DNA from: a phage | Reading direction: 5' to 3' (one strand) | NCBI GenBank assembly: GCA_032691205.1 | Contig: GCA_032691205.1_4541.1 | DNA: 64,000 bases | Shown: piece by piece, positions 1 through 64,000 of the stretch | How the letters are laid out: the number at the start of each line of letters is the position of its first letter | Position numbering within the stretch: the first letter of the stretch is position 1 | Notes under the pieces: model-generated | What the model was told of the DNA's origin: nothing | Databases searched by the model: none | The model's input: only the letters and a program-made list of their open reading frames with translations | Translations under genes and position numbers: made by a program

Positions 1-27
1 ATTAGTTAGGCTTTTTGTGATTTTCAT
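1..27 (-). CDS. hypothetical protein (5' end only; gene runs off the left edge)
   Basis: Minus-strand ATG at 25-27 just downstream of repeat unit 1 (49-104); weak RBS. Confidence 0.25.
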
Positions 28-48
28 GATTTTTCTCTCTTCTTGTGA

Positions 49-104
49 GCGGCACCATTGCCGCCCTACAAGATACATATTACCAGACTAAGCCGACTTG
101 TCAA
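49..104 (-). promoter_or_regulatory. early promoter + 5'-UTR hairpin unit 1
   Basis: Minus strand reads TTGACA-16nt-TAATAT, then hairpin GCGGCA-CCAT-TGCCGC (49-64), then RBS and ATG. Confidence 0.6.
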
Positions 105-216
105 ACTATTTTTTCTTTTTCTTTGCTTCCAACCGTCTAAGGTTACGGCTTGACTTATTGCGCAAGGCGCTTAGATCGTCGTACCCTTTCCATGCTTGCA
201 TATCTTTCGGATTCAT
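88..216 (-). CDS. hypothetical small basic protein (42 aa)
   Basis: Hand-translated minus ORF MNPKDMQAWKGYDD...; RBS AAGGGG before ATG at 216. Confidence 0.3.
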
Positions 217-225
217 GTTATCCCC

Positions 226-387
226 TTACTTGTTAGCCGGATTATATGCCAGGACCGCGCCGCTTGCTTTCACGCTTTCCGCTTCATAGTTGCGCAGATC
301 GTTTTCTGTAAGGTTGAGCGCGATCACTTCCTCGATCTCAACGTCAGCGGCAAGGGCGATCTCTTTGATAATGTCTGTTGTTTTCAT
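226..387 (-). CDS. hypothetical protein (53 aa)
   Basis: Hand-translated minus ORF MKTTDIIKEIALAADVEIEE...; below the 60-aa cutoff of the ORF track. Confidence 0.35.
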   Translation of the reverse strand: MKTTDIIKEIALAADVEIEEVIALNLTENDLRNYEAESVKASGAVLAYNPANK

Positions 388-397
388 AGTACGCACC

Positions 398-517
398 TTA
401 TAAGATGATTGATAAGATAGTGATAACGAAAGCGATTATACTGATGGCAAATGTCATCTTTTTACCTTCGGATACTGCCGGATTCTCTACCGTGTATTCT
501 ACTGTGTACTTGCTCAT
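398..517 (-). CDS. hypothetical small hydrophobic protein (39 aa)
   Basis: Minus ATG at 517 with RBS GAGAGGA, directly downstream of unit 2; hydrophobic C-terminus. Confidence 0.35.
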   Translation of the reverse strand: MSKYTVEYTVENPAVSEGKKMTFAISIIAFVITILSIIL

Positions 518-540
518 CGTGTAATCCTCTCGTTTGCTTT

Positions 541-596
541 GGGAACTATTCCCGCCGCCCTATGAATTAAATATACACTATCTCAAAATGATTGCA
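541..596 (-). promoter_or_regulatory. early promoter + 5'-UTR hairpin unit 2
   Basis: Hairpin GGGAA-CTA-TTCCC (541-553); minus-strand -10 TATATT and -35 TTGCAA. Confidence 0.5.
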
Positions 597-613
597 AGCC
601 TTTTTCTAAATTT

Positions 614-898
614 TTATGCAGTAAACAAACCATCATTTACAACGGCGGCGATGATCTCCCGCGCCATTGATTCAGGGAAAGGGGCGCTATAGTCCTGGCT
701 TGTCTCATCGGTATCAGTGATCCAATGATAAGCTAACGAGTAAAAGCCTTTACTAACTGTTTTCAGTGAGATGACGATCACTCGGTCAAGCTTATTGGTG
801 AATGTTGCCGTTAATGTGTTACCCTCCTGCGTCATGTTGGACAAGTAAGCGGGATCATTAATCAGGGAAAACATTAGCACGGTGTTAGCTTTACTCAT
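614..898 (-). CDS. hypothetical protein
   Basis: Track ORF 614..928 trimmed to the internal ATG at 898, which has RBS GAGGA and sits downstream of hairpin 3. Confidence 0.6.
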   Translation of the reverse strand: MSKANTVLMFSLINDPAYLSNMTQEGNTLTATFTNKLDRVIVISLKTVSKGFYSLAYHWITDTDETSQDYSAPFPESMAREIIAAVVNDGLFTA

Positions 899-918
899 GA
901 TTGCATCCTCAAAGGGGC

Positions 919-973
919 GCGGCACCATTGCCGCCCTACACGATAACTATAACACAATGTAAAACAGGATCAA
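919..973 (-). promoter_or_regulatory. early promoter + 5'-UTR hairpin unit 3
   Basis: Minus strand TTGATC-16nt-TATAGT, hairpin GCGGCA-CCAT-TGCCGC (919-934). Confidence 0.6.
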
Positions 974-1176
974 CCTTTATTTTTCCACGGTGTCAGCTTG
1001 TTAATCATTGGTGATAAATAGCGTTTACCAACGTAAAACAGCACGCCAACTGATGCAACGGCGGCGATCTCATGCATAGCCGACGGGAAACGGGTATCAT
1101 AATAAGATCCAATAATAGCAATAGCGGCAACGGCTGCAACGTCGATAATGATTTTTTCTTGTTTTGCGGTGATCAT
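970..1176 (-). CDS. hypothetical small membrane protein
   Basis: Track ORF trimmed to ATG at 1176 (RBS AAAAAGG) downstream of hairpin 4; hydrophobic segment IIIDVAAVAAIAIIG. Confidence 0.55.
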   Translation of the reverse strand: MITAKQEKIIIDVAAVAAIAIIGSYYDTRFPSAMHEIAAVASVGVLFYVGKRYLSPMINKLTPWKNKG

Positions 1177-1198
1177 AATATTTACCTTTTTGTATGGT

Positions 1199-1256
1199 GG
1201 GGGAACTATTCCCCGCCTGATGTAATACAGTTTAACAGGTCCGGTTATGGTGTCAA
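1199..1256 (-). promoter_or_regulatory. early promoter + 5'-UTR hairpin unit 4
   Basis: Minus strand TTGACA-16nt-TAAACT, hairpin GGGGAA-CTA-TTCCCC. Confidence 0.6.
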
Positions 1257-1262
1257 CCACTT

Positions 1263-1448
1263 TTAAAGATATTTTATACTGATAACGTTTTCCGGTTTAA
1301 CCTTGTTGTGATGTGCATCAACATAGATCAAACCATCGTCAGAAAAGCCCAGGATCACGCCCTGCGCAATAAAACCGTATTCGTCACGGTAACGCACGGC
1401 TATTTTTAACGTTGCGTTGTAGGCTGTTTTAAGCTCGCTTAAAGTCAT
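1263..1448 (-). CDS. hypothetical protein
   Basis: ORF 61 aa with RBS GAGGATAA before ATG at 1448. Confidence 0.5.
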   Translation of the reverse strand: MTLSELKTAYNATLKIAVRYRDEYGFIAQGVILGFSDDGLIYVDAHHNKVKPENVISIKYL

Positions 1449-1465
1449 CTTTGTTTATCCTCTAC

Positions 1466-1495
1466 ATGTAAAAAGAAAGGGCGCTTGGTGCGCCC
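1466..1495 (-). terminator. rho-independent terminator
   Basis: Hairpin GGGCGC-TTGGT-GCGCCC followed on the minus strand by TTTCTTTTT, directly after the stop of 1505..1651. Confidence 0.55.
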
Positions 1496-1504
1496 CTTAT
1501 TATG

Positions 1505-1651
1505 TTAATCCTCTAAATCCATCCAATTATATTTGTCACTCTTCCCGCGCTTTGTTTTATTGCGCTTGTCGCCTTTGCGGATCACTTCCTCGTTCCAGGC
1601 CTTGCGGATCTTGGAAGATTGAATTTTTTCTGCGCGATTAGATGTATTCAT
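1505..1651 (-). CDS. hypothetical small basic protein (48 aa)
   Basis: Hand-translated MNTSNRAEKIQSSKIRKAWNEEVIRKGDKRNK...; RBS GAGGAAA; between unit 5 and the terminator. Confidence 0.45.
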   Translation of the reverse strand: MNTSNRAEKIQSSKIRKAWNEEVIRKGDKRNKTKRGKSDKYNWMDLED

Positions 1652-1671
1652 TTTGTTTCCTCTTCATATGA

Positions 1672-1724
1672 GCGGCACCATTGCCGCTATATTGTTAATT
1701 TAAGCTGTTTTGTAAAATTGTCAA
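1672..1724 (-). promoter_or_regulatory. early promoter + 5'-UTR hairpin unit 5
   Basis: Minus strand TTGACA-16nt-TAAATT, hairpin GCGGCA-CCAT-TGCCGC. Confidence 0.6.
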
Positions 1725-1730
1725 GGTTTA

Positions 1731-2084
1731 TCATTCATAAGAGCAAGCAAGGATCACGCCTGCAATATAAAGCCAATAATTTTCCCTTTCTCGTTGGATT
1801 TTATCATCGCTGCTATTCTCTTTAATGTATCCCCAGGATGTTAACAAGCGATCAATTTCCCAATATTCGAAAGCGATATTGATATCTGATGGCAAACCTT
1901 GTAACCATGATGCAAGTGCTTTAACAATACTATAATTAAAACGTGATTGGTTATCAGGGTACCAGTACTCGGAATTAAAACGGCGCATCAATTCCGCGAT
2001 CTTCTCTTTTTCGGTTGTAATACCGTAATCATTAAAATCGATAGCGGCAAGTATGTACTCTTTAATTGCATTTTGTGCTTTCAT
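1731..2084 (-). CDS. hypothetical protein
   Basis: ORF 117 aa downstream of unit 6. Confidence 0.65.
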   Translation of the reverse strand: MKAQNAIKEYILAAIDFNDYGITTEKEKIAELMRRFNSEYWYPDNQSRFNYSIVKALASWLQGLPSDINIAFEYWEIDRLLTSWGYIKENSSDDKIQRERENYWLYIAGVILACSYE

Positions 2085-2103
2085 GGTCTTTCTCTCTTTT
2101 TGA

Positions 2104-2160
2104 GCGGGAACTATTCCCGCCCTACGTGTAACAGTTTACTAAAAATTAAATCGGTGTCAA
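2104..2160 (-). promoter_or_regulatory. early promoter + 5'-UTR hairpin unit 6
   Basis: Minus strand TTGACA-16nt-TAAACT, hairpin GCGGGAA-CTA-TTCCCGC. Confidence 0.6.
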
Positions 2161-2163
2161 GCT

Positions 2164-2385
2164 TTATTTTGTTACTACCATTTGGTACCCTGTTTCAATG
2201 TTAGTAAATACTGTTATTCCGTCCTGGCGTTCACTCATTAGCATACAAGGCGCTAACATCCTTTCTACTGCCTTGCACTCATTGTAAACGGCGGTTATGT
2301 CTCCTGCGGCCTTGTCTTCTGTGGTGAATGTATCGTTTACGTAAACCTGACCAGCGACAACGGCGACAATAGCGAAAGTGATCAT
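2164..2385 (-). CDS. hypothetical protein
   Basis: ORF 73 aa (MITFAIVAVVAG...). Confidence 0.6.
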   Translation of the reverse strand: MITFAIVAVVAGQVYVNDTFTTEDKAAGDITAVYNECKAVERMLAPCMLMSERQDGITVFTNIETGYQMVVTK

Positions 2386-2418
2386 GATGTTTCCTTGTTA
2401 GTAGTGGTTTCTCTTCTC

Positions 2419-2456
2419 TATAGCGCCCATTATAAGGCGCTATAACGAAAAGTCAA
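2419..2456 (-). promoter_or_regulatory. variant promoter with a palindrome over the -10
   Basis: Minus strand TTGACT-16nt-TATAAT; the -10 lies in the loop of a 9-bp palindrome TATAGCGCC/GGCGCTATA. Confidence 0.45.
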
Positions 2457-2459
2457 CGA

Positions 2460-2627
2460 TTATTTTTTAAGGCTTAAAGTACCTAACTTGTCAGCATGAC
2501 GCAGACCAGGGAAGATCCATTTTCCTGATTCATCTTTTACAGGGGCTTTAAGCGTAGCGCCCAGGTTGGCGGCGTTAACTTTACGGGCAACGTTGCGAGC
2601 GGCTTCACGGGTAGTAAAAGTGATCAT
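2460..2627 (-). CDS. hypothetical protein (55 aa)
   Basis: Hand-translated MITFTTREAARNVARKVNAANLG...; downstream of unit 7. Confidence 0.45.
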   Translation of the reverse strand: MITFTTREAARNVARKVNAANLGATLKAPVKDESGKWIFPGLRHADKLGTLSLKK

Positions 2628-2650
2628 GATGTTTTCCTCTTCTCTTTGTT

Positions 2651-2713
2651 AGGCGGTGGACCATTCCGCCGCCTTGATGTAATACAGTTTACTTTATTTT
2701 TGCAGTATTGCAA
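2651..2713 (-). promoter_or_regulatory. early promoter + 5'-UTR hairpin unit 7
   Basis: Minus strand TTGCAA-16nt-TAAACT; 10-bp hairpin AGGCGGTGGA-CCAT-TCCGCCGCCT with one G.U pair. Confidence 0.6.
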
Positions 2714-2718
2714 GCGTT

Positions 2719-2931
2719 TTATGAAATAATCGTCAAAGTAAAATTGTAATCACCTGATTGGTACAATACTTTATCACCGAACGTTCCAACACGTTTAACA
2801 TTGCAATATATACCCATAACACTTTTTACATCTTTGATATTCTTCACGCCTGTAATATCTTTATTAAAATGATCGTGATCAGAAAATAAAACTTGACTTG
2901 CATTTTTTAACAGTGTGCGGATATTAGCCAT
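2719..2931 (-). CDS. hypothetical protein
   Basis: ORF 70 aa downstream of unit 8. Confidence 0.6.
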   Translation of the reverse strand: MANIRTLLKNASQVLFSDHDHFNKDITGVKNIKDVKSVMGIYCNVKRVGTFGDKVLYQSGDYNFTLTIIS

Positions 2932-2956
2932 CGTGATAATCTCTCTTCTGTTGTGA

Positions 2957-3012
2957 GCGGCACTATTGCCGCCCTACGTAATACAGTTTACTCTTTTTCT
3001 TTCCCGTGTCAA
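2957..3012 (-). promoter_or_regulatory. early promoter + 5'-UTR hairpin unit 8
   Basis: Minus strand TTGACA-16nt-TAAACT, hairpin GCGGCA-CTAT-TGCCGC. Confidence 0.6.
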
Positions 3013-3021
3013 CAATCTTTT

Positions 3022-3249
3022 TCAGATTAATTCATCCAGGCATAACAGGCGATCAACGTTGAGATCGGTCAGGCTGATGGTTGGCACCTGGTAGGATTCG
3101 ATGTACTCGACGCTTGCATATTCCCCAAAATTAGCAATAGCCCACTTATTCAAGATCTCACATACATCATTAATCTTTTTGTTTGTTACAACTGCAATAA
3201 CCTGGGAAGTGCCAACGGTGCCGGATACGCGAACAATATTGATAGCCAT
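3022..3249 (-). CDS. hypothetical protein
   Basis: ORF 75 aa downstream of unit 9. Confidence 0.6.
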   Translation of the reverse strand: MAINIVRVSGTVGTSQVIAVVTNKKINDVCEILNKWAIANFGEYASVEYIESYQVPTISLTDLNVDRLLCLDELI

Positions 3250-3271
3250 AATCTTTAATCTCTCTGTTGTT

Positions 3272-3331
3272 GGCGGGAAACCACTTCCCGCCCTATGTGA
3301 TACATCTTACACTAATTTTAAACGTTGTCAA
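3272..3331 (-). promoter_or_regulatory. early promoter + 5'-UTR hairpin unit 9
   Basis: Minus strand TTGACA-16nt-TAAGAT, hairpin GGCGGGAA-ACCAC-TTCCCGCC. Confidence 0.6.
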
Positions 3332-3340
3332 CTGTTTTTA

Positions 3341-3580
3341 TTACATTCCAACCATCGCGGCGCGGATCGCAGTTTTACTATACTTAAAGCCGTCTGGCGT
3401 TGTAGTGATTCCATCCTGTTTCAAACGGTAGCACATTAAATCAGCCGCCTGATCTTTATTACCGCACTCATTGATCAATCCCAATGCAAACCGATACAAT
3501 CCCTCATCGTTATTAATCCACAGGCTTACATTCCAATGAGTTTTGTTTTTGTGACCGTTGTACATTTTAGATTTAGCCAT
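3341..3580 (-). CDS. hypothetical protein
   Basis: ORF 79 aa downstream of unit 10. Confidence 0.6.
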   Translation of the reverse strand: MAKSKMYNGHKNKTHWNVSLWINNDEGLYRFALGLINECGNKDQAADLMCYRLKQDGITTTPDGFKYSKTAIRAAMVGM

Positions 3581-3603
3581 GATTTTTCTCTCTTTTTCAG
3601 TGA

Positions 3604-3662
3604 GGCGGGAAGTGTTCCCGCTCTCTATGTAATACAGTTTACTCTTTTTATTCGTGCTGTCA
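3604..3662 (-). promoter_or_regulatory. early promoter + 5'-UTR hairpin unit 10
   Basis: Minus strand TTGACA-16nt-TAAACT, hairpin GCGGGAA-GTG-TTCCCGC. Confidence 0.6.
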
Positions 3663-3669
3663 ATGCTTT

Positions 3670-4023
3670 TTATAAATCTTTTTTACGTTTTACATCGCTT
3701 GCATGACTGTATACAGCGATCCCATTATCACGACAAAAACGGGTAAGGTATGATCCGCGTGAAAACTCTTTCCCTTCCAGGTCAACAACCTTGCTAAATT
3801 CTTCCAGGGCAACGGTATCAAAATGATCACCATAACCATATTGAAACGGCACGTTAACAACTTCAATCAATTTACCGCCGATCTCAACGTCCACGCTTAA
3901 AGAAAAATATGTGTTACCGTAGGACTGTTGAAACCAGCGACGGGCGCTAATGTGAACGGCTTCAATCTCACCAATTTTAAATTGAGTGTTACCCAGGATC
4001 GCAACGTTGATATTTTTAGCCAT
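3670..4023 (-). CDS. hypothetical protein
   Basis: ORF 117 aa downstream of unit 11. Confidence 0.65.
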   Translation of the reverse strand: MAKNINVAILGNTQFKIGEIEAVHISARRWFQQSYGNTYFSLSVDVEIGGKLIEVVNVPFQYGYGDHFDTVALEEFSKVVDLEGKEFSRGSYLTRFCRDNGIAVYSHASDVKRKKDL

Positions 4024-4048
4024 GATTTTTTCTCTCTTTTTGGTTAGT

Positions 4049-4100
4049 GGGAAGTGTTCCCGATAAAAGTTATTATGCTTATACTATCGTTTTTTGTCAA
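4049..4100 (-). promoter_or_regulatory. early promoter + 5'-UTR hairpin unit 11
   Basis: Minus strand TTGACA-17nt-CATAAT, hairpin GGGAA-GTG-TTCCC. Confidence 0.55.
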
Positions 4101-4119
4101 TAGTATAAGACTAAAACTT

Positions 4120-4299
4120 TTAACGATAATCGTCGTAGGCTTTATTAACCTGGCGAATATAACATTCGAAAGCGAGATCAATAGAATCATATTCCCGCAC
4201 ATAATCCCCGTAAGAAACTACATACACACCTTTTTGATCCTCAAACGTCATGATGATAGAATCCAGGCCGATGATTTCAGTTTTAGCGATGATAGTCAT
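4120..4299 (-). CDS. hypothetical protein (about 59 aa)
   Basis: Hand-translated MTIIAKTEIIGLDSIIMTFEDQKG...; downstream of unit 12. Confidence 0.45.
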   Translation of the reverse strand: MTIIAKTEIIGLDSIIMTFEDQKGVYVVSYGDYVREYDSIDLAFECYIRQVNKAYDDYR

Positions 4300-4320
4300 A
4301 ATAATAACCTTTTTATTGTT

Positions 4321-4377
4321 GGCGGCACCATTGCCGCCCTACGTGATAAACTATACCAGAATTTTAAACAGTGTCAA
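4321..4377 (-). promoter_or_regulatory. early promoter + 5'-UTR hairpin unit 12
   Basis: Minus strand TTGACA-16nt-TATAGT, hairpin GGCGGCA-CCAT-TGCCGCC. Confidence 0.6.
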
Positions 4378-4387
4378 ACGTTTTTTC

Positions 4388-4633
4388 TTAGTTTGCGAAA
4401 TATGGCGCGGCGGCTGATGCCGTTAATCTCCAAGTGATTTGGCTATCGATCAAGTATTCTTCATTCTTGATCCGCACGGTATCAATCGAGAAGTTACTGA
4501 AAGGCTTGCTCTTGATTTTACGAACAACCGTTACACGACGGTTATTTTTCATCTCTTTTAACTGAATCCAGGCGTAACCTTTTTCATTGACAAATATTTC
4601 ATTGTGATTGGTGATAGATGATAAGTGTTTCAT
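4388..4633 (-). CDS. hypothetical protein
   Basis: ORF 81 aa downstream of unit 13. Confidence 0.6.
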   Translation of the reverse strand: MKHLSSITNHNEIFVNEKGYAWIQLKEMKNNRRVTVVRKIKSKPFSNFSIDTVRIKNEEYLIDSQITWRLTASAAAPYFAN

Positions 4634-4656
4634 GATTTGTTTCTCTTCTGTTTTGA

Positions 4657-4716
4657 GCGGTGGACCATTCCGCCGCCCTATGTGTTACATCTTACTACTT
4701 TTTTAAACATTGTCAA
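4657..4716 (-). promoter_or_regulatory. early promoter + 5'-UTR hairpin unit 13
   Basis: Minus strand TTGACA-16nt-TAAGAT, hairpin GCGGTGGA-CCAT-TCCGCCGC. Confidence 0.6.
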
Positions 4717-4724
4717 GGATATTT

Positions 4725-5006
4725 TTAACTATATGATCCACATCGTTCGCAGTAGTGATCATCGTCGTCATCTGCTACCTGGCTGATAAAATGATCTACC
4801 TTTGCTTTCAAATTATTATAATTGCTTTCTACTTCCTGTAGTCGTCGTTGGTAGTATTCCAGGGCTTGCACATAGGCCATTTGTTCGGTTTTAGCTTGCA
4901 CAGCTAAATTCATGCCGCGCGTTTCATCGTATAACCAATAACCATCATTACATTCACTAATAGATAGTGTAGGGCTTAGTTTTTCGTGACGGATAACCTT
5001 GCTCAT
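4725..5006 (-). CDS. hypothetical protein
   Basis: ORF 93 aa. Confidence 0.6.
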   Translation of the reverse strand: MSKVIRHEKLSPTLSISECNDGYWLYDETRGMNLAVQAKTEQMAYVQALEYYQRRLQEVESNYNNLKAKVDHFISQVADDDDDHYCERCGSYS

Positions 5007-5016
5007 GGTGTGCCCC

Positions 5017-5124
5017 TTACTTCAAAATGATTGTTGTGATAACTGCTACGGTGATCCAAAATGGAACGGCTAGAATGATAGCGTTAATCGTTCCAACCGT
5101 CAAACTATTTCCTTTATTAATCAT
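5017..5124 (-). CDS. hypothetical small membrane peptide (about 35 aa)
   Basis: Hand-translated MINKGNSLTVGTINAIILAVPFWITVAVITTIILK; RBS AAGAGG; downstream of unit 14. Confidence 0.35.
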   Translation of the reverse strand: MINKGNSLTVGTINAIILAVPFWITVAVITTIILK

Positions 5125-5153
5125 TGTAAGCCTCTTGCATAATTTCACTATGA

Positions 5154-5210
5154 GCGGCACCATTGCCGCCCTACGTGGTAAATATTATGCCAGTGGCGGC
5201 GATATGTCAA
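5154..5210 (-). promoter_or_regulatory. early promoter + 5'-UTR hairpin unit 14
   Basis: Minus strand TTGACA-17nt-TAATAT, hairpin GCGGCA-CCAT-TGCCGC. Confidence 0.6.
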
Positions 5211-5773
5211 AGACTATTTTCAAAGTTTTCTAGTGCGATCCTTTTTTCTTCCTCTGTCGGCTGATAATCAGGAAAAGCATCAACACACAACAACGGCGGG
5301 ATCTCTTCGTACTCTTCCTCTTCCGTTGTCTCCTCGTCTTCCTCCTGGGCTATGGCTGCAATTTTGGCTAATTTTCTTTCAGCTTGAATCAATTTACCAT
5401 CAAGTACGTTTTTTGCCATGTTGTAAGCGGTCCAGGTGATGCGCTTACTTTCCAGGGCCTGATCGAGCGCCGCTATCTTGCTGGGGTATTCATCCAGGAC
5501 ACGAAAAGCCGGATCAACTTTGTACAAAGGATTATCTTTCGCGCCGTCGCTCGCATCTTCCGCACTGGATAAATCAGCGTTACCATTTGCCAGCCAGCCA
5601 GGGCGCACATAACGCGCTTTTACGTTGCCGTTACTACGTGCTAATCTGTTACCTATTTGCTCACCGCTATATCCCGTGGATTCATCGATAAGATGATCGG
5701 GAATGATGCGCGGATCATCTGCTTCATGTTTTACCCAAGACTGGATCACATATTCGCGGCCCATATTAACCAC
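5207..5773 (-). CDS. hypothetical protein with acidic C-terminal tract
   Basis: ORF 188 aa; EEDEETTEEEEYEE tract. Confidence 0.65.
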   Translation of the reverse strand: MVNMGREYVIQSWVKHEADDPRIIPDHLIDESTGYSGEQIGNRLARSNGNVKARYVRPGWLANGNADLSSAEDASDGAKDNPLYKVDPAFRVLDEYPSKIAALDQALESKRITWTAYNMAKNVLDGKLIQAERKLAKIAAIAQEEDEETTEEEEYEEIPPLLCVDAFPDYQPTEEEKRIALENFENSL

Positions 5774-6023
5774 CTTTTTTCAACAATTGGCATACTTTAA
5801 AAAGACTTGCTGAATCCTTGCAAGGGTAGAAAGATGTACGATAATCACGTACGCCAACCTTGCGGATCTCGATGTTCTCGCATGTTGTTTGATCAAAGAT
5901 ATTTATTTCATCACGCCCCCTTATATAAACATAGTGGGGATGTATTAACGCATATTTTGCTAATCTGTAAAAAGCGTTATCTTTGAACGCGATCACGTGA
6001 CCTTTTAATTTGATGTAAAACAT
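5766..6023 (-). CDS. hypothetical protein
   Basis: ORF 85 aa downstream of unit 15. Confidence 0.6.
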   Translation of the reverse strand: MFYIKLKGHVIAFKDNAFYRLAKYALIHPHYVYIRGRDEINIFDQTTCENIEIRKVGVRDYRTSFYPCKDSASLFKVCQLLKKGG

Positions 6024-6041
6024 TCTACCACCTTACAAATA

Positions 6042-6096
6042 GCGGGAACTATTCCCGCTTTATGTAACATATTAACAAATTATTCGTTAATGTCAA
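6042..6096 (-). promoter_or_regulatory. early promoter + 5'-UTR hairpin unit 15
   Basis: Minus strand TTGACA-16nt-TAATAT, hairpin GCGGGAA-CTA-TTCCCGC. Confidence 0.6.
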
Positions 6097-6099
6097 GCC

Positions 6100-6372
6100 T
6101 TAAAGCAAAAACGCTACATCTTGCGCTTTTAGTGTAGTATCAACCATTTTCGGGCTTTTATAATCAACAAAGCGCGCGGTTTTTTCAATAGCGAAACCGA
6201 GATAATCTTGCTTGTTGAAATTACATTCTTTCTTAAATGTTTCCCGTGCAATGGCAATCGCTGCGTCCAGGGATAAACGCCCGTCAATATTGATATTAGC
6301 GAAAGATCCGCCACCGCTCATAGGTTTACCAGTTGTGCCAGCTACGATCATTGTTGCGCTATATGATGCCAT
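6100..6372 (-). CDS. hypothetical protein
   Basis: ORF 90 aa downstream of unit 16. Confidence 0.6.
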   Translation of the reverse strand: MASYSATMIVAGTTGKPMSGGGSFANINIDGRLSLDAAIAIARETFKKECNFNKQDYLGFAIEKTARFVDYKSPKMVDTTLKAQDVAFLL

Positions 6373-6397
6373 GATGATAATCTCTCTTCTGTTACGA

Positions 6398-6456
6398 GCG
6401 GGAAACCACTTCCCGCCCTATGTGATACATCTTATCAGGTTGTTGTTTGTTGTCAA
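6398..6456 (-). promoter_or_regulatory. early promoter + 5'-UTR hairpin unit 16
   Basis: Minus strand TTGACA-16nt-TAAGAT, hairpin GCGGGAA-ACCAC-TTCCCGC. Confidence 0.6.
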
Positions 6457-6462
6457 TACTTT

Positions 6463-6660
6463 TTATTCTATCCCTGCAATTTGATTAACGCGCTTGCATT
6501 TTGTAGCGTGCTGGTCTTCTGTAATGACTCCCATTTCTAACAGGGAATCAATGAAAGATAAAACCGTTTCATGATCATCCTGGGGATGACTGAACTCAGT
6601 AAAACCGTTTACTATTACGTTGATTTGTCCAGCTTTCGCCACAATGTGCAATGTTGCCAT
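6463..6660 (-). CDS. hypothetical protein
   Basis: Track ORF 6463..6750 trimmed to the ATG at 6660 downstream of hairpin 17. Confidence 0.55.
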   Translation of the reverse strand: MATLHIVAKAGQINVIVNGFTEFSHPQDDHETVLSFIDSLLEMGVITEDQHATKCKRVNQIAGIE

Positions 6661-6681
6661 GATCTTAACTCCAAATAGTGA

Positions 6682-6738
6682 GCGGCACCATTGCCGCGCT
6701 ACGTGGTAAATATTATGCCGCCACCTGGCGAACGTCAA
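6682..6738 (-). promoter_or_regulatory. early promoter + 5'-UTR hairpin unit 17
   Basis: Minus strand TTGACG-17nt-TAATAT, hairpin GCGGCA-CCAT-TGCCGC. Confidence 0.6.
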
Positions 6739-6847
6739 CCACTTTTTCAATCTTTTTTATTTTCTTTTTGCTTGCTATATATAAAGGAAAGGGTTATCAT
6801 CTTTCTACCGCGCCAACCAGGGCGCACAACAAAGAAAGGGCGACACC

Positions 6848-7114
6848 ATGACAAATACTACATTACATCTTATGCACTCATTGGGCTGGCAAGGCGGCAC
6901 GGTGCACCAGGTAGCAAGCGCAACGGGCTTAAAGGTTGAAACCGTTCTCAACCTATCAGATTATAAGGTCGAGGATAGTTATCAATTACAAAGTTACACG
7001 GGCGGTTTTACCTGGGCGCGTGAAGGTGGGAAAGAAAGCAATATACCACATTGGGGAAAAGGTGATATTCATTTTTGGCTAGGTGTCCTGACCTGGCAAG
7101 AAAACAAAAAATAA
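6848..7114 (+). CDS. hypothetical protein
   Basis: ORF 88 aa on the plus strand with RBS GAAAGGG; first rightward ORF after the leftward array. Confidence 0.4.
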   Translation: MTNTTLHLMHSLGWQGGTVHQVASATGLKVETVLNLSDYKVEDSYQLQSYTGGFTWAREGGKESNIPHWGKGDIHFWLGVLTWQENKK

Positions 7115-7116
7115 TC

Positions 7117-7145
7117 TTGACAAGCCCAGGGATAGGGCTTATACT
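7117..7145 (+). promoter_or_regulatory. sigma70-like promoter firing into the ORF-free region
   Basis: TTGACA (7117-7122), 17 nt, TATACT (7140-7145). Confidence 0.5.
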
Positions 7146-7376
7146 GTTTTACATACAGAAGAGGAAGCGCCACCCCACGGCGTAAAGGCGGGGCTAACAT
7201 ACCAGGGGCACTGGTTGGAAGGTTGATCGCCGGTAGGCTGGGCGCTATATATTTGTAAAGAAATGTAAAGATAAAATAATCGCTTGCTTTCCTGGCTGGA
7301 TCTGTTATTCTTATTACATGGCGAGGGGACACGGGAGCGCGAGACAAACACCGCCCCTGCGCGTCATTCTCTAAAT

Positions 7377-7395
7377 GAGAATGATTATCATTTAC
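7377..7395. promoter_or_regulatory. Fur-box-like palindrome
   Basis: GAGAATGATTATCATTTAC matches 15 of 19 positions of the Fur consensus GATAATGATAATCATTATC; related palindromes at 7365-7383, 7435-7453, 7463-7483. Confidence 0.3.
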
Positions 7396-7502
7396 CTTAT
7401 CAAATAAGAATAAATCTCATTTATAAACTTAAATGCGAATCATTATCATTTGCATTTCCATATGAGAACTCTTCTCATTCTCACCTGCATAAAAATTTTT
7501 GT

Positions 7503-7560
7503 AAACTTTAAATTTTGCTTTTGTACTTTCATTTTTGTAAAAGCAAAAAAACTTTAAATA
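7503..7560. repeat. direct repeat copy A (~58 bp)
   Basis: AAACTTTAAATTTTGCTTTTGTACTTTCATTTTTGTAAA...AAACTTTAAATA; second copy at 7640-7697. Confidence 0.6.
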
Positions 7561-7639
7561 CTGTGGGCGCGCAAAATTTTTAAAATTTTCCTTGACTTTT
7601 GAGTTTTGTTTTGTATCTAACATTTTAAGATAATTTTCC

Positions 7640-7697
7640 TAAACTTTAAATTTTGGTTTTCAACTTTCACTTTTGTAAATTCTTAAAAAGTTTAAAT
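7640..7697. repeat. direct repeat copy B (~58 bp)
   Basis: AAACTTTAAATTTTGGTTTTCAACTTTCACTTTTGTAAA...AAAGTTTAAATA; imperfect copy of 7503-7560. Confidence 0.6.
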
Positions 7698-7840
7698 AAT
7701 TTGAGGGATTTTTGAGATAATGGATAGTGGGAATTTGATATAACCTTTAATCTTATTAGTAGACCTTCAGGAACCCACCTAGATCGAATCCTAGTGATGC
7801 AAACTGAAAAAGATAAGTGTTTGTATAGGACAAAATAACA

Positions 7841-7874
7841 GGCTCTCTACGGTGCTGTAGGAGCCTTATTTCTG
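7841..7874. terminator. bidirectional rho-independent terminator
   Basis: Hairpin GGCTC(T)CTAC-GGTGCT-GTAGGAGCC flanked by T-runs on both strands; just downstream of the NADAR gene stop. Confidence 0.5.
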
Positions 7875-7921
7875 TGCTACAAAGTGACACCTTTGTTCTA
7901 AAAATGAAAAAAGTTAAAATA

Positions 7922-8464
7922 TCACAAATATCGTCTTTGCGGTATTTTGTCTGGGAAAAGTATTTCGATCAGTTTATTATGATATTTGCCTAAAAGATTC
8001 TGCCCTTTCCAGGTGGCAGGGTTTAGCACCCCTGGTTCATACATCCCCATTCCAATTCCGTAAACCTTATCGTAGGGGCTTGCTTCAACAAACGTTTTGT
8101 ATTGGTAAAGGTGTAAGTCTGCATACAAATCTGGATTCTGTACATATTTCAAGCATAAACCTCGCATAACAATACGCTCACGGTTCTCTTCCCATACATT
8201 GTTATCAAAATCCGACACTGCCCTACCCATACGTTTGTAATAAGCTTGGATCTTCTCATCTTTCCGTATCAAACTATGAGTCAGAATAGCCTGTGCAGTG
8301 TTGTGGTCATTAAAAAGCAAAGCTTTACGCCACATCATATATTGTTCGACACAATTAAATGTCTGATTGTAACCTGGTTCGGTTTCTGTAAAGGGTGCAA
8401 TATACCAATTACTAAAAACATCTTTATGTGAAAAGAAGAATACATAATCATCAGTTATTCGCAT
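7922..8464 (-). CDS. NADAR-domain protein (YbiA/DUF1768-like)
   Basis: 180 aa; motifs FFFSHKDVFSNWY, EQYMMWRKALLF, FDNNVWEENRERIVMRGLCLKYVQNPDL, GIGMGMYEPG read as NADAR family. Confidence 0.65.
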   Translation of the reverse strand: MRITDDYVFFFSHKDVFSNWYIAPFTETEPGYNQTFNCVEQYMMWRKALLFNDHNTAQAILTHSLIRKDEKIQAYYKRMGRAVSDFDNNVWEENRERIVMRGLCLKYVQNPDLYADLHLYQYKTFVEASPYDKVYGIGMGMYEPGVLNPATWKGQNLLGKYHNKLIEILFPDKIPQRRYL

Positions 8465-8675
8465 TTTTCATGCCTTCTAAAACTTTAGCTTGCCCGTCTT
8501 GAAAAGCTTTCATCAGAACTATCTTAAGATTGATTTCCAAACGTTCTTCATCCTCTCTATAACAATCCAACACTGCTTTAAGTTCATCATAGTGGTTCAG
8601 AATAGGTTTAAAGATTTCATGGTCTGCTAAACGTGCCATAGTTTCTCCTTTGTTAATCCATCCACCAGTAGCCAT
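8451..8675 (-). CDS. hypothetical protein
   Basis: ORF 74 aa, overlaps neighbours in operon fashion. Confidence 0.5.
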   Translation of the reverse strand: MATGGWINKGETMARLADHEIFKPILNHYDELKAVLDCYREDEERLEINLKIVLMKAFQDGQAKVLEGMKNANN

Positions 8676-9018
8676 AAACTGCGTCTGCGTCGATGAGTTT
8701 GTGTTTGTTGTTCCGCATGTAGTCTAAGATAAGTAGACGTTTATTGTATCTGGAGAGATTATGACCCTCTTTTCCGCCATAGTCAAAATATTTTGCAAGA
8801 TCTTTACACTCAAACAAAATCAGTTCGGGAGTTTCTTCACACTGGTCTGTCTGGTACACTTGACGAATGATCATGTATACATCGTCGTCTTCCGCTAAAT
8901 GCTCTACTGGTCCACATCCAGCAGGAACAAATTCATAGTCCCATCTGATCAGATGTTTCTCTACTGCTTCAAAGAAGTCCATTCTTTCGTTGCGCATAAT
9001 TTGAACGTCAACTAACAT
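8653..9018 (-). CDS. hypothetical protein
   Basis: ORF 121 aa. Confidence 0.55.
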   Translation of the reverse strand: MLVDVQIMRNERMDFFEAVEKHLIRWDYEFVPAGCGPVEHLAEDDDVYMIIRQVYQTDQCEETPELILFECKDLAKYFDYGGKEGHNLSRYNKRLLILDYMRNNKHKLIDADAVYGYWWMD

Positions 9019-10472
9019 GTTTCCTCCTCTCTCATTATTCCACCTGCTTGGTTGATAGCACTTAAGACGATAGCCAAATCCTCGCGCAGGAAGGTTTCAC
9101 TATGACCATCTTTCATGTGCAAGCGTTCTACACAGCCAATAGACGGTAGAATCTGATCAGTCTTAGACTTTAGCTTACTCTCTAACGCCCTGCAAGCTTG
9201 GTAGGACGGCAGATCGAACAATGCTATACGGCGCATAGAGTAATTGTTGTTTGCATTCTGCCCTTTGATCCTGATATCACTGTCCTTTGCAATCCCCAAC
9301 TTGTAAGCTCCCGTGTCTTCTCCGTACTCATCAAGAATAATATTGATGTAAAATTCTTGCATATTTCTGTTCTTACAGCCTGGACAACCTTTCCCATTGA
9401 GATAATCGGTAGGTGTGATCGTTTGCTCTCCATGCTCCCTACATAGATATTTAAACTTGCTGTTATTGCTTACCTTATCAATGAATCCTATAAATTGATC
9501 CCCTCGTTCCTGGCAAGCTTTGGTCATACGGTAGGCCCATTGTTCAGGAGTGTAATGATAATATTTAGAACAACGGCAAGGAAGGCCACCCCTTTTCAAA
9601 TGACTCATCTTCATCTCAAATTTATTATCGCATAAGCCTTCTTTACAATAATCATCCTCTGCACATATAGGACATTCTACAGTCCAGTAAACCTGACGAC
9701 CTAATCTATCTACTCTATCGCTACGATAATATTTACGCTCTACATTATCAGGACAAGCTTTTATAAAATCTTCAACATGTTGTTTATCCTCCATTGTATT
9801 CCTTTGTTTCGTCATTTCTCTTTGACAACTGTAGCATCCAGTCCCTTGTTTAGCACTGTTTACAGTGGTAGTGCACCATTGACCATGAACCTTACACTCA
9901 CAAATCAACTTAGTGCGGGAACCGTTCCACGGTTCCACATAGCCTCTAACAATCCAGGGTTTTTCTTTATAAGCTTCTTCTACTTCTTCTTTATGTTTCT
10001 CCCATGCAATCGATGTTCTTTCTCTGTTTGCTTCTCCCATACACTTCCTGCATCCACTCCCGTTTTTCGCAGAAGATATAGAAGTAGACCTCCACTCCCC
10101 ATGTAAAGCACAACAACAAACCAGTTTAGTATTCCATCCTTTCCATTCTCCGTGCCATCCTGTAACAGTCCAAAACTTACCTGCCTGATTGTAAGTGGTT
10201 TGCACTTCTTCTTTATATTGCTCCCAGGTTTTTGATTTGTTTATAGATACTGCTTTACTTATAATCTCCCTACCGCATTCTGGACAACCCCTCCCTAGTT
10301 TAGCGGTATTTATGCTTGTTGTTTTCCATTCTCCATGCAGAGCACAGATGCATCTAAGTTTAGTTTTATTGCCGTTCCACGGCTCAATATAATCTACAAC
10401 AGTCCAAGACTTACCTTGATAAGCTTGTTTTATATCTGTTTTATATTGTTCCCAAGTGACTATTTTTGGCAC
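9012..10472 (-). CDS. Cys-rich tandem-repeat protein with T5orf172-like (GIY-YIG-related) C-terminal domain
   Basis: 486 aa; four or five ~45-aa modules each with W..GxxTKL.C.C..HGEW...S/T..AK.G.GC..C; C-terminus EFYINIILDEYGE...YKLGIAKDSDIRIKGQ...MRRIALFDLP...HSETF. Confidence 0.6.
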   Translation of the reverse strand: MPKIVTWEQYKTDIKQAYQGKSWTVVDYIEPWNGNKTKLRCICALHGEWKTTSINTAKLGRGCPECGREIISKAVSINKSKTWEQYKEEVQTTYNQAGKFWTVTGWHGEWKGWNTKLVCCCALHGEWRSTSISSAKNGSGCRKCMGEANRERTSIAWEKHKEEVEEAYKEKPWIVRGYVEPWNGSRTKLICECKVHGQWCTTTVNSAKQGTGCYSCQREMTKQRNTMEDKQHVEDFIKACPDNVERKYYRSDRVDRLGRQVYWTVECPICAEDDYCKEGLCDNKFEMKMSHLKRGGLPCRCSKYYHYTPEQWAYRMTKACQERGDQFIGFIDKVSNNSKFKYLCREHGEQTITPTDYLNGKGCPGCKNRNMQEFYINIILDEYGEDTGAYKLGIAKDSDIRIKGQNANNNYSMRRIALFDLPSYQACRALESKLKSKTDQILPSIGCVERLHMKDGHSETFLREDLAIVLSAINQAGGIMREEETC

Positions 10473-10529
10473 ACCTCCCCCTTTAGCTATTAGTGCGAGC
10501 CTACAACAAAAGAATAACTAAAATCCCTC

Positions 10530-10560
10530 CATAACAAATGCCCCTTGCGGGGCATCTTTA
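10530..10560 (-). terminator. rho-independent terminator after the ATPase gene
   Basis: Hairpin ATGCCCC-TTGC-GGGGCAT with flanking T-rich runs. Confidence 0.45.
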
Positions 10561-11700
10561 TTAGAACACGCTACCAAGTGTAGTGGAACGTTGTGTTACA
10601 GGCTCCAGCACCACTCGCAGAGTGTTTCCTGGTGTAGTGCTCATCACCAGAATCTTACCACCTTCAATCAGATCACAAGTTAGACCATCAGCAGTTGCAC
10701 ATAGATCAATATGTGGATCGCCATCTTCGTCTAGGATAACATAACTGTTGGTTTCCATTGCTTCCACTTCATCATCTTTCAAGCTTTGCAGATAGATGTT
10801 CAGGGAACAAGCACCCGACAAAAACTTAGTAGGGGTGAAGTCGTGCCAGTTATTGATCCAATTCACCTTCAAGGTTTTGCCATTAGCTACGATAGAAGCC
10901 ACATTCCATTTAGCATCGTTGCCTAAAGAAATACCCATCATTTCAAGACATTCTTTAAAAGTCATTTTTGGATAGAAATTCAATTCTTCTACAATGCCTT
11001 GAATAACATCGAAAGACAACTCTGTGCTAACATCCCATAAACGTTGGAAGTTATCTACGTGCTTTTTATTTACCAAGTTCTTATCCAAGTAATCTAACAT
11101 GGTTTCACTAGACAGTTTATCGTAATTGAAACTGTAATAGATACGACTAGGACGGTTTACAAAATATTCCGAGATATAGCCACTATTTTTAGTGAGGATG
11201 TAAAGTTTATTCCCACTTCCTGTTCCATCCAACAAGGTCAACAGTGCTTCCTGATCTTCTTTTTTAGCGTACACTTTATCAAATTCGTCAAATAAAACAA
11301 CAGCACGATCTGTAATTTTACTCATAAATTCTAAGAATCCAGCATCTGTGTAAGGTTGTGTAACCAAAATGGTTGGAATACCTAAACCTTCTGTGGACAT
11401 TAAAGACATGCTAATCAGTTTAGCTAACATCGTCTTACCACTGCCCTTTGTCCCTGTCAGTAACACCCCAGTATTTTTACCTTCTTTACTACGACGAGCA
11501 AATGTTTTAATAACATGTGCGGCGCGGTCTTTAGTTTCCCCATAAAGAGTGTTCGGAAGAGAGAAACTTTCGCCACGCACTAAAGAGTAGTTACCGTGCG
11601 GATCGCAGTTGACAACCCAAACTCCAGCAGGAAGTTTATTAGCTTCAACGCCATATTCCTTATTTACAACAGCCACATCTCCAAAAATAGTGTATTTCAT
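10561..11700 (-). CDS. P-loop NTPase (AAA-type ATPase)
   Basis: 379 aa; Walker A GTKGSGKT, Walker B VVLFDEFDKV. Confidence 0.75.
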   Translation of the reverse strand: MKYTIFGDVAVVNKEYGVEANKLPAGVWVVNCDPHGNYSLVRGESFSLPNTLYGETKDRAAHVIKTFARRSKEGKNTGVLLTGTKGSGKTMLAKLISMSLMSTEGLGIPTILVTQPYTDAGFLEFMSKITDRAVVLFDEFDKVYAKKEDQEALLTLLDGTGSGNKLYILTKNSGYISEYFVNRPSRIYYSFNYDKLSSETMLDYLDKNLVNKKHVDNFQRLWDVSTELSFDVIQGIVEELNFYPKMTFKECLEMMGISLGNDAKWNVASIVANGKTLKVNWINNWHDFTPTKFLSGACSLNIYLQSLKDDEVEAMETNSYVILDEDGDPHIDLCATADGLTCDLIEGGKILVMSTTPGNTLRVVLEPVTQRSTTLGSVF

Positions 11701-12056
11701 TAGAACGTTTCTCCTTTTAAAATAATTACTGTAAACTTTGCAGTTTTTTCACTCTTAATATTCTTGATTAATAAGTATTCTCCTCCAGGGGCATCTTTAT
11801 ATTGTTTAATAGCTACTATTTCATTTTTGCAAGTGGCTATAATCGAATAAAAAGGACGTTCCGTGTTATCTTCTTTTCCTGTATATGCCTCAACATCTTT
11901 ACACTCTTCTAGAACACCATTTCCAGGTGTATAGTAAAATTTGTTGCCTGTGATCACAACATCTTTACCAATATCCGTTTTAACTGCTACAAATTTTTGA
12001 GCGTAAGTGGTGAAGCTTACGGTAGCCAGCAATGTGGCTAAGATTAATTTTTTCAT
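11700..12056 (-). CDS. secreted hypothetical protein
   Basis: Start set at MKKLILATLLATVSFTTYA (signal peptide) with RBS GGAGGG. Confidence 0.6.
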   Translation of the reverse strand: MKKLILATLLATVSFTTYAQKFVAVKTDIGKDVVITGNKFYYTPGNGVLEECKDVEAYTGKEDNTERPFYSIIATCKNEIVAIKQYKDAPGGEYLLIKNIKSEKTAKFTVIILKGETF

Positions 12057-12067
12057 AAACTTCCCTC

Positions 12068-12232
12068 CTATTCCCACAACATACAAATCGCAGCGACAAA
12101 CATATTAGCAATAGCCGCACCAAGAACTATAAACATCGCCAGTTCTGAACAATATTCACCAACCAGAGGGGATACTATTGCACAAAGTAGTCCCAATGTC
12201 AAACACAAATTGATGATGAAGTTTAAAATCAT
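12068..12232 (-). CDS. hypothetical small membrane protein (54 aa)
   Basis: Hand-translated MILNFIINLCLTLGLLCAIVSPLVGEY...; RBS AGGAGA. Confidence 0.35.
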   Translation of the reverse strand: MILNFIINLCLTLGLLCAIVSPLVGEYCSELAMFIVLGAAIANMFVAAICMLWE

Positions 12233-12241
12233 ATTCTCTCC

Positions 12242-12433
12242 TTACAACCAACCCTTTGCCCGGTAGCCTTTAGAAAATCCATCTTCCCATTCTTCGAATT
12301 CCTTTTTGTGTGTCTTTGGACAATATGGATTTACTTTATTAAACATACCAAACTTGAACCCTGCGGTATACCCTTTCTTAAAAGCTATTGATTCTAAAGA
12401 GATCATATTCTTTCTCCTCTTAGAACTCGACAA
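12242..12433 (-). CDS. hypothetical protein
   Basis: ORF 63 aa. Confidence 0.5.
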   Translation of the reverse strand: MSSSKRRKNMISLESIAFKKGYTAGFKFGMFNKVNPYCPKTHKKEFEEWEDGFSKGYRAKGWL

Positions 12434-12671
12434 TGATTTTGTCTAAGTGTTCTGCTTCAACTTGGGATAATGTTAACACCTGCACCAAACCTCTGTCAAT
12501 GCCTAATTTGATCACTTGCAAATAATCACCGAAAAGATCAGAGATTTCAATCTGGTGTTCAGTAACCACCACGACCTCGTTACCCTTGGTATACTCTCTC
12601 CAGATTCGTCCACACTTGTAAATGAAATCTTTCTGGTCTTCACTGATCATCTTAGGCTTAACGCTTAACAT
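12420..12671 (-). CDS. hypothetical protein
   Basis: ORF 83 aa. Confidence 0.55.
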   Translation of the reverse strand: MLSVKPKMISEDQKDFIYKCGRIWREYTKGNEVVVVTEHQIEISDLFGDYLQVIKLGIDRGLVQVLTLSQVEAEHLDKIIVEF

Positions 12672-13027
12672 TACATACTCCCGTATTCTGGTTCAATATT
12701 ATGTTTACGACAAATGGTATCCCAACGTTCATTACCAAAACTTCTTCCATGTAGAGCGTTAAATGCGAAATGCTCTGCCAACCACAATACTACATCATCA
12801 GGATCTGTGTCAAGAGGAATTCTAAACTCTCGATCATAACGCATACGCAGAATAAAATCCTTATCATCTTCAAGGAGATACATGTGACTTTTAGCCCGTG
12901 ATGCCAAATCAAAGAAAGGAGGCTCATCTTTCCAAACGTGACGCTCAACTTCAACACCATGATCAACTACCAGAGTAGCAATCACCTCTCTCATTTCTTT
13001 ACTAAACATATTACCTCCATTAACCAA
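12671..13027 (-). CDS. hypothetical protein
   Basis: ORF 118 aa. Confidence 0.6.
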   Translation of the reverse strand: MVNGGNMFSKEMREVIATLVVDHGVEVERHVWKDEPPFFDLASRAKSHMYLLEDDKDFILRMRYDREFRIPLDTDPDDVVLWLAEHFAFNALHGRSFGNERWDTICRKHNIEPEYGSM

Positions 13028-13208
13028 TTAGTTCAACCGATTTGCAAATGTAAATCCAAACTGGAGTGAGCATAAGAGCTATACCGAATACACAATTCCA
13101 CTTAATTCCCATTTCCTCTATTAGAGACATGATTAAGCCAACAGCACTAATAATCAGATAGATCCCTAAGAAAGCCATTGTGAAGAATTCAGACATATTT
13201 AGCTCCAA
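13020..13208 (-). CDS. hypothetical small membrane protein
   Basis: ORF 62 aa, two hydrophobic segments. Confidence 0.5.
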   Translation of the reverse strand: MELNMSEFFTMAFLGIYLIISAVGLIMSLIEEMGIKWNCVFGIALMLTPVWIYICKSVELIG

Positions 13209-13555
13209 AGATTATCAAAATAACTAGCGAATAAAAGACGGCCCTCTAATCGTGCCTTCCTTTGATCTTCAGCATACACGATTTCTGGATTACCACTATC
13301 AATAAAAGCATTCTCCATCTTTTCTAAAATATTTAACCACTCTCTTCTACCTGTCTCCTCTTCTTCATCTGTATACGGCGCACTTCTATTTGGATACAAA
13401 ACACGCATCAGTTTAGTGGGGATCATGACAAACGTGCTATTGTTTGCCTTCTCACGGAAGGCTTTAATTCCTGCATAGATTACCTTCCCCAAAGCTGCAT
13501 CCAAATCCATCAGGTCACTTTCTTCTATTTGAATTTCATCGTGTACAATTTTCAT
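13199..13555 (-). CDS. hypothetical protein
   Basis: ORF 118 aa. Confidence 0.6.
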   Translation of the reverse strand: MKIVHDEIQIEESDLMDLDAALGKVIYAGIKAFREKANNSTFVMIPTKLMRVLYPNRSAPYTDEEEETGRREWLNILEKMENAFIDSGNPEIVYAEDQRKARLEGRLLFASYFDNLWS

Positions 13556-13839
13556 CGTGCCTTCTCCCGATCTGCATCTAATTTCAACAAGAAAGCTGTA
13601 TACTCTTCCGAACCTTGGTGTAAAAACATGCGATAAGAGCTTACCAGTTTCTTCGTTGTCGTATAACGTTCCATTTCCCCAACAACACCTCCACCTAGTG
13701 TGTAGAGCACAATACCTTCAACTCCAACATAGGTTACTACTTCAACCAAATCTGTGTTATCCCAATAGTAGTTAGGTGACACAATAAGATCGCCCACTGC
13801 CAGTTTAATGTTTGCTACTTCATCTTGTGAATAATACAT
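13552..13839 (-). CDS. hypothetical protein
   Basis: Track ORF trimmed to ATG at 13839 with strong RBS AGAGGAGAA. Confidence 0.55.
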   Translation of the reverse strand: MYYSQDEVANIKLAVGDLIVSPNYYWDNTDLVEVVTYVGVEGIVLYTLGGGVVGEMERYTTTKKLVSSYRMFLHQGSEEYTAFLLKLDADREKAR

Positions 13840-13876
13840 TTGGTTCTCCTCTCTTAATTGATGGAAATAGTATACC

Positions 13877-14368
13877 TTACCACATAATCTCGCGCAACTC
13901 TTTTTCTTCTTTAAAATTACGCAAGTTTTCCAGTGCACGGTTTAGGTCTTCTTCCGTCTCTGCTTTCTGGACTTTTTCCATCATTTTTGCAACAATATTT
14001 TTCTTAACTTGCAAATCTGGAACAGGCATACGTTTTTCCATTTCATAAACTTCTCGTTTATGGCGTTCCTCCATCTCTGCTTTTTCTTTTACCCAATCCG
14101 CCTCGTCCATTGCACCTTTGCAGACACAAGTGTAACCTTTAATAGTATAATCACCATGTTCAATACCAGGTTGAAGAGCTAAGGCTTCATTACCACAATA
14201 CGCGCACAACGGACGACCTGGCATTTTCAAAGTTTTGGTAGCCTTAGCGCCACATTGACTATCCCAGCTTGTTTTATAACTGGAACCGTTGTCTCCGTGA
14301 GAACGACCAACCAAGAAGTTACGGAAGAAACCCATAGCACGTTCGTCAATGTAATCAGGGTAAGCCAT
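13877..14368 (-). CDS. hypothetical Cys-containing protein
   Basis: ORF 163 aa; CAYCGN...CVCKG. Confidence 0.6.
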   Translation of the reverse strand: MAYPDYIDERAMGFFRNFLVGRSHGDNGSSYKTSWDSQCGAKATKTLKMPGRPLCAYCGNEALALQPGIEHGDYTIKGYTCVCKGAMDEADWVKEKAEMEERHKREVYEMEKRMPVPDLQVKKNIVAKMMEKVQKAETEEDLNRALENLRNFKEEKELREIMW

Positions 14369-14380
14369 TATATTCTCCTT

Positions 14381-14674
14381 TCACATTAAGACACGTTTTG
14401 TGTCGATGGGTGCATTATCAAACATGTTAAGAACATTGTCAAGCAGTTTTACTAATTCGTTTGTAATTTGTTCCTTTGAACGGGAGGAAGTGAGCACTTT
14501 GCTTTCACCAACAATATGCATAACTTTTATAGGAGCGTCTAAAATGATGTTGTGCTGACGATCCTCTTCAAAAGAAGCCAACCATTTCTCATTGTTACCG
14601 TGCAAGGCTACAATCACACCAAAACCGTTAATTGTTTCAGAAATATTCTTAGTTGCTAAAGTAATGTTCATCAT
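14381..14674 (-). CDS. hypothetical protein (first gene of the leftward operon)
   Basis: ORF 97 aa; divergent from the plus promoter at 14731. Confidence 0.6.
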   Translation of the reverse strand: MMNITLATKNISETINGFGVIVALHGNNEKWLASFEEDRQHNIILDAPIKVMHIVGESKVLTSSRSKEQITNELVKLLDNVLNMFDNAPIDTKRVLM

Positions 14675-14730
14675 CTACCTCTCTTGTTAATGTTCATACA
14701 TGATACCTGAAAATAATTTCAGATCAAGTA

Positions 14731-14758
14731 TTGACATACTTTTTAATCTTGTTAAGAT
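14731..14758 (+). promoter_or_regulatory. sigma70-like promoter for the rightward block
   Basis: TTGACA (14731-14736), 16 nt, TAAGAT (14753-14758). Confidence 0.6.
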
Positions 14759-14788
14759 CAACTCCTACCAAACAAAAGGAGAAAACAA

Positions 14789-15232
14789 ATGCAAAACATC
14801 CAAAACATCAAACTGACTTGGCCCGAAGCTAAAGAAGCAATGAAGGAAGGTAGACGTGTTGAGCACCGCCATTTTTGTGGTGGCGAATGGTTTGAGATGC
14901 GAGATGGTGTTATTCTCGACGAACAAGGTTATAACATGGAAACTTGGTTCAGAGGGGAAGCTTGGCAGGAAGAGGGTTGGTCTGTAATTGAAAAAGAGGA
15001 CAGTAAGGAAGAAGGCGTGTTGTCTAATGTAGAACGCGAGGTGAGGGAAACAAAGACACCTGTTTTGGATTTTGTATACCTGGAAGAACTTGTGGCAGCA
15101 TCTTTTGTAGCAGGAAACCTTTGGAATACACCTGTTAGCCGACTGGAGAACCAAAATAACCCGTCTGCTCGTAATCACAAGCTTTATAAGGGTAAAGGTC
15201 ACAACAAATTAAAGAAAGGAAAGAAGAAATGA
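14789..15232 (+). CDS. hypothetical protein
   Basis: ORF 147 aa, RBS AAAGGAGAA. Confidence 0.65.
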   Translation: MQNIQNIKLTWPEAKEAMKEGRRVEHRHFCGGEWFEMRDGVILDEQGYNMETWFRGEAWQEEGWSVIEKEDSKEEGVLSNVEREVRETKTPVLDFVYLEELVAASFVAGNLWNTPVSRLENQNNPSARNHKLYKGKGHNKLKKGKKK

Positions 15233-15375
15233 TCTACAAAAACAAGTTCACTGGTTGTCTCCGTAAATTTATCGATAAGAAAGGGTTTGTTTCTCTTGAC
15301 AACGGGGTTACATGGACAGAGAATGGCACTTCAGAACAGTTAATCAAAGCTTTGCCTTACTACGAGGAGGTTTAA
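15229..15375 (+). CDS. hypothetical protein (48 aa)
   Basis: ATGA overlap with the upstream stop; MIYKNKFTGCLRKFIDKKGF... Confidence 0.4.
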   Translation: MIYKNKFTGCLRKFIDKKGFVSLDNGVTWTENGTSEQLIKALPYYEEV

Positions 15376-15699
15376 ATGTCAAACAGTCTGTTTAGCGTGT
15401 CAATTGCACCACGTGTCAATATCCGTTGTCAGTTTGTTACTTTACCTGGTGTAACGCATATCACATTAGAATACGATCCTCGCTCACGAGACAACCCAAT
15501 CACAGGGAAAATTGATTGTGCTTATGGTGATTTTGTTATGGATCACCAAACCATCTTATGCTGTGTGCAACGCTTACAGGCAGGATCTTTATACATCTTT
15601 AAGAAAACTGTGTTCCAAGAGATTGCTCAAGCAGTTGAAAGTGGTATGGAGACTCTTAACGCTATGATTGAAGCAGCCAACAAGAAGGAGGTTTTATGA
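15376..15699 (+). CDS. hypothetical protein
   Basis: ORF 107 aa, RBS GAGGAGG. Confidence 0.65.
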   Translation: MSNSLFSVSIAPRVNIRCQFVTLPGVTHITLEYDPRSRDNPITGKIDCAYGDFVMDHQTILCCVQRLQAGSLYIFKKTVFQEIAQAVESGMETLNAMIEAANKKEVL

Positions 15700-15956
15700 C
15701 ACTTTATCACGTAACTACAGAAGGCGACTGTGAAGGCCGCACTACAAAAGATTTGGGGTATGTTGAAGCAGATTCACCTGAACATGCTATCAAATACCTG
15801 CATTCCATCGGGAAGTATGCGGGTTATGAGTATACTATCTACGAGGTTGAAATTATTAACCTTATACAAGTGGCAACTCCTATGGCAGAGTTGAAACATC
15901 TTAAGGCAAAAGTAAGACCTGGTATAGTGTCCGATTACAAAGGGGAAGTAAAGTGA
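15696..15956 (+). CDS. hypothetical protein
   Basis: ORF 86 aa, overlapping stop/start. Confidence 0.6.
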   Translation: MTLYHVTTEGDCEGRTTKDLGYVEADSPEHAIKYLHSIGKYAGYEYTIYEVEIINLIQVATPMAELKHLKAKVRPGIVSDYKGEVK

Positions 15957-16165
15957 GTGGATGGATTAAAGTATCTGGTACTGAGGATGTTCCTATCGGA
16001 GAGTGGCTTGTAATCATGGCAAACGGCAAGAAGGGATTCTGTGAAGTTAACAAAACACGCAATGGCACGATAGCTGTTATCAATGGTCATTTTTATTTTG
16101 ACTTGGCACCTGTGATCGCATACCATGAACTACCAACATATGAAGAGGAGATTAACAATGGCTAA
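15953..16165 (+). CDS. hypothetical protein
   Basis: ORF 70 aa. Confidence 0.55.
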   Translation: MSGWIKVSGTEDVPIGEWLVIMANGKKGFCEVNKTRNGTIAVINGHFYFDLAPVIAYHELPTYEEEINNG

Positions 16166-16475
16166 CAAAGAACCACATGTATATACTGCACTGGTAAAAC
16201 ATTTGAACAAAGAACGTAACAGGATCATTGCAGATTATCGTAAATTTAAACGTAGTAGTCTAAATCGTAAATACATGCCACATGCAGCTTTTGACGCTAC
16301 ACGTGCAGTGTTTCGTGCAAAGATTGCGGAAATGGATAATCTGCTTAAGCTTGCACGATTATCTATTCAGGCATCCAAAGTAACAGGGGTCACTCACTTC
16401 TTTGACTTCGATACTAAAGCACTATATGCACCAGAAGCAGGTGAACAATTGATTTATCTACTTACCAAAAAATAA
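16158..16475 (+). CDS. hypothetical protein
   Basis: Start set at MANKEPHVY with RBS GAGGAG. Confidence 0.55.
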   Translation: MANKEPHVYTALVKHLNKERNRIIADYRKFKRSSLNRKYMPHAAFDATRAVFRAKIAEMDNLLKLARLSIQASKVTGVTHFFDFDTKALYAPEAGEQLIYLLTKK

Positions 16476-16651
16476 GTGTTGACTTTTTTCAAAAAATATG
16501 CTACCCTAACCCCGAAGGGTCGAGCGATAGCGAGTATAGATTATGTAATAGATTAATCTCTATCGTTAGATGTTCGAAGAACAGAGATTTAAGTACTTGT
16601 TCTTATCGGTAGATGATCGTAAGATCAAGAACAATAATAGGAGAGTGTGTT

Positions 16652-16849
16652 ATGTTAGTCAGTGAAATACTACCTGACTCTAATGGTAATCAGATCACTA
16701 TTGATTGGTTTCCTGGTACTGGTACGCTAGATCTAACTGCTGAATGGTCTGGTGATATTTATGGAGAAGGTGTATTATCATTGTCTACAGAACAAATGAT
16801 CATCCTTCGTGACTTCTTAATTAGTTTAGATCTAGGAGAAAACAAATGA
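16652..16849 (+). CDS. hypothetical protein
   Basis: Start set at MLVSEILPD with RBS AGGAGAG. Confidence 0.5.
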   Translation: MLVSEILPDSNGNQITIDWFPGTGTLDLTAEWSGDIYGEGVLSLSTEQMIILRDFLISLDLGENK

Positions 16850-17115
16850 GTAAAACTTCTGTTGAGTTTATCGAGAAATCCCCTGTTCCAAAGTTATACC
16901 GTTTATCTGAAATTGAACCTATGTCTGTTTTCTACTATTACATTGCAGAAGTAGATGAACAAGAACGGGAATACTATTTGGCTACAGATACAGGTGCAGT
17001 GTGCTTAACAGGTTCTCGTGCAGGAGAATACATTGTGAATAGTCGTTTTAATGAAGCAGACTCCTGTTGGGCTAAGGTTGAAACTAAGATTGTCATCAAC
17101 ATCACCAATCATTAA
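16846..17115 (+). CDS. hypothetical protein
   Basis: ORF 89 aa. Confidence 0.55.
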   Translation: MSKTSVEFIEKSPVPKLYRLSEIEPMSVFYYYIAEVDEQEREYYLATDTGAVCLTGSRAGEYIVNSRFNEADSCWAKVETKIVINITNH

Positions 17116-17137
17116 GACTAATCTGACAAAGAGTTAC

Positions 17138-17167
17138 TTGACATGTGCAAAGCTCTTTGTGTAGAAT
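17138..17167 (+). promoter_or_regulatory. sigma70-like promoter
   Basis: TTGACA, 18 nt, TAGAAT upstream of 17198. Confidence 0.45.
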
Positions 17168-17197
17168 AAAGATTCACTTACTAAGGAGATTTTATAA

Positions 17198-17395
17198 ATG
17201 GCTACAAAGAAACAGAAAATGAAATGTCTTACTCTCACTGAACTGGGTCAAGCTTCCAACTGCGTTACTGTTGGTAAGATTTATTCTACAGTTCTTGATA
17301 AAGACAACAACAGTTTTACTTTCAAAGATGATAACGGAAACCCTCAAGTTGGAATCTACCCTTCCTGTGCTTTTGGTACTTGGGAAAAAGTTTAA
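17198..17395 (+). CDS. hypothetical protein
   Basis: ORF 65 aa, RBS AAGGAGA. Confidence 0.55.
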   Translation: MATKKQKMKCLTLTELGQASNCVTVGKIYSTVLDKDNNSFTFKDDNGNPQVGIYPSCAFGTWEKV

Positions 17396-17587
17396 TTAAC
17401 TGATCGGAGGGAGTATGCAAGACAAGAAAAACAATGTTCGTTATGCTTTGTACGGACGTATGGGCGTAGATTGTGAATGGAGACTTCTGTTACAGCGTAT
17501 TCCCTCTTATCAAGAAGCTATGACGAAGCGAGAACATTATAAGAAGACGTGGAGACACGTTGTTTGCAAACATTACGAGGAGGCATA

Positions 17588-17896
17588 ATGAGCACATTAT
17601 CAACAGCAGTCAAGTTCCACCAAGATTATGAAGAAGCTGTCAAAGATGCTGACAATCCTTCCTCATTAGTGTTTGAGGATCGTACAGGTTTGAAGTGGGT
17701 TAAATCTTTCGATGAGATCTATTTCTGGTATCCGCAGGGAGCCACAAGCGATAGTTCTCTGTATAGCTACGAACTGGAATACCGTGGCCCTGTAGACGAA
17801 GATGAAAACTTTATCATGTATTTCGTAAATAATGGTTGCGGTGAAACGTTTAATGTTGTATTCTCTAAAGCAGATGAGTCTGACGAGGAGGTGTAA
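17588..17896 (+). CDS. hypothetical protein (paralog A of tandem pair)
   Basis: Start at MSTLSTAVKF (RBS GAGGAGG); shares DEIY...FIMYFVNNGCGETFNVVF pattern with the next ORF. Confidence 0.6.
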   Translation: MSTLSTAVKFHQDYEEAVKDADNPSSLVFEDRTGLKWVKSFDEIYFWYPQGATSDSSLYSYELEYRGPVDEDENFIMYFVNNGCGETFNVVFSKADESDEEV

Positions 17897-18201
17897 TGTT
17901 GTATAACCCGACTTTAAGCTTGGCAGTTGCAGCCCACATGCTGTACAATGATTCTGTGAAGGATGAGTTGTCGCCTGTGAGTTTAGCTTTCTATCTGATA
18001 GACAGGGATTGGATGTTCTCTGGCGAGGATGAAATCTACTACGTAAATTCACGCGGTTTTATTGAAAGTTTTGAACTTGAACATCGCGCACCAACAGCAG
18101 AAGATGATCGTTTTATTATGTTCTGTGTAAATGATGGTTACGGAGAGGTATATGACGTAGTATTCTTCAAAAACCGACAGAAGACTGAAGAGGAATTCTA
18201 A
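17896..18201 (+). CDS. hypothetical protein (paralog B of tandem pair)
   Basis: EDEIYYVNSRGF...FIMFCVNDGYGEVYDVVFF resembles the upstream ORF. Confidence 0.6.
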   Translation: MLYNPTLSLAVAAHMLYNDSVKDELSPVSLAFYLIDRDWMFSGEDEIYYVNSRGFIESFELEHRAPTAEDDRFIMFCVNDGYGEVYDVVFFKNRQKTEEEF

Positions 18202-18564
18202 ATGAAAAGGCTACTTTGTGTCCTGATGTTGATGATTGCCACCAATGCTACAGCCGCCCGTGATGGTTTCAAGATTGGGGTGGAAGGTAGCCAATTCTTC
18301 ACTTGGTATGGTGGGGAGGCTGTCTACCAAGTGGATGATAAAAAGTATAACTGCAAGTTTGATCGTATAGATCGTGGAGTGGATAATTGGGGTGACGCTT
18401 ACAAAGCCACAGGTTTCTATTGCACAAAAGATTTATATATTACAGTCAAAGAACCACAAGACAACAGAAAGGTGTTGTTCATTGTGGTAAACCCTGCTAA
18501 ATTTGAAGAACGTAAAGCTTACTATGCAGATATGTTCATTGAATACAAAAAGGAGGAAAAATGA
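18202..18564 (+). CDS. secreted hypothetical protein
   Basis: Signal peptide MKRLLCVLMLMIATNATAA. Confidence 0.6.
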   Translation: MKRLLCVLMLMIATNATAARDGFKIGVEGSQFFTWYGGEAVYQVDDKKYNCKFDRIDRGVDNWGDAYKATGFYCTKDLYITVKEPQDNRKVLFIVVNPAKFEERKAYYADMFIEYKKEEK

Positions 18565-18923
18565 GAGAAACAATCGTAGATGTTGTTATTAATGGTCAAC
18601 GTTATGTGCCTGTTGTAGAGAAAGCTGAACCAGATGCTTTAGATGTTGTTTTTGAAGACGATGATCTTGGCACTGTTACTGTGCGTGAATATTTCAGACG
18701 ACTGCTCTCTACGCTTTGGGAAGAAGAAGATAGTTTCAGTGGAAAACGCCCTTTCGGTAACTCTTGCTGGCAGTTCGATTTGATTATTGGTTTGATCGAT
18801 GCTGGGTACCTGGAAGGTAAAGTTTATCGTGACGAAGATGGTGGTATAGAAGATACCGACTATGATCGTGAAGAAGCAGATAAACTCATCCAGGGTCTGA
18901 TCGCACGTATGTGTTTAGGTTAA
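18561..18923 (+). CDS. hypothetical acidic protein
   Basis: ORF 120 aa. Confidence 0.55.
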   Translation: MRETIVDVVINGQRYVPVVEKAEPDALDVVFEDDDLGTVTVREYFRRLLSTLWEEEDSFSGKRPFGNSCWQFDLIIGLIDAGYLEGKVYRDEDGGIEDTDYDREEADKLIQGLIARMCLG

Positions 18924-18924
18924 T

Positions 18925-19293
18925 ATGAAGGTATTAAACTTTTACCATTTAGGCAAAACAATCCCAGAAGGTGCTGTTTATATTGGTAGAGCAATGCCAC
19001 ACATGGGGCTAAAAGCCTCCAAGTTTGCAAACCCTTTTAAGTTAAAAGATGATGAACCACGAGGATCAACTATACAAAGGTATAAAGAGTGGTTGTGGGA
19101 GCAAATTCGTTGTGGTAAGATCACTCTTGAAGATTTATTAGGGTTAGAAGGGAAAGATTTAGTTTGTTTCTGCTCACCTCAACCTTGTCATGGAGATGTA
19201 TTGGTAGCAGCCGTAGCTTGGGCTAGAAAAGAGTGGGACAAAAGGCATCCTACTTATGTAGACAATTATTGGATTTGGGAGGAGAATTTTTGA
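18925..19293 (+). CDS. DUF4326-like protein
   Basis: FANPFKL ... LVCFCSPQPCHGDVL resembles the DUF4326 signature. Confidence 0.45.
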   Translation: MKVLNFYHLGKTIPEGAVYIGRAMPHMGLKASKFANPFKLKDDEPRGSTIQRYKEWLWEQIRCGKITLEDLLGLEGKDLVCFCSPQPCHGDVLVAAVAWARKEWDKRHPTYVDNYWIWEENF

Positions 19294-19643
19294 AAAATAT
19301 TATTGATGTGGATGTGTTTGGTATCACAACACTACAAGACAAACAAGCAACATTGTATTATCATAAAAAAGAGGACCAAGCTTACATCTACATCGGGGCA
19401 GAAAAGTTTGGTGTCGGAGATATGGTTTTAAATGTTGAAGGAGATCTTCCTTTAGAACAAAAGTTGAAAGTTTTTCGTTTCACAGGAGATGTTAAACTAG
19501 ATGGCGTTATCGCAATCCTACAAGAAGACCATTATTATATGGTAACTTTCGTTACTCCTGCTTTCTCTGGCCTTAATGGAGAAGAAGCTCTTAATGATGT
19601 TATTATCTTAAAGATTGGTAATGCTCTAAACGATGTAAACTAA
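19291..19643 (+). CDS. hypothetical protein (start uncertain, possibly TTG)
   Basis: RBS GGAGGAG precedes TTG at 19291; the track ORF begins earlier at 19233. Confidence 0.35.
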
Positions 19644-19656
19644 AGGGGGAGTGAGT

Positions 19657-20166
19657 ATGTTCTTTGATGCAAATTCTCTTTTTGTATCTACAGCAGGGCA
19701 GTCTGCTGTTAATGCAGAATTTGAGGAAAGAGAAGAATGGATTGATAATCACAACTACGATCCAAGTAATTTAAACTGGTGCAGTTTGGATGTTGGTAAT
19801 CTTAGTAGAGATAATGCACTTAGAGCATACTACTCTGTATATACTGTTGACAATCTTTATCAATACTACGTGTTTCGTAGTCTTATTGTTAATCTTAATT
19901 TAGCTGGACGTTTAAAGAACAATAAGGCATTCACATTGGGACATTATATTCCCTTCCGTAAAGGTGGTGTGCATTTTCCATGCAATTGGATTATTCAAAC
20001 ACGAAAAGAAAACAGTTTAGCAGGAGACACCATGCCAAGATTTAAAGATAAGTGGACATGGGAAAAACAAATGGGGTACATTAATGCACATTTGCCACCT
20101 AATCTAAAAGAACCTTACGCCAGCAGAGCTAAGGAAATGATGAGGATTGTCAAGAGTTTTTATTAA
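19657..20166 (+). CDS. hypothetical protein
   Basis: ATG at 19657 with RBS AAGGGGGAG. Confidence 0.55.
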   Translation: MFFDANSLFVSTAGQSAVNAEFEEREEWIDNHNYDPSNLNWCSLDVGNLSRDNALRAYYSVYTVDNLYQYYVFRSLIVNLNLAGRLKNNKAFTLGHYIPFRKGGVHFPCNWIIQTRKENSLAGDTMPRFKDKWTWEKQMGYINAHLPPNLKEPYASRAKEMMRIVKSFY

Positions 20167-20180
20167 GAGAGGAGAAATAC

Positions 20181-22811
20181 GTGTCTACACAATTGAGTTT
20201 TACACCTACTGATGAACAATACGCTATTGAAAGCGGGTATAAAGAAAATCGTTTCGTTACAATTCAAGCTAAATCTGGATCAGGTAAAACGTCAACACTG
20301 TATATGTTGGCTAATGGCACAAATGATAGTATTCTATATTTGGCATTTAACAAAAGTATGGCAGAGGAAGCTCGACGTAAAATGCCGCCCAATGTTATGT
20401 GCCGAACGCTACATTCAATCTGTTACCAACGTCTTCCACAAAACCTTCGACACAAATTGTCTCGTCCAGAAGGTCAATATGTTAACGTAGCTGGAACTGG
20501 TAGTGAGATTGCCAAAAAATTCAAGATTCAGAATTTGATTGATAAGAATGGTAAAGTGCTACTGACTCGTGCAATGATCGGGTTAATGGTAAAACAAACT
20601 TTAGCTAAATATGAGTTTTCTGACGATGAACATATTGGACATAAACATTTTCCTAAAGTGCATATGTCAGATCTTAAACGTAAGAACATCAACGAACAAA
20701 AACTTATTAACGAAGTTGTTAAATATGCGAAGCAACTTTGGCGTGAGCGTATTGATCCTAAATCAGAAACCATTATGACTCATGACACCTATGTGAAACT
20801 CTTTGAATTGAGTAAAGAAGATTTAGGATACGATATTATTTTTGGAGATGAATTCCAGGATGTTAACCCTGCATTCCTGTCTATCCTTCGCAATGCTAAA
20901 TCGGCTAAACGTATTGTTGTTGTGGGTGATGAGTTTCAGTGTGTGTCTGAGAACACTTTGCTTAACACTGAACAAGGGAAAGTTTTAATGAAAGATCTTC
21001 AGGTCGGGGATAAAGTAGAGTCTTACTTAAACGGTAAAGTGGTGTTTAAAACAGTCACAAACAAAACTTTATCTACTCGAACAGAAGGCAGAAACATTAT
21101 TACATCCAAAGGGAATACGTTAGACATGACTCACAATCATCGCATATGGGCTTCTTCTTACACTTTAAAAGAAGACCAAATGATTGTTTACCTTATGTGG
21201 AGAAAAGATTTAGGCTTTCGTGTAGGAATTACTAACAAATTCGATGATAAAGAAGGTTTTTCTAAACTGGGGCAACGTACACGTTCTGAAAAAGCACAGA
21301 AATTGTGGGTGTTGGATATTGTTGAAAACCGTGAAGCTGCTATGGAAAAAGAAATGGCATACAGTTTACAATATGGCATTCCTACTTGTGTATTTGAAGC
21401 AAGTTCACGCAGTATTAATCAAGAAAGGGTCAATAACATTTTTGAACAATTCGGACAAAACGGTTTTAAACTTTTAGAGGATAAAGATTATCATTTTGAC
21501 TATCCTCATTGGCACAGTATTAACTCTTCAACAGAGAATCGCAAAATGCTTACTGTCTCACTGCGTGCTCAAGGTAAGAAAGGGACTGAGGTGCACTTTG
21601 AATGGACAGAAGAAGAGATGCAGATTTTCGATACTTTGGTAGAGGCAGGTGTTAAGATAAGTAATGCTAAAAATGCAGGTCGTTTCCGTGTTCGTAAGTA
21701 TTTTGCATCTTATAGTGAAGCTTTAACTTTCGCAGAAGAAATTTTAACTATTATTCCTTTCGCCTCTTTGAAAGAGTCTATGGCATCTGTAGATGGTGTA
21801 AAGTATAACTTAATACCTGCCGCAGGATTGTTTAAAGGAATGTCTGTGCTTGTTAAAAACGGGGATACTGTTGTTGCTGAAGAGATTGTAGAGATTGAAG
21901 ATACTCAAGGTTTCTACTATGATGTAGAGATTGAAGATACTGCAAACTTCTTTGGGAATAACATTTTAAGTCATAATTGTATCTACCAGTTCCGAGGTAG
22001 TTCTAATATGATGGTTGAGACTGCCACATATGGGGTTGAGTTGCCTCTGACAGCTTGTTTTCGCTTTGGTCCTAAAGTTGCGGACATTGCTAATGCGATC
22101 CTTTCTGATCGCTCACCTCTGAAGCATCCGCTGGTAGGGAAAGGTTATGATACTGTCACTGGAAGTTTTCATTCTGATGTGGTAGATTATAGTAAACCTT
22201 ACACCATTATTTTCCGTAAGAATTTGACCCTGTTGCTCGAAGCTATGGATCGAATCGCTAACGGAGAAGAGATTATTATTAACGTAGATACCAAAGATTT
22301 CATTTCTATGGTTGATAGTGTTAATGCTTTACGTAGAGGTGATTTGGACAAAGTTAAGCATGAGACAGTTCTACCTTACACTTCTTGGGAAGAATTTGTA
22401 GAGTGTGCAGAATCAGATCCTGATGCAAAACGACTTTTAAACATCGTTGTTTCTGGTAAAGCTAATAATATTGCATACACTTTACGTATGCACCGTAACT
22501 CTCCAACGGCTAAAGTTACTTTAACTACAGCCCACAAATCAAAAGGTTTGGAATGGGATCAGGTTATTGTTGCAAATGACTTCCCTTCTAATTATGATAA
22601 GAAGGGTGAGTGGGTAGGTCTTGAAGAATCAGAACGAAATCTTCTGTATGTTGCACATACACGTTGTATTAAATGTCTGCAATGGAACCGAACTGTTCAA
22701 GAGATTTTAGACATGCATCGTTTAGGTAAGAGCACGGCTCCTGTATCTGAAGAAGATAAGCTTATAGCTGCCCTTGCTCGTAAGATTAATCAAATCAGAG
22801 AGGATCGTTAA
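20181..22811 (+). CDS. UvrD/PcrA-like superfamily 1 DNA helicase, interrupted by an intein
   Basis: GTG start with RBS; Walker A AKSGSGKTST, motif II FGDEFQDVNP, motif III rebuilt as GDEFQ|CIYQFRGS after removing 20940-21977. Confidence 0.8.
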   Translation: MSTQLSFTPTDEQYAIESGYKENRFVTIQAKSGSGKTSTLYMLANGTNDSILYLAFNKSMAEEARRKMPPNVMCRTLHSICYQRLPQNLRHKLSRPEGQYVNVAGTGSEIAKKFKIQNLIDKNGKVLLTRAMIGLMVKQTLAKYEFSDDEHIGHKHFPKVHMSDLKRKNINEQKLINEVVKYAKQLWRERIDPKSETIMTHDTYVKLFELSKEDLGYDIIFGDEFQDVNPAFLSILRNAKSAKRIVVVGDEFQCVSENTLLNTEQGKVLMKDLQVGDKVESYLNGKVVFKTVTNKTLSTRTEGRNIITSKGNTLDMTHNHRIWASSYTLKEDQMIVYLMWRKDLGFRVGITNKFDDKEGFSKLGQRTRSEKAQKLWVLDIVENREAAMEKEMAYSLQYGIPTCVFEASSRSINQERVNNIFEQFGQNGFKLLEDKDYHFDYPHWHSINSSTENRKMLTVSLRAQGKKGTEVHFEWTEEEMQIFDTLVEAGVKISNAKNAGRFRVRKYFASYSEALTFAEEILTIIPFASLKESMASVDGVKYNLIPAAGLFKGMSVLVKNGDTVVAEEIVEIEDTQGFYYDVEIEDTANFFGNNILSHNCIYQFRGSSNMMVETATYGVELPLTACFRFGPKVADIANAILSDRSPLKHPLVGKGYDTVTGSFHSDVVDYSKPYTIIFRKNLTLLLEAMDRIANGEEIIINVDTKDFISMVDSVNALRRGDLDKVKHETVLPYTSWEEFVECAESDPDAKRLLNIVVSGKANNIAYTLRMHRNSPTAKVTLTTAHKSKGLEWDQVIVANDFPSNYDKKGEWVGLEESERNLLYVAHTRCIKCLQWNRTVQEILDMHRLGKSTAPVSEEDKLIAALARKINQIREDR
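20940..21977 (+). mobile_element. intein in the helicase (346 aa)
   Basis: Begins CVSENTLLNTEQGKVLMKDLQVGDKV (block A), TxxH at LDMTHNH, ends FYYDVEIEDTANFFGNNILSHN followed by +1 Cys. Confidence 0.75.
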
Positions 22812-23063
22812 ATGGCAGGGTATCACATAACAGACATTAAGAAACAATCTTACGGAAGCATAGAAAAGATTAAAGAGGAAGTGGAAGAACTTTTCGATGC
22901 TGTTGAACAGGATTGCAAAATAATGCAACTTGTTGAACTATCTGATATTATAGGTGCTGTCGAGGGAGTGTTAGAACAACAGTTCCCAGGTACGACTTTA
23001 CAAGATTTGATCATTATGTCAAACATTACTAAACGTGCGTTTCGCACAGGAGGAAGGTCATGA
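22812..23063 (+). CDS. hypothetical protein (possibly MazG-like)
   Basis: 83 aa helical; EEVEELFDAVEQ...LSDIIGAVEGVLEQ is only loosely MazG-like. Confidence 0.3.
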   Translation: MAGYHITDIKKQSYGSIEKIKEEVEELFDAVEQDCKIMQLVELSDIIGAVEGVLEQQFPGTTLQDLIIMSNITKRAFRTGGRS

Positions 23064-23617
23064 ACACAGGTGTGATTGCCGAAGCCATCCAGAGTTATGG
23101 ACGCTTTGCTGAAATGTTAGATGTTCCTTATTTAGTGGATGCAGATATTTTGGCATTCACACTGCCACCTGGCAAAGAAGATGCTCCTTTGGGGCATCCT
23201 AATGGGAAGTTTTATGTTGCCAGTGCCGAGCAATCATTCTTGCAAATGGAAAAGGATGGCTACGAGTTTATCGCTGGTCATCCCTACATGGCCCTGACAC
23301 CATGTTACCGCACAGAGGAAGTGTTGGATGATTCTCACTTCAACATCTTCTTGAAGCTGGAGTTGATTGAGTTCTATCCCAGCTTTGGTGAAGTGAAAGA
23401 GTATGCCGAAGAAATGCGATACTTCTTCTGGACCTACTACAAAGTCCAAACAAGAATTGTAGAAACAGAAATAGGGCTTGACGTGGAAGACATGAATGGT
23501 TTAGAATTAGGGTCATTCGGAACAAGATTGTCCCCACAAGGTCATCCATATATTTATGCAACAGCCATAGCCGAACCTCGTGCATCTATGGCAATTAACA
23601 GGAGGAATCATGATTAA
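23060..23617 (+). CDS. hypothetical protein
   Basis: ORF 185 aa, RBS AGGAGGAAGG. Confidence 0.6.
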   Translation: MNTGVIAEAIQSYGRFAEMLDVPYLVDADILAFTLPPGKEDAPLGHPNGKFYVASAEQSFLQMEKDGYEFIAGHPYMALTPCYRTEEVLDDSHFNIFLKLELIEFYPSFGEVKEYAEEMRYFFWTYYKVQTRIVETEIGLDVEDMNGLELGSFGTRLSPQGHPYIYATAIAEPRASMAINRRNHD

Positions 23618-24995
23618 TAAATTTGCCCGTAAACAGGAAGTTGCTGAAGCAGCACGTCGCGCTGGTGTGTATGACAAATTGTGTGAAGGTATTGTGAAGG
23701 TGTATGGCTGGGAGGGAGAAGATGATCCAACCTGTTCAGGTGATTTTGCAATGAACGATATGACCTTCCCATATATTTCCTACAATGCCTCCACTGGTGA
23801 AATAAACGGTGTAACCAGCACCAGTGTTGATCGTTATCCAGACGCAGAACAAACCACAGGAGGTTACATGTTAGATCTGATTCTTAAGAAATCAGGGTTA
23901 TTGGGAATCGAAGACGTTTTCGTAGATGCAGATAGTTTATCATTAGGAGATGTTGTTAAACTACTGGTAGACTTTAGATTTGCAACAGGTAAAAGCTTCT
24001 GGAAGCCAGAAGATGCTGAACGTTTGAAGACAATCGATCCAAGTATGTATGAACTGCCACAATATAAAGATAAACAATTCCGCAAGGTTATCTTCTTTGA
24101 TCGTCAAGCAGGCTTAGATGCAATGCATATTGAAGTTGGGGATTTACCACGCCCACACTCTGCTGCTACTGGTGATCGCGGCCTTGTAGAAGTCACGGCT
24201 CAAGAATTTAAAAATATGTTTGCTGCGAAATACGATGAAGCTGCGCCTGTGCCAAGTATTGAAGAGCAAGAGGAAGAACAGTTTGTAGCGGAAGATACTG
24301 CATTTGAATATCTGCCGAACACAGGTGTTATGCCTTCAGAAGATTTCGTGCAGGTTCGCTTCAACAATGGTCAAACAGATGTTGCTAAGGGAACAGTATT
24401 CACTTGGAATATCGACAATCTGGAAGAGTGGGCGATTAAAGAATACTTCATTCTCCCGCGCACGGCAAAATACAACTATAATAATGGTGGACACCGCCCT
24501 TGTGGTGGTCACGTAGAAGTTCTCTTTCGTGACGGAACTACGGATAGTGGATCGGCTACGCATTTCACTTGGGGTCATGTTGGATATGATCGGGATATTG
24601 TTGGTTGGCTTCCAACTAACAACCCTAAACCACGTTACCGTAAGCCTCGTAAGAAGCCTCCGGTAGGTAAGAAGAGTGTCGTTCGTGTCCTCTACACTAC
24701 GCAACAGACCTACACATTTAAAAATGTGGTAGACGTGCAAGTAACCGAGGAGCGAGTTTATATCCAATATGATCGTGAAGTTACAGAGGGTATCAAAGAA
24801 TCGGTTACTACCGAAATTGAAAATAAGCTTGTTATGGCAATCATTGTGGAAGAAAGTAAAGTAGAGAACGGTAAAGCCTATACTGTTCGTGATAGCTTCT
24901 TGCGTAATATCGATGGAACCTGGGATTACAATGGACACGATGGGACCGCTGTGAAGAACGGTAAGATCATGGGAAGACAATTCCTCTCCAAATGA
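23610..24995 (+). CDS. hypothetical protein
   Basis: Start at MINKFARK with RBS CAGGAGGAA; 461 aa. Confidence 0.65.
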   Translation: MINKFARKQEVAEAARRAGVYDKLCEGIVKVYGWEGEDDPTCSGDFAMNDMTFPYISYNASTGEINGVTSTSVDRYPDAEQTTGGYMLDLILKKSGLLGIEDVFVDADSLSLGDVVKLLVDFRFATGKSFWKPEDAERLKTIDPSMYELPQYKDKQFRKVIFFDRQAGLDAMHIEVGDLPRPHSAATGDRGLVEVTAQEFKNMFAAKYDEAAPVPSIEEQEEEQFVAEDTAFEYLPNTGVMPSEDFVQVRFNNGQTDVAKGTVFTWNIDNLEEWAIKEYFILPRTAKYNYNNGGHRPCGGHVEVLFRDGTTDSGSATHFTWGHVGYDRDIVGWLPTNNPKPRYRKPRKKPPVGKKSVVRVLYTTQQTYTFKNVVDVQVTEERVYIQYDREVTEGIKESVTTEIENKLVMAIIVEESKVENGKAYTVRDSFLRNIDGTWDYNGHDGTAVKNGKIMGRQFLSK

Positions 24996-25004
24996 TAAAA
25001 CTTA

Positions 25005-25027
25005 AAGGCGCACTTTGCGCCTTTTTT
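25005..25027 (+). terminator. rho-independent terminator
   Basis: AAGGCGC-ACTTT-GCGCCTT then TTTT. Confidence 0.6.
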
Positions 25028-25098
25028 GATTTCCCTCAAAGCTTTTTTCGGTTGAAAGAGGTAGAATAATAGTTCTACTCACAAAATAAGGATTAATA

Positions 25099-25971
25099 AT
25101 GAAAGATTTGTACCAAGATGTTTTTTCTTTTTTAGATCGCACTTCAGAAACATACACTAGAGAGAATGCAAACAAACCTTCCCACCTTGTTAACACGCAC
25201 AGGGATCTCTTGGCGGGGATTTTAAGCAAACATATGGCAATGACACAGATACTGCCAAAAAACTTGTCAGAGTGGCATACAGAAGGTTTTGGACATATTC
25301 ACGACTTGGATTATCTGCTCTCTCCTCTTACAAACTGTTGTCTTGTTAATTATCAAGATATGTTAGAGAATGGTTTTAAGATCGGTGCTGCACAGATAGA
25401 AAAACCAAAATCTATTGGAGTAGCTACTACAGTGCTAACTCAAATCATCCAAGCTGTTGCCTCCAGTCAGTATGGAGGTCAGACGTGTGCTCACATTGAT
25501 AAAGGTCTTAGTCCTTATGTTGAAGCCAGTTTCCTTAAAAACATGGAGATAACCAAACGTCGCTACGGTTGTTATGCAAGGAAAGAAGCCCTAGAAATGA
25601 CCGAACAAGATGTATATGACGCTATGCAAACTCTCTTGTATCAGGTTAACACTTTAATGAGTGTTAATGGACAATCTCCTTTTATTACAATCAGTATGGG
25701 TCTGGATACCTCTGTTTTTGGCAGAATGATCACAGCTAACTATCTTAAAGTGCATAGTAACGGTCTAGGCAAAGATCATGTAACGCCTGTATTCCCTAAA
25801 GTTATTTTCTTTTTACAAGAAGGTGTTAACATGAAACCTAGTGATCCTAACTACGACCTTAAGCAACAAGCTTTGGCATGTTGTGCTGATCGTATTTATC
25901 CAGATTTTATTTCTGTTCCTTTGAACAAAGAAGTTACGGGATCAGCAGATGGTACCGTTACGAGTATGGGT
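25099..25971 (+). CDS. nrdD: anaerobic ribonucleoside-triphosphate reductase NrdD, exon 1
   Basis: NrdD-like N-terminus (ENANKPSHLVNTHRDLLAGILSKH, NCCLVNYQDMLENGFKIGAAQIEKPKSIGVAT); exon ends ...VTSMG at 25971. Confidence 0.75.
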
Positions 25972-26740
25972 AAACTATAACTGCTCATGTAAAATCTGCC
26001 TAAACGGGGGAACTCTCAACGAGACAATCCCGTGCTAAACGTAACAGAACTCCCAACACAGAAGAAGGGGGTACTGATATGAGAAAACAAATTCGTGATT
26101 TTGAAGGGTATGAAATTGACGAGCTTGGAAATGTTTATTGTACCAGGTATAAGGATGAAAGAATCCTTCGCTCGTGGGAAGAAATAAACACAGGATACCA
26201 ACTTGTCAGAATACGTAAAAACAAGAAAACTGTTTGCTTTCGGGTGCACAGACTTGTAGCTGAAGCGTTTTTACCCAATCCAGACAATTTACCTTATGTG
26301 AAGCATAAAGGTGACAATAGGAAAGACAACAGTGTATACAATCTTGAGTGGGGATCTTGTCCAGACAACACGCAAGAGGGTTACGATAATAACTGTTATG
26401 CTTTCTATACAAGGTGTCACAGTGTAAAAGCTACTCATAAGGCTACTGGTGAAGTTTTTTACTTTAAAAGTCTGAGATGTTGTGCTGACGCTTTAGGGTT
26501 GGACAGAAAAAGAATATCTGCAATCTTAAAGCGAGGAGCACCAAATAATTATGATTATGAGTTCTGTTACGAAATGCCTAACGACTAGCTGTGATGAATG
26601 TAGCAGCGTAGGGTGTAAGCCTATGACACCCCAAATGGTAGACATGCTTTAAGCATGAAGATATAGTCTGATCTGCATGGTGACATGCAGCAGCACGTAA
26701 TGGTGCGGGAGCGGCCTTGCGAGCCACTTTGAACATAATG
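25972..26740 (+). mobile_element. group I intron in nrdD carrying an HNH gene
   Basis: Exon 1 ends in U, intron ends in G (..CATAATG|TGT); joined exons read ..VTSMG|CRSFLSYY.. as one 604-aa NrdD. Confidence 0.65.
26079..26588 (+). CDS. HNH homing endonuclease (intron-encoded)
   Basis: 169 aa; VHRLVAEAFLPNPDNLPYVKHKGDNRKDNSVYNLEW; own RBS GAAGGGGG. Confidence 0.65.
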   Translation: MRKQIRDFEGYEIDELGNVYCTRYKDERILRSWEEINTGYQLVRIRKNKKTVCFRVHRLVAEAFLPNPDNLPYVKHKGDNRKDNSVYNLEWGSCPDNTQEGYDNNCYAFYTRCHSVKATHKATGEVFYFKSLRCCADALGLDRKRISAILKRGAPNNYDYEFCYEMPND

Positions 26741-27682
26741 TGTAGAAGTTTCTTGTCGTACTATGCCACCGAACAAGGAGAAAAATATGATGGACGATTC
26801 AACCTTGGAGTAGTTTCTATCAACTTGCCTCTGATTGCTGCGGAAGCGAGAAGTAAAGGAGAATCTTTCACCGATCTTCTTAATAAACATATGGAGATAG
26901 CCTACGATGCTCACATGTTACGTGTAAACCGTATCAGACATACCAAAGCATCGGAAAACCCTATTCTTTTCATGGAAGGGGCTTTAGCGCGTTTAAATGC
27001 CAACGATGAAATTGGTGCTTTGTTTGAAGGTGGTTATGCTTCTATTAGTATTGGTTATGTAGGTCTTGCCGAAGCTTTGGAAATCCTTTATCCAGAGGAA
27101 AAAGATAAAAAGGAACTAGGTAAAAACATTCTGCAACATATGAAAGATGTGTGTGCTGTGTTTAAAGAACGATCTAAGTTGGCATTTAGTCTTTATGGAA
27201 CTCCAGCAGAATCCTTGTGCTATAAATTTGCAACAGCTTTAAATGAAAAATATCCAGGTCTGGTAGAAAGAGACTATCTTACTAATTCTTTTCATCAACC
27301 TGTAGGGTTGGTAACAAATCCTTTTGAAAAATGGGATTATGAAGCAGGTTTTGCACAGATTAGCAATGGTGGTAACATAAGTTATGTCGAAACACCAAAC
27401 TTAAAGAATAACTTAGAAGCTTTGGAGACTTTAGTAGACTACGCTTATGAACATATTCACTATTTTGGTATTAATCAGCCCGTGGATCAATGCTTTAAGT
27501 GTGGTTTTCATGGAGAATTTAAGGCAACGGCTAAAGGGTTTGAGTGTCCTGATTGTGGCAACCATGAAGAAGAAACTATTTCTGTAGTTAGACGTGTATC
27601 AGGGTATCTTTCTGCCCCTAATTCACGGCCTTATAACAAAGGTAAAATGCAGGAAGTTTTGCAAAGGGAGAAACATCTTTGA
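26741..27682 (+). CDS. nrdD: anaerobic ribonucleoside-triphosphate reductase NrdD, exon 2
   Basis: C-terminal Zn ribbon CFKCGFHGEF...CPDCG and glycyl-radical motif RRVSGYLS. Confidence 0.75.
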   Translation, partial: CRSFLSYYATEQGEKYDGRFNLGVVSINLPLIAAEARSKGESFTDLLNKHMEIAYDAHMLRVNRIRHTKASENPILFMEGALARLNANDEIGALFEGGYASISIGYVGLAEALEILYPEEKDKKELGKNILQHMKDVCAVFKERSKLAFSLYGTPAESLCYKFATALNEKYPGLVERDYLTNSFHQPVGLVTNPFEKWDYEAGFAQISNGGNISYVETPNLKNNLEALETLVDYAYEHIHYFGINQPVDQCFKCGFHGEFKATAKGFECPDCGNHEEETISVVRRVSGYLSAPNSRPYNKGKMQEVLQREKHL

Positions 27683-28149
27683 ATTTTGCAGGATATGAAC
27701 CTGTAGATCTTATTAATGGTGAGGGAGTTAGGTGCTCCCTCTGGGTTAGTGGTTGTAGCCACGGTTGTCGTGGCTGTTTTAACCAGAAAGCCTGGTCTTA
27801 TTCTTATGGGAAACCGTTCACTAACGAAAATGTAGAGCAAGTTTTAAAAGATTTGTCAAGACCATTTGTAAAAGGTTTAACAATTTTAGGAGGAGAACCA
27901 TTAGATCCGCAGAATATTTACAATGTTAAAAACCTTATAGAAAAGGTTAGAGACGTTTATGGGTCAAGCAAAGATATAATGGTGTATACAGGATATACTT
28001 TTGAGGAAGTGCCTTTGTATATTAAAAATCTTGTTGACATTATTGTAGACGGAAAGTATGAAATAAACAATCCAACCACAAAACCTTTCAGAGGGTCAGA
28101 TAATCAAAGATTATGGACCAAAACGGCAAGTGGTTGGCAATCAGATTAA
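27679..28149 (+). CDS. nrdG: anaerobic ribonucleotide reductase activating protein NrdG
   Basis: GVRCSLWVSGCSHGCRGCFNQ radical-SAM motif; TTG start overlapping the nrdD stop. Confidence 0.8.
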   Translation: MNFAGYEPVDLINGEGVRCSLWVSGCSHGCRGCFNQKAWSYSYGKPFTNENVEQVLKDLSRPFVKGLTILGGEPLDPQNIYNVKNLIEKVRDVYGSSKDIMVYTGYTFEEVPLYIKNLVDIIVDGKYEINNPTTKPFRGSDNQRLWTKTASGWQSD

Positions 28150-28162
28150 CTTAGGAGGTTTC

Positions 28163-28354
28163 ATGGTTACATATTTTGCTGTAGGAGATAGAGTAGGGAC
28201 GGCAGGAGAACTTTTGAAGAACAGTGATCGGGACGTTAAGGACATTCTTGCAACCCTTGCGGATATTTTACAAAGAAAAGAGTTGCTTTCTGATCGAGAT
28301 GTTGCTAAATTACTTGATATCGGAGGAGATGAACTTCAAAGACTTCCATTTTAA
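28163..28354 (+). CDS. hypothetical protein
   Basis: Start at MVTYFAVGD with RBS AGGAGG. Confidence 0.5.
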   Translation: MVTYFAVGDRVGTAGELLKNSDRDVKDILATLADILQRKELLSDRDVAKLLDIGGDELQRLPF

Positions 28355-28369
28355 GTGAGGAGATAAGTA

Positions 28370-28975
28370 ATGCAACATAGTGTAGTAGTCAATATGCCGA
28401 ATAGTGGGGATAAATCTTTTGGTGTCCCTGCTAAAAAAGTGTGGAAAGCCCATTTTCATCTTACTTTATCTAACGTTAGTTCTGAAGAGTTGATGAAAGC
28501 AGCTAAGATTATTGGTGCCAAATGCACAACAATTGATTTACATCGGGATACAAAGTCTCAACGTGATCGTATGTTAACAAAGTATCAAAGCGATCTCGAC
28601 ACTACTTTAATGTTGCAGTGTGTAGAAAAACTTGAGAATGCAGGTTTCAATGTTGTTCGTTACAAACTGGAACGAATGTTTAAACATGTTGCCTGTGTTC
28701 TTTTCATGGATCTAAGTAAAGAAAATTATGGAGAAGTTCACATTAAGACTTCAGCAAGTGATCCCGAAGTAGAAACAAACTTCTTCCGTATTTCTTCTAA
28801 TGCTGAAGAAATTGATTACCGATTTTATAATGCTCGCTTATATTCCGCAGAAGATAAGTTGCGTTTCAATGAAGCGTATGATATGCTCTTGAACAGTGGG
28901 ATACAGATAAAAGGCTACCACATAGAACAAGTTGTGGTAGACAGTAACTTAAATCTTGATGCGTGGTGGGCCTAG
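28370..28975 (+). CDS. hypothetical protein
   Basis: ORF 201 aa, RBS GAGGAGATAAG; first gene of the Ter-like block. Confidence 0.65.
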   Translation: MQHSVVVNMPNSGDKSFGVPAKKVWKAHFHLTLSNVSSEELMKAAKIIGAKCTTIDLHRDTKSQRDRMLTKYQSDLDTTLMLQCVEKLENAGFNVVRYKLERMFKHVACVLFMDLSKENYGEVHIKTSASDPEVETNFFRISSNAEEIDYRFYNARLYSAEDKLRFNEAYDMLLNSGIQIKGYHIEQVVVDSNLNLDAWWA

Positions 28976-28976
28976 T

Positions 28977-29633
28977 ATGACAATAAAACATATTTCTTTT
29001 GATGTATGGAATACTCTTATTTCTGCCAATCAAAACTATGCAGATGCACGTACGCACACTATTGCTACATATGGTAGAATGTCTGAACGTGCGGCAAAAG
29101 AAGCATATAAAGATGCCAAAGAAATTATGGATAATGCTGCACTAAATGGGTGTGCAGAAGGTGTAGCATATGCATGGAATATGTTGGGAAGAAAGATAGG
29201 TTTAACCCCTGTAGAATCTGCACAAATGCGTTTTGAGTGTGAGCAATGGTTTCTTAAATTTCCTCCACATATCGCTTTAGATTTGCCAGTTTGTTTGCTA
29301 TACTTGTCTGGTAAATATGATCTTAGTATTAAAAGCAATACTAATTTTATATCTGGGGATATTTTGCGTCGTGCTTGTATGTTCGACAGTTGGAATTGTT
29401 TTGAATTTATGCATTTTTCAGACGAACATCTGTTATGTAAACCAGATCCTAGATTCTTTGTTAGGACCGCCACATATTCAAGCATTCCTTTGAAGGCTGA
29501 AGAGATTTTACATGTTGGGGACAGCGAAGAATTTGATGGTAAATGTGTTGACATAGGGATTAACTTCTGTCATATTAAGAACCCTAACGATTTACTAGAG
29601 AAACTTAAAAGAGGAGAAATTGTAAATGCGTAA
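28977..29633 (+). CDS. HAD-superfamily-like hydrolase (divergent)
   Basis: ISFDVWNTL (motif I with the second Asp replaced) and LHVGDSEEFDGK (motif IV-like). Confidence 0.4.
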   Translation: MTIKHISFDVWNTLISANQNYADARTHTIATYGRMSERAAKEAYKDAKEIMDNAALNGCAEGVAYAWNMLGRKIGLTPVESAQMRFECEQWFLKFPPHIALDLPVCLLYLSGKYDLSIKSNTNFISGDILRRACMFDSWNCFEFMHFSDEHLLCKPDPRFFVRTATYSSIPLKAEEILHVGDSEEFDGKCVDIGINFCHIKNPNDLLEKLKRGEIVNA

Positions 29634-30453
29634 TCAAACTCAAATTTTTGCAAATAAATTTGATGACCTGGAAACTGCTACTTTTGATATCAAAGACTAT
29701 TCAAAATTGAAATTTGGTTGTAACCAAGCTGCGCGTCGTATGGGTAAAGAATTGGCACTTCAGTTTTTTGCTCAAGTGGCAATGAAACATATTGGGGAAC
29801 AATTTGTTATCATCCCTTCTCCTTATAACCATGTGCACAATGCTGCAACAATGATGACAGATCATTTTATTAATTACTTTAATATGTTGCAAGCACAATA
29901 TGATCAAGGTCGTTCAGCAGAACTGGATATTATTCATCGTAAAGTTAGCTATATCAACGATTATGGTTTCTTGGATAAAGCTAGTCGTAAGAAACTTATT
30001 GATGGGGATACATTCTACTGCAACAAAGAATTCTGGGGTGATAAGAAGCTTGTGTTCATTGATGATGTAAATATCACCGGAACTCATGAAGACAAACTGA
30101 TTGAGATTCTTGATGAAAATCAAGTTAAAAATGATGTTTACTTCTTGTATTTTGCAAAATATGAAGGTAATCAAGCAGATACTGAAGCTAAACTGAATTT
30201 TAACTACATCAATACACCAGAAGCGTTTGTTAAAATGATTAATGAAGAACGTGATGCACAGTGTCTTGTTCGTCCTATTAAGTATCTTATGGGCCAAAAT
30301 CACGAAGACTTCAAAATCATTCTTAGCCAATTGCCACACTACTATGTAGAGCAACTTTTCTTCGGATGTTTGGGAGAAGGTTACAACCGAATTTCAAAGT
30401 ATGCTGAAAACTTTGAATTCTTGGATCGTTACACAAAACAACACATTCTGTAA
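29626..30453 (+). CDS. phosphoribosyltransferase-like protein
   Basis: PRPP-binding signature KKLVFIDDVNITGTHEDKL. Confidence 0.55.
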   Translation: MRNQTQIFANKFDDLETATFDIKDYSKLKFGCNQAARRMGKELALQFFAQVAMKHIGEQFVIIPSPYNHVHNAATMMTDHFINYFNMLQAQYDQGRSAELDIIHRKVSYINDYGFLDKASRKKLIDGDTFYCNKEFWGDKKLVFIDDVNITGTHEDKLIEILDENQVKNDVYFLYFAKYEGNQADTEAKLNFNYINTPEAFVKMINEERDAQCLVRPIKYLMGQNHEDFKIILSQLPHYYVEQLFFGCLGEGYNRISKYAENFEFLDRYTKQHIL

Positions 30454-30466
30454 TAAGGAGCTAAAA

Positions 30467-30940
30467 ATGCTTAAAATGAAAACAGGTAATCTTATTGATG
30501 CCGCTAAAGCAGGTGAAGTAACTGTTATTGCTCATTGTTGCAATTGTATGTGTAATATGGGAGCAGGAATTGCTCCGCAAATTAAACGAGCATTCCCTTA
30601 TGCATATGCGGCAGATTTAGACACAATGGCTGGTGATCAAAGTAAGTTAGGTTCTTTTAGTTTAGGGGTGCCAGACGAACAATCAGACCCTTTGGTATAT
30701 AATCTATACGGGCAATACCGTTACGGATACAATGCTAAAGGTCGTCAGTTGGACTATGATGCACTTTACGATGCACTAATAGCTATGGCTAATGATTTGC
30801 TTCTCCGTGACCAAAAATGTAAGATAGGTTTACCTATGATTGGAGCGGGACATGCCGGAGGTAATTGGGCTATCATCCAAGTGATGATTGAAGAAACTTT
30901 AGTAAAAACAGGTCACGATGTGACTATTTATAAACTTTAA
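30467..30940 (+). CDS. macro-domain protein (ADP-ribose binding/hydrolase)
   Basis: Start MLKMKTGN with RBS TAAGGAG; EVTVIAHCCNCMCNMGAGIAPQIKRAFP and IGLPMIGAGHAGG. Confidence 0.65.
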   Translation: MLKMKTGNLIDAAKAGEVTVIAHCCNCMCNMGAGIAPQIKRAFPYAYAADLDTMAGDQSKLGSFSLGVPDEQSDPLVYNLYGQYRYGYNAKGRQLDYDALYDALIAMANDLLLRDQKCKIGLPMIGAGHAGGNWAIIQVMIEETLVKTGHDVTIYKL

Positions 30941-30952
30941 GAGGAGATTAGT

Positions 30953-31174
30953 ATGGGTGTTTTTGCAGGTATTGTTGCAGTGGTAAGCTTTTTTGTTATT
31001 GCTTTTATGCTTAGTTTGATTCCAGCTTGGTTACTGTTGCTGGCTTACAACTATGTTGCTGAAGTTATGGGTCATGCAGATATCACTGTCCCAGTAACCT
31101 TCTGGACCGTGGTTTGTGTTTCGTTTATTTTGGCGGTATTACGAGGAATCTTTTCCTCTCATTCAACAAAATAA
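30953..31174 (+). CDS. hypothetical small membrane protein
   Basis: 73 aa, two predicted TM helices. Confidence 0.55.
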   Translation: MGVFAGIVAVVSFFVIAFMLSLIPAWLLLLAYNYVAEVMGHADITVPVTFWTVVCVSFILAVLRGIFSSHSTK

Positions 31175-31177
31175 GTG

Positions 31178-31236
31178 TTGACATAGTTCTTAAAAAGAGT
31201 AAGATATATCACATGAAGCGGGGAATAGTTCCCCGC
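31178..31236 (+). promoter_or_regulatory. early-type promoter + 5'-UTR hairpin unit (only plus-strand copy), upstream of terC
   Basis: TTGACA-16nt-TAAGAT then hairpin GCGGGGAA-TAG-TTCCCCGC (31218-31236), RBS AGAGGAGAA. Confidence 0.6.
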
Positions 31237-31253
31237 AAAGAGAGGAGAAAAGA

Positions 31254-32228
31254 ATGCAACTCGGTTTCCCAATTATTGATGTAGTTGTTTTAGTTGGTAT
31301 TTTAGCATTGTCTATTGGTATCGATTTCTTTGGTCATAAAGAGAATAAAGAAATTGGAATTAAATCTGCTTTGCTTTGGTCTGTTTTTTGGATTGCTTTA
31401 GCTTTAGGGTATTACGCATTCATTTGGGTAGAACATGGTAAAGAGTTTGCCGCGCTTTTCCTAAGTGGCTATGTGTTGGAAAAGAGTCTTTCTGTAGATA
31501 ACCTAATGGTGTTCATGGCAATTTTTGCAAGCTTTGGAATTAAGAGCACACATCTCCAACATAAGATTCTACTTTGGGGGATTGCAGGAGCCATTGTCTT
31601 CCGAGGTATTTTTGTTGCAGCAGGGACCGCTTTGTTTAACCTTCATTGGTCGGTCCAAGTGTTGTTCGGTTTGATTGTAGCTTGGTCTGCCGTGGCTATC
31701 ATCAAAGGTGGTGACGAAGAAGAGGATATTGATTACTCTAAACATTGGGCTGTTCGTTTAGTAGGTAAAGTTCTGCCTGTGCACAATGCACTGGATGGTG
31801 AAAAGTTCATCACCATTAAGAATGGTATTAAATATGCAACTCCTGCTCTTCTTTGTGTGTTTGTTATTGAGCTTACAGATATTGTCTTCTCTTTTGATTC
31901 AGTTCCGGCTGTGATCGGTGTGACACAAGAACCTCTGCTAGTTTATTCTGCAATGCTGATGGCTGTTCTTGGTTTACGTGCACTTTTCTTTGTGTTAAGT
32001 GTAGCTGTGAAATATCTGGTTCACTTAGAGAAAGCTGTTGCTGTGGTTCTGGTGTTTGTTGGTGCTAAACTTATGTATCACCCGTTCGGTGAAACACTTC
32101 ATGCCAAGTGGTCATTCCTCCCGCATGATATTTCCCCTAACGTAAGTCTGATGATTGTTCTAGGCACATTATCTCTTGGTGTTATTGCAAGCTTTATCTT
32201 CCCTGAAAAAGAAGAAGCTACTGTTTAA
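31254..32228 (+). CDS. terC: TerC-family integral membrane protein
   Basis: 324 aa multi-pass; conserved LEKSLSVDNLMVF and ELTDIVFSFDSVPAVIGV. Confidence 0.65.
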   Translation: MQLGFPIIDVVVLVGILALSIGIDFFGHKENKEIGIKSALLWSVFWIALALGYYAFIWVEHGKEFAALFLSGYVLEKSLSVDNLMVFMAIFASFGIKSTHLQHKILLWGIAGAIVFRGIFVAAGTALFNLHWSVQVLFGLIVAWSAVAIIKGGDEEEDIDYSKHWAVRLVGKVLPVHNALDGEKFITIKNGIKYATPALLCVFVIELTDIVFSFDSVPAVIGVTQEPLLVYSAMLMAVLGLRALFFVLSVAVKYLVHLEKAVAVVLVFVGAKLMYHPFGETLHAKWSFLPHDISPNVSLMIVLGTLSLGVIASFIFPEKEEATV

Positions 32229-32234
32229 TAAATG

Positions 32235-32258
32235 AGCCTCCTTCGGGAGGCTATTTTA
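32235..32258 (+). terminator. rho-independent terminator
   Basis: AGCCTCC-TTCG-GGAGGCT then ATTTTAT. Confidence 0.6.
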
Positions 32259-32270
32259 TAGGAGAGACTT

Positions 32271-32621
32271 ATGAGTAATTTTGATGAAATTCAAGAACTT
32301 GTTTGGGATTTATCTGGTGATGTGGATTACGTTTTAGATTATCTTTCAAAAGTTTACCCTGGGGTAAGCGTTATGATCGTGACCAAAGATCCAATTAATT
32401 TGCCTCCTAATGTGGTAGCTTGTTGTGGGAGTGGTTCAGGGGAAGTGGAGCCTGTATCCCGTTGGGAATTAACTAAAGCTGTTTCAAAACGAAACGGTGA
32501 AGTTTTGAATATTGATATCGAGCAAATATGGACTTCTCCAGCAGCTAAATGGAATGATCCGAATGGTTGGGACTTGTTCTTCTGGGATAATGAAACTGAT
32601 GATGAGGTATTTTTAAAATGA
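32271..32621 (+). CDS. hypothetical protein
   Basis: ORF 116 aa. Confidence 0.55.
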   Translation: MSNFDEIQELVWDLSGDVDYVLDYLSKVYPGVSVMIVTKDPINLPPNVVACCGSGSGEVEPVSRWELTKAVSKRNGEVLNIDIEQIWTSPAAKWNDPNGWDLFFWDNETDDEVFLK

Positions 32622-32804
32622 AATACTTGTTGGTTGTGTTTGAAAATATTTGTTTTGCAATAGGGTTGTTTGTTGTAATTTTTGTATTGACAAGCGTAAT
32701 CAACGGCAGTAAAGTGAGTTTATACCGAGATGGAGAGCAACTTTATTGCTTCTCTGGAGATTTCAAACACAGATGTATTAATAGCCAAAACGAGGAAAGC
32801 AAAT

Positions 32805-33242
32805 ATGAAAAAACTAGCCCTGATTTTAATTGGTTGTATCTTTTTAACAGCTTGCGAGGATGAAACAAATCCTGCACAATACCAACAACCTCCTCAACAA
32901 TACGCTCAACAAGGATCTGACGGAGATACAACTATTATCAACAATGGTGGCGGTTCTAGTAGTAGCGGTGTTGGTGAGTTTGCTACAGGTATGTTGTTAG
33001 GGCATATGATGAGTGGCGGTAGTAATCGTAGCAGTGGGGATTATAACGATAACAGAACGATTATTAATAAGCATTATAATACACCTAAACCGAAAACTAA
33101 TTTTTATAGTAAGCCTAAACAAGAGATAAAAACTTATGAAAAGCCGAGACAAACTTTTAAAACAAATAGTAGCTATACAACTCGTAAATCTTACAATAGC
33201 CCTTTAAGTAAAAAGAGTTCATCTCGTAGCAAGCGACGTTAA
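32805..33242 (+). CDS. lipoprotein with Gly-rich segment
   Basis: MKKLALILIGCIFLTAC lipobox; GGGSSSSGVGEFATGMLLGHMMSGG; RBS GAGGAAAG. Confidence 0.55.
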   Translation: MKKLALILIGCIFLTACEDETNPAQYQQPPQQYAQQGSDGDTTIINNGGGSSSSGVGEFATGMLLGHMMSGGSNRSSGDYNDNRTIINKHYNTPKPKTNFYSKPKQEIKTYEKPRQTFKTNSSYTTRKSYNSPLSKKSSSRSKRR

Positions 33243-33256
33243 TAAGGAGAAAAACA

Positions 33257-33850
33257 ATGACAATTTCTATTCGTACTTCCATCGTAGGTGTTAAAAGGTT
33301 GCCTAATGCTTTGCAAATCACACGCGCTTTGAGGGATACATTCTCTGCTGTGGACGAGCATAAGATGCTTGATAATCTTTCAAATTGGCCCTATTTCCAT
33401 TATTTTAAAAATGAAGATGACGAGTTTATAGACGCTGTTTCTTATGGTTATGATTTCGGTAAGGAGGTTTCTGCTGAAGAATTTGTAGCTATGGTGTTCC
33501 CAAACGGTTTGCCTACTCGCAGTAAACGTAAAAAAGGACCAAAAAACAAGAAACGTGCTACTAATAAAGCTACCATTTTCTTTACTGATGGCACACAATA
33601 TACGATTAAAGATTTTGAAGAGGTATCTTATACAGCAGGTGGGAATCTTTCTTTCTACACCATCAAAAAACAAAACTCTACGTTCAGCCATGTTTCTAAC
33701 ATGATTGAAATGTTAGTAGAAGATATTGAAAGCGTAGCTGTGTTAGGTATGCATAAAAGCTTTTTAATTACAAATATTTCAGATTTCAGTGCACGTTTAT
33801 CTGGTCCTGATTTTGAAACCACGACCACGCATTTCACTTTTAAGGTGTAA
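33257..33850 (+). CDS. hypothetical protein
   Basis: ORF 197 aa, RBS AAGGAGAA. Confidence 0.6.
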   Translation: MTISIRTSIVGVKRLPNALQITRALRDTFSAVDEHKMLDNLSNWPYFHYFKNEDDEFIDAVSYGYDFGKEVSAEEFVAMVFPNGLPTRSKRKKGPKNKKRATNKATIFFTDGTQYTIKDFEEVSYTAGGNLSFYTIKKQNSTFSHVSNMIEMLVEDIESVAVLGMHKSFLITNISDFSARLSGPDFETTTTHFTFKV

Positions 33851-33853
33851 GTT

Positions 33854-34444
33854 ATGTATACCGAGAGAGACTTGCAACTCTTGTGGTGGGAAGTGATGCA
33901 GGAAATAAAAGAAGATTTTCCTGTTTACTACAACATGTTACGTGAAGCAGGATATAAAGCTTGTGTTAGAAACAAAGTGAATAACTCTTTCGGTTGGTGC
34001 AACTACCGAGATAAAATTGTTGTTGTAAATTGGCACTTGCATAAGAACTCTACAAGAGATATGATCGTGGATACAATGAAGCACGAAATTGCTCATGCTA
34101 TTGATGGTTGTATGGGTAAGTTTAGTAGACACGGTGCTCATTGGCAAAAACTGGCAGCAGAGTTAGGGGCTAATCCTAAAGCCACTTCCAAAGAGCCGTT
34201 GAACCACGAATATAAATATGTTCTTGTTCTGGTAGATAGGTTTGCGACAAGATGTGTTAGAGGTTATAATCGTAAACCTAATCGCATGTACCCAGGTAAG
34301 CAACCTAATATGTGGTTGAAATCAGATAAAGAAGGGACCGAAGGAAAATTATGGTTGTATAAATGGGACGATTGGGTTAAAGTAGCTAAAGAGTACGGTG
34401 TTTCACCATATATAAGAGATGCAGAAGAGGAGAATGAAGAATGA
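33854..34444 (+). CDS. SprT-like zinc metallopeptidase
   Basis: HExxH motif MKHEIAHAIDGCMGKFSRHGAHWQ. Confidence 0.5.
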   Translation: MYTERDLQLLWWEVMQEIKEDFPVYYNMLREAGYKACVRNKVNNSFGWCNYRDKIVVVNWHLHKNSTRDMIVDTMKHEIAHAIDGCMGKFSRHGAHWQKLAAELGANPKATSKEPLNHEYKYVLVLVDRFATRCVRGYNRKPNRMYPGKQPNMWLKSDKEGTEGKLWLYKWDDWVKVAKEYGVSPYIRDAEEENEE

Positions 34445-35553
34445 CAAGTCCATTTTTAAAAGCAGCTACTGGCGGTCAGAAGAAGCCTGAAATGAGCGTA
34501 TTTGCTGCAACAACAGATGCAAGTAAATCTGTATTCGCTCCAAGCGTGTTAGATGCCAGTCCTGTTTATGCACCAGCGGCACCGCAAGAAGTTCCAGTTT
34601 TGCCTTCTATGACCCGACAAGAGATCGAAGAGATTGGGGCAGAGGCAGGAACAACCTTGCGTTCCTTGAATGCCGAGGTATTAAAACATCAACGTAGTAA
34701 TCAAGGCGATCAGATGAGTGAACGACTCACAGCTTTGATTAAACAGGCAAAACAACTTGATCCAAACTCTATTAAACAAAGCAAGGGTATTACTAAACTC
34801 ATTAAAAAAGTTATGGGTATGAAAGAAGATCTGTTTGGGGAGTTTGATAATGTTAATAACCGTATTGAAGAGTTGGTAAAAAACCTTCAAATGGATATTC
34901 GCAAAGAAGAAGATTCCTTGGTATATCTTGAAAAGCTACATCAAGCTATTGGACAATATGCTGCAAGTTTGAACCGAGATATGCAGCTTCTAACAGCAAC
35001 CTATGAAAAAGAAGAACAAGCTTTGGCTGCTCTTCCAGAAGATGCAGTAGAACAGCGACAAGTGATCCGAGATACTTTGGATCTTCTGGAGATTCGTATT
35101 GCAGATTTAAAAGCATTGCGCCTACTGTGTGTCCAAATGGGACCGCGTGTACAAGGTATGCAAAAAGTTTCTGCAAGCTTAATGCGATCTGCGCGTAACA
35201 TAGTAAATAATGTTATTCCTGCTTACTCTGCTAACTTCTCAATGTATATCGAGAGCTTACGTCAAATGAAAGCAGCAGAGACGCAGAATAACGTTCTTGA
35301 TGAATTTAACCTGGCAATTAAACTGGGTAGCGATCTTGCCACACAGAATCAGATCGAAGCAGCAGCCCTGGCTAACCGCCAAGTGCTCGATATTGAAACT
35401 CTGCGTCACGATCAGGAAAACTTGGTTAAAATGTTGGAAGAAACTAACCGCATCAATACGGAAGCCCGTGCTGCTCGTGTTGATTATATTAATGAAGTTC
35501 AATCTCTGGAAGACGGGATGGTAGCTGCTGTGAAACGAGGGCTTGGTAAATGA
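34441..35553 (+). CDS. TelA-like (toxic anion resistance family) protein
   Basis: 370 aa, almost entirely helical/coiled-coil; size and composition fit the TelA/KlaA family. Confidence 0.4.
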   Translation: MTSPFLKAATGGQKKPEMSVFAATTDASKSVFAPSVLDASPVYAPAAPQEVPVLPSMTRQEIEEIGAEAGTTLRSLNAEVLKHQRSNQGDQMSERLTALIKQAKQLDPNSIKQSKGITKLIKKVMGMKEDLFGEFDNVNNRIEELVKNLQMDIRKEEDSLVYLEKLHQAIGQYAASLNRDMQLLTATYEKEEQALAALPEDAVEQRQVIRDTLDLLEIRIADLKALRLLCVQMGPRVQGMQKVSASLMRSARNIVNNVIPAYSANFSMYIESLRQMKAAETQNNVLDEFNLAIKLGSDLATQNQIEAAALANRQVLDIETLRHDQENLVKMLEETNRINTEARAARVDYINEVQSLEDGMVAAVKRGLGK

Positions 35554-35747
35554 GAATCCGTATCTATATAATTGATGAAGACATTGGTGTCCGTTATGAT
35601 GACGAAAAACGATTCGCGCCGATGGGAGGCATATATCCCCCAAGTGTTCTAGCAGTTTGTCGTGATTGTTATATTTATGAAGGTTGTCGTAACTTCCGTA
35701 AATTCGAACTCCTTGCAGATATTGACTTCAATGAGGAGGAGGAGTAA
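35550..35747 (+). CDS. hypothetical protein
   Basis: ORF 65 aa, acidic C-terminus. Confidence 0.45.
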   Translation: MRIRIYIIDEDIGVRYDDEKRFAPMGGIYPPSVLAVCRDCYIYEGCRNFRKFELLADIDFNEEEE

Positions 35748-35920
35748 TGAAAATATTACGAGTGAATATTGAAACTGCTTGGTGTGGATGCAATGAGGTT
35801 GTGGATATCGAAATTGAAGATGATATGTCTCAAGAGGATATAGAAGATCTTGCGCACGAAACCTTTCAGGACTATTGTAATTACGGGTTTCATATTTTAG
35901 AGGAGGAAGAAGATGTTTAA
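35747..35920 (+). CDS. hypothetical protein (57 aa)
   Basis: ATG at 35747 with RBS GAGGAGGAGGAG. Confidence 0.4.
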   Translation: MKILRVNIETAWCGCNEVVDIEIEDDMSQEDIEDLAHETFQDYCNYGFHILEEEEDV

Positions 35921-36116
35921 CTACGATAACGACCCTAATATTATCCAGTTAACCCGACAAGAACTGATCACAATCATTGAAGATGCTTTTATTGATGGTT
36001 GGAATACACAAGATAATGACTGGGGTGGACCCGAAGCTTTTCTGGAACATCATAAAGCTTATGGAGAATTTTGTGAAACCACTGTAGCTCTTGATAATCT
36101 GAAGGAGGGTTTGTAA
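35913..36116 (+). CDS. hypothetical protein
   Basis: ORF 67 aa, RBS GAGGAGGAAGAAG. Confidence 0.5.
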   Translation: MFNYDNDPNIIQLTRQELITIIEDAFIDGWNTQDNDWGGPEAFLEHHKAYGEFCETTVALDNLKEGL

Positions 36117-36679
36117 TGGGTTGTTTTAGTTTTTTGTGCAAAGAATCGGGCAAAGCTGCCCTTTCTACTTCTTTCGACGGATCACCTTGCTACCTCTTTC
36201 TTTTGAAAGACGGTGTTGTTATTGAAGAGATGTATGGCAACTATGATAGTTATGGTTGTGTTTTCTCTGGAAAAGAGGATGAAAATGGCGTTCGTGAACG
36301 GTTCGAATGGGCTATGGATTGGAGTAAGGTTTGTGATTTGATGCATTCCTCAAATCCAAGGGACGGTATCGCTATGGTGCTGGAAGAGTACTTTACAGGT
36401 GAAATCCCTACAGAACAATCTGACGGAGATCCTAACCAAGGTTGGGGTGATGGTGAAGAAGATCCAGATTGTTTTTTCAGCACAGAAAAGAATAAGTTTA
36501 AACGTGTTGACAACCCTTATCACAAAGTGCATAATACTCTCATTGAAACAGAAGATGACAAGATGGAAATTGAAGAAGATGATCCTCTTGTAACACTTCC
36601 TATAAGTGAGTTACAAAAGATCACTAAGGAAGCTTACGATTTGGGCTTCAAAATTGGTAGAGGAGGTATGCGTGTTTAG
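36116..36679 (+). CDS. hypothetical acidic protein
   Basis: ORF 187 aa, RBS GAAGGAGG. Confidence 0.6.
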   Translation: MGCFSFLCKESGKAALSTSFDGSPCYLFLLKDGVVIEEMYGNYDSYGCVFSGKEDENGVRERFEWAMDWSKVCDLMHSSNPRDGIAMVLEEYFTGEIPTEQSDGDPNQGWGDGEEDPDCFFSTEKNKFKRVDNPYHKVHNTLIETEDDKMEIEEDDPLVTLPISELQKITKEAYDLGFKIGRGGMRV

Positions 36680-36950
36680 ATTCAATATTCAAGAAGAAAA
36701 AAGTCAGGATTTACCTATTGCTTTCGAAGATCTTGACGTAGGGGCCACATTCATGTATTATGATGCCTATGAAGACGCAGGGTTGGATACCTACCGCAAC
36801 TTGGTGTTCATTAAAAATTCCACAAACAGTGCGATCTGTATTAATGGATCACTAGCACAACGAGGCTATACTCATTGCATCCCACCAGATACAAATATGG
36901 TGGAAGTAGATTTAGAAGTTACCAATATTACACTTAAGAAGGAGAAATAA
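36673..36950 (+). CDS. hypothetical protein (cassette copy A, small partner)
   Basis: GTG start with RBS GGAGG; ...FEDLDVGATFMYYDAYEDAGLD...LEVTNITLKKEK is paralogous to 37972..38241. Confidence 0.55.
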
Positions 36951-36951
36951 T

Positions 36952-37746
36952 ATGTCCGAGAAAATCAGCCTGAAAAAACGTCAAGAAAACCTTGCTTTCT
37001 CTCTGAAAAAGAATAAGAACCTGAATGAAGGTAAGATTGTTCTTCGTGTAGCATGTGCTCTAGATATTTCTGGTAGTATGCATGGTCTATATTCTAGTGG
37101 AGTAGTGAGTGATTTTGTAGGTAAACTGCTTCCTTTTGGTATGCTGTTCGACGATAATCAACAAATTGATATGTGGGCCTTCAATACGAGTTCCCAAGAG
37201 CTTACTCCAGCAACAGCAGACGTTTACGATGACTATGTTGGTAAATGTATGCGTAATGTTCGTATTGGAGGTGGAACAAATTACGCCCCTGTAATGGCAG
37301 ATATCTACGATGAGTATTTTGGCACTGTTACCAAATATATTACCACTAAACAAGTGGTACAAGAGGAGGCTCCAAAGAAAGGCTTCTTTAATCGTCTGCT
37401 TGGTAAAACTGAAACAGTATCTGTAGAGCGTGAAAAGGTTGTAGCTGTGTCTGAACCAGGTGCTGACGTTACCCCTGGTGTTGTATTCTTCCAGACGGAT
37501 GGTGAGAATGGTGATCCTAGTGCTGTTCGTCGTCTTATTGAAGAGAATAAGAATAAACCTATTTATTGGTTCATGGTTGGCGTTGGTAATGAGAAGTTTG
37601 GCTTCCTGAAAGAACTGGCAAATGCTTATGATAATGTTGGTTTTATTGGCATTAAAGATTTAGACTTGACAGATTCAGAGCTTTATGACAAACTCTTATC
37701 TGAAGAGTTCGGAGAGTGGGTTGTTAAAGTAGGTGCTAAAAAATGA
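36952..37746 (+). CDS. vWA-domain protein (TerY-like)
   Basis: N-terminus MSEKISLKK; MIDAS motif ALDISGSM. Confidence 0.6.
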   Translation: MSEKISLKKRQENLAFSLKKNKNLNEGKIVLRVACALDISGSMHGLYSSGVVSDFVGKLLPFGMLFDDNQQIDMWAFNTSSQELTPATADVYDDYVGKCMRNVRIGGGTNYAPVMADIYDEYFGTVTKYITTKQVVQEEAPKKGFFNRLLGKTETVSVEREKVVAVSEPGADVTPGVVFFQTDGENGDPSAVRRLIEENKNKPIYWFMVGVGNEKFGFLKELANAYDNVGFIGIKDLDLTDSELYDKLLSEEFGEWVVKVGAKK

Positions 37747-37991
37747 TCGACGAGCTTGCCTCTCAAGTCATAGAAAATTATTGGCGTGAGAGAGAAGCTT
37801 TCATTATGCGCAGTCTCAAAGAGTATTTCATTGGGACTGTGCGAATGGAAGATATTGTAAGTAGAGTAGAGATTCATGTATGGCCTGATTATGAAGAATG
37901 GGTTGACAAAGAAAATGAAAATGCTATAATTCTTCGTATATACAAACCGGAGATAACATTAGGAGGAAGAAGTGTTAAACTTCGAAATTGA
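37743..37991 (+). CDS. hypothetical protein
   Basis: ORF 82 aa. Confidence 0.5.
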   Translation: MIDELASQVIENYWREREAFIMRSLKEYFIGTVRMEDIVSRVEIHVWPDYEEWVDKENENAIILRIYKPEITLGGRSVKLRN

Positions 37992-38241
37992 TGAGCAAAA
38001 AGTAAATAAACGATGCCTTACCATTAAAGATTTGGATGTAGGAGATACTTTCGTCTATGAAAATGCATTTGACGAAAATGGTTTAGACCTTAGTGAAATC
38101 ATTGTTTATTTAAAAGTAGATGATGGGGAAAATGATTATTCTGCTGTAGAACTAAACCATCATGCACAATTAGTATCAATCCAAAACACATCTAAGCTTT
38201 TGGAAGTAGAATTGACTGTAACTGGTATTACACTTAAATAA
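37972..38241 (+). CDS. hypothetical protein (cassette copy B, small partner)
   Basis: GTG start with RBS AGGAGGAAGAA; ...IKDLDVGDTFVYENAFDENGLD...LTVTGITLK is paralogous to 36673..36950. Confidence 0.55.
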   Translation: MLNFEIDEQKVNKRCLTIKDLDVGDTFVYENAFDENGLDLSEIIVYLKVDDGENDYSAVELNHHAQLVSIQNTSKLLEVELTVTGITLK

Positions 38242-38256
38242 TAGAGGAGACAAAAG

Positions 38257-38859
38257 ATGACTGATAAAATTTCCCTGAAAAAAGGCTCTAGCGAAAAAAT
38301 TTCCCTGAAGAAAGTTGCTCCGGCTCTGAAAGAACTGCGCCTGGAATTCTCTTGGAAATCTGATTCTAAACTGGATCTGGATGTAAGTGCACTGGTTTGT
38401 CGTCATAATGCCGCTGGCAATCCTGAAATGCTGTCCGCACGTCATCTGGTTTGCTATGCTAACAAGTTTGATCCTGAACGTTCTACCTTCGCTGGTGACG
38501 ATGTTCGTGATGGGACTGGCAGCATGGAGCAGATTGATATTACTCTGGCTAAAATCTCTCCTGATGCACAAGAGATTGCCTTTGTTCTGACCATTGATGA
38601 TGATACAGGTCTGAAACGTTTTGGTCATGCTTCTGAAGGTATGCTTAAAATCTTCGACTCCGAGCGTAATGTGGAAATTCTGGATTTTGACTTCCTGGCT
38701 CCTGAAGTAGCTGGCAACACAATCTGCCACGTGGCTTCCCTGGTTCGTGAAGATGGAGAATGGAAGCTGAAAGCATATGGTGTAGGTAAAGCTGGTCTGG
38801 ATATTTGCGATGTGGTGATGGCCTTCGGTGGTAAAAAAGAATGGTATGAATGTCCATAA
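38257..38859 (+). CDS. terD: TerD-family protein
   Basis: MTDKISLKKGSSEKISLKK N-terminus, DLDVSALV, GDDVRDGTG, IAFVLTIDDD, REDGEWKLKAYGVG fit TerD along its length. Confidence 0.75.
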   Translation: MTDKISLKKGSSEKISLKKVAPALKELRLEFSWKSDSKLDLDVSALVCRHNAAGNPEMLSARHLVCYANKFDPERSTFAGDDVRDGTGSMEQIDITLAKISPDAQEIAFVLTIDDDTGLKRFGHASEGMLKIFDSERNVEILDFDFLAPEVAGNTICHVASLVREDGEWKLKAYGVGKAGLDICDVVMAFGGKKEWYECP

Positions 38860-38877
38860 TAATTAACAAATGATTTT

Positions 38878-38900
38878 GAGGGGGAGAAATCCCCCTCTTG
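38878..38900 (+). terminator. terminator-like hairpin after terD
   Basis: GAGGGGGA-GAAA-TCCCCCTC; short T-run. Confidence 0.4.
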
Positions 38901-38926
38901 CAATAAAGCCTCTATCGTGTTATACT
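38898..38926 (+). promoter_or_regulatory. sigma70-like promoter
   Basis: TTGCAA, 17 nt, TATACT. Confidence 0.5.
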
Positions 38927-38958
38927 AGAAGTTCGTTAACTTAAAAAGGAGGCAAAAT

Positions 38959-39480
38959 TTGCTGATAAAAAACTTTGTAACAGTTGCGTTACTATCCTTA
39001 ACTGCTTTTACATTTACACCTGTTGTGGCGAAAGCCGAAGCTGCAAACGTAAAAACCGCTAAAGTAGTTCACAAATGTACAAAGCAATATAATGATAAAA
39101 TTCTATTAGCTTGTGCAATTTACGCAGAAGGTCGCGGTCTGGGTAAAAAAGGAATGAATGCCGTTGGGAATGTGGTAATCAACAGAAGAAATGATGCCTA
39201 CTTCCCTAACACAGTCAAGGGAGTCTTGTTCCAGAAAGGGCAATTCTCATATGCGAAAACTTTTAACGTGACAGAGAAAGATAAGTGGCAGGAAGCAAAA
39301 GCAATAGCGGAGCGTTTACTTTATTTAGAGAAACATTTTCCTGAATTGCGGTCTGTTTTAGATGTTACTAAAGGTGCTCTATACTTCAAGAAACGGAATA
39401 TAAGGACACACTGGGAGCGTGATATGCGTCTTGTTTATCGAGATAAAGTGCATGGTTTCTATCTACCAAAGGGGAGTTAA
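38959..39480 (+). CDS. secreted cell-wall hydrolase (SleB/CwlJ-like)
   Basis: TTG start with RBS AAGGAGG; signal peptide; LACAIYAEGRGLGKKGMNAVGNVVINRR...VLFQKGQFSY. Confidence 0.55.
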   Translation: MLIKNFVTVALLSLTAFTFTPVVAKAEAANVKTAKVVHKCTKQYNDKILLACAIYAEGRGLGKKGMNAVGNVVINRRNDAYFPNTVKGVLFQKGQFSYAKTFNVTEKDKWQEAKAIAERLLYLEKHFPELRSVLDVTKGALYFKKRNIRTHWERDMRLVYRDKVHGFYLPKGS

Positions 39481-39481
39481 A

Positions 39482-39766
39482 ATGCAAGAAGATAATACTG
39501 TTGTTGTAGCAAGTTACCTGGTTGTCGGTCTTACCGAAGAGGACGTATACTACACCCGTAAACATTTGGAAGCATACGCTACTTTGTTTATGGAAGATGA
39601 AAAAGATGTAGATAAATATAGCATTGATATGATCAACGACAGTATTTATCCTTGTATGGTTCTTAAAGTAGATGCTGTGCTGTGGGAGCGTTTTGCAAGG
39701 ACTCATGATGCTGTAGAATGCTCCGCAGTAATGTCTCAAAACAACATTTTAGGGGAGATTCACTGA
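39482..39766 (+). CDS. hypothetical protein
   Basis: ATG 39482 with RBS AAGGGGAG. Confidence 0.55.
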   Translation: MQEDNTVVVASYLVVGLTEEDVYYTRKHLEAYATLFMEDEKDVDKYSIDMINDSIYPCMVLKVDAVLWERFARTHDAVECSAVMSQNNILGEIH

Positions 39767-39996
39767 TGGGAGAAGTCATTGAAGTAAATTTTCGCACTAA
39801 ACAAAAAGTGCAAAAATATGTTGTTATTAAAAACATTTGCGTTGTCTGCTTCAATACTGTAATATATGATTCACGACGCGGAGAAAACGAAAATGAACCT
39901 TACATTGAAATTTCTAAGAACAAAGGTCAATGTATTTGTAAGAACTGTGCAGTAGCTATTAAGGAGGTTGTAAATGAAAACGCTTGGGACCAATGA
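39766..39996 (+). CDS. hypothetical Cys-containing small protein
   Basis: ATGA-coupled start; CVVCFNTV...CICKNC. Confidence 0.5.
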   Translation: MGEVIEVNFRTKQKVQKYVVIKNICVVCFNTVIYDSRRGENENEPYIEISKNKGQCICKNCAVAIKEVVNENAWDQ

Positions 39997-40165
39997 AACT
40001 GGCGAGATCTCTCTTCAAGAAGTGACAAACGACAAGCTGATTAAACTACGGGATGTAGCTCGTGACCATCTCCAAGAATCTTTTAAAGAATATATGGAAG
40101 CACGAGATCGTGTCATCCAAATCCAACAAGAAATGATTAAACGTGGGATTGTAGCTGACAGTTAA
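39974..40165 (+). CDS. hypothetical protein
   Basis: ORF 63 aa. Confidence 0.5.
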   Translation: MKTLGTNETGEISLQEVTNDKLIKLRDVARDHLQESFKEYMEARDRVIQIQQEMIKRGIVADS

Positions 40166-40181
40166 TATAACGGAGGGGAGA

Positions 40182-40745
40182 ATGATTTATTATATTACTC
40201 CCTATCTGACAGGAAATATCGGCAAGGCTATCAATGAAGCTATTGCCGTTCTTCCAGATGATAGTTGGGTGTGCTTAAGAGATACCGATACAATGTTCCT
40301 CCTGCCTGATCAACCATCTATGCTTGAAGAGCTTGTTATGTCAAACCCGCCTTTTGATGTAATAGGTGCAACTTGTAACAGGTTAGGTAGTGGTTATCAG
40401 CTTTTCTCTAACCAAATTAACGATGATCCAAATATTCTAAACCATATAGAATATGCTAAGATTGCAAGAGAATATCATAAAGTGAGTGTTGAAGAAGTTC
40501 CTTTCGGAACACCTCTGGCAGGTTTCTTTTTGCTTTTTAGAAAATCATTGTGGAATGAAGTTCCTTTCGAAGAAAAATCTATCCAATTCGACCTAATTTT
40601 CTCTCGCACTTTACATGAAAAAGGAAAGAGGTTAGGATTGATGCGGGGAATGTATCTGTTTCACATTTACAGATTAGGTCAAACAAATCCTCAACGGTCT
40701 ATACATCATTTATTACACTGTCACGATCACAGTAAAACTATCTAG
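40182..40745 (+). CDS. putative glycosyltransferase (GT-A-like)
   Basis: 187 aa; CLRDTDTMF as a possible DxD motif. Confidence 0.35.
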   Translation: MIYYITPYLTGNIGKAINEAIAVLPDDSWVCLRDTDTMFLLPDQPSMLEELVMSNPPFDVIGATCNRLGSGYQLFSNQINDDPNILNHIEYAKIAREYHKVSVEEVPFGTPLAGFFLLFRKSLWNEVPFEEKSIQFDLIFSRTLHEKGKRLGLMRGMYLFHIYRLGQTNPQRSIHHLLHCHDHSKTI

Positions 40746-40753
40746 GAGAGAAA

Positions 40754-41437
40754 ATGGAAAATATTAAAATCGGAGTGGGTGTTATCACTGTAGGTGTCCG
40801 TCCACTTAAAGACTATCTTGTAACAGATCCACATGCAGATTTTCGAGTATTCAACGATCCAGATCGTAAAGGTGTAGCTTACGCCAGGAATGAACTTATG
40901 CACCAGTTTTATGAAGAAGGTTATGATTATTGGTTTATTTTTGACGACGATTGCTACCCAATCATGGAGGGATGGGAAACATATTTTGTAGATCAAGCTG
41001 TCTCTGGAGGATGGGATTTCTTTGGTATGCCGGAGTATTTCAAAGATAAAGTTGTTGGGAGTAAAGGAGAAGTTATTCTCTGGGAACTTGCAATGTGTCA
41101 ATTTGCAATGTATTCTCGTGCCGTTGTTGAGAAGATGGGTTATTTCCGCCCTTACACTCACGGCTATGGTTTTGAAGATGCTGAATGGGTACACCGTTTG
41201 AAAGCTGCTGGTTTGAATCAGGGTATTCAGGCAATACCTTGTCCACTTCGTATCATGGCTTATATCCACCCAGACGATGTTTTTGGAAACAATCCTATGC
41301 CTTTTGCTAATCTGACAAAAGAAGAGAAAGAAGCTGCTATTGGCATTAACTGGGAAGAATATAAAGCGTCTTTAGAAGATATTAAAAATGGGAAAATCCG
41401 AATTTCTTATGAGGAGGCACTGGCACATGTCAAATAA
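40754..41437 (+). CDS. glycosyltransferase (GT-A fold, DxD type)
   Basis: GVAYARNELMHQFYEEGYDYWFIFDDDCYP. Confidence 0.5.
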   Translation: MENIKIGVGVITVGVRPLKDYLVTDPHADFRVFNDPDRKGVAYARNELMHQFYEEGYDYWFIFDDDCYPIMEGWETYFVDQAVSGGWDFFGMPEYFKDKVVGSKGEVILWELAMCQFAMYSRAVVEKMGYFRPYTHGYGFEDAEWVHRLKAAGLNQGIQAIPCPLRIMAYIHPDDVFGNNPMPFANLTKEEKEAAIGINWEEYKASLEDIKNGKIRISYEEALAHVK

Positions 41438-42374
41438 AAAATGGACTAAACTGAAAATTGATGCAAAACCTCACAGTGGTTGTGATTATCATCGTATTGT
41501 TATGCCATTTAACAACAATAATCTTCAACCTAAGAAAGATGTTGTTGTGTTTAACCGTATTCACTCTAAAGGTGCAGAATATGTTTTGTCCCTGAAACGT
41601 CAAGGTGTTAAGATTGTTGTAGATTTAGATGATTTCTACCAACTTAATCCAGAACATTATTTAGCAAGTCTATACGAGTCAAACACCCATTCTATTGTAG
41701 CTATGGTTAAGCTTGCTGATGTGGTCATTGTGACTACGGAATACTTGGCATATAAGATCCGTCACTTAAATAGGAATGTTGTTGTGATCCGAAATGCACT
41801 TCCTTTTGATAGCGGACAATTCACTTTGTCAAATGATCGTTCATCCGGTACCCCTGTCGTATGGGCTGGCGGTGCTAGTCACGAACCCGACTTACGACTA
41901 GTCTCTAATACTTTCGACGATGAACTTCTTACTATTGCGGGATATGAGGCATCACAGAGCATCACGGGACAAGAGTGGATTAAGATTCGCAGAAATTTAC
42001 CAAATGCCAAATATAAAGCCGCTGTAAAAGATTTAGATAATTACATGAGTGTTTACGAGGGTCATGCTATTGCTATAGCTCCTCTGGTAGATAACGATTT
42101 TAATAATTGTAAAAGTAATCTCAAAATCTTGGAAGCTGGGGCAAAAGGTATTCCAATTGTTTGTTCTAAGGTATTACCTTATTTTAACCCTGTAGATGCT
42201 CGCGCTGTTGCTTACGCAGAGAATAAAGCAGAATGGCATTACGAAATTGTTAAGCTTCTTCGCAATCCGAACTATCGGGAAGATCGTGGCTTGTTCTTAG
42301 CGGAACATGTTCGAACACATTATAATCTGGCAGATGCAAACGAATTGCGACGCCAGGTTATTGAAAGTTTGTAG
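41427..42374 (+). CDS. glycosyltransferase (GT-B-like), paralog 1
   Basis: Start MSNKKW; C-terminal KSNLKILEAGAKGIPIVCS; N-terminus CDYHRIVMPF. Confidence 0.5.
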   Translation: MSNKKWTKLKIDAKPHSGCDYHRIVMPFNNNNLQPKKDVVVFNRIHSKGAEYVLSLKRQGVKIVVDLDDFYQLNPEHYLASLYESNTHSIVAMVKLADVVIVTTEYLAYKIRHLNRNVVVIRNALPFDSGQFTLSNDRSSGTPVVWAGGASHEPDLRLVSNTFDDELLTIAGYEASQSITGQEWIKIRRNLPNAKYKAAVKDLDNYMSVYEGHAIAIAPLVDNDFNNCKSNLKILEAGAKGIPIVCSKVLPYFNPVDARAVAYAENKAEWHYEIVKLLRNPNYREDRGLFLAEHVRTHYNLADANELRRQVIESL

Positions 42375-42381
42375 GTGAAGT

Positions 42382-43326
42382 ATGGGACAAATAATTCTTG
42401 ACAATCGTAACGGAATCAATTATAGTGTCTGCGATTTCCATAGGGTAGTGCTGCCTTACTCAAGGCAGTTCTCTTCACAACCTAAACACAACGTTTTCGT
42501 TTTTAACGGAGTGCCAACAAAAGGTAAAGAGGGCTTTTTAGCCCTTAAAAACCTGGGCTTTAAAATGGTTATGGATTTGGATGACTCTTTAGTTATTCCA
42601 AAAGGACACATGTTAGAAGGTATTTTTGAATCAGGTATTCGTGAACATTTAAAATGGTTTTTAGAGCACAGTGATCTTGTTACAACTACGACACCTGCCT
42701 TGCAAGTTGAACTTTCACAATACAATGATAATGTGCACATAATCCCTAATGGACTTCCTTACGATGAAGGTCAATTTGTGTTGACCCGTGATCGCTACTC
42801 CAAAACTCCATTAGTCTGGGCTGGAAGTGAAACACATAAACAAGATTTGGCTATCTTGCCCGATTTTGGTAAAGATCTTACAATATGTGGTTTTCGTAGG
42901 GATTCTGAAGTTTTAAGTAGTCGTGAATGGTCTTTAATCAGGGAAAATGTAGCACCAACTTGTGTTTATGAAGGTGTAAGACCATATGCCAACTACATGG
43001 AATCTTACGATGGTCATCAAATCAGTCTTGCACCATTGATCGATAACGTGTTTAATAATGCAAAAAGCAATCTTAAAATTCTTGAGGCAGGTGCTAAGGG
43101 TTTACCTTTAATCTGCTCTCCTCGTGAGAATTATCATACACAAGAGTTTAAAGATTTGTTATTCTTTGCTGAAACACCTTCCGAGTGGAAAGATATTACG
43201 GAATACTTATTAAGTGCTCCCGATGTTTGCATGGAGAAAGGATTAGCATTAGCTAAGTATGTCAGGACTCATTATCACATTGATGTGTTGAATGAGCGTC
43301 GTAGACTTTTATTTGAGGAGCTATAA
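42382..43326 (+). CDS. glycosyltransferase (GT-B-like), paralog 2
   Basis: CDFHRVVLPY and KSNLKILEAGAKGLPLICS, collinear with 41427..42374. Confidence 0.5.
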   Translation: MGQIILDNRNGINYSVCDFHRVVLPYSRQFSSQPKHNVFVFNGVPTKGKEGFLALKNLGFKMVMDLDDSLVIPKGHMLEGIFESGIREHLKWFLEHSDLVTTTTPALQVELSQYNDNVHIIPNGLPYDEGQFVLTRDRYSKTPLVWAGSETHKQDLAILPDFGKDLTICGFRRDSEVLSSREWSLIRENVAPTCVYEGVRPYANYMESYDGHQISLAPLIDNVFNNAKSNLKILEAGAKGLPLICSPRENYHTQEFKDLLFFAETPSEWKDITEYLLSAPDVCMEKGLALAKYVRTHYHIDVLNERRRLLFEEL

Positions 43327-43604
43327 TGATTAACACTTTCGATTTTGAATACACCACTCGTAACGGGAAAGCCTTGGTCGTGGAGGTGGATTACTATTAT
43401 GAAGAACCTAATCCACTTTCTCGTGAAAGCGATTGGGATTACCACGGAGGGCTTTTAATTGACGGTATTCGTTTTTATGAAGGATCTACAGAAGTTTTTG
43501 AAAAAGATTTAAATGTAACTGTAGCAGAAATTGCTTTCCAATTTAGAAAGCACATGGAAGAACTTGAAGCAGAATATATGATGGAGACTAACGAACCATT
43601 TTAA
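43326..43604 (+). CDS. hypothetical protein
   Basis: ORF 92 aa. Confidence 0.55.
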   Translation: MINTFDFEYTTRNGKALVVEVDYYYEEPNPLSRESDWDYHGGLLIDGIRFYEGSTEVFEKDLNVTVAEIAFQFRKHMEELEAEYMMETNEPF

Positions 43605-43616
43605 CAGGAGAACAAA

Positions 43617-45395
43617 GTGTCGCACATTATAACTAAATATGGATTTGATGTTGATCTTAGCAAGGAAGGGCATACAGGTTGTCCGCGCTGCATGAAAAAT
43701 GGCAAGGATCGCTCTCGTAATAACCTGATGGTTTATGGATTAGATTCTAATGGAGAGCATAAAGGTGCTAAGTGCTTTGCGTGTGAATACACTATTCCTA
43801 GCGTAGAATGGTTACGAGAAAATGGTGAAGTTTTAGAAGAAGAGGAGGAGATTGTGGGTTCGGAATTTAATAAACAGATTCATCGTAAAATTGTTCAAGA
43901 AACATCAACCAACCCACGTGGTTATCGAGGCATTAAAGAAAAAGTTTCATCTTTCTATGGTGTTCGTTATGAATACCGTCAGGAAGGGGATCAGATGGTA
44001 GTAGAAAGTTGTTTATATCCAACTACTATCGGTAAAGAATTGGTTGGTTTTAAGCGTCGTATTCATCCTAAAGATTTCAGTAAACCTATTGGTCAAGTAG
44101 GTAAAGATGTAGATCTTTTTGGACAAATTCGTTTTGCAGACCGTTCTCATACTGTGGTAATTACAGGTGGTGAACACGATGCTCTGGCAGCTTATCAAAT
44201 GCTGTCTGAAAACTTGGACAACAAATATGAACTTCCAGCAGTAGTTAGTGGCACAACTGGTGAAACCAGTATGTATAAACAAGTTCAGGCACAATACCCT
44301 TTCTTTGAAAAATTTAAGAAGATTATTGTTTGCATGGATAATGACAAAGCAGGTAATGAGGCATTTGAAAATATTGTTAAGGTGCTGCCTCGTAACAAAG
44401 TCTACCGTATGCAGATGGATCTTAAGGATGCCAATCAGTATCTGGAAGAAGGTCGTGCAAAAGATTTCGTAAAAGCTTTTTGGAGTGCTCGTCTATACAC
44501 CCCAGCAGGTGTTTATGCTTCTAATGTCTTGTATGAAGCTGCATTAGAATGCTTGGAATCCAAGATGATTACCTTGCCTCCTTTTATGCGTGTTGCTGCA
44601 AATATGCTGGGTGGTGGTTTAGTAGAGGAAGAGATTACAGTCATCCTGGCAAAGACCAGTATCGGTAAAACTTTGATGGTGAACGAGATCACCAAACATA
44701 TTATTGTTGCGCACCCAGAACATACCCTAGGTATTCTGTCCTTGGAAGCAACTTATAAGAAATATTCTCGTAACCTGTTGTCCTCGTTCCTACATATTCC
44801 TCTACACAGGAAAACACCGGAAGAGAAATTTCAAATCTTGGAAGAGAATAAAGAAAAAATCCTAGATTTTTACGAAAGAGAAGATGGATCACCACGTTTT
44901 TATGTGTGTGATGATCGTGGAGCAGATGTGGAGTCTATCAAAGAAAAAGTTTTGGAGATGATCATCTATTTTGGAGTAACAATTCTTGTTATCGACCCTT
45001 ATTCTGATTTGCTTTCTGGTATGGATGTTCAAGCCCAGGAAGAGTTAGCAACATGGTTGAAGCGCATCATGAAAGAGTATGCTATAACTATTATCGTCAT
45101 CTCACACGTTAAGAAATCGGCTAATGGTGGCAATGAACACTTAACAGAGGACGATGCAATGGGTAGTAGTTTCTTGGCTAAAGGTGCTGGTATTACCTTG
45201 GCTTTGGAACGAGATAAAGCCGCTGAAGACCCTGTAGAACGCAATACGACTCATTGCTTTATCCTAAAAAACCGTGAGTTCTCGGAAACTGGTCCGGCAG
45301 GGCAGTTTTACTATGACATTAGAACTGCAACTCTGCATGACAAAGAGCAGTATTTCAACAATCCTGCTAATTTGCCTACGGATAGCAATTATTAA
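43617..45395 (+). CDS. DNA primase-helicase (T7 gp4-like)
   Basis: N-terminal Zn ribbon HTGCPRCMKNG...KCFACEY; C-terminal Walker A ILAKTSIGKTLM and Walker B ILVIDPYSD. Confidence 0.7.
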   Translation: MSHIITKYGFDVDLSKEGHTGCPRCMKNGKDRSRNNLMVYGLDSNGEHKGAKCFACEYTIPSVEWLRENGEVLEEEEEIVGSEFNKQIHRKIVQETSTNPRGYRGIKEKVSSFYGVRYEYRQEGDQMVVESCLYPTTIGKELVGFKRRIHPKDFSKPIGQVGKDVDLFGQIRFADRSHTVVITGGEHDALAAYQMLSENLDNKYELPAVVSGTTGETSMYKQVQAQYPFFEKFKKIIVCMDNDKAGNEAFENIVKVLPRNKVYRMQMDLKDANQYLEEGRAKDFVKAFWSARLYTPAGVYASNVLYEAALECLESKMITLPPFMRVAANMLGGGLVEEEITVILAKTSIGKTLMVNEITKHIIVAHPEHTLGILSLEATYKKYSRNLLSSFLHIPLHRKTPEEKFQILEENKEKILDFYEREDGSPRFYVCDDRGADVESIKEKVLEMIIYFGVTILVIDPYSDLLSGMDVQAQEELATWLKRIMKEYAITIIVISHVKKSANGGNEHLTEDDAMGSSFLAKGAGITLALERDKAAEDPVERNTTHCFILKNREFSETGPAGQFYYDIRTATLHDKEQYFNNPANLPTDSNY

Positions 45396-45414
45396 GGGCT
45401 TCGGCCCTTTTATT
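45394..45414 (+). terminator. rho-independent terminator
   Basis: AAGGGC-TTCG-GCCCTT then TTATT. Confidence 0.6.
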
Positions 45415-45425
45415 AAAAATACCTG

Positions 45426-45454
45426 TTGACAACTTTACGGAAGGGACTTATACT
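45426..45454 (+). promoter_or_regulatory. sigma70-like promoter
   Basis: TTGACA, 17 nt, TATACT upstream of 45488. Confidence 0.55.
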
Positions 45455-45487
45455 TGTCTCATCAACCAAACAAGAGGAGAAGTAAAA

Positions 45488-45919
45488 ATGCGTATGACAA
45501 TCGATCTGAATGCAAAAGTTAAAGCTGCTGGTGCTCTGGGTGCTGGTGTTATTAAACACAAACAAGCGTTGGCATTTGCCATCCCACATATGATTGTTGA
45601 GGATCATCCTGAAGAGTTTGCTGTAAAAGTTGTTGAGAACAATGTCTCTGTTATTGAACATCTTCCAACTGGACGTTCTTACCGTGTTGTTTCTTCTAAA
45701 GGTTTCCGTTTCGATGTAAGCCCTTCTTTCACAAAAGGTGCTGGTCGTAGTAAAGTGGGTATTCTTTCTTACAAATATTATATCGATAAAGTTGCAGATG
45801 GTGTTGCATTCTGTCGTGTAAGTGAAGGTAAAGTAGATATCATCTTTAAAAATACCAAAAACATGGTTATTTCTGACGATGGTAAAGTTGACCTCACTAT
45901 TGAGTTCGCTAACAACTAA
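45488..45919 (+). CDS. hypothetical protein
   Basis: 143 aa with own promoter and RBS AAGAGGAGAAG. Confidence 0.65.
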   Translation: MRMTIDLNAKVKAAGALGAGVIKHKQALAFAIPHMIVEDHPEEFAVKVVENNVSVIEHLPTGRSYRVVSSKGFRFDVSPSFTKGAGRSKVGILSYKYYIDKVADGVAFCRVSEGKVDIIFKNTKNMVISDDGKVDLTIEFANN

Positions 45920-45928
45920 GGAGGACTA

Positions 45929-46723
45929 TTGAGCAAGTTGAACACACTTGATCAATATTACACTAACCCCGCTTATGCGGGGTTCTTATGTGATAAGATC
46001 AAAGAAATTTTTGGAGAGGAAGCTAACTACGTAGAACCATCTGCGGGAGAAGGAGCTTTCTCTTCTTGTTTTAAAAACATAACTTCTTTTGATATTGACC
46101 CTAAGTTTGAAGATTGTATTGAGGCAGATTTTTTAGCTCAATCTGTTGAGTCTGTTGGTAGTGTAACTGCTTTTGTCGGTAATCCTCCGTTTGGAAAAAA
46201 TGCTAGTCTTGCCATTAAGTTCTTTAACCATTGTGCTGAAATGTTGGATAACGAAGGTGGTATTTGTTTTATCTTGCCTCGCACATTTCAAAAAATCTTT
46301 TTTGCACACAAACTAAATCCCCACATGCATCTTCTTTACGAAGAAGAATGTCCAAAAGGATCTTTTATTCTTCATGGAGAACCTTGGGATGTTCCTTGTG
46401 TATTCCAGATATGGATTAAACGCAACGAGAAGCGTTCTCCCGTTGTTTTAGGAGAGAATCGACTATTCGTATTAGGTAACAGTAAAGACTACGATATAGC
46501 CGTTAGGAGAGCGGGAGCAAGTGCAGGTAAAGTGTTATCAGAAGAAGATTCTTTATCTGAAGCATCTACCTATTTTTTAAAAGCCTTGACTTCTAATCTT
46601 AAAACGCGTATCATTGAGGCTTACCCGTTACTTAAAGCTGAAGCTAGTAAAACTGCGGGAGTAAGAAGTTTAAGTTTAAAAGAACTTCAGTGGGTTCTGG
46701 AGAACATTAGAAAGGAGGAATAG
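45929..46723 (+). CDS. DNA N6-adenine methyltransferase
   Basis: TTG start with RBS AAGGAGG; motif I VEPSAGEGAF, motif IV FVGNPPFG. Confidence 0.65.
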   Translation: MSKLNTLDQYYTNPAYAGFLCDKIKEIFGEEANYVEPSAGEGAFSSCFKNITSFDIDPKFEDCIEADFLAQSVESVGSVTAFVGNPPFGKNASLAIKFFNHCAEMLDNEGGICFILPRTFQKIFFAHKLNPHMHLLYEEECPKGSFILHGEPWDVPCVFQIWIKRNEKRSPVVLGENRLFVLGNSKDYDIAVRRAGASAGKVLSEEDSLSEASTYFLKALTSNLKTRIIEAYPLLKAEASKTAGVRSLSLKELQWVLENIRKEE

Positions 46724-49700
46724 TGAGTAAGTTTACATGGGATATTGAAGCAAACGGATTGTTGAATAATGACACTATTGATTATTTAGCTAGTCCTTAT
46801 CGTCTCAAAGACACATTTCAAATGCACTGTATTGTCTTAGAGAACCATGAAACAGGAGAAATAGTAGCTTTCCACGATGGCCCTAAATACATCTTTGATG
46901 GGCGTCCTTATGAAGAGTCAGATGGTAAATACACATATGTTCTTAAAGAGTATGTGGCGCAAGATTACACGCATTTTCAACTAAAAGATTTCCCAGACTT
47001 TATTAATCATGAAGGTTATTTTAAAGACAAGCCTGAATATCTGGTTGAAATGGCTGTGGCTCACAACGGTATCAACTACGACTGGTTGGCTACAAAACTG
47101 TTTTATGGATTAGATTACAGTGTTAAATATAATACGTGGGGCAAAAATAAGGTAAAACTTATTGACTCCTTGATTTTGAGTAAAGTGTTAAACCCAGATC
47201 GAAAGATTGAGGGCAAATCAGGACATAGCTTGGCAGCACTTTCTCGAAAGGCAGGGGGTGATGTAAAAATAGATTTCCGTAAAGAGATTCCAGAAGAAGA
47301 TCGATTTAAGACTTTTGCTGCTGATATGCTTTATTACTGTATCTATGACAACAAAGCCAATACGAGCGTATATAATTACCTTATGGAAGAGTGGGGTGAT
47401 TATGATAAATGGGAAGGTCCATTTGAACTTGAACAACGTGTAGCAGACATTATTACACGCCAGGAACACCGTGGGTTTGCTTTTAACATGAAGCAAGCAG
47501 AAGAGAACCTTGCTTTTTTGGATGCAGAAATGGAGCGTCTTCGTTTACTCGTTGAGCCTATTTTGCCACCTAAACCAGCAACAAAAGGTTATCTTAAGGC
47601 TTTTATTCCACCTAAGTTGCAAATTAAAAAGAACTTAGAGCCAACTAACCATATGATCAATTTTGCTAAGAAACATGATGGTCATTTGGAAGAGAGGGAT
47701 GGAGATTGGTGGTTAGTGATGTTGGGGAAAGAGTGGAAACTGCCAGTTGCAGCAGATGAGCCTTTGTGTGATCCTAATATCCCTGCAACATTGAACGATA
47801 CTACCCATATTAAAAACTGGCTTGTAGGATTAGGTTGGGTACCGTCTGAATATAAAGATAAAGACTTGACTCTTAAATCTGGCACCAAGATTAAAAAGAG
47901 CGAGGAAGAACTTCAGAAAGGTATTCGAGCTTACGTTGAGCAAACTCTATCTTCTAATTTTTGTCAGGATCGTTGTGATCATCTGGAGTGCACACCGGAA
48001 ACCTTGGAAAGGAAGATTCAAGAGCGTATAGCAAAAGGTAAAGGTCGCGGTCTTAAAGTATTGACTAACCCATGTTTTACCAAAGGTCAGGAAAAAGAAA
48101 TTTGTCCTAACCTGCAAGCTTTGGGTGAGAAATTTCCTTATGCTACACAGATTGTAGAATACTTAACGTATAAGCATCGTAGGAACTCTATTTTAGGCGG
48201 TGGTGCTGATTGGGAAGAAGACGAAGAAGATCAAGAATACAACAAAGGTTTCTTGGCAGCAGTTCGTGCAGATGGACGTATACCTACGCCAGCGGCTACA
48301 TGCGATGCAGCAACCTCTCGTATGAAGCATAGGTCTGTAGCTAATATTCCTCGTGTCACATCTTTGTTTGGATGGCAGATGCGTAACCTGTTTGGTGTAG
48401 AGGTTCCTAAATACTTCCAGATTGGTTATGACTTTGATTCATTAGAGGCGAAGATTGAGTCGCATTATACGTGGAGATATGATAATCCTGATCATGCTTA
48501 CTGTAATGCACTTCTGTTAGAAAAACCAAACGATGTGCATACTATGATGGCAAAACATATTACTGATATTATTGGACGTAAGTTTGAACGTGGTCCTGCT
48601 AAGAGCGTTAAATACGGTTGTGTACCTGTAGATAATACGGAAGTGTTAACAAGAACGGGTTGGAAGAAACGTAAAGATCTTTTTGTAGGGGATGAAGTTT
48701 TATCTTATAATACTCACACCGCTCTTTACGAATATACCCCTATTCTTAAGCTGTGGGACTATAACGATGCAGAAGTTGTCTCTCTCGGTAACAAGTGGTT
48801 CAAAGTAGAAGTTACTAACGATCATATGTGGATTAACGCACAGAGAAAAACTATGCGATCAGATGGTAACAATGTTAAGTATATGCAAGTGGAGCGTAGA
48901 TCTACAGAGGATTTAAACTCGGAGTCAAACATAATTGCAGCAGGGCGATCTGGTGTGGTGTCTACTCTAACAGTGGAAGAAGGTCGTTTCTTAGGCTGGC
49001 TTCTTTCGGATGGCTACTATAAGTGGTCTGGCAAAGCCAGAAATAAAGTAATGGGTATTACAGTCACGGTAGATCAAGATGAGAAAAAATTCTTAGAAGA
49101 AGCACGTGAGGCTGTGGGAGATATCTTCACATTTGACGAGTATGTATCTGGAACGATGCATTCATTACGTCCTAATAAGAGTCAGTTTAGGGAATTTTTG
49201 ACTAAATGTGGCGTTGAAGTGGGTCAAAATAAGCACGAAGTGGACTGGTCTACATTAATTGCTAATCAAGGTCAAGCTGTGTTGGAAGCATTCTTAGAGG
49301 CATTCTGGATGGCAGATGGTCATAAGCGTCCAAACGGCAGTTTTGTTATCCGTCAAAAGAAAGGTAAGATTAGCGACGCTGTTTCTTTGGCTATCAATAT
49401 GACAGGTAATATTGCGTATGGTTCTGTTCAAAAAGATGGCATGTTAACGTTGGCAATCAATAACGGACAAACTATTTCAGGACAGAGGTTGACAAAAGCT
49501 TTTTCACGAGTAACAGATGTATTCTGTATCTCAACCAAGAATGAATCTTTTGTTATGCGTCAGAATGGTTTTATCACGTTGACAGGTAACTGCACGTACG
49601 GCGCTCAAGCAGACAAGGTTGCTAAAACAATTGGTAGCGATAAATACACAGGTCAATTAGTGTTCGATGCTTTCTGGGAAGCTGCATTCCCACTGGCGCG

Positions 49701-50292
49701 TCTTAAAGAACGTTTAAACGATTTCTGGGTTAAGACTGGTAAACAGTATGTTTTGGGTATTGACGGTCGTAAGGTTCCTACTCGTTCTGCTCACGCGATT
49801 CTTAACTCTCTGTTCCAAAGTGGTGGGGTTATCTGTGCTAAACGTGCAATGGTTATTTATGACGATATGATCGAAGAAGAAGGACTAAGTGTTGACTTCT
49901 TTAAAGATGACTGGAAGAATAAAGACTTCGTGCAACAAATGATTGCATATCACGATGAAGCCCAGCTTGAAGTTTCTCGTAACCTTGTAGAATTTAAATG
50001 GTTTTCACCTGAATCATTAGGTTGGAAGAAAGTAGACGATCCTGAAGAACAAAAGAAAATTGATAAAGAATGCCTTGCTAAAGTCGAAGAATGGAAGCAT
50101 AATAAGGAAAAAGAGACAGGGCAAATTTGGGCTAACATTCATGAATCTCCCAAAGGTGGATGGTTTACAGCCTATAGTCGGGCAGGTGAACTTGCTGCCT
50201 TAGCTGTTACTAAGGCTGGAGAATTTTACAATCTTAATGTTCAGCTTACTGCCGGATATGATGTGGGTAATTCCTGGGCATCCTGTCATTGA
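46723..50292 (+). CDS. family A DNA polymerase with 3'-5' exonuclease, interrupted by an intein
   Basis: GTG start; N-terminus FTWDIEANGLL...HCIV resembles T7 gp5; motif B rebuilt as PAKSVKYG|CTYGAQADKVAKTIG after removing 48619-49590. Confidence 0.85.
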   Translation: MSKFTWDIEANGLLNNDTIDYLASPYRLKDTFQMHCIVLENHETGEIVAFHDGPKYIFDGRPYEESDGKYTYVLKEYVAQDYTHFQLKDFPDFINHEGYFKDKPEYLVEMAVAHNGINYDWLATKLFYGLDYSVKYNTWGKNKVKLIDSLILSKVLNPDRKIEGKSGHSLAALSRKAGGDVKIDFRKEIPEEDRFKTFAADMLYYCIYDNKANTSVYNYLMEEWGDYDKWEGPFELEQRVADIITRQEHRGFAFNMKQAEENLAFLDAEMERLRLLVEPILPPKPATKGYLKAFIPPKLQIKKNLEPTNHMINFAKKHDGHLEERDGDWWLVMLGKEWKLPVAADEPLCDPNIPATLNDTTHIKNWLVGLGWVPSEYKDKDLTLKSGTKIKKSEEELQKGIRAYVEQTLSSNFCQDRCDHLECTPETLERKIQERIAKGKGRGLKVLTNPCFTKGQEKEICPNLQALGEKFPYATQIVEYLTYKHRRNSILGGGADWEEDEEDQEYNKGFLAAVRADGRIPTPAATCDAATSRMKHRSVANIPRVTSLFGWQMRNLFGVEVPKYFQIGYDFDSLEAKIESHYTWRYDNPDHAYCNALLLEKPNDVHTMMAKHITDIIGRKFERGPAKSVKYGCVPVDNTEVLTRTGWKKRKDLFVGDEVLSYNTHTALYEYTPILKLWDYNDAEVVSLGNKWFKVEVTNDHMWINAQRKTMRSDGNNVKYMQVERRSTEDLNSESNIIAAGRSGVVSTLTVEEGRFLGWLLSDGYYKWSGKARNKVMGITVTVDQDEKKFLEEAREAVGDIFTFDEYVSGTMHSLRPNKSQFREFLTKCGVEVGQNKHEVDWSTLIANQGQAVLEAFLEAFWMADGHKRPNGSFVIRQKKGKISDAVSLAINMTGNIAYGSVQKDGMLTLAINNGQTISGQRLTKAFSRVTDVFCISTKNESFVMRQNGFITLTGNCTYGAQADKVAKTIGSDKYTGQLVFDAFWEAAFPLARLKERLNDFWVKTGKQYVLGIDGRKVPTRSAHAILNSLFQSGGVICAKRAMVIYDDMIEEEGLSVDFFKDDWKNKDFVQQMIAYHDEAQLEVSRNLVEFKWFSPESLGWKKVDDPEEQKKIDKECLAKVEEWKHNKEKETGQIWANIHESPKGGWFTAYSRAGELAALAVTKAGEFYNLNVQLTAGYDVGNSWASCH
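48619..49590 (+). mobile_element. intein with LAGLIDADG homing endonuclease, in the polymerase
   Basis: Starts CVPVDNTEVLTRTGWKK; LAGLIDADG motifs FLGWLLSDGYY and LEAFWMADGH; ends VMRQNGFITLTGN followed by +1 Cys. Confidence 0.75.
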
Positions 50293-50310
50293 TCTAACGT
50301 ATTGTTTTAT

Positions 50311-50332
50311 AAGGGGCTTCTGCCCCTTTATA
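50311..50332 (+). terminator. terminator-like hairpin
   Basis: AAGGGGC-TTCT-GCCCCTT then TATA. Confidence 0.4.
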
Positions 50333-50341
50333 GGAGAAGAT

Positions 50342-50533
50342 ATGAGTTACGATTTAGATTATTTTGGTATGCCTTACCTACCAGATGAATTTGAAGGTGA
50401 AGAAGAACGTGAATGGGACGATGGGGATATCCGTTGTTGGTCTTGTGGTAAAGATATGTCCTATGAACAACATATGCACAATGATGGTTTCTGCATACAT
50501 TGTTATAATGAAATTGATCTGGAGGAAGATTAA
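50342..50533 (+). CDS. hypothetical Cys-rich small protein
   Basis: Start MSYDLDY with RBS AGGAGAAG; CWSCG...CIHC. Confidence 0.5.
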   Translation: MSYDLDYFGMPYLPDEFEGEEEREWDDGDIRCWSCGKDMSYEQHMHNDGFCIHCYNEIDLEED

Positions 50534-50700
50534 TGGGAAATGGTATCATGATTTGCTATAAAATTGTGCGTATTGTCGGAGACGAAGTTATCACTCGGTA
50601 TTTTATGATAGAGTCTCAAGCCGATGAGGTTTACAATGACTGGCTTGAAAAAGGTGGATACGATTTTGTATCTAAAGAAACTTTCCGTTTAGAAGTATAA
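50533..50700 (+). CDS. hypothetical protein (55 aa)
   Basis: ATG 50533 with RBS GGAGGAAG. Confidence 0.4.
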   Translation: MGNGIMICYKIVRIVGDEVITRYFMIESQADEVYNDWLEKGGYDFVSKETFRLEV

Positions 50701-50710
50701 GGAGAAAACA

Positions 50711-50929
50711 ATGCGTAAATTAGTGAGCTTTAATGTTTCAATTCTTGTTGATGAACAAAATGAAGATGTTATTAAAGGTCTTGCAAATAAGATTGCAGGT
50801 GGAATGACGGAAGCTGAAGTGTGGGAAGAATGTGCTCGACTTTATGAGGAAGGTGTTATTGAGGTCTTGGGGGATGAGATTAATATGGACGATGTTGTAA
50901 AAGTAACTGTGGAGCGTATCCATGACTAA
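50711..50929 (+). CDS. hypothetical protein
   Basis: ORF 72 aa, RBS AAGGAGAAAA. Confidence 0.55.
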   Translation: MRKLVSFNVSILVDEQNEDVIKGLANKIAGGMTEAEVWEECARLYEEGVIEVLGDEINMDDVVKVTVERIHD

Positions 50930-51515
50930 ATCAAAACAAATCAATATTGCCAAAGAAATTCTTACCGTATTAAAGATTGCTGATCCTAATTCTGTCTTGG
51001 CTGGCGGCGCTGTTCGTGATTGGTGTATTCTTGATATTGCTGGACGTGATCTGGATTTTTACACGTCTCTTCCTGCACATCGATCAGAAGAGCAAATACA
51101 AGAATTGATTGCATCTGCTTTGATGGGAACTAATGTTCGTAAATTAGGAAACAAAGAAGCTTCGGATAACTACGAGGGTGTTACTGGTCTTAAACACGTT
51201 TTTGAGTTTGAACGTGATGGTCAGCTTTGCAACCTTATGATTATGGAACCAAGCGTAATGACAACCTTTCTAAATGAGTTTGATCTGTCCATCTGCCAGG
51301 CTGCATTTGATGGGAAGGATTGTTATTACTCTAAAGATTTTGAAACAACTTTGGAAACAGGGATCTGCTTCTTGCACAAAGATGTTAGAGAAGATGCCAA
51401 ACACGTTATTAAAATTGCTACACGTTTCCCATATCTTCGTTTTGTGAAAGAGGTTAAGGTTCCACGTCCACCTCAAGTAGATACCAGATTGGAAGAAGAT
51501 GATATTCCTTGGTAA
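50922..51515 (+). CDS. minimal nucleotidyltransferase (CCA-adding/poly(A) polymerase head-domain type)
   Basis: 197 aa; LAGGAVRDWCILDIAGRDLDFYT matches the GGxxRD...DxD signature. Confidence 0.5.
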   Translation: MTKSKQINIAKEILTVLKIADPNSVLAGGAVRDWCILDIAGRDLDFYTSLPAHRSEEQIQELIASALMGTNVRKLGNKEASDNYEGVTGLKHVFEFERDGQLCNLMIMEPSVMTTFLNEFDLSICQAAFDGKDCYYSKDFETTLETGICFLHKDVREDAKHVIKIATRFPYLRFVKEVKVPRPPQVDTRLEEDDIPW

Positions 51516-51522
51516 TTAAAGC

Positions 51523-51552
51523 TTGACAATATTAAACATTTTATGATAGGAT
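51523..51552 (+). promoter_or_regulatory. sigma70-like promoter
   Basis: TTGACA, 18 nt, TAGGAT upstream of 51561. Confidence 0.4.
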
Positions 51553-51560
51553 AGCATTCA

Positions 51561-51953
51561 ATGACTGAACGTTCTAAGATAGCTGTTGAAACTGTTTATG
51601 GAAATTATACCAGTTTAACACTAGTTGAGAAAAATGTTGTAGGTCTTGACAACTCTTTTTATTTTCAAATTTTGGTTATTCAAGGTGGAAACAAGAAGCT
51701 AACTGCTCGTGTTGAAACATCTGAAATAATTGAAACCACTGTTACAAACAAAGAATTCATTTCACTGCAAGATACAATCCGAAACGTTATAGACGAAGAA
51801 GGCAAAGCTGCCACAATTAAACTCGGAGGTTTCCCAGTGCAAATAGTTCATTTCCCTAATGGTGAAATTGGAGTTGGAATAGGTAAAGGTAAATACCTGT
51901 TAGAGCAAGATGATATGGAAAGACTCCGCTCTTTCTGTGCAAAATTAATGTAA
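51561..51953 (+). CDS. hypothetical protein
   Basis: ORF 130 aa. Confidence 0.6.
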   Translation: MTERSKIAVETVYGNYTSLTLVEKNVVGLDNSFYFQILVIQGGNKKLTARVETSEIIETTVTNKEFISLQDTIRNVIDEEGKAATIKLGGFPVQIVHFPNGEIGVGIGKGKYLLEQDDMERLRSFCAKLM

Positions 51954-51969
51954 TGTAGAGGAGATAATA

Positions 51970-52857
51970 ATGTCCGTAATTAATACTGAAACTGATCGTA
52001 AAGGCAAAACCGTAACTTATGCAACTGGTATCGTAGACTACGTTAAACTGGATAAATTCGCTGAACCTAAAACTTTTCATTGGGAAGGAAAAACGATTGT
52101 TTCAACTCACCGGGCTTCTCTTGTTCTGAAAGAGAAAGGTGCTAAACCAGATGAGAAAGGTGTTTGGATTTCTCTTGGTGATATTGAACTGAAAGAAGGT
52201 TATGAAAACCTGCAAGTTAAAGAAGGTGATAACTGGATCACTATTGAAAAAGGTGTAGAAGTAAGTATTGATATTGATCGCGTTGACAATAAAGGCGGTA
52301 AAACTTACTACAATACTAAAAAATCTCGTATTACAGTATTGTCTACCGATGGTGTTCAGAAGTCTAACAAATCTTCTGGCAATAAAGGTTCCAACGATGC
52401 TGCTCCTAAGCAACCCTATAAAAAACGTGATACTGTAGGTCTGGAAACTGGTCACGCAGTAAATGGTGCACTGGAACTGATTCGTAATGGTGTTAAAGGT
52501 GATGCTTTCGATATCGCTGGGGTTGTTCAATCTGCAACTGTCACGCTGAAATCGGAAATTGCTGAATCTCGTGGCGTTGATATTAATGACTATGATCTTG
52601 GGGCATCTGTTGGTCACGCTATCCTAAATGCTTGTAAAGACCATACCATTAAGACTGTATCTGTAGAAGATCTGATTGATTCTGCTCGTAAAGTTCTGGC
52701 TCTGTCTGATAAAGTTGCTGCTGCCATTCGTGGTTCCGCAGAACAACCTAAGAAAGAAGAGAAGAAAGAAGTTAAGAAGCCTGAACCACAACCAGAACCA
52801 ACTCCAAGTAATCAAGAAGAACCTCCAATGGACTTCGACGAAGATATTCCTTTTTGA
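51970..52857 (+). CDS. ssb: single-stranded DNA-binding protein
   Basis: 295 aa; Gly/Ser-rich linker and acidic tail PMDFDEDIPF, near-identical to the E. coli SSB tip MDFDDDIPF. Confidence 0.6.
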   Translation: MSVINTETDRKGKTVTYATGIVDYVKLDKFAEPKTFHWEGKTIVSTHRASLVLKEKGAKPDEKGVWISLGDIELKEGYENLQVKEGDNWITIEKGVEVSIDIDRVDNKGGKTYYNTKKSRITVLSTDGVQKSNKSSGNKGSNDAAPKQPYKKRDTVGLETGHAVNGALELIRNGVKGDAFDIAGVVQSATVTLKSEIAESRGVDINDYDLGASVGHAILNACKDHTIKTVSVEDLIDSARKVLALSDKVAAAIRGSAEQPKKEEKKEVKKPEPQPEPTPSNQEEPPMDFDEDIPF

Positions 52858-53285
52858 TCAGTAAGTTATGCTCGTGTTGTGGGGCTGAAAAGCCCCTCAA
52901 CATGTTCCAAGTAAGGAAGGCTTCTAAAGATGGCTATACGGCATCCTGTAAAGCTTGCTTAAAAGAACGTGACCGTATACGAGATCAAGACCCTAATCGT
53001 AAAGCAGCAAAAGAAAAGTATGTAAAGGGAAAAGGAAAGGATAAAGCAGACGCGGCTAAAAAACGTTGGCAAGAAAAGAATCCCAAGAAGCGTAGTGTTC
53101 ACGTTTTAGTTGGTAACGCACTCCGAGATGGAAAGTTAGTGAAACAACCTTGCCAAGTGTGTGGGTCTGTTGATGTTCATGCTCATCATTGTGATTATGA
53201 TAAACCACTAGATGTTCTATGGCTGTGTCCTCTGCACCATGAGGCTTGGCATCAAGAACATGGTGAAGGGTTGAACGCTGAATAA
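52854..53285 (+). CDS. HNH endonuclease
   Basis: CSCCG...CKAC Zn ribbon; CQVCGSVDVHAHHCDYDKPLDVLWLCPLHHEAWH. Confidence 0.6.
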   Translation: MISKLCSCCGAEKPLNMFQVRKASKDGYTASCKACLKERDRIRDQDPNRKAAKEKYVKGKGKDKADAAKKRWQEKNPKKRSVHVLVGNALRDGKLVKQPCQVCGSVDVHAHHCDYDKPLDVLWLCPLHHEAWHQEHGEGLNAE

Positions 53286-53290
53286 AAGAA

Positions 53291-53318
53291 AGGAGCCAAA
53301 TGGCTCCTTTTCTTATTT
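53291..53318. terminator. bidirectional terminator between convergent blocks
   Basis: AGGAGCC-AAAT-GGCTCCT with T-runs on both sides. Confidence 0.6.
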
Positions 53319-55985
53319 ATAACCCGAAGGGATGCTGTTGTAATCAGAAAGTTTTGTGCAATACCTGAAGAGGTAACTATTAGCTACTCCACCTAATGTG
53401 TTTGTTAATGTTGTTCCTGTTCCTGTAAGATTTGTGCATCCACTAAAGAAAGAAGATAATGCTCCACGTTTACCACAAACAGTTAACCCTGGGTTGTCAT
53501 TAAAGATCTTATTAAAATCTGTAAGTCCTAAACAACCTTGGAATGTAGCTGTTAAAGAGGTCACTTTCGTTGGAATATTATCAAACATTCCTGCTGGAAC
53601 TTCTGCAAGAGAGGTGCAATCTTTAAAGGTGTAAGAATATCTTGTAACTTTTGACAGATTCTTAAATAAATCTGAAGGAATAGATGTTAAAGATGTACAA
53701 CCTTCAAACGTGCTTGACATTGTTGTCATTGAAGGAAATAAAGCATCACTGAATAATCCTTCAGGGATAGCTGTCAAACTTGTGCAGCCAGAGAAGATAC
53801 CGCTTATAGATGTTCCGGTGTAAGATGTGTTACTAAAACAATCAGAAGTTATTCGTCTTAAGTTAGCACAACCTTTTAAGAATTGTGAGGCTGGGCTTGT
53901 AGAATAACTGATTCTATTACCGCCCCAAAGTTCTAAAAGACTTGGGTTTGCTTCCATAGACACTTCCACACTATTAACTACTGAAGCACTTGCAAATTCA
54001 ATAGCCAGTCTATATTCTCCTGCTGGATAACTATCCACTGTAGAGAAAGCTTTGTTTCTAAATATTACTTTACTTGAAGGAACTACAACGTCATCCACCT
54101 TAACTACAAAGTTAGCTGGTGTAACAGTACCCGATAAAGTTGGGAACGTAATTGCCCCATCTGCCGAGTGGTTGAAATATCCGTTTAGAACCGTTAAATT
54201 ACTACTCGGAGATGGAGCTAACTCCTTTCCCGCAACAGCATTCACTGTGAGATAAGAACTATCTTCGGCAGTTACCACACCTTGATAAGTTGCTCTACAA
54301 CCGATACGACAACCTCCATCAGCAACCGCTGTAATAACGCCTGTAACAGGGTCAACTGTTGCTACCGTAGGGTCATTAGAGAAATACTCAACAACCATAC
54401 CAGGTAAGCTTGCTGCTCCTGTTGGCGTTATTTCTGCTACCATTGTTTGTGTTGTTCCTACATCCATCGCAGATAAGCTAGGGGTGTAAACACTCAATGT
54501 TGAAGCATATCCTCCAGAGGTATCTGATAAAGTTGTTCCTTCAGCGTTTAAGGCTGTCATACCTGCATCAAAACCACCTTCTGCATGGAAAGTCATTAAA
54601 CCAGTAGATGATATTGTCATGTTTGCAGGGGCAGAAGAAGTGTATTTAATATTGAAAAGTTTACCTCCTCCTGGGCTAACAGAATGTGTCAACTGTTTAG
54701 TTCCACCTACAATACAAATTCCTAAAGAATCTGTAGTTAAGCCAGTTGCCAGAATATCACCCGTAATCACGGAGCTTGCTATTGGTGTGAATTTATTATA
54801 GTTTAGACCGCTATTGAACAGATACGAGGCTTTCCCATCTTTCCAAATACCGGAATAATACATATCTCCATTATAAACGAAAAAGGTTCCTTGATAACCT
54901 AATTGGTTAGTAACATCCATATTCAGCGTATGAACGCTTGTGAGCTTGTTTATATCCCAAGAACCCACTCCTTCAGGTTTAACTGGTTTTCCCACTTGGA
55001 GTGGATCTCCGCTCGCAGAATCATACCCCAAACCTAAGTTTGCAGTGTAGTTCTTACCAATAGCCCACAAGGAATTATTGATCCCAACGAAAAAAGAGTG
55101 GCGGCTTGGTGGAAACTTCCATGTTGAGAAACCTGCTGCAAAGGTATCCAGTTTAGTGTAGGTTGTTTCTGTATTAGACCTAACATATAAGTAGTTTACT
55201 GTACCCGTGCCACCGGAGGTATCTCCTACAACTATTGTCTGGGAAACTGTATTGATGTAATCTTTGACATACACTGTTTCAGTAGCGGATATCTTAGCAT
55301 TGACAAAAGCTGTTGTTGTGTTATTATTACCTGCTAAACCTTTACTAGCTCCACAAACACGCAAGGTTCCCACATTGTTGACATAAGAGCATTGGTTGTA
55401 ACCTGCATCAAAAGCAACTGCTGCACTTGTTATCTGACGAGGAGTAGAAACTTCGTTAGTAGTACTTGCACCTAAACTGCCTACTGTGTTTTGACCTGAT
55501 CCATAAAGAACACCACTATTCATTAACCAGAGAGTGTTGTTATATCCTCCCTTAACCTCTTTAAGATTAGCTAAAGAGATAGTCCCTGTTATTACAGATG
55601 GAAAGCTGGTCCAAGTAGTTACACATGCGTCCGTACCACCTGCTGCTATAGATCCTACCAACCCTGCTGTCAATCCTGAATATTGCCATCCCCCACTGTT
55701 AGTTTTAATAACAAAACAACGATCTGCGGTAAACACATCCGCTACTACAGTAGAAGCTAAATGGAAATTATTGAATCGTGCACTACGAGTTCCATCTGCA
55801 ATCTCACCAAAAAGGTTTGCGCCTTGAGTAAACAATCTACCATCATTAAGCAAAATTGCTAAACTACTGTTAGAATTACCAGCGTTATCTGGGTAATCTA
55901 AAGTAATTACTTTTTTAACAATACCTGCTGGCAGAGGAACGACACCAGTGCTGGTCATAATAGTAAATATTGGAATTGGAAACAT
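53313..55985 (-). CDS. tail fibre protein with RCC1-like repeats, Big_2 domain and BspA-type leucine-rich repeats
   Basis: 890 aa; GxNxxGxLG-like repeats (YGSGQNTVGSLG, LWAIGKNYTANLGLG), Ig-like segment VATVDPVTGVITAVADGG, C-terminal FxGCxxLxxIP repeats. Confidence 0.6.
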   Translation of the reverse strand: MFPIPIFTIMTSTGVVPLPAGIVKKVITLDYPDNAGNSNSSLAILLNDGRLFTQGANLFGEIADGTRSARFNNFHLASTVVADVFTADRCFVIKTNSGGWQYSGLTAGLVGSIAAGGTDACVTTWTSFPSVITGTISLANLKEVKGGYNNTLWLMNSGVLYGSGQNTVGSLGASTTNEVSTPRQITSAAVAFDAGYNQCSYVNNVGTLRVCGASKGLAGNNNTTTAFVNAKISATETVYVKDYINTVSQTIVVGDTSGGTGTVNYLYVRSNTETTYTKLDTFAAGFSTWKFPPSRHSFFVGINNSLWAIGKNYTANLGLGYDSASGDPLQVGKPVKPEGVGSWDINKLTSVHTLNMDVTNQLGYQGTFFVYNGDMYYSGIWKDGKASYLFNSGLNYNKFTPIASSVITGDILATGLTTDSLGICIVGGTKQLTHSVSPGGGKLFNIKYTSSAPANMTISSTGLMTFHAEGGFDAGMTALNAEGTTLSDTSGGYASTLSVYTPSLSAMDVGTTQTMVAEITPTGAASLPGMVVEYFSNDPTVATVDPVTGVITAVADGGCRIGCRATYQGVVTAEDSSYLTVNAVAGKELAPSPSSNLTVLNGYFNHSADGAITFPTLSGTVTPANFVVKVDDVVVPSSKVIFRNKAFSTVDSYPAGEYRLAIEFASASVVNSVEVSMEANPSLLELWGGNRISYSTSPASQFLKGCANLRRITSDCFSNTSYTGTSISGIFSGCTSLTAIPEGLFSDALFPSMTTMSSTFEGCTSLTSIPSDLFKNLSKVTRYSYTFKDCTSLAEVPAGMFDNIPTKVTSLTATFQGCLGLTDFNKIFNDNPGLTVCGKRGALSSFFSGCTNLTGTGTTLTNTLGGVANSYLFRYCTKLSDYNSIPSGYK

Positions 55986-55995
55986 TTAAACCCTC

Positions 55996-56023
55996 CATAA
56001 AAAGAAAGCCCCTTTCGGGGCTT
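55996..56023 (-). terminator. rho-independent terminator
   Basis: AAGCCCC-TTTC-GGGGCTT followed on the minus strand by TTTCTTTT. Confidence 0.55.
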
Positions 56024-56026
56024 CTG

Positions 56027-58051
56027 TTATCGTGTTACAACAACCATGTCCACGATATCACCCACACCAGGATACGTTAATTGCAAAATTGTTACTGCGT
56101 TAGCAGTAGTTGCTATTTCTGTATCATTTAGTGCTCCATAAGACGCATCTAGTGTAACCGTGTGCCCCGTTGTATCTTGAATCAAATAAATCATTGCTGA
56201 AAACGCTTTAGGTTTTGTAGAGCCAGTGACACCAGGCCATGCTCCAACTGTCAGAGCGTCAGTTACTGTAACAACATACATATTGGAAGTTCCAGAAGGA
56301 GTCCAAGATGCTCCAGAGTTGGCAGTAGTTGTTTCAAGTTCCATGAAACCTGCTGTAACTCTAGTTGGTGTTATAGCTTCCGTAGGATCTGATCCTGATA
56401 GTTCGATCCAGTTTCCATCAGAACGACCATACGTCAAGCCGTCTTGAGGGGCTTCTGGTATACTAGGAAGAGTTCCTATAAGTGTCCATGTAGAAGAATC
56501 TGTTTTCTTAAACACTGCTCCAGTGTTAGTATTGAAGGCGTAATCATTGATAACACCGTCTCCTGCGACTGGATTAGTTGTTGCTACAAACCACTGTGCG
56601 CCGTCCTTACCGTTGGTCCCATCAGTACCGTTGGTTCCGTTTGTTCCAGGATCACCCTTATCACCTTTGTCACCCTTCTCACCTTTGTCACCTTTAATAC
56701 TTCCCATGTCAACAAAAGATGCGGAATTGGTGTCTTGATCGTAAGTATAGATGTAAAGATTACTAGTGTCTTCAGTTAAGTAAGCATCACCATAGTTATT
56801 GTAAACAGGGAGAGCTTCACTGTTCGGAACATGACCTTTAGCTGTAATTGATGTTCCTCCAAGACTGCCAACATTCATCCATTCCGTAGCATCTTGAACC
56901 CAAACATACAAATCATTATTAATTTTATATGCATCGCCTACTTCTCCAGTAGGAGGAAGTTCAGCTTCACTGTTCAGAACCCCGATAATCTCTAAGCCTG
57001 ATCCTGTTGCACCCACTGGTCCTTGTGGACCTAGTTCACCTTGTGGACCTCGCTCTCCTTGATCACCCTTGTCCCCTTTTGGACCTTTAAGTGAGGCAAT
57101 AAAATCTACTTCTGTCCCTTCATTACCAGCATCCAGCCAACTTTGATATGCAGATTTCCCTTCATCTCCATCTGTTCCATCAAGACCGTCTTTACCTGCC
57201 TCACCTTGTGGACCTTGAGGACCAACAATATTACCCATGTTGACCCAAGCTGTCCCGTTAGAGACATAAAGATTACCATTGATAGAATAAGCTTGGCTTA
57301 CGTTTTCAGAGTTAGGTTGTGGTAAGTTACTTGTAGAAGGCAAATCCCCACGATAATCAAAACCGTTGGCGTTAACACCAGGTGCTCCCTGTGGCCCTGT
57401 AGGACCAACATCACCTTTATCACCTTTTATAGAGGTAAGAAAATCATAAACAGATCCTGTATTACCATCTGCCAACCATACCTCATAAGCTGATTTCCCT
57501 TCTGGTCCAAGAGAAGAAATAAGTTTCCAAACAGAACCATCCCAAGCGTAGATTACATCACCTACGATATAACCATCCCCTGCAACGTTACCTGTGGATG
57601 GTAGTTCACTAGTGCTTGCTAATGATCCTTTAATATTAAGTTGAGCACCAGTATCCCCTTTCAAAGAAGCAAGCCATTGTGCTTCTGTTCCAACAAAACC
57701 ATTATCAAGTGCGATCTGATAAGCCGATTTACCAGCTTCAGGTATTGTTTCCGACAGATCATCAATCTGTTGCTGCATTGCCGTAAACTTGGCATTGATA
57801 ATTGCTATATCATCAGCGGTCCCAACACTTTGCCATGCAAGGGAAGAAATACCACCTGTGGTGGCTGGCGTAGAGTTTGCTGGAACTACTTTAGGAAAAG
57901 TTCCTTTCCATTGGTAATAATTCCCTTCTGCTGCTAACAGCAAAACTTCACGGGAATTACGTAATGTAAAACCTGCCTCAAAGCTGCGACGTTTTCGATA
58001 AGTAGCTTCTACCAGATCGGCTATCGCACTATTAGGTCTTGTTAAATTCAT
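56027..58051 (-). CDS. collagen-like repeat tail fibre protein
   Basis: 674 aa; Gly-X-Y tracts (GPQGPQGEAGKDGLDGTDGDEG, GPKGDKGDQGERGPQGELGPQGPVG, GDKGEKGDKGDKGDPGTNGTNG) between KSAYQ..WL modules. Confidence 0.65.
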   Translation of the reverse strand: MNLTRPNSAIADLVEATYRKRRSFEAGFTLRNSREVLLLAAEGNYYQWKGTFPKVVPANSTPATTGGISSLAWQSVGTADDIAIINAKFTAMQQQIDDLSETIPEAGKSAYQIALDNGFVGTEAQWLASLKGDTGAQLNIKGSLASTSELPSTGNVAGDGYIVGDVIYAWDGSVWKLISSLGPEGKSAYEVWLADGNTGSVYDFLTSIKGDKGDVGPTGPQGAPGVNANGFDYRGDLPSTSNLPQPNSENVSQAYSINGNLYVSNGTAWVNMGNIVGPQGPQGEAGKDGLDGTDGDEGKSAYQSWLDAGNEGTEVDFIASLKGPKGDKGDQGERGPQGELGPQGPVGATGSGLEIIGVLNSEAELPPTGEVGDAYKINNDLYVWVQDATEWMNVGSLGGTSITAKGHVPNSEALPVYNNYGDAYLTEDTSNLYIYTYDQDTNSASFVDMGSIKGDKGEKGDKGDKGDPGTNGTNGTDGTNGKDGAQWFVATTNPVAGDGVINDYAFNTNTGAVFKKTDSSTWTLIGTLPSIPEAPQDGLTYGRSDGNWIELSGSDPTEAITPTRVTAGFMELETTTANSGASWTPSGTSNMYVVTVTDALTVGAWPGVTGSTKPKAFSAMIYLIQDTTGHTVTLDASYGALNDTEIATTANAVTILQLTYPGVGDIVDMVVVTR

Positions 58052-58077
58052 TTATCTCTCCTATCATTAGACCATTC

Positions 58078-58107
58078 TATTGGAAGAAGAGGGGGATTCC
58101 CCCCTCT
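58078..58107 (-). terminator. terminator-like hairpin
   Basis: GAGGGGGGA-TTC-CCCCCTC palindrome after the stop of 58114..61167. Confidence 0.35.
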
Positions 58108-58113
58108 ATTCCA

Positions 58114-61100
58114 TTAGGTTGTTGGCACATCTACTACTGGCGTTGGGCGAATAACCGCAGTATTACCTACAGAAACATTACTGGAATCATTAGGTATGGT
58201 TTTAATTCTAACTCCAGCACTTGTAGGCGTTACAATTGGATCTGCAATGTCTATTTTAACTGGGTTAGTCCACGTATCATTATCTTGATAAGGTGCACGA
58301 GTAATAACTGTGTCCAAATCTGCTCCACCTACGCCAGCACCAGGAATACGGATACGTGTCCCTGCTGACAGAGGATAATGATACAACCAAGAAGCATTTG
58401 TTGCTGTCCCGTTAGGAGTCAAGTTCTGTGTCAGGAAGGTATCTCCTGCCTGTGTAGCTCGAATACCGAAAGCTGGGATATCTGGAATATATGCCCCACT
58501 TGTTGTTACAAGGAAGAACGTATTATCCGCCTTGACTATCATATCACCTTTGTCAAACTCTTTCCCTGTTGGGAAATGCATTCCATCAATGTTTCGACTA
58601 GGATTAGGCTCTAAGTAATAAACTTTGCCCGTTGTCCCTACAATAGCTCCAATACCACCTGCGATATTGGTATACATATTAGCTTCAACATTACAGTTGA
58701 CACGATGAATATCCGAGTAACGGCAACGGCTCCACTGTGGACGACCAGTAACCATCGTCTTGCCATCTGGGTAACAGTTTACGTTAACCATTTCAAGAAC
58801 AGATTTTTCTCTACGGAAGAATCCATCATAAAATGTTCCTGGACCAGATTCAGGTTGACCAACACAATCGAAGATATTACAGGTGATGTTAGACATTGAA
58901 AGCCAAGAAGCTATACCGAACAACTGCAATGCAGCGCAACGAATATTTTCAAAGCTAACTCTGTTTTCATAACCTGGCCCAGCGGAAACTCCCGCAAAAA
59001 CACGCCCAGTTTTGGTGTGAATGTTACGAACAGAATAGTTAAAGCATGGGTTTGAAGGTCTACCCTGTGCCGGAACTACCGGATTACCCTCTTCGTCCAG
59101 AACTGCGTTAGTTCCCCACTCCAAATAAATCATACGGATATTACTTGCAAGTGTGCTACCGTCTGTTTTAGGCTCTCCATAAACACCGTCAATCGTAAAA
59201 TCTTTACTTCCATACATTACAACTGCGCCAGTTGCCAAACCTGTCCCAACAGATACGGTTTGATCTGGATCGCCATGAATGTTTTCGATAGAAATATTAC
59301 GACCAACTTCTACGTGGACAATCTGACGGCAACGTTTTGCAAAAACGTTACGAATTGTAATATTCTTGCAATATTGATCATCAGGGATTCCGTAACCATA
59401 TGGTCCTTTACCAGCTACACCGATACCGATACCCCAGTTGGACAGAGGAATAGGAGCGTTAGTCCCATCGATATTAGACAGGTAAATATTCTCAATCACA
59501 CAACCATCATCATAATGTTTATTGATGACGTTCAGTTCTATCGCATCACCTTGCATGTCCATGAAGGTAAGGTTACGGAAGACACCGCGTGTTACTGGTT
59601 CTCCTGTCCCTTGTTGAAGGATGCCATATAACCCGTTTTTAAAAGTACAATTATCAATTTCAAAAGTACCTGATATTGGGTTGCCTTGGAATACCAAGCT
59701 ACCAACTTGACCTGCGCGAGGAGCACCGTCCCACAAACAATCGAACATGCGCACAGCACCACCCCAATACATAACACGAGAGTTACGGAAAGTTGTGCCT
59801 TCTACTGTAGCATTCTGCACACGATAGTCGCGTTGACCACGGAACACACCACCACGCAAAGTGATACCTTGAATATCAAAAGAGCTTGTCGTGAAAGTCA
59901 TATCGCAACCGTAAGCATCGAGAATCTTACTTTTCGAAGCTTTTGCTGCTAACAGTGCCGCCTGGAAAGCTGCTTCTGGTGTGGTATAGGTAGTTGTATT
60001 GTTAGCAAATTCTGACAAGTAGACAACATCGAATAAATCGTTGTATGTTCCACCACGAGGGGTTAACAGTCCTTCCGTATTAGTTAGAACCCATGCGTTT
60101 GGACCTAATCCACCGCTTGTCTCTAATGTGTCAGAGGCCAAAATACTTTTTGGTAAACTTCCAGCCCAACGATAACGACCAGCACCACGTCCAATCGTCT
60201 GATTTTTAGCTGTCAGAGTTACATTATTACCAAAGCTTGTAGGCAAATGAACAAACTGTCCACGTTCAACAGCTAATGCAGAAAGATCTACAGATCCGCC
60301 AGAATAAGTCATTACTCCAGAAACAGACAAAGATGTTAAAGTCCCTGTGATGTTAGGAGGCAATGTGTAGGAAGATTGTGCTACTGGATCATACAGAGCT
60401 TTAATCCCTGTTAATGATTGACCCGCTGTTGCGTAAGCTACTTCATCATCCAACAAACCGTATTTACGAGCAATAGTTTGTAAAGGTACTTTATCCATGC
60501 TTTCTGTCAGTTCTTCAGTTTTTGTTTCTAAACTGACAAGACGGTTTTCTAAGTTAGGATCTGTATCTGCGGAAGCTACGATTTTACCAATATAGGCAAA
60601 AAGCTTGTTTGGCAGTCCTGTTGCAGGATCATGTCCCAAAGGTTCAGATAAAATGATTTTACTATCTTCTATGCGGAAAGCTTCTCCCAGAACCTGAATA
60701 ACACCATTGATTGTAACAATAGCACTATCAAAGATGTAGGGAGGACTGATTACTGTTTCATAACCAGTTGCACCAGAATATACCCAAGGGGTGACTTCTG
60801 TTGCTAGTTGTTCTGTCTTCAGTCCCCACAATACCCAGTTGTTATCTCCTACTGGAGTCCCTTGCATAGGAATTGGGTTTACCAGTGTAGCATTAGGCGC
60901 ATAGTAATAACCACTCAACACTCCATTCTGGAAATAACGAAGTTGGTTAAAAACTGTTTCGTTTGTGCCTTGCGCCCAATCCAATGGGCTTTTAAAGAAA
61001 AAGTTGTCAACAAGGGCTTTTCTCAGGGTTGGTATCAACCCTGATTCTGTTTCAATACTCTCTGTAGCACTTCCATTAATAACATCATGGAGTTGGTTAG

Positions 61101-61167
61101 ATGAGAAAATAACCAGGTCTACGCCCTGTTCGAGAGACGTTGCTGGATATGTTGGGAATGTTGCCAT
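58114..61167 (-). CDS. tailspike/tail fibre with predicted right-handed beta-helix (possible depolymerase)
   Basis: 1017 aa; periodic N/G/V/I rungs (NCTFKNGLYGILQ, NITIRNVFAKRC, NISIENIHGD). Confidence 0.55.
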   Translation of the reverse strand: MATFPTYPATSLEQGVDLVIFSSNQLHDVINGSATESIETESGLIPTLRKALVDNFFFKSPLDWAQGTNETVFNQLRYFQNGVLSGYYYAPNATLVNPIPMQGTPVGDNNWVLWGLKTEQLATEVTPWVYSGATGYETVISPPYIFDSAIVTINGVIQVLGEAFRIEDSKIILSEPLGHDPATGLPNKLFAYIGKIVASADTDPNLENRLVSLETKTEELTESMDKVPLQTIARKYGLLDDEVAYATAGQSLTGIKALYDPVAQSSYTLPPNITGTLTSLSVSGVMTYSGGSVDLSALAVERGQFVHLPTSFGNNVTLTAKNQTIGRGAGRYRWAGSLPKSILASDTLETSGGLGPNAWVLTNTEGLLTPRGGTYNDLFDVVYLSEFANNTTTYTTPEAAFQAALLAAKASKSKILDAYGCDMTFTTSSFDIQGITLRGGVFRGQRDYRVQNATVEGTTFRNSRVMYWGGAVRMFDCLWDGAPRAGQVGSLVFQGNPISGTFEIDNCTFKNGLYGILQQGTGEPVTRGVFRNLTFMDMQGDAIELNVINKHYDDGCVIENIYLSNIDGTNAPIPLSNWGIGIGVAGKGPYGYGIPDDQYCKNITIRNVFAKRCRQIVHVEVGRNISIENIHGDPDQTVSVGTGLATGAVVMYGSKDFTIDGVYGEPKTDGSTLASNIRMIYLEWGTNAVLDEEGNPVVPAQGRPSNPCFNYSVRNIHTKTGRVFAGVSAGPGYENRVSFENIRCAALQLFGIASWLSMSNITCNIFDCVGQPESGPGTFYDGFFRREKSVLEMVNVNCYPDGKTMVTGRPQWSRCRYSDIHRVNCNVEANMYTNIAGGIGAIVGTTGKVYYLEPNPSRNIDGMHFPTGKEFDKGDMIVKADNTFFLVTTSGAYIPDIPAFGIRATQAGDTFLTQNLTPNGTATNASWLYHYPLSAGTRIRIPGAGVGGADLDTVITRAPYQDNDTWTNPVKIDIADPIVTPTSAGVRIKTIPNDSSNVSVGNTAVIRPTPVVDVPTT

Positions 61168-61170
61168 TAA

Positions 61171-61506
61171 TTACCCCTTATTCTGTGTACGTTTAACTAT
61201 GTCATCTAGCATCATTTGGATAGTCGCATTCTTGAGGTCCATAATCTTTTCAATTTTTTGCTCAAGGGTGTTATTATTTGCCATTAATGTAGAGTTAATT
61301 TGATTTAGCATCTGGGTAAGTTCGGCTTTAGTTGCATAAGTTGATTCAACAAAGACCAACTTCTTCTCTAGCTCTCGACTTTTCTCCTCCATTTCCTCAA
61401 GATCAGAGCCGAATTTATCCATTTTTTGTTTGAAAAAGAACCAGATGACTCCGATTAAAGGGATTATTGCATCCTTTGCAAGTCCCCATGCTTCTTGAAA
61501 TTCCAT
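61171..61506 (-). CDS. hypothetical coiled-coil protein
   Basis: ORF 111 aa. Confidence 0.55.
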   Translation of the reverse strand: MEFQEAWGLAKDAIIPLIGVIWFFFKQKMDKFGSDLEEMEEKSRELEKKLVFVESTYATKAELTQMLNQINSTLMANNNTLEQKIEKIMDLKNATIQMMLDDIVKRTQNKG

Positions 61507-61515
61507 AGTGATCCC

Positions 61516-62061
61516 TTATTCTGTCGGTAATGTAGGCCAATCTATAGCGTAAGGATAGTCTTTTTGAAGCGGAACACGATTTAGTTTAACTACATAAACT
61601 TGAAGATTTTTAAGATAAGCTAATTCGTCTTCAGTAGCCATTTCTAAATCTTTAGCATACTGTAGAGGTGTTATAAGTGCTACCGCTGTTTCTTGTAAAG
61701 AGCGAATTTTTGCACTAGCTTGTGTCATCAACTCTTCACGGGAATACTCTTTATTCTTAAGAGTTAAGGTTTCTAAATCCAGAACCTTGTTCCTAATATC
61801 CTCAAAAGTATCTATGTTAAAGTCTACTTGTGCTATAGAAAGATCTTCAGGGCAAAGTAGTGTAGGATCAGTATTCCAAAACACAATACGTTTTTGATCA
61901 TCAAAAACGACTTTCATTTTATCGTTATTGAATTCTGTGCTACGTAAATCATACCAATCGTAACCTTGATCGCAACGAAGAAAAAGAATGTTCTCTGCTT
62001 CTACCAATTCTTTTAGTTCAGGGTCTTCAGGAATATATTTTTTAAAGTTTGTAAATATCAT
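61516..62061 (-). CDS. hypothetical protein
   Basis: ORF 181 aa. Confidence 0.6.
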   Translation of the reverse strand: MIFTNFKKYIPEDPELKELVEAENILFLRCDQGYDWYDLRSTEFNNDKMKVVFDDQKRIVFWNTDPTLLCPEDLSIAQVDFNIDTFEDIRNKVLDLETLTLKNKEYSREELMTQASAKIRSLQETAVALITPLQYAKDLEMATEDELAYLKNLQVYVVKLNRVPLQKDYPYAIDWPTLPTE

Positions 62062-63123
62062 TTAGCCTCCAATATCGTACCAGTTTCCGTTAACGTTGCG
62101 CTGGAGGCGTTTGAAGTAAACCCCACCGATGTTATCCGCAGAGCTACGTCCTGTTTCCTGTACGATAATACCAGAAAGAACATAACCAGAAGAACAGATA
62201 TAAGTCCAAGAAACCTCGTTCCCTGGTGGATAATACACACCTTGGCTAGTATAACGAATATCTCTTACAAAGGTTCCGTTAGCATAGTTGTAGTTATTTG
62301 TAATCTGACTTTGATGATTACTTTCTACATTGTTTATACGAGAAGAGAGGTTGTTGTTAACATTATTCAAGTTGTTTTGAACAGTGTTAATATTCGTCTG
62401 CAATGTGTTCTGAAGGGAAGTCAAACGAGAGTTCAGATAATCTAAACGAACTAAAGCATTCCCGTTAGAAGTGTCTTGTCCACTGTTTGATCTTGGATTA
62501 TCTATTAGAACATAACCTGCATCATATAAACGAACACCTGCCGATACACTACCTGTGCTAGGATTTCTACGATAGATGTAAAGCTGACCTCCGCTTTGAT
62601 ACTCGGCAGAAATCTCGCCATTCGTTTGTCCTGCAAAGTTTTTGAAGAACAGTGTTGCAGGATCTGTTGTGGAAGTACCGTTAACATAAACATCACCACC
62701 ATAAATAGCACCACCCGCATCACGTTTTACCAACACGTTTGGTGTTACTGTTGAACTAGTGGCATCCGTAATGTTTGCCGACAAGTGATTATGACTGTTA
62801 TCTTGAACCTGGATAGATAAAGTAACTTCTTTGTTACCGTTCCAAGTAGCTTCACCAGTAGCATCACCTGCCATTGTAATCTTAGTTCCCACTAAAGGCA
62901 AGTAGGTATTAGGTAAAGTTGGAAGAAAGTCATCCACCAAATAGCGAATCCATAAACCGATATTATTAAGAATCCAGTTCATTTCTTCGCAAGTCATGAT
63001 TTGACCATAATCCATACCAACTGTGCGGATGGTTTCTTTAGGTCTAATTTTGTTTGTGTTTAAAGTTCCTGGGAGCGTTACAGTTTGTGTAGCCCAGTCA
63101 GGATAATATATTGGCTTCGCCAT
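62062..63123 (-). CDS. tail fibre/baseplate-associated protein
   Basis: 353 aa; Asn/Thr-rich coiled segment NTLQTNINTVQNNLNNVNNNLSSRINNVESN. Confidence 0.5.
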   Translation of the reverse strand: MAKPIYYPDWATQTVTLPGTLNTNKIRPKETIRTVGMDYGQIMTCEEMNWILNNIGLWIRYLVDDFLPTLPNTYLPLVGTKITMAGDATGEATWNGNKEVTLSIQVQDNSHNHLSANITDATSSTVTPNVLVKRDAGGAIYGGDVYVNGTSTTDPATLFFKNFAGQTNGEISAEYQSGGQLYIYRRNPSTGSVSAGVRLYDAGYVLIDNPRSNSGQDTSNGNALVRLDYLNSRLTSLQNTLQTNINTVQNNLNNVNNNLSSRINNVESNHQSQITNNYNYANGTFVRDIRYTSQGVYYPPGNEVSWTYICSSGYVLSGIIVQETGRSSADNIGGVYFKRLQRNVNGNWYDIGG

Positions 63124-63132
63124 TTAAACTCC

Positions 63133-63762
63133 TTAATCTATTTGCTTGAGAAGCGTACACATGCGTCCTGTTTCATCCCCAGTAGATTCCATGTACAGGG
63201 AACCTAAACCACCAATACCATGAGGCGGTTTGGTAGCATAATAAGAACTAAAACCAAAAGCTGATCCTGCTTTTGCTCCAAGACGGTAGCTACTAATAAT
63301 AGGGAAAACACTTAGCAACTGCTCTAAAGCTTGATCAGATTGAAGACACAGGTTGTAGAAAAACACATCAAAGGTTTTATTCAAACCTACGTAAGTATTA
63401 AGCGTTTCACGCTCTGTTCCTGTGAAACGGGCGAAGATATCAATTATGTCACCACGAGTCCCCGATGAGGCTACGCGGTAAGCCCTGATTTTTAATATTG
63501 TTCTATACTCTTCATCATCAGAGCCATTACGTTCGATCCCCATTTCTTCCCCTAGAATATCTAGGTATTTGCCTGTGGCTGTAGAGATCAAGCGGTGTTT
63601 AGCAAGATAGATCATTGCCTGATCTATCTTTTGCTTTTCACTGGATACGATGTAGAGGAGCTTGACAATGTTAGGAGAAGATTTAAAATCTTCAATCAGA
63701 AGGTTTTTAACATCTTCATTGATACTGGCCCAAGTTGTTACATGGTCAACACTCACTGCCAT
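63133..63762 (-). CDS. hypothetical structural protein
   Basis: ORF 209 aa in the structural block. Confidence 0.55.
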   Translation of the reverse strand: MAVSVDHVTTWASINEDVKNLLIEDFKSSPNIVKLLYIVSSEKQKIDQAMIYLAKHRLISTATGKYLDILGEEMGIERNGSDDEEYRTILKIRAYRVASSGTRGDIIDIFARFTGTERETLNTYVGLNKTFDVFFYNLCLQSDQALEQLLSVFPIISSYRLGAKAGSAFGFSSYYATKPPHGIGGLGSLYMESTGDETGRMCTLLKQID

Positions 63763-63764
63763 TT

Positions 63765-64000
63765 TTACACTCCATACTCGTAAGAAATGTTATCAAGGTC
63801 AAAAGAAGGGACAACATTATAAGCAGGAACTATATTATTCTCTGTATATTTACTGTCATCCTCAGTATTAAGTTTAACATAAACACGAAGAGAAGTCAAG
63901 CGTCCAAAAGCAAGTGCTGCATAAATAACACCTTTGATTTGATCGTTCGTTACTGAAGAACCTAACTCAAAGTAAGCTTGCAGGTTTTGTAAAGCTTCTA
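63765..64000 (-). CDS. hypothetical protein (3' end only; gene continues beyond the window)
   Basis: Minus-strand frame open from stop at 63765-63767 to the window edge, checked codon by codon. Confidence 0.45.
   Translation of the reverse strand, partial: EALQNLQAYFELGSSVTNDQIKGVIYAALAFGRLTSLRVYVKLNTEDDSKYTENNIVPAYNVVPSFDLDNISYEYGV

Follow-up and report, generated by a model that had tools for sequence, protein, structure and literature searches.

In the PeSL cassettes of T4-like phages, a stem-loop either precedes the promoter or lies within it. In RB49, the PeSL stem-loop lowered lacZ expression to an extent similar to rrnB T1 (PMC2839356). Secondary structure at the 5′ end is known to stabilise E. 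coli mRNA, since a single-stranded 5′ terminus is required by both RppH and RNase E (review PMC3997798). For Bacillus RppH, at least 2 unpaired nucleotides are needed and at least 3 are preferred. Scanning RNase E readily bypasses orthogonal stem-loops (PMC9943677). The phage locus described below carries repeated cassettes similar to PeSLs, with the difference that the stem-loop is shifted into the 5′ UTR.

The window, that is, the whole stretch of 64,000 nucleotides analysed (contig GCA_032691205.1_4541.1), derives from a Phapecoctavirus, a phAPEC8-like coliphage, and is 95% identical to Phapecoctavirus genomes. Reading and scanning the minus strand identified 18 sigma-70-type promoter units at positions 27–6738, and in 1–7300 the promoter scan returned 41 promoter-like sites, compared with 19.2 ± 4.4 in shuffled sequences. 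An earlier note had claimed at least 17 such units at 49–6738; the units are real, but the extent was too narrow, as the array passes off the left end of the window and in the relative NC_052654 goes on for about 4 kb beyond the point where the window stops. Upstream of terC, the plus strand carries a 19th unit. In all, one regulatory cassette, in which a G+C-rich hairpin at the 5′ end of the mRNA follows a strong promoter of the host type, occurs about 20 times in the phage. The anatomy proposed earlier (a TTGACA-like box, 16–17 nt, a TAnnnT box, about 10 nt, a hairpin, a ribosome binding site and ATG) fits these units. In order, the cassette comprises an upstream element rich in A and T, a sigma-70 promoter close to consensus, an initially transcribed stretch that is conserved (approximately GUAUCAC followed by AUAG), a G+C-rich stem-loop of 6–10 bp with a stability of about −11 to −16 kcal/mol, and a purine-rich Shine–Dalgarno region before the ATG at which a small gene without known function starts.

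The hairpin is strong and G+C-rich in fourteen of the array units and decayed in three, and the remaining unit differs in geometry. Brackets after each unit give its extent on the minus strand, from the first base of the −35 box down to the ATG at the lower coordinate, and then the −35 and −10 boxes. In unit 1 (6660–6738; TTGACG, 6738–6733; TAATAT, 6715–6710), the stem GCGGCA/UGCCGC closes an AUGG loop at 6697–6682. The stem GGGCGGGAA/UUCCCGCUC occurs in unit 2 (6372–6456; 6456–6451; TAAGAT, 6434–6429), with a GUGGU loop at 6418–6396 (z −2.99), and in unit 13 (2084–2160; 2160–2155; TAAACT, 2138–2133), with a UAG loop at 2122–2102 (z −4.34). Unit 3 (6023–6096; 6096–6091; TAATAT, 6074–6069) forms AGCGGGAA/UUCCCGCU with a UAG loop at 6059–6041 (z −2.75). 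The stem GGGCGGCA/UGCCGCUC is shared by unit 4 (5124–5210; 5210–5205; TAATAT, 5187–5182), with an AUGG loop at 5171–5152, unit 10 (2931–3012; 3012–3007; TAAACT, 2990–2985), with an AUAG loop at 2974–2955 (z −4.66), and unit 18 (27–104; 104–99; TAATAT, 82–77), with an AUGG loop at 66–47 (z −5.40); in unit 16 (898–973; TTGATC, 973–968; TATAGT, 951–946), the hairpin at 936–916 is GGGCGGCA/UGCCGCGCC. A C·A mismatch is present in unit 5 (4633–4716; 4716–4711; TAAGAT, 4694–4689), with GGGCGGCGGA/UCCACCGCUC and an AUGG loop at 4678–4655 (z −3.94), and in unit 11 (2627–2713; TTGCAA, 2713–2708; TAAACT, 2691–2686), with AGGCGGCGGA/UCCACCGCCU at 2674–2651 (z −3.86). Unit 6 (4299–4377; 4377–4372; TATAGT, 4355–4350) pairs GGCGGCA/UGCCGCC at 4338–4321 (z −3.23), and unit 14 (1651–1724; 1724–1719; TAAATT, 1702–1697) pairs AGCGGCA/UGCCGCU around AUGG at 1688–1671 (z −3.01). 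The stems of unit 8 (3580–3663; 3663–3658; TAAACT, 3641–3636) and unit 9 (3249–3331; 3331–3326; TAAGAT, 3309–3304) are GAG-A-GCGGGAA/UUCCCGC-CUC, with a CAC loop at 3625–3602 (z −4.48), and GGCGGGAA/UUCCCGCC, with a GUGGU loop at 3292–3272 (z −4.10), respectively. The solitary plus-strand unit (31178–31256; TTGACA, 31178–31183; TAAGAT, 31200–31205; ATG at 31254), noticed earlier at 31178–31236, is present before a gene matching Pfam TerC (E = 3e-40); it forms GCGGGGAA/UUCCCCGC with a UAG loop at 31218–31236 (z −4.05), and the covariance model matches at 31210–31240.

The earlier description of stems that always pair is too strong. The common GGCGGCGGA/UCCACCGCC type has a C·A mismatch on the mRNA strand (G·T on the plus strand), and three units retain stems of only 5–6 bp: unit 7 (4023–4100; 4100–4095; CATAAT, 4077–4072), with GGGAA/UUCCC at 4061–4049 (−5.5 kcal/mol), unit 17 (517–597; TTGCAA, 597–592; TATATT, 575–570), with GGGAA/UUCCC at 553–541, and unit 15 (1176–1256; 1256–1251; TAAACT, 1234–1229), with a weakened hairpin at 1217–1196 whose core is GGGGAA/UUCCCC. 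Unit 12 (2385–2456; TTGACT, 2456–2451; TATAAT, 2434–2429) lacks a downstream hairpin; its 8-bp hairpin, AUAGCGCC/GGCGCUAU at 2443–2420 (z −5.09), encloses the −10 box in the loop, a geometry as described for RB49 PeSLs.

The hairpin starts 10–12 nt past the −10 box, at about +4 of the predicted transcript, a placement that rests on the usual spacing between −10 box and start site; the literature searched contained no transcription start site, half-life or 3′-end data for these phages. Of 139 copies, 115 have the base of the helix at this distance of 10–12 nt, including copies in which the sequence in between is different. In fold predictions for the 17 array units whose hairpin is downstream, it occupies about +1..+5 to +16..+28 in 16 of them and ends there 14–27 nt before the AUG; in the exception, unit 16, a second small hairpin stretches the structured region as far as +32, so that it stops 8 nt short of the AUG. 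When leader and coding start are folded together, 15 of these 17 units keep the hairpin in the minimum-energy structure, and z was −2.7 or lower for 12 of 18 predicted 5′ UTRs with a downstream hairpin (the 17 array units and the terC unit). The predicted single-stranded 5′ tail is 2–5 nt long. On the other side, the distance from the end of the hairpin to the AUG is 13–27 nt, and the ribosome binding site is left uncovered; the Shine–Dalgarno region has a mean unpaired probability of 0.4–0.95 in the fold prediction.

This geometry bears on two functions suggested in the earlier note, an RNase III processing site and a translational operator masking the ribosome binding site. In T7, RNase III processes the early mRNAs at hairpins between cistrons, which offers a precedent, but RNase III needs about 20 bp of stem and the stems here span 5–10 bp; occlusion fits poorly with a hairpin that stops so far before the AUG and a Shine–Dalgarno region predicted to be mostly unpaired. 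We regard both functions as highly improbable.

The hairpins could also be intrinsic terminators or attenuators that stop upstream read-through or, unless antiterminated, end their own transcript early. In GenBank record MZ726793, nearly every unit is annotated as a promoter followed 10 nt on by a "rho-independent terminator predicted by WebGeSTer", the hairpin of unit 3 is followed by AUUUGU and its counterpart is flagged by TransTermHP, and the effect of the RB49 PeSL on lacZ points the same way, although its stem-loop occupies a different place relative to the promoter. However, the cassette hairpins have no U-tract and are followed by A/C-rich sequence of the CUCACAACAGAAGAG type. The terminator scan of the minus strand flagged none of them, while it detected the sole canonical intrinsic terminator within the array, at 1498–1476 (minus strand; AAGGGGCGC-ACCAA-GCGCCCUUU followed by CUUUUU), which shows the genuine terminator form that the cassette hairpins lack. 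Moreover, the hairpin lies downstream of each gene's only promoter, and an efficient terminator would abort the gene's own mRNA at about +30. Termination is thus an unlikely role.

Covariation was analysed in 61 distinct hairpins from this phage and its relatives (phi92, FV3 and other Phapecoctavirus). In an alignment made from detected helices of paralogous copies, so that shuffle counts are not probabilities, standard pairs filled 89.1% of cells versus 76.9 ± 0.9% after shuffling (reached in 0 of 500 shuffles), changes on both sides were found in 63 cells versus 23 in shuffles (0 of 500), and such changes with pairing kept occurred at 8 of 11 stem positions (3 of 500). Sliding the 3′ partners by 1–3 columns lowered pairing to 66% or less, and whole-arm shuffling gave 70.0 ± 1.0% against 81.7% observed. 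The pairing alleles include GGGCGGCA/UGCCGCUC, GGCGGGAA/UUCCCGCC, GGGGCG/CGCCCC and GGGGAGAA/UUCUCCCC; GGCGGUGG/CCACCGCC, in which the C·A mismatch has turned into U–A, pairs too. The −35 box, the −10 box, the initially transcribed stretch and the 5′ arm are conserved, and the promoter spacer carries about 0 bits. The co-variation and the selection on structure near the predicted 5′ end of early mRNAs that had been proposed are therefore borne out: selection has maintained the pairing and the position of the hairpin in Phapecoctavirus, Justusliebigvirus (phi92) and Vequintavirus (FV3).

These data speak against a hairpin that is functionless by itself, a passenger of a promoter cassette spread by duplication and homogenised by gene conversion. 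The copies are clearly paralogous and have exchanged parts, the same gene bears different hairpin types in different phages, and three copies in the window have decayed, all of which such a passenger would explain. Yet pairing survives the changes on both sides while the spacer of the same cassette has diverged, a 3-nt expansion is mirrored in both arms (GGGCGG-CGG... / ...CCA-CCGC), and the hairpin keeps its position even with altered upstream sequence, which makes this explanation quite improbable.

Of 61 copies, 42 fold more stably in the mRNA sense than in the antisense (Wilcoxon p = 0.018). Counts of G·U versus A·C leave the strand unsettled, the common GGCGGCGGA type having its wobble on the antisense strand. 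An element acting as DNA could be an operator, a palindrome at +4 to +25 bound by a repressor to switch off the early promoters; it could also form a cruciform, or a hairpin in single-stranded DNA, that serves a structure-specific recombinase (as integron attC does) or replication. Operators such as lacO1 occupy a comparable position, wobble pairs argue only weakly for the RNA strand, the cassettes are situated at recombination junctions, and two phi92-like contigs have the same stem with a reverse-complemented loop (AAUAGC in L050, GCUAUU in L061), a palindrome flip at the DNA level. On the other hand, the distance from GCGG to CCGC, the conserved half-sites, varies (10, 11, 13 or 14 nt) and these are replaced altogether in some alleles (GGGGCG, GGGGAGAA), which is at odds with a dimeric sequence-specific DNA binder; arms of 6–10 bp are short for cruciform extrusion, the sense fold is the stabler in most copies, and no recombinase gene adjoins the array. 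A DNA-level role accordingly has a low probability.

At the RNA level, the hairpin might be a recognition element through which a phage or host protein jointly controls the whole early regulon; candidates would be antitermination or pause factors (compare lambda N and boxB), translational repressors and shut-off endonucleases (compare T4 RegA and RegB). The same structured element stands at the same place in about 20–30 co-expressed leaders, the flanking AUAG and the 5′ arm GGGCGG are conserved more than pairing demands, the fold energies fall within a fairly narrow range (mean −13.7, sd 2.1 kcal/mol), and many 3′ arms are CGCUCAUA or CGCUCGUA, which match lambda boxA (CGCUCUUA) at 7 of 8 positions. 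However, the loops vary freely (AUGG, AUAG, UAG, CAC, GUGGU, ACAAG, AAUAAG) and the upper stem differs in sequence and length, which leaves no constant surface by which the loop could be recognised in a sequence-specific way; CCGCC takes the place of CGCUC in about half of the copies, and no candidate binding protein for the hairpin was identified. We consider this role doubtful.

On balance, the hairpin is probably a 5′-terminal stem-loop that hinders RppH and RNase E from reaching the transcript end, within a repeated promoter and leader cassette that doubles as a recombination junction. Host RNA polymerase would start about 8 nt past the −10 box, and each early mRNA would then open with 2–5 unpaired nucleotides directly followed by the hairpin, which would withhold from both enzymes the single-stranded 5′ end they require. 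Such a block to 5′-end-dependent decay is plausible and could yield longer-lived early mRNAs and uniform expression with the ribosome binding site untouched. E. coli RppH, like the Bacillus enzyme, needs at least 2 unpaired nucleotides and prefers at least 3; a tail of 3–5 nt is therefore borderline and protection may be partial. In read-through transcripts from upstream units, the hairpin is internal and so open to RNase E bypass. The link between hairpin and 5′ end is not absolute, since 3 of 18 units are decayed and a related hairpin without a promoter occurs in L001 (21054–21023).

The cassette was found in 153 phage records, from Phapecoctavirus, phi92-like and rV5-like phages, and had no match among 5,426 E. 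coli genomes; in IMG/VR, it occurs only in contigs of 137–153 kb from these lineages and in one 97-kb contig. That the cassettes are paralogous units common to phi92 and rV5-like phages had been missed in the earlier note, as had their likeness to PeSLs and their placement at recombination junctions.

Among 25 distinct alignment breakpoints relative to related phages, 17 lie within 10 nt of a cassette (binomial 1.8e-5, with cassettes and their margins making up 26.6% of the array). Breakpoints at gene boundaries would also arise if selection acted only to keep genes intact. The gene at 6100–6372 has an ortholog with a different hairpin type in NC_052654, and positions 14736–16597 of FV3 are a re-ordered patchwork of gene-plus-cassette modules 77–98% identical to phi92-like loci. 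Since a cassette of about 80 nt recurs before nearly every gene, these comparisons indicate that it serves as a homology patch for the insertion, deletion, swapping and re-ordering of genes within and between phage subfamilies.

Reading of the minus strand over nt 1–7200, followed by a mechanical scan, revealed 18 units between positions 27 and 6738, each laid out as a TTGACA-like box, 16–17 nt, a TAnnnT box, about 10 nt, a hairpin, a purine-rich ribosome binding site and ATG. Their -35 boxes start at 6738, 6456, 6096, 5210, 4716, 4377, 4100, 3663, 3331, 3012, 2713, 2456, 2160, 1724, 1256, 973, 597 and 104, and the units are named here by these positions. The earlier note had claimed at least 17 promoter–hairpin units; 17 of the 18 carry a hairpin downstream of the -10 box, and the plus-strand copy that it described is also present, at 31178–31236, ahead of a TerC-family gene (Pfam E=3e-40). 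Promoter-like sites in the array stretch number 41, compared to 19.2 ± 4.4 in shuffles. The hairpin is strong and G+C-rich (−11 to −16 kcal/mol) in 14 of the 18 array units and reduced to a 5–6 bp remnant in units 4100, 597 and 1256. The downstream hairpin is absent from unit 2456, where an 8-bp hairpin, AUAGCGCC/GGCGCUAU, at 2443–2420 on the minus strand carries the TATAAT -10 box within its loop (fold −20.9 kcal/mol, z −5.1). Among the 18 predicted leaders with a downstream hairpin (17 in the array and that of the terC unit), 12 have a 5' UTR fold z of −2.7 or lower. A covariance model based on eight copies found no match in the 64-kb window beyond the array and the terC unit, and an Rfam search at the gathering score yielded no matches within the same 64 kb. 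PHROG matches of the array genes were only to families of unknown function.

On its upstream side the array adjoins about 800 nt of A/T-rich, gene-free DNA (7120–7900), bounded by a divergent promoter, TTGACA-17-TATACT, at 7117–7145 on the plus strand and, at the other border, by a NADAR-domain gene at 7922–8464 on the minus strand. Repeated AAACTTTAAAT and TTTTGTAAA motifs occur within it at about 7500–7700. Relatives likewise have an unannotated gap here, which the rV5 paper terms 'non-coding'; the stretch might serve as an origin or as a group of promoters specific to the phage.

The anatomy of the cassette was derived from 116 distinct copies registered on the -10 box. Conservation is seen in the -35 box, the -10 box and, ahead of them, an A/T-rich patch, while the 16–17 nt promoter spacer carries about 0 bits; it resumes past the -10 box with GUAUCACAUAG, followed by the 5' arm GGGCGG. 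In 115 of 139 copies, some of them with a different intervening sequence, the helix has its base at the 10th–12th nucleotide past the -10 box, and in 17 of the 18 array units the hairpin starts 10–12 nt downstream of that box. Transcription usually starts 7–8 nt past the -10 box, at a purine after a pyrimidine; assuming this spacing, the predicted transcript begins with pppAUA or pppGUA and enters the stem directly. The predicted 5' tail is 0–4 nt if the start is the 8th nucleotide past the -10 box and up to about 6 nt if it is two positions upstream. The hairpin, with a stem of 5–10 bp and a loop of 3–6 nt, ends at about +16 to +28 of the predicted transcript, 13–27 nt ahead of the AUG. Of the 17 array units with a downstream hairpin, 15 keep it in the minimum-energy fold of the leader extended by 38 nt of coding sequence, and the Shine–Dalgarno stretch is predicted to be mostly unpaired. 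The translational control suggested in the earlier note, in its occlusion form, is disfavoured by this distance from the AUG and by the accessibility of the Shine–Dalgarno region.

Two further observations were made on related loci. A related hairpin, GGCGGGAUUAAUCCCGCC, lies right after a stop codon and has no upstream promoter in locus L001 (21023–21054, minus strand) and also in L116 and L117; therefore, the hairpin is not tied to a promoter in every case. In phi92, the predicted transcript of one unit (14345–14390) begins with AUCGAGAG, its first eight bases being those of the T7 A1 transcript, which may be due to chance or reflect an initially transcribed sequence favouring promoter escape.

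Covariation of the stem was analysed for 61 distinct hairpins from the window, NC_052654, phi92, FV3, four further Phapecoctavirus genomes and five IMG/VR loci. MAFFT alignments of whole units (A1 and A2) were rejected, as unequal stem lengths left the 3' arms mis-registered, and a covariance-model alignment (A4) that mixed the strands of the palindrome was excluded from the counts; an alignment in which both arms were justified from the stem base and N-padded, and which MAFFT left ungapped (A5), was used instead. Standard pairs fill 89.1% of cells versus 76.9 ± 0.9% in column shuffles (0 of 500), both sides have changed at 8 of 11 pairs (3 of 500 shuffles) and in 63 cells versus 23.0 ± 3.6 (0 of 500), and the covariation score is 0.280 versus 0.125, the shuffle counts not being probabilities since the alignment rests on helices that had already been detected and the copies are sequence-exchanging paralogues. 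Sliding the 3' partner by 1–3 columns lowers pairing to 66% or less, and re-dealing whole 3' arms gives 70.0 ± 1.0% paired compared to 81.7% observed. The stem alleles include GGGCGGCA/UGCCGCUC, GGCGGGAA/UUCCCGCC, GGCGGGAAA/UUUCCCGCC, GGGGCG/CGCCCC, GGGGC/GCCCC and GGGGAGAA/UUCUCCCC, the last of which is two double changes apart from the terC copy, GCGGGGAA/UUCCCCGC; the C.A mismatch of GGCGGCGGA/UCCACCGCC becomes U-A in GGCGGUGG/CCACCGCC. The randomised spacer of the same cassettes argues that this conservation is not merely the result of recent copying. The co-variation claimed for the stems is thus borne out by the pairing statistics, and the promoter–hairpin feature is real and under selection.

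A palindrome could act as DNA or as RNA, and on either strand. G.U pairs occupy 31 cells, mostly at the two outer pairs, versus about 20 cells with A.C or C.A, and in the frequent GGCGGCGGA type the wobble falls on the antisense strand; these counts did not decide the strand, and folding energies gave only p=0.018 (Wilcoxon), the mRNA-sense fold being favoured in 42 of 61 copies with a mean of −13.7 versus −13.1 kcal/mol. The same stem, GGCGGUGG/CCACCGCC, occurs with reverse-complemented loops in two phi92-like IMG/VR contigs, L050 (about 4275–4300, minus strand, AAUAGC) and L061 (about 664–689, plus strand, GCUAUU), a difference that amounts to an inversion of the palindrome in the DNA. A dimeric DNA-binding protein as the reader of the conserved GCGG and CCGC blocks is disfavoured, because their distance varies from 10 to 14 nt and some alleles lack these blocks. 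The active form is most likely an RNA hairpin.

With its G+C-rich stem of 6–10 bp and loop of 3–6 nt the hairpin resembles intrinsic terminators, and in the MZ726793 record (phage ASO2A; loci L119, at 146000–151660, and L118) nearly all copies are labelled 'rho-independent terminator predicted by WebGeSTer', about 10 nt past annotated promoters; the ASO2A paper gives counts of such terminators and nothing further. Unlike intrinsic terminators, the cassette hairpins lie in the leader of their own gene and have no U-tract, the sequence on their 3' side being A/C-rich (CUCACAAC, CAACAAC or CUCAAAA). A terminator scan of the coding strand of the array flagged none of them, while it detected one canonical intrinsic terminator, the sole example in the array, at 1498–1476 on the minus strand (a 9-pair stem with 6 G-C pairs, then CUUUUU). 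Termination is further disfavoured because a stop at +25 would abort the gene's own mRNA, and the labels in MZ726793 are probably a software artefact. The gene next after the terminator at 1498–1476 (1263–1448) has no promoter cassette.

An RNase III processing site consists of a double-stranded stem of about two helical turns (~20 bp); the stems found here, of 5–10 bp, do not support the suggestion of such a site. The antitermination sites of the lambda nut/rrn type combine a single-stranded boxA (consensus CGCUCUUUA) with a boxB hairpin that has a conserved loop. In the cassettes CGCUC is inside the stem with no U-run, about half of the copies have CCGCC and the loops are variable, so the boxA resemblance of CGCUCAUA/CGCUCGUA, stem-borne, without a U-run and missing from about half of the copies, was judged to be coincidental. 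A broader proposal is that the hairpin is a structure-read signal of the whole early regulon, serving either as a handle for a factor (antitermination/pausing or shut-off) or as an attC-like site of structure-specific recombination; we consider it improbable. In the former version a phage or host factor would switch all early mRNAs on or off jointly, and in the latter each small gene would be a mobile cassette, comparable to those with integron attC sites.

Nearly every small gene of the presumed early region is preceded by a conserved, co-varying hairpin whose distance from a near-consensus sigma-70 promoter is constant. Initiating at the predicted start sites, host RNA polymerase would produce mRNAs with a 5' tail of 2–5 nt and a stem of about −14 kcal/mol. 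Both enzymes, RppH and RNase E, require single-stranded 5' termini, and hence 5' structures stabilise E. coli mRNAs (PMC3997798). The hairpin could slow 5'-end-dependent decay in this manner, and the early genes would all gain a uniform, context-independent leader, a function that is plausible. The predicted tail of 2–5 nt would be borderline, at the upper limit for protection. Scanning RNase E easily passes orthogonal stem-loops (PMC9943677); the hairpin would be internal to transcripts that read through from upstream units, and there it could act at most as a 3' barrier after cleavage. The 5' stabilisers of ompA and papA (Emory, Bouvet and Belasco 1992; PMC3997798) have a stable hairpin a few nucleotides from the 5' end, as is predicted here, and it lies ahead of the ribosome binding site without involving it, as in the cassettes; hairpins of this type act by keeping single-stranded 5' ends out of reach of RppH and RNase E (PMC3997798). 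The ompA and papA leaders are single, gene-specific and experimentally shown, whereas here one family extends across an early regulon and its effect on decay would follow by analogy.

T4 Srd stimulates RNase E, and such a protein would account for a need of 5' protection. In the rV5 paper, gp11 is called 'Srd-like'. No Srd homologue was found in the window or in the related loci compared; the Srd-like matches listed belong to Vequintavirus and to rV5-like phages further removed, whose hosts are Klebsiella, Salmonella, Cronobacter and Erwinia, and Phapecoctavirus is not represented among them (178 further records lie beyond that sample). This explanation was dropped.

The closest described system is the promoter-early stem-loop (PeSL) cassettes of the T4-like phages RB49/phi1, PST/T4 and nt-1/KVP40 (Arbiol 2010, PMC2839356; Comeau 2014, PMC4122927). 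Common to both are repeated intergenic cassettes of about 70–100 bp with an A/T-rich stretch, a strong sigma-70-type early promoter, a G+C-rich stem-loop, a Shine–Dalgarno sequence and ATG, a composite make-up found in the 18 array units and one further unit in the window. Both cluster in a hyperplastic region, ahead of small genes whose function is unknown, and both mark junctions of insertions, deletions and replacements between related phages. The PeSL stem-loop is located upstream of the promoter, between -35 and -10 or over -10, and behaves as a terminator, whereas here the hairpin spans about +4 to +25 of the cassette's own predicted transcript, downstream of the -10 box, with no U-tract; unit 2456 is the sole array unit with PeSL geometry, as described for RB49 PeSLs. 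The phages carrying the present element belong to Stephanstirmvirinae and Vequintavirinae and are not T4-like. PeSLs also give rise to excised mini-circles via recombination of neighbouring cassettes (Arbiol 2010; Comeau 2014). The element is a promoter–hairpin cassette with the hairpin shifted into the leader.

The window region is 94–96% identical to Phapecoctavirus genomes (phAPEC8-like, Stephanstirmvirinae, ~150 kb). In the relative NC_052654 the array extends about 4 kb past the point matching the left end of the window, and in phi92 a homologous array abuts the right terminal repeat. The host-takeover module of the Bacillus phage SPO1, reportedly described by Stewart et al. in 1998, and similar early-gene arrays also lie near a genome terminus, with closely packed small early genes of which all or nearly all have a strong host-type promoter of their own; they have no sequence relationship to the cassettes, and we know of no conserved 5' hairpin described for them.

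A 63-nt cassette query matched 153 phage records, from Phapecoctavirus, Justusliebigvirus (phi92) and Vequintavirus (FV3, slur16), most of them with several copies. The same query had no match in 5,426 complete E. coli genomes, ruling out a host-derived repeat. The 110 matches of an IMG/VR pattern scan were mostly single and due to chance; over two such scans, multi-copy matches were restricted to one 97-kb contig and to 137–153 kb contigs of the cassette-bearing lineages. L015, a 279-kb IMG/VR contig that is G+C-rich and unrelated, was rejected as a chance pattern match; its segment 12190–12440 contains a tandem series of about 14 AAACTTGACGC-like iterons, with two near-identical promoter-like repeats downstream of them. 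Several 'Campylobacter phage' records (B15, A145, C15 and others) and 'Acinetobacter phage vB_AbaM_ABPW7' are 95–99% identical to these coliphages, and their host labels look doubtful. In the literature, we found neither a paper on this element in rV5-, phi92- or phAPEC8-like phages nor a transcriptome of them.

Alignment of the window to eight related loci placed 17 of 25 distinct breakpoints within 10 nt of a cassette, cassettes and margins making up 26.6% of the array (binomial 1.8e-5). In the NC_052654 orthologue of gene 6100–6372, a GGCGGCGGA hairpin replaces GGCGGGAA. A 1.9-kb stretch of gene-plus-cassette modules in FV3 (14736–16597), a Vequintavirus of a different subfamily, is 77–98% identical to phi92-like and Phapecoctavirus loci, with the order changed and the patch ends at cassettes; on these alignments, the modules indicate that early genes have been exchanged between phage subfamilies. 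The breakpoint pattern fits cassette-mediated exchange but does not prove it, because selection for intact genes also puts breakpoints at gene boundaries.

These findings extend the PeSL idea of regulatory cassettes as recombination linkers past T4-like phages, with a different internal layout, and would correct the database annotation of these hairpins as terminators. Present in dozens of copies per genome and rich in natural compensatory variants, the hairpin is a clean candidate for a new RNA family. If it does stabilise and equalise early mRNAs, the cassette would offer expression design a compact natural module that joins a promoter to a stabilising leader, and a large lytic coliphage would shield its host-takeover transcripts from 5'-end-dependent decay with one reusable part.

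Follow-up and report, generated by a model that had tools for sequence, protein, structure and literature searches.

What does a virulent phage keep in a stretch of DNA that encodes no credible protein? The question is raised by positions 7117–7920 of a 64,000-nucleotide stretch (the window) from a Phapecoctavirus, a phAPEC8-like myovirus and coliphage. The genome map of rV5 carries a "non-coding" box, without stated content or function (PMC3606486). This box seems to mark the same large gap without ORFs, which would then have been noticed before in the type phage. The gap is known in the literature only as this unexplained box, and no paper in the literature searched ties Fur boxes, small RNAs, or an origin to these phages; as far as that literature shows, the RNAs, operators, and repeats of the gap are described here for the first time. 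Phages of the rV5-like and phAPEC8-like groups are widely used as candidates for therapy and biocontrol.

Layout and conservation of the gene-free stretch

An earlier note on this DNA, made from the sequence alone, held that 7117–7920 lacks credible coding capacity, and this was borne out: only short ORFs are present, none with family support. Length differences among relatives are confined to a hairpin and are not multiples of three. A minus-strand CDS in the phAPEC8 annotation, phAPEC8_00257 (window positions ~7006–7347), runs across both RNA1 and the conserved ORF of the plus strand. ARAGORN detected neither a tRNA nor a tmRNA in the region. The note had also placed the region between two leftward gene blocks; the left neighbor is in fact a rightward gene that encodes a real protein of 88 amino acids. 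In 5′ to 3′ order, this ORF is followed by promoter P1, RNA1, promoter P2, RNA2, four dyad operators, AT-rich direct repeats, and a terminator:

6848–7114, plus strand: 88-aa ORF, directly upstream of P1
7117–7145, plus strand: predicted promoter P1, TTGACA-17-TATACT
7151–7255, plus strand: RNA1, a structured small RNA of ~100 nt predicted from comparative covariation
7252–7272, plus strand: conserved A-rich boxes TTTGTAAAG / ATGTAAAG, upstream of the P2 −35 hexamer
7284–7311, plus strand: predicted promoter P2, TTGCTT-16-TATTCT
7318–7371, plus strand: RNA2 core; closing helix AUGGCG with CGUCAU, inner hairpin with conserved loop GAGACAAACAC
7372–7392, no strand: operator O1, core TGAGAATGATTATCA (7376–7390); strongest Fur-box match, 16/19
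7401–7421, no strand: operator O2, core TAAGAATAAATCTCA; weakest copy, 11/19 of the Fur consensus
7430–7450, no strand: operator O3, core TGCGAATCATTATCA; 14/19 of the Fur consensus
7459–7479, no strand: operator O4, core TGAGAACTCTTCTCA; 13/19 of the Fur consensus
7494–7703, no strand: AT-rich block of 72-nt direct repeats with a partial copy at 7582–7615
7840–7866, no strand: bidirectional intrinsic terminator; −16.7 kcal/mol on the plus strand, −19.6 on the minus strand, U-rich tails on both
7922–8464, minus strand (leftward): NADAR-domain gene (Pfam match, 7.8e-36)

All six features listed in the earlier note are present, beyond chance. The GC-rich stretch, for example, has 59% GC at 7150–7249 versus 19–26% at 7400–7700. 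Promoter P2, RNA2, and a fourth palindrome (O2) were absent from that list.

The gap and its parts are conserved in two subfamilies and seven host genera, and the position of the module is kept across Stephanstirmvirinae and Vequintavirinae. Compared with phAPEC8 and anhysbys, the non-coding parts are 98–100% identical (RNA1, 100% and 99.1%, respectively; RNA2, 98–100%; AT-rich block, 99%, above the flanking genes), and the flanking ORFs are generally lower, at 68–99.6%.

The 88-aa ORF is the sole rightward gene in the leftward early block. Its product matches phrog_19316 (E = 9e-53) and has 21 homologue clusters, all from phage-sized contigs, whose alignment has a protein-like conservation pattern. 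The AlphaFold2 model consists of five helices (pLDDT 95.3); Pfam gave no match, a PDB fold search gave no significant match, and no DNA-binding family or fold was found. Unrelated ORFs take its place in BIS47 (Klebsiella) and ChuuTotoro (Serratia). None of the 21 clusters comes from a T5-sized contig, as judged from the cluster contigs. At the other end, fold energies and U-tracts agree with the note's bidirectional terminator, which the phAPEC8 annotation has at the same place; the non-coding unit running rightward and the NADAR-domain gene running leftward both end at it.

Two structured RNAs behind tandem promoters

The strong rightward promoter that the earlier note saw at 7117–7145 matches the consensus at 11 of 12 positions and is the top promoter-like site in a scan of 6400–8600. 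Its −35 and −10 hexamers are conserved across genera, in position as well as sequence; the spacer sequence varies. This spacer (7122–7140) is a GC hairpin followed by a T-run, was also listed as terminator-like in the scan, and changes in sequence between relatives with its pairing retained; it could double as the terminator of the 88-aa ORF. P2 was read from the sequence, with a predicted start at A7318; in relatives, TTGCAA, TTGAC, or TTGAT is combined with TATATT or GATAAT, and the spacing to the RNA2 helix is unchanged. P1 and P2 are tandem predicted sigma-70-type promoters that point rightward, opposing all flanking early genes. The A-rich boxes ahead of P2 resemble a UP element or a site for an activator: TTTGTAAAGA hardly varies in the alignments, and Aeromonas phages have a similar ATGTAAAGA upstream of the RNA1 promoter. 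The TTTGTAAAG boxes are not enriched across the 64-kb window.

Folding of 7150–7370 as a single sequence was uninformative (z = 0.37), and structure emerged by comparative analysis only. In a set of 29 distinct homologues, RNA1 comprises stem A (CGCC/GGCG), a pseudoknot helix in which a CCCC loop pairs with GGGG, a hairpin that varies, an invariant AAGGUnnAUCGCCGGnAG, and a U-rich end. Paired cells made up 91.7% of the total, and 8 pairs changed on both sides; none of 500 shuffles reached the observed values, and slid controls pair at 26–46%. Covariation in these alignments supports the predicted hairpin and pseudoknot. A nested helix, CGGCG:CGCCG, proposed by RNAalifold, had weaker support than stem A and the pseudoknot and was set aside because it is disrupted in the Aeromonas copies, in which compensatory changes preserve stem A. 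A covariance model of RNA1 (R1), whose hairpin columns are offset by two and which served as a sequence filter only, found one copy in the window (108.9 bits) and scored the Aeromonas phage copies at 55–76 bits. In these unrelated Aeromonas phages, RNA1 has its own promoter and terminator and is accompanied by neither operators nor AT repeats. Its target is therefore probably conserved in Gammaproteobacteria. The matches listed in a scan of genome contigs were chance matches and one phage-like 4-kb MAG contig, hence no evidence of a bacterial chromosomal homologue among them.

The closing helix of RNA2 begins within the first few nucleotides of the predicted transcript. Its outer helix carries compensatory changes from G-C to A-U, and most homologues folded singly (~9–11 of 16) adopt the same architecture. 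The rV5-like phage FFH2 has two RNA2 modules in tandem. The distance from RNA2 to O1 is fixed across genera, and a 9-bp RNA hairpin, listed as terminator-like, is possible between 7364–7371 and O1, in competition with the RNA2 closing helix.

With two RNAs behind predicted promoters and folds backed by covariation, the suggestion in the earlier note that this is a non-coding RNA locus is strongly supported. The Rfam covariance search that it had recommended, run permissively on 6500–8500, found no family and only a chance match to rox2 (E = 0.44). We conclude that RNA1 and RNA2 are two structured phage RNAs new to Rfam. Antisense targets for the RNA2 loop or the RNA1 3′ segment did not exceed chance within the 64-kb window.

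A non-coding pseudoknot RNA locus is also known from an rV5-like phage, as the pseudo-ToxI of phiTE (PMC3475682). We found no sequence similarity to it and no Rfam match to ToxI, and the phiTE escape locus lies elsewhere; the identification was rejected because the locus is a different one. The repeats of type III antitoxins (ToxI, CptI, TenpI) were likewise considered and rejected, as these are arranged head-to-tail with ~34–45 nt, whereas the repeats here are 72 nt long and 138 nt apart.

A phased operator array with the likeness of Fur boxes

The Fur-box-like palindromes reported in the earlier note are real, but number four rather than three. Their 15-bp cores (7376–7390, 7405–7419, 7434–7448, and 7463–7477) repeat with a period of exactly 29 bp and are the sole matches to TGAGAATNATTCTCA with at most two mismatches in 64 kb. 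The period is kept in phages of E. coli, Klebsiella, Cronobacter, and Pectobacterium. At symmetric core positions 4 and 12, the pairs GC, GA, TC, and TA occur 32, 24, 16, and 11 times, respectively, varying independently; half-sites that vary in this way point to protein binding rather than to an RNA constraint.

We compared the sites with the enterobacterial Fur references, the 19-bp consensus GATAATGATAATCATTATC and the 7-1-7 form TGATAATnATTATCA. The phage sites score 16, 14, 14, and 13 of 19, and O2 scores 11. Authentic promoters score 12–17 (fepA-fes, 13; fepD-entS, 16; fepB-entC, 15 and 15; chuA-chuT, 17 and 17; fhuE, 12), and the phage sites are on a par with these. As in such boxes, the consensus is matched at 6-bp steps around O1 (7371, 7377, and 7383), and TGAGAATGATTATCA differs from TGATAATNATTATCA at one position. 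An E. coli genome BLAST search gave only three weak matches (E ~4), because the database is so large; two of them are the Fur boxes of the chuT and fhuE promoters. The candidate sites depart from known Fur boxes in preferring G/C at positions 4 and 12, in forming a 29-bp phased array in a virulent phage, and in lying off the −35 and −10 elements. Indeed, O1–O4 lie ~55–160 nt downstream of P2 and overlap no promoter hexamer, which is unusual for Fur; the promoter-like matches that do overlap them are weak and non-conserved. The switch under a host regulator that the earlier note envisaged is thus upheld at the level of sequence, without the expected overlap with a promoter.

Similar sites occur in other phages and at other places. 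They are found in the 329-bp terminal repeat of the phapecoctavirus Schickermooser, and O3 has nearly identical copies in the repeat regions of T5-like phages, where the palindromes are 85–97% identical over 30–55 nt (in L012; arrays also in L011) and adjoin DnaA boxes and a near-perfect LexA box. Three environmental relatives (L047, L053, and L071) keep RNA1 and RNA2 and have different repeats in place of the Fur-like sites. The motif is common to unrelated T5-like phages and the 88-aa clusters include no T5-sized contig, which together argue for a host factor rather than the 88-aa protein.

The likeness to T5 Repeat Region 3 extends to a large untranslated region, GC hairpins, direct repeats, and the same palindrome arrays. 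The T5 region is part of a terminal repeat of 10 kb, with paired DnaA boxes and a LexA-like box, and its palindromes are far from the mapped origins; Fur is unmentioned (Davison, bioRxiv 10.1101/866236). The T5 palindromes are ~35 bp apart, compared with 29 bp here, and T5 has neither RNA1 nor RNA2. The region studied here, for its part, has no DnaA boxes, and the terminal repeat of Schickermooser is only 329 bp long and located elsewhere.

Three cases can be set side by side, namely, the present region of phAPEC8- and rV5-like phages, the phapecoctavirus terminal repeat, and the T5 terminal-repeat region adjoining the injection stop. Judging from these sequences, virulent enterobacterial phages of unrelated families may carry phased arrays of Fur sites in key non-coding DNA, where they would either sense iron, gating RNA2 read-through into an origin, or titrate Fur to re-program host iron uptake, with RNA1 and RNA2 as parts of the circuit. 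We offer this generalization as a conjecture that is possible but, on present reckoning, rather unlikely. The sharing of a Fur-like array with the T5 injection-stop region suggests a new reading of a 40-year-old T5 puzzle and, if Fur binds the sites, iron status would become a predictable variable for phage efficacy in the gut.

AT-rich repeats and the function of the region

The direct repeats downstream of O4, which the earlier note described as two imperfect copies of ~58 bp, are present and longer than it stated: 72 nt each (7494–7565 and 7632–7703), at 82% identity. The 11-mer AAA(C/G)TTTAAAT has four exact copies (at 7503, 7549, 7641, and 7687), and all copies in the window fall within 7503–7697. 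The lowest-GC 400 nt of the window are 7364–7763, with a GC content of 24.2%, the runner-up having 31.2%. In other lineages, the corresponding position is taken by direct repeats that are not the same. The repeats of the AT-rich block are therefore candidate iterons, being lineage-specific direct repeats beside the GC minimum of the window, and the block is a candidate DNA-unwinding element.

In broad terms, the region is probably a point at which replication or host takeover is controlled. The reading that we favor, tentatively and at somewhat less than an even chance, is that it serves either as a replication origin activated by transcription or as an early control point, and that a host factor, probably Fur, gates it. 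The layout suits the origin with iterons that the earlier note had considered: P1 and P2 lead into DNA of 19–26% GC, with no conserved ORF before the terminator, and direct repeats that differ between lineages follow. Other signs of an origin did not appear. The minimum of the cumulative GC skew lies at ~14 kb, at the flip in gene orientation, rather than at 7117–7920; the skew tracks gene orientation, a pattern also observed by the rV5 authors (PMC3606486). No TTATCCACA-like DnaA box with at most one mismatch was found in 7117–7920, and window-wide counts were at chance level. The sole candidate initiator adjacent to the repeats is the 88-aa protein, which matches no family or fold and is not found in all lineages; the large ORFs checked within the window encode tail and other proteins, the replication genes lying outside it. 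As there is no GC-skew switch, DnaA box, or recognizable initiator gene, an origin here is something that we infer.

In the mechanism that we propose, host RNA polymerase would transcribe from P1 and P2 early in infection. RNA1 would be a free-standing, trans-acting small RNA, since it is also found alone in Aeromonas phages. RNA2 would serve as a leader, and read-through into the AT-rich repeats would be set by two factors, the competing hairpin of 7364–7385 and a dimeric protein at O1–O4, most likely host Fur-Fe. Read-through transcription would open or prime the repeats for the phage replisome, and Fur bound at O1–O4 would be titrated off host promoters as copies of the phage genome accumulate. 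The region is a concrete candidate origin for genome engineering.

Known origins offer partial parallels. The primary origin of T7 consists of tandem promoters, phi1.1A and phi1.1B, followed by an AT-rich segment, and oriF and oriG of T4 are R-loop origins. The likeness lies in two tandem promoters pointing into the most AT-rich non-coding DNA. The promoters here are instead of the host sigma-70 type, the transcripts start with conserved structured RNAs, a phased operator array separates the promoters from the AT-rich DNA, and initiation is our proposal. Priming by a read-through transcript, as proposed, would resemble RNA II of ColE1. The lambda ori has four phased, dyad-symmetric iterons beside an AT-rich segment, and here too four phased, internally dyad-symmetric sites adjoin AT-rich DNA; these are Fur-box-like, common to unrelated phages, have a period of 29 bp, and are not embedded in an initiator gene, nor did we find an O-like protein. 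Relatives of this phage (rV5 relatives) encode a T7-type DNA polymerase and primase-helicase, and rely on sigma-70 promoters throughout; no origin has been mapped in them (PMC3606486).

Several observations count against an origin. The folds of RNA1 and RNA2 are conserved, and therefore the two probably act as RNAs and not merely as primers. RNA1 occurs in Aeromonas phages that lack the operators and AT repeats, and the same palindromes in T5 lie far from its mapped origins. The replacement of the repeats in L047, L053, and L071 would equally fit a phage-encoded binding protein.

The main alternative, possible though doubtful, is a small-RNA locus combined with a Fur decoy and without any role in replication. 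RNA1 and RNA2 would then be trans-acting early RNAs for host takeover, anti-defense, or protein sponging, the AT-rich repeats would be structural or regulatory DNA, and the array would soak up Fur as phage copies accumulate, de-repressing iron uptake for the needs of the phage. The Fur titration assay rests on the same soaking-up principle. Operators that overlap no promoter suit a decoy, as do Fur-like sites at non-origin places (the T5-like terminal-repeat region and the 329-bp Schickermooser repeat), and an RNA1 that is mobile and self-contained, with folds under selection, suits a small-RNA locus. However, the fixed RNA2-to-O1 distance, the strict 29-bp phasing, and the AT-rich repeats, which are lineage-specific and strongly conserved, would all be left without a role; the conserved RNA loops have no antisense target within the window, and four to six sites per genome would make a modest sponge.

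It is unlikely that the array is instead the switch of a phage-encoded dimeric DNA-binding protein, possibly the 88-aa protein, controlling P1/P2 read-through or early-to-middle timing, with the Fur likeness coincidental or a mimicry. Four phased dyads beside a small divergent gene are a classic operator layout, at positions 4 and 12 the motif favors G/C over the T/A of the Fur consensus, and the different repeats of L047, L053, and L071 are what co-evolution of sites and protein predicts. Yet BIS47 and ChuuTotoro keep the operators with the 88-aa protein missing or replaced, T5-like phages share the motif and contribute no 88-aa cluster from a T5-sized contig, the protein matched no DNA-binding family or fold, and the scores of the sites are in line with those of authentic Fur boxes.

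We regard as very improbable a DNA-entry or anchoring element, similar to the T5 injection stop, that would pause the genome after the first 7–14 kb of early genes. T5 Repeat Region 3, to which the injection stop signal is assigned, does contain the same palindromes, and in Schickermooser a block of small early genes with sigma-70 promoters precedes the region, which lies 13.7 kb from a physical end bearing a 329-bp terminal repeat. But phiTE, which has the same module, is reported to be circularly permuted, and the site therefore has no fixed distance from the genome end; that distance also differs between relatives, 7117–7920 has no DnaA boxes, and two-step injection is unreported for these phages.

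An overlooked protein-coding region or a chance collection of motifs is scarcely credible: short hypothetical CDSs are annotated in some records (phAPEC8_00257, WPEC phages, FFH2 ORF179-181), but on differing strands between records, the ORFs of the region are short and unconserved, the indels do not come in threes, the helix substitutions are compensatory, and the motif clusters are unique within the 64 kb.

Content and conservation of the gene-free region

Positions 7117-7920 hold a conserved composite of two promoter-driven structured RNAs, phased dyads with the sequence of Fur boxes, direct repeats and a terminator. An earlier note, made from the sequence alone, had described a gene-free gap between two leftward blocks and listed six items in it. 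All six exist, but the left flank is a rightward gene, and a further promoter and a further GC-rich RNA had been overlooked. The proposed strong promoter (TTGACA-17-TATACT) is the top site of its neighbourhood, the GC-rich stretch reaches 59% GC at 7150-7249 and gives way to 19-26% at 7400-7700, and the bidirectional terminator is borne out by a hairpin at 7840-7866, flanked by U-tracts on both sides and with fold energies of -16.7 and -19.6 kcal/mol for its two strands. According to the repeat finder, the palindromes belong to a single family whose members start 29, 29 and 29 bp apart, but they number four, not three; the direct repeats (82% identical) are 72 nt long rather than about 58, and have a third partial copy.

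Elements in the order found in a multi-genus alignment
6848-7114 (+), 88-aa ORF
7117-7145 (+), promoter P1
7151-7255 (+), RNA1
between RNA1 and P2, two near-invariant boxes, TTTGTAAAGA and TGTAAAGA
7284-7311 (+), promoter P2
7318-7371 (+), RNA2
downstream of RNA2, Fur-box-like dyad operators O1-O4
7364-7763, AT-rich block, with 72-nt repeats at 7494-7565 and 7632-7703

Escherichia phages iGC_PHA_EC001 and nepoznato share 98% identity with the window, and phAPEC8, of the genus Phapecoctavirus (subfamily Stephanstirmvirinae), shares 94%. When the 804-bp region was used as query in a sensitive DNA search, 383 phage records matched. Members of Phapecoctavirus share 97-99% identity over the whole region; Justusliebigvirus keeps about 78% over the left 470 bp, and 7148-7460 are about 70-75% identical in rV5-like coliphages and in Vequintavirinae infecting Klebsiella, Cronobacter, Pectobacterium, Serratia, Enterobacter, Erwinia and Salmonella. 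T5-like phages match the palindrome block. In all annotated relatives, the match sits in a large gene-free gap separating leftward blocks. Compared with anhysbys and phAPEC8, respectively, identity is 99.1% and 100% for RNA1, 100% and 98.1% for RNA2, and 98.7% and 99.1% for the AT-rich repeats, whereas flanking ORFs are generally lower (68-99.6%), the mark of purifying selection on non-coding DNA. Against phAPEC8, the 88-aa ORF is only 78% identical and the adjacent RNA1 100%, which indicates mosaicism. The P1 spacer consists of a GC hairpin and, behind it, a T-run; the hairpin's sequence changes but its pairing is kept, so it is plausibly also the terminator of the 88-aa ORF. The rV5-like phage FFH2 is without RNA1 and carries two promoter-RNA2-operator modules in tandem.

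Annotation of the region is nearly absent in phAPEC8 and anhysbys: the latter has a single 'repeat_region', the former a terminator and a minus-strand hypothetical CDS. This CDS, phAPEC8_00257 (equivalent to window 7006-7347, minus strand), overlaps the conserved 88-aa ORF and RNA1 and is probably a mis-annotation. The genome map of rV5 shows a grey box marked 'non-coding', and skew analysis failed to place the origin of that phage (PMC3606486). Beyond this box, the region is described nowhere in the literature searched.

The region lies within a long run of small leftward early genes, each preceded by a sigma-70 promoter (minus strand, 2950-2979, 4316-4345, 5151-5177 and 6678-6705). Right behind the -10 box of these promoters is a near-identical ACGTAGGGCGGCAATGGTGCCGCTCA, which forms a GCGGCA/UGCCGC hairpin. 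The elements are labelled 'PHIRE promoters' in the phAPEC8 record (L002); they look more like a conserved 5'-leader stem-loop common to early transcripts, with a putative role in stability or as the target of a regulator. The right-hand neighbour of the region (7922-8464, minus strand) encodes a NADAR-domain protein (Pfam, 7.8e-36) and is inconsistently annotated, as 'GTP cyclohydrolase II', 'YbiA-like N-glycosidase' or hypothetical protein depending on the record. Further right are genes for a protein with three CapR homology domains (9012-10472, minus strand) and an AAA/STAND-like ATPase (10561-11700, minus strand), whose homologue is annotated in BASEL as an FtsH-like protease.

The two structured RNAs

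A pattern built from the invariant 3' segment of RNA1 (AAGGTNNATCGCCGGNAG) and run on viral contigs brought up about 30 true homologues, among them copies in four Aeromonas phage genomes (2L372D, 4L372D and relatives). In these, RNA1 has its own TTGCTT-17-TATAAT promoter and its own terminator, without accompanying operators or AT repeats. In a 29-sequence alignment, five of the seven pairs in the variable hairpin have changed in a compensatory way. The stem A loop is complementary to a run further downstream (CCCC/GGGG, CCAA/UUGG, CCAG/CUGG, CCAU/AUGG), so that RNA1 is predicted to form an H-type pseudoknot. With the structure so specified, 91.7% of cells pair and eight pairs change on both sides; these values were reached in none of 500 shuffles, and pairing fell to 26-46% when the partners were slid. 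A nested helix suggested by RNAalifold was rejected, being broken in the Aeromonas copies, where stem A is kept by compensatory changes. A search of the window with the RNA1 covariance model gives a single copy. Among the matches listed for bacterial genomes there was no convincing chromosomal homologue, and the Rfam search proposed in the earlier note gave no match for RNA1. Each component of the composite is of a known kind; RNA1 and RNA2 are members of no described RNA family.

The predicted start of RNA2, A7318, opens a closing helix (AUGGCG with CGUCAU; AUAGCG with CGCUAU in relatives), and the conserved loop GAGACAAACAC belongs to an inner hairpin. Most of 16 homologues (about 9-11), each folded alone, recovered this architecture. 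The left half of O1 takes part in a 9-bp hairpin with a U-rich run behind it, and the 5' arm of this hairpin overlaps the closing helix in its 3' strand, so RNA2 could adopt two mutually exclusive structures, which we regard as no more than a lead. In the relative L026 (IMG/VR contig, 146,850 bp; about 4990-5500), an ORF, judged from its translation to be a putative HNH-type homing endonuclease, is apparently inserted just past the RNA2 start. Behind the insert stands an entire RNA2-like copy, a hint that RNA2 is a homing target.

The operators and their likeness to Fur boxes

Four sites in the 64 kb have at most two mismatches to the consensus TGAGAATNATTCTCA, all within 7376-7477. The first operator lies at a fixed distance from RNA2, with more operators beyond, and the 29-bp period is kept in phages of E. 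coli, Klebsiella, Cronobacter and Pectobacterium. Over 90 distinct sites the motif is aaaTGA(G/T)AATnATT(C/A)TCAtt. Its symmetric positions 4 and 12 occur as GC (32), GA (24), TC (16) and TA (11), close to the product of the marginal frequencies; they vary independently, and the constraint therefore acts per half-site, as expected of a dimeric DNA-binding protein and not of an RNA hairpin.

Matched to the 19-bp Fur consensus, the window sites score 16, 14, 14 and 13 (the weakest, O2, 11), with matches in 6-bp steps. The corresponding scores of genuine Fur-controlled intergenic regions are 13 (fepA-fes), 16 (fepD-entS), 15 and 15 (fepB-entC), 17 and 17 (chuA-chuT) and 12 (fhuE). The operator block, BLASTed against 5,426 E. 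coli genomes, gave only three weak matches (E about 4): two fall on the Fur boxes ahead of chuT and fhuE, and the third, the Fur-box-like TAAATGATAATGAAAATCATTTGCATTT, opens an 860-bp gene-free prophage gap in E. coli H22 (L013, 1985-2845). This gap is just upstream of capsid genes. Speaking against Fur, however, the operators overlap no promoter, the motif prefers G/C where the Fur consensus has T/A, and three environmental relatives have different repeats at the operator position. Elsewhere in the window, an isolated 16/19 match (GATAAAGATTATCATTTTG, 21480-21498) inside an 876-aa ORF (20181-22811) is probably due to chance.

Arrays of the motif are also found in the untranslated repeat region of T5-like phages (EC105, L012, 2440-2810; L011, 2380-2700), where about 350 bp hold Fur-box-like arrays, paired DnaA boxes and a near-perfect LexA box, TACTGTATAAATATACAGTA. 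Judged by its motifs, it would bring together binding sites for three host global regulators; the published account of the T5 region treats DnaA only (bioRxiv 10.1101/866236), and the literature searched does not link Fur boxes to T5-like or rV5-like phages. The phapecoctavirus Schickermooser has two Fur-box-like palindromes (15/19 and 14/19) in its 329-bp direct terminal repeat (L016, 1-329), within 280 nt of the physical end. Neither this repeat nor its adjoining genes match the window, which places the genome end at or beyond the window's left edge.

The AT-rich repeats and possible roles of the region

Of all 400-nt stretches in the window, the block at 7364-7763 has the lowest GC (24.2%, compared with 31.2% for the next lowest), and it contains the three 100-nt segments of lowest GC. 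AAA(C/G)TTTAAAT has four exact matches in the window, each of them within 7503-7697. In the multi-genus alignment the block has two or three direct repeats of different sequence in each lineage; strongly kept within the genus and swapped for others between lineages, they behave like iterons. The region has no DnaA box and no GC-skew signal.

The composite as a whole points against the surrounding transcription, and its lineage-specific repeats sit in the most easily melted DNA of the window. Our best, tentative fit is an origin activated by transcription or a hub of early control, where transcription reading through from the RNA2 leader would enter the repeat block, with a bound host protein as the gate. 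The main rival, doubtful in our view, is that the small RNAs and a Fur decoy are trans-acting tools of a locus without a replication role; in its favour, RNA1 is found independently in Aeromonas phages, and the palindromes likewise in terminal repeats. That the phage itself encodes the operator-binding protein is less likely and would surprise us: the 88-aa protein is not the common binder, since its homologue clusters include none from a T5-sized contig and it is replaced in operator-bearing Klebsiella and Serratia phages. For the shared motif, a host factor would be the simplest explanation. A T5-like pause in DNA entry is very improbable, weakened by phiTE, which carries the module and is reported to be circularly permuted.

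The GenBank record of phage ETEC-TG (H34, OR786310.1) begins inside the region, its position 1 corresponding to about 7750 of the window, and those of EC152, ESCO30 and others start at most a few hundred bases from homologous regions; such starts may reflect arbitrary linearisation or assembly breaks at AT-rich repeats.

Follow-up and report, generated by a model that had tools for sequence, protein, structure and literature searches.

A leftward unit in a phAPEC8-like E. coli phage ends with a gene for a NADAR protein which probably is an AdfN-type counter-defence enzyme, hydrolysing the ADP-ribose-guanine bond made by DarT1 in phage DNA and thereby restoring replication. Judged by sequence and gene order, the protein is the Phapecoctavirus ortholog of AdfN^Bas60, a phage NADAR that has been assayed against DarTG1. 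We infer both the guanine-ADPr hydrolase activity and the anti-DarTG1 function from this ortholog and from the biochemistry of the family.

The window, that is the whole stretch of 64,000 nucleotides analysed here, comes from a phAPEC8-like myovirus (Phapecoctavirus, Stephanstirmvirinae), and a 4-kb region shares about 96% identity with ESCO13, phAPEC8_ev052 and others. Phage EF1-1 has exactly this NADAR protein (100% identity), and the phAPEC8 version is 98.3% identical.

In the ORF list of the window a minus-strand ORF of 180 amino acids fills positions 7922-8464 exactly, from ATG to TGA. The features of the locus are collected in Table 1. The gene has a GC content of 38%, compared with 39% for the window, and it lies among small early-type genes that form a leftward block. 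A terminator hairpin with a T-run is found 56 nt past the stop codon on the minus strand. The folding energy of this region is -32.5 kcal/mol, while shuffled sequences give -18.4 +/- 3.2 (z = -4.39) and 0 of 200 shuffles match its stability. Because the stem is bulged, a simple pattern scan overlooked this terminator, and it was recovered by RNA folding. Past the terminator there is an AT-rich repeat block and then a convergent ORF. Given the gene's own ribosome-binding site, the terminator and what lies beyond it, the NADAR gene is the last of its leftward unit, so the place at the end of a leftward operon that a sequence-only reading of this DNA had assigned to it holds. A tRNA scan and an Rfam scan of the window at the gathering threshold gave no matches.

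Table 1. Features of the NADAR locus, and the companion macrodomain gene, in the window.
Feature	Position	Strand	Basis
NADAR (AdfN-like) coding sequence, stop codon included	7922..8464	-	ORF, Pfam PF08719, bas60_0111 identity, AF2, Foldseek
Ribosome-binding site GAAGG of the NADAR gene, ATG 8 nt further on	8473..8477	-	upstream sequence
Intrinsic terminator of the NADAR gene: 10-bp stem with one bulge (7840-7866), then GUUAUUUUG	7832..7866	-	RNA fold
Mosaic patch in the NADAR gene, codons ~28-90	8195..8383	-	drop in nucleotide identity versus phAPEC8_ev052, dS
Co-oriented upstream gene, 486 aa, five CapR homology domains	9012..10472	-	Pfam PF21817, 98 bits, 5 stretches; 35% to bas60_0110, same position
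Co-oriented upstream AAA-type ATPase, 379 aa	10561..11700	-	Pfam AAA; 64% to bas60_0109 ('FtsH-like protease')
Macrodomain gene, 157 aa, T4 Tk.4/AdfM homolog, candidate for thymidine-ADPr (DarT2) reversal	30467..30940	+	Pfam Macro, PDB matches, Tk.4 identity

Two ORFs of 74 and 121 amino acids upstream of the NADAR gene have no match in Pfam. A functional module of the NADAR, CapR-repeat and AAA genes was considered and rejected, as their linkage is confined to Stephanstirmvirinae. In phage 4MG and in Staphylococcus phage JD007 the neighbours of NADAR are unrelated to those in the window, and NADAR thus behaves as a stand-alone gene.

The sequence-only reading had noticed NADAR/YbiA motifs in the translation, and the Pfam search bears this out: the NADAR family (PF08719) is matched with E = 7.8e-36 and 124.2 bits (gathering score 35.1) over protein residues 11-161 and model positions 3-154 of 163. 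NADAR is the sole domain that Pfam finds in the protein, with no match to GTP cyclohydrolase II. In addition, the protein matches phrog_1017 (E = 7.5e-52) and NCBIfam TIGR02464 (113.1 bits, cutoff 73.7). The latter is a domain-level model, and 8BAU-like orphan NADARs are expected to match it too.

The structural comparisons agree with this. By phmmer, the best sequence match in the PDB is the NADAR of Phytophthora nicotianae, 8BAU (E = 3.8e-15). A profile of the family finds 8BAU at 4.3e-35 and YbiA at 1.1e-15 in the PDB, and does not reach the DarT1-associated NADAR of G. lovleyi. The AlphaFold2 model (pLDDT 95.7, pTM 0.89) has strands at residues 7-10 and 124-127 in addition to helices, i.e. 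the YbiA-like fold of an alpha-helical core flanked by two small beta sheets. When this model is compared with the PDB using Foldseek, 8BAU (TM 0.78) and 2B3W, which is YbiA (TM 0.68), are found, and nothing else has an E-value under 1. The product of 7922-8464 is thereby confirmed as a genuine single-domain NADAR.

The active site was mapped through the phmmer alignment to 8BAU, in which the residue numbers of the chain run 2 off from those of Schuller; with this shift taken into account 13/13 letters agree. Table 2 lists the ligand-binding and catalytic residues of 8BAU named by Schuller 2023, of which ten of the thirteen are identical in the window NADAR while the other three are conservatively replaced. 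In an alignment of 44 sequences of the family E40, K47, K77, G80, W91, E127 and D132 are invariant, and these include a complete catalytic trio of Glu, Lys and a third acidic residue (E40, K47 and E127). K115 of the E. coli C7 protein, the equivalent of K77, is needed in vivo for antitoxin function (Schuller 2023, PMC11543638).

Table 2. Correspondence of ligand-binding and catalytic residues, starting from those named in 8BAU.
8BAU	E. coli C7	Role	Window NADAR	Window versus 8BAU
E43	E88		E40	identical
K50	K95		K47	identical
K75	K115	antitoxin function depends on K115	K77	identical
G78		ligand binding	G80	identical
R79		ligand binding	R81	identical
V81		ligand binding	V83	identical
Y84		adenine stacking	F86	conservative
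D86		ligand binding	N88	conservative
W89		ligand binding	W91	identical
R93		ligand binding	R95	identical
E125	D171	third acidic residue (YbiA-type Glu)	E127	identical
D130		ligand binding	D132	identical
W133		ligand binding	Y135	conservative

The third acidic residue differs between types of NADAR. E127 of the window protein, in a V-E-A-S motif, is in the YbiA-type Glu state, whereas the equivalent position is Asp in DarT1-associated NADARs (PMC11543638) and His in T4-like NADARs. Further, an insertion specific to the subfamily is present in the window NADAR at about residues 63-76.

Phage NADARs able to overcome DarTG1 have been named AdfN (Johannesman, Carlson & LeRoux; preprint PMC11257639; Nat Commun 2025, PMC11825919). 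Besides T4 gp30.3, the proteins AdfN^Bas32 and AdfN^Bas60 were assayed there, and both neutralise DarT1 in the absence of phage (PMC11257639, PMC11825919). Each of them restores RB69, T5 and Bas25 on DarTG1 hosts, while neither rescues T5 on DarTG2 (PMC11825919). In the literature AdfN^Bas60 is reported by ectopic expression only and we found no native-phage deletion phenotype; a search for assays of any Phapecoctavirus NADAR likewise found none.

The NADAR of Bas60 (phage PaulScherrer) is bas60_0111, and Bas60-62 all carry this protein. Their identification as phAPEC8-like phages was ruled out: they are phi92-like, now Justusliebigvirus, the sister genus of Phapecoctavirus. Therefore the window NADAR, which is 59% identical to bas60_0111 over 172 amino acids, is an ortholog of the assayed protein and not the same protein. 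The order of the genes is the same in the two phages, with 64% identity for the AAA ATPase, 35% for the CapR-repeat protein, 59% for the NADAR and 64% for a downstream protein of 188 amino acids. Since the flanking genes are 64%, 35% and 64% identical, the divergence of the NADAR is typical for a comparison of Phapecoctavirus with Justusliebigvirus. The conserved order and the typical divergence together argue for a vertically inherited ortholog and not for a separate acquisition.

DarT1 ADP-ribosylates guanine, a modification that is reversed by NADARs, and the native antitoxin of DarT1 is itself a NADAR; DarT2 acts on thymidine, and its mark is taken off by the DarG macrodomain (Schuller 2023, PMC11543638). 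Guanine-ADPr was hydrolysed by each of four NADAR subtypes and thymidine-ADPr by none of them; only some shield cells from DarT1 (Cihlova 2024, PMC11125620). YbiA and T4 gp30.3 hydrolyse a model substrate, yet they do not rescue DarT1 toxicity in uninfected E. coli (PMC11125620). Hydrolysis of guanine-ADPr in vitro does not guarantee protection in cells.

The statement of the sequence-only reading that NADARs strip ADP-ribose from guanine in DNA is in line with these studies (Schuller 2023, PMC11543638), and the anti-defence role which it proposed is the best-supported one, given that the assayed ortholog AdfN^Bas60 is anti-DarTG1. The part that does not stand is the target. It had named DarT2-type systems, whereas guanine is modified by DarT1, the NADARs assayed fail on thymidine-ADPr, and AdfN^Bas60 gives no rescue on DarTG2. 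Action of the window NADAR against DarT2, i.e. on thymidine-ADPr, is not expected. As guanine is the target of DarT1 and thymidine that of DarT2, the NADAR is a candidate anti-DarTG1 gene, and the macrodomain gene found elsewhere in the window a candidate anti-DarT2 gene.

In this case the gene would be transcribed early and encode a stand-alone ADP-ribosyl N-glycohydrolase belonging to the NADAR superfamily. On infection of a DarTG1-type host, DarT1 would block replication by modifying guanines of single-stranded phage DNA with ADP-ribose at their exocyclic amino group. The NADAR would bind the ADP-ribose, with the pyrophosphate held by K47, R81, W91 and R95 and the adenine stacking on F86, and E40 and E127 would be used for hydrolysis of the ribose-guanine N-glycosidic bond. 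With unmodified DNA regained, replication could proceed.

Some observations count against the anti-DarTG1 reading. The window NADAR differs from AdfN^Bas60 at 41% of positions, it scores above the cutoff of a model named 'riboflavin intermediates N-glycosidase' (TIGR02464), and it is without the extension at the N terminus proposed to make up a DNA groove in DarT1-associated NADARs.

It is conceivable, if unlikely, that the main substrate is something other than DarT1-modified DNA, such as cytidine-ADPr (made by pierisin-like ARTs), ADP-ribosylated RNA, or small ADPr-derived immune signals or toxins. Certain NADARs, YbiA-type ones included, are reported to remove cytidine-ADPr as well (PMC12945103), and the window NADAR has the YbiA-type Glu at position 127, not Asp or His. 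Phage NADAR and Macro domains have been argued to target mostly diffusible ADPr derivatives (Iyer et al. 2022, PMC9503650), and detoxification of further, undiscovered DNA ADP-ribosylating defences by such enzymes is raised as a possibility by Johannesman et al. However, AdfN^Bas60, the closest assayed relative, acts directly on DarT1/DarTG1 in cells, and in the literature examined no NADAR is shown to degrade an immune signalling molecule. A broader or different ADPr substrate overlaps with the anti-DarTG1 explanation and is not an exclusive alternative to it. A YbiA-like housekeeping N-glycosidase that destroys reactive intermediates of the riboflavin pathway, or an otherwise metabolic enzyme, is very improbable. 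Such a role is hinted at by the TIGR02464 (ribofla_fusion) match of 113 bits (cutoff 73.7) and by names in the databases, where several homologs are called 'ribA/ribD-fused uncharacterized protein' and relatives in GenBank are labelled GTP cyclohydrolase II or YbiA-like N-glycosidase. The GTP cyclohydrolase II domain is absent from the protein, which carries the NADAR domain alone, so that this label has been transferred from fusion proteins. Identity to E. coli YbiA is 29% over 96 amino acids only, the family profile favours 8BAU over YbiA by 20 orders of magnitude, and AdfN^Bas60 has been placed with bacterial NADARs that are neither YbiA nor DarG (Johannesman et al., PMC11257639). Moreover, no riboflavin (rib) genes are annotated in the surrounding operon, and riboflavin damage control is no obvious need of a lytic phage. 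With no such domain and weak similarity to YbiA, a GTP cyclohydrolase II or riboflavin function was rejected.

We give hardly any credence to the idea that the protein is a non-enzymatic, ADP-ribose-binding inhibitor of an NAD+-consuming defence, modelled on the phage NADAR-like inhibitor of Retron-Eco1. That inhibitor is reportedly named U56 and is said to bind ADPr, and all ADPr-binding residues are present in the window NADAR. Against this, none of the catalytic residues varies across the family, and the most divergent part of the gene, described below, evolves under purifying selection (dN/dS of about 0.12); both fit a working enzyme. The Bas60 ortholog, further, works by neutralisation of DarT1.

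The macro-domain gene that the sequence-only reading had claimed at 30467-30940 is real. Pfam Macro is matched only marginally (23.0 bits, threshold 22). In a phmmer search of the PDB, however, the ORF matches SCO6735 (5E3B, 1.1e-12), the macrodomain of Taq DarG (5M31, 9e-7) and TARG1 (3.5e-6), with further matches to BT1257 and Mtb DarG. The NCBIfam and PADLOC models of DarG match it over the macro half of the models only. Identity to T4 Tk.4 is 37% (E = 2e-21). T4 Tk.4 has been renamed AdfM, since its deletion sensitises T4 to DarTG2 (2025 preprint, 10.1101/2025.11.20.689424), and the AdfM proteins of Chimallivirus are anti-DarTG2 macrodomains (PMC13309987).

In the macro ORF the catalytic Asn is kept, with N26 aligned to N22 of Taq DarG (N23 in PhiKZ AdfM). 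The catalytic Lys is not: a Gln (in Y-G-Q-Y) is aligned to K80 of Taq DarG (K78 in PhiKZ AdfM). T4 Tk.4/AdfM has a Gln at this position too (N-L-Y-T-Q-F). As the Gln-bearing T4 AdfM is still required against DarTG2, the missing Lys is compatible with an anti-DarTG2 function, and we withdrew its absence as a ground to dismiss the ORF as a DNA de-ADP-ribosylase.

A distance of 22 kb separates the macro gene from the NADAR gene; the two lie on opposite strands and belong to different modules. The macro gene is flanked by genes for a HAD hydrolase and a ComF-like PRTase on one side and by TerC, TelA and TerD-type genes on the other, and given this neighbourhood it may have a metabolic role. Plausibly, as the sequence-only reading had supposed, the phage carries two separate ADP-ribose erasers, with the NADAR acting on guanine and the macrodomain on thymidine. 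The pairing has a precedent in T4, which has AdfN as well as AdfM/Tk.4 (10.1101/2025.11.20.689424).

The NADAR gene is not uniformly conserved among close relatives. Compared with phAPEC8_ev052 the nucleotide identity is 75% in the bin 8201-8400 and 97-100% in its flanks. The dS value is 1.41 in the divergent patch and 0.135 elsewhere in the gene, while dN/dS in the patch is about 0.12. Positive selection behind the patch was ruled out, as dN/dS is low and dS saturated. The high dS together with this dN/dS points to exchange by recombination of an older allele among Phapecoctavirus genomes, under purifying selection. The alternative type of NADAR allele is seen in database clusters at 88%, 85% and 83% identity.

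All catalytic residues are kept in the other allele of the patch. The amino acid changes are concentrated in two stretches, residues 52-72 and 85-90, close to the side where adenine is bound. The patch (residues 28-90), which lies around the active-site helices, could change the specificity of the NADAR, a point that also counts against the anti-DarTG1 reading. A bolder idea, which we consider a long shot, is that Phapecoctaviruses carry a two-enzyme 'DNA de-ADP-ribosylation kit', with the NADAR for guanine, perhaps cytidine, and the Tk.4-type macrodomain for thymidine, and that the patch separates the alleles into two functional classes that differ in substrate or toxin-family range, maintained by the varied ADP-ribosyltransferases of the hosts.

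The phAPEC8-like genus consists of common, broad-host-range phages of E. coli, Klebsiella and APEC that are found in therapy-oriented collections. If the anti-DarTG1 reading is true, the counter-defence of AdfN^Bas60 extends to this whole genus, and phAPEC8-like phages are predicted to be insensitive to DarTG1. The presence of a NADAR and a Tk.4-like macrodomain would then suggest that separate erasers for guanine and thymidine ADP-ribosylation of DNA occur in large myoviruses beyond T4. In addition, the widespread misannotation of the NADAR gene as 'GTP cyclohydrolase II' is corrected. The function of the ortholog (published 2024-2025) and the pairing of NADAR with a macrodomain in T4 were already known, and no new mechanism is opened; the window NADAR would be a further, largely expected, member of the Bas60-type AdfN.

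Among the known NADARs, E. coli YbiA (2B3W) is the product of a housekeeping gene in a LexA-controlled operon, and shares with the window NADAR the core fold (TM 0.68) and a Glu-type active site. YbiA hydrolyses guanine-ADPr in vitro and gives no protection against DarT1 in cells (Cihlova 2024, PMC11125620).

With DarG1 of E. coli C7 and G. lovleyi, the window NADAR shares the superfamily, the chemistry and the expected substrate, guanine-ADPr in single-stranded DNA, and the equivalents of E88, K95 and K115 are kept as E40, K47 and K77. In contrast to DarG1, it has no adjacent DarT gene, no N-terminal extension, and a Glu in place of the catalytic Asp171. Upstream are the ORFs of 74 and 121 amino acids, the CapR-repeat protein and the AAA ATPase, and downstream are the terminator and an intergenic region, so a DarT1 neighbour is absent. 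The first strand of the core begins with residue 7, and residue 4 is where the alignment to 8BAU sets in; as the protein thus begins directly at the core fold, it is without the basic N-terminal extension of DarG1. The DarG models of PADLOC do not match the window NADAR. On account of the missing DarT neighbour, the missing extension and Glu127 instead of Asp, identity with DarG1 was rejected.

AdfN^T4 (gp30.3) is, like the window protein, an orphan phage NADAR, and gp30.3 counters DarTG1. The T4-like NADARs differ in having His at the position of Glu127, and they are fully effective only in T-even infection (Johannesman et al.). A BLASTP comparison of the window NADAR with gp30.3 gives no significant alignment (E = 4.6), and the two are independent acquisitions.

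The closest solved structure is 8BAU, with 28% identity and a TM score of 0.78. It is an orphan NADAR, not associated with DarT, whose third catalytic residue is of the Glu type, and it has been shown to hydrolyse guanine-ADPr (Schuller 2023, PMC11543638). It differs in being eukaryotic, and the insertion at residues ~63-76 is the phage protein's own.

Compared with AdfN^Bas60, the window NADAR comes from another genus, Phapecoctavirus, 41% of its residues are unlike, its loop between the first strands is shorter, and the locus has the two additional ORFs (74 and 121 amino acids) between the CapR gene and the NADAR. What the two proteins share is the length class (180 amino acids in the window versus 183), a genomic place that closes the unit and follows the AAA ATPase and CapR-repeat genes, the subfamily-specific insertion EK.QAYYKR, the catalytic residues, and the Tyr which replaces W133 of 8BAU.

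The NADAR gene of the window (7922-8464) is a mosaic at the nucleotide level. When it is compared with phAPEC8_ev052, a Phapecoctavirus relative, the identity is 75% in the bin 8201-8400, while it is 97-100% in the flanks. Further, dS is 1.41 in this patch against 0.135 outside it, with a dN/dS of about 0.12. Together these values suggest that recombination replaced the stretch encoding residues ~28-90 with an allele that had diverged long ago. Among Phapecoctavirus genomes the NADAR gene occurs in two allele classes.

In many phage records in GenBank its relatives are called "GTP cyclohydrolase II", and one phage record labels it "DNA methyltransferase". The protein contains a NADAR domain only, so the cyclohydrolase label is a transfer from RibA-fused homologs. 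The coordinates of the features discussed here are collected in the table.

Features within and around the NADAR unit and in the macro gene cluster
Feature	Position	Strand	Remarks
Mosaic patch	8195-8383	-	inside NADAR gene, residues ~28-90; nucleotide comparison with phAPEC8_ev052
Small ORF pair, 74 and 121 aa	8451-8675 and 8653-9018	-	between CapR-repeat gene and NADAR
CapR-repeat protein, 486 aa	9012-10472	-	five tandem CapR homology domains, PF21817, 98 bits
Perfect GC-rich palindrome ATGCCCC-TTGC-GGGGCAT	10538-10555		between AAA ATPase stop and CapR-repeat gene start
AT-rich intergenic block	7372-7703		downstream of NADAR terminator; iteron-like and longer repeats
88-aa ORF	6848-7114	+	convergent with NADAR unit
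Terminator-like hairpin	7122-7140		after 88-aa ORF
HAD hydrolase homolog	28956-29633	+	macro gene cluster
ComF-like PRTase homolog	29626-30453	+	macro gene cluster; PF15610, 144 bits
TerC homolog	31254-32228	+	macro gene cluster
TelA homolog	34441-35553	+	macro gene cluster
TerD/E homolog	38257-38859	+	macro gene cluster

Upstream in the same leftward unit, the homology domains of the CapR-repeat protein are Cys-rich repeats, and its RefSeq relatives carry the label "endonuclease". The protein is only 35% identical to its counterpart in Justusliebigvirus, the sister genus, while its neighbours reach ~60-64%, so it is fast-evolving. The palindrome before the gene has a weak T-tail on the minus strand and may thus be an internal attenuator or processing site. 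For the two small ORFs we found no Pfam match, and no tblastn match in the loci of Bas60 (a Justusliebigvirus) or phage inny; in both loci the CapR-repeat gene directly adjoins NADAR.

The macro gene (30467-30940) belongs to a cluster at 28956-38859 on the plus strand, which we take to be a Ter-type "nucleoside-like metabolite" gene set. Given these neighbours, the macrodomain could act on a ribosyl-phosphate metabolite instead of DNA adducts.

For the AT-rich block, an origin is one possible role and a promoter array another. The block holds three partly palindromic iteron-like repeats at 29-nt spacing (TAAATGAGAATGATTATCATTT). It also has a pair of longer repeats, ~72 nt each and 138 nt from one another, with TTTACA-type promoter-like boxes. 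Relatives have no CDS annotated at the equivalent place, and in inny it is annotated as "repeat_region". Still further downstream, the region 6800-7200 is locally more divergent than its surroundings (82-88% identity to phAPEC8_ev052, where no CDS is annotated in this segment). In size and orientation the 88-aa ORF is the same as bas60_0113 of Bas60.
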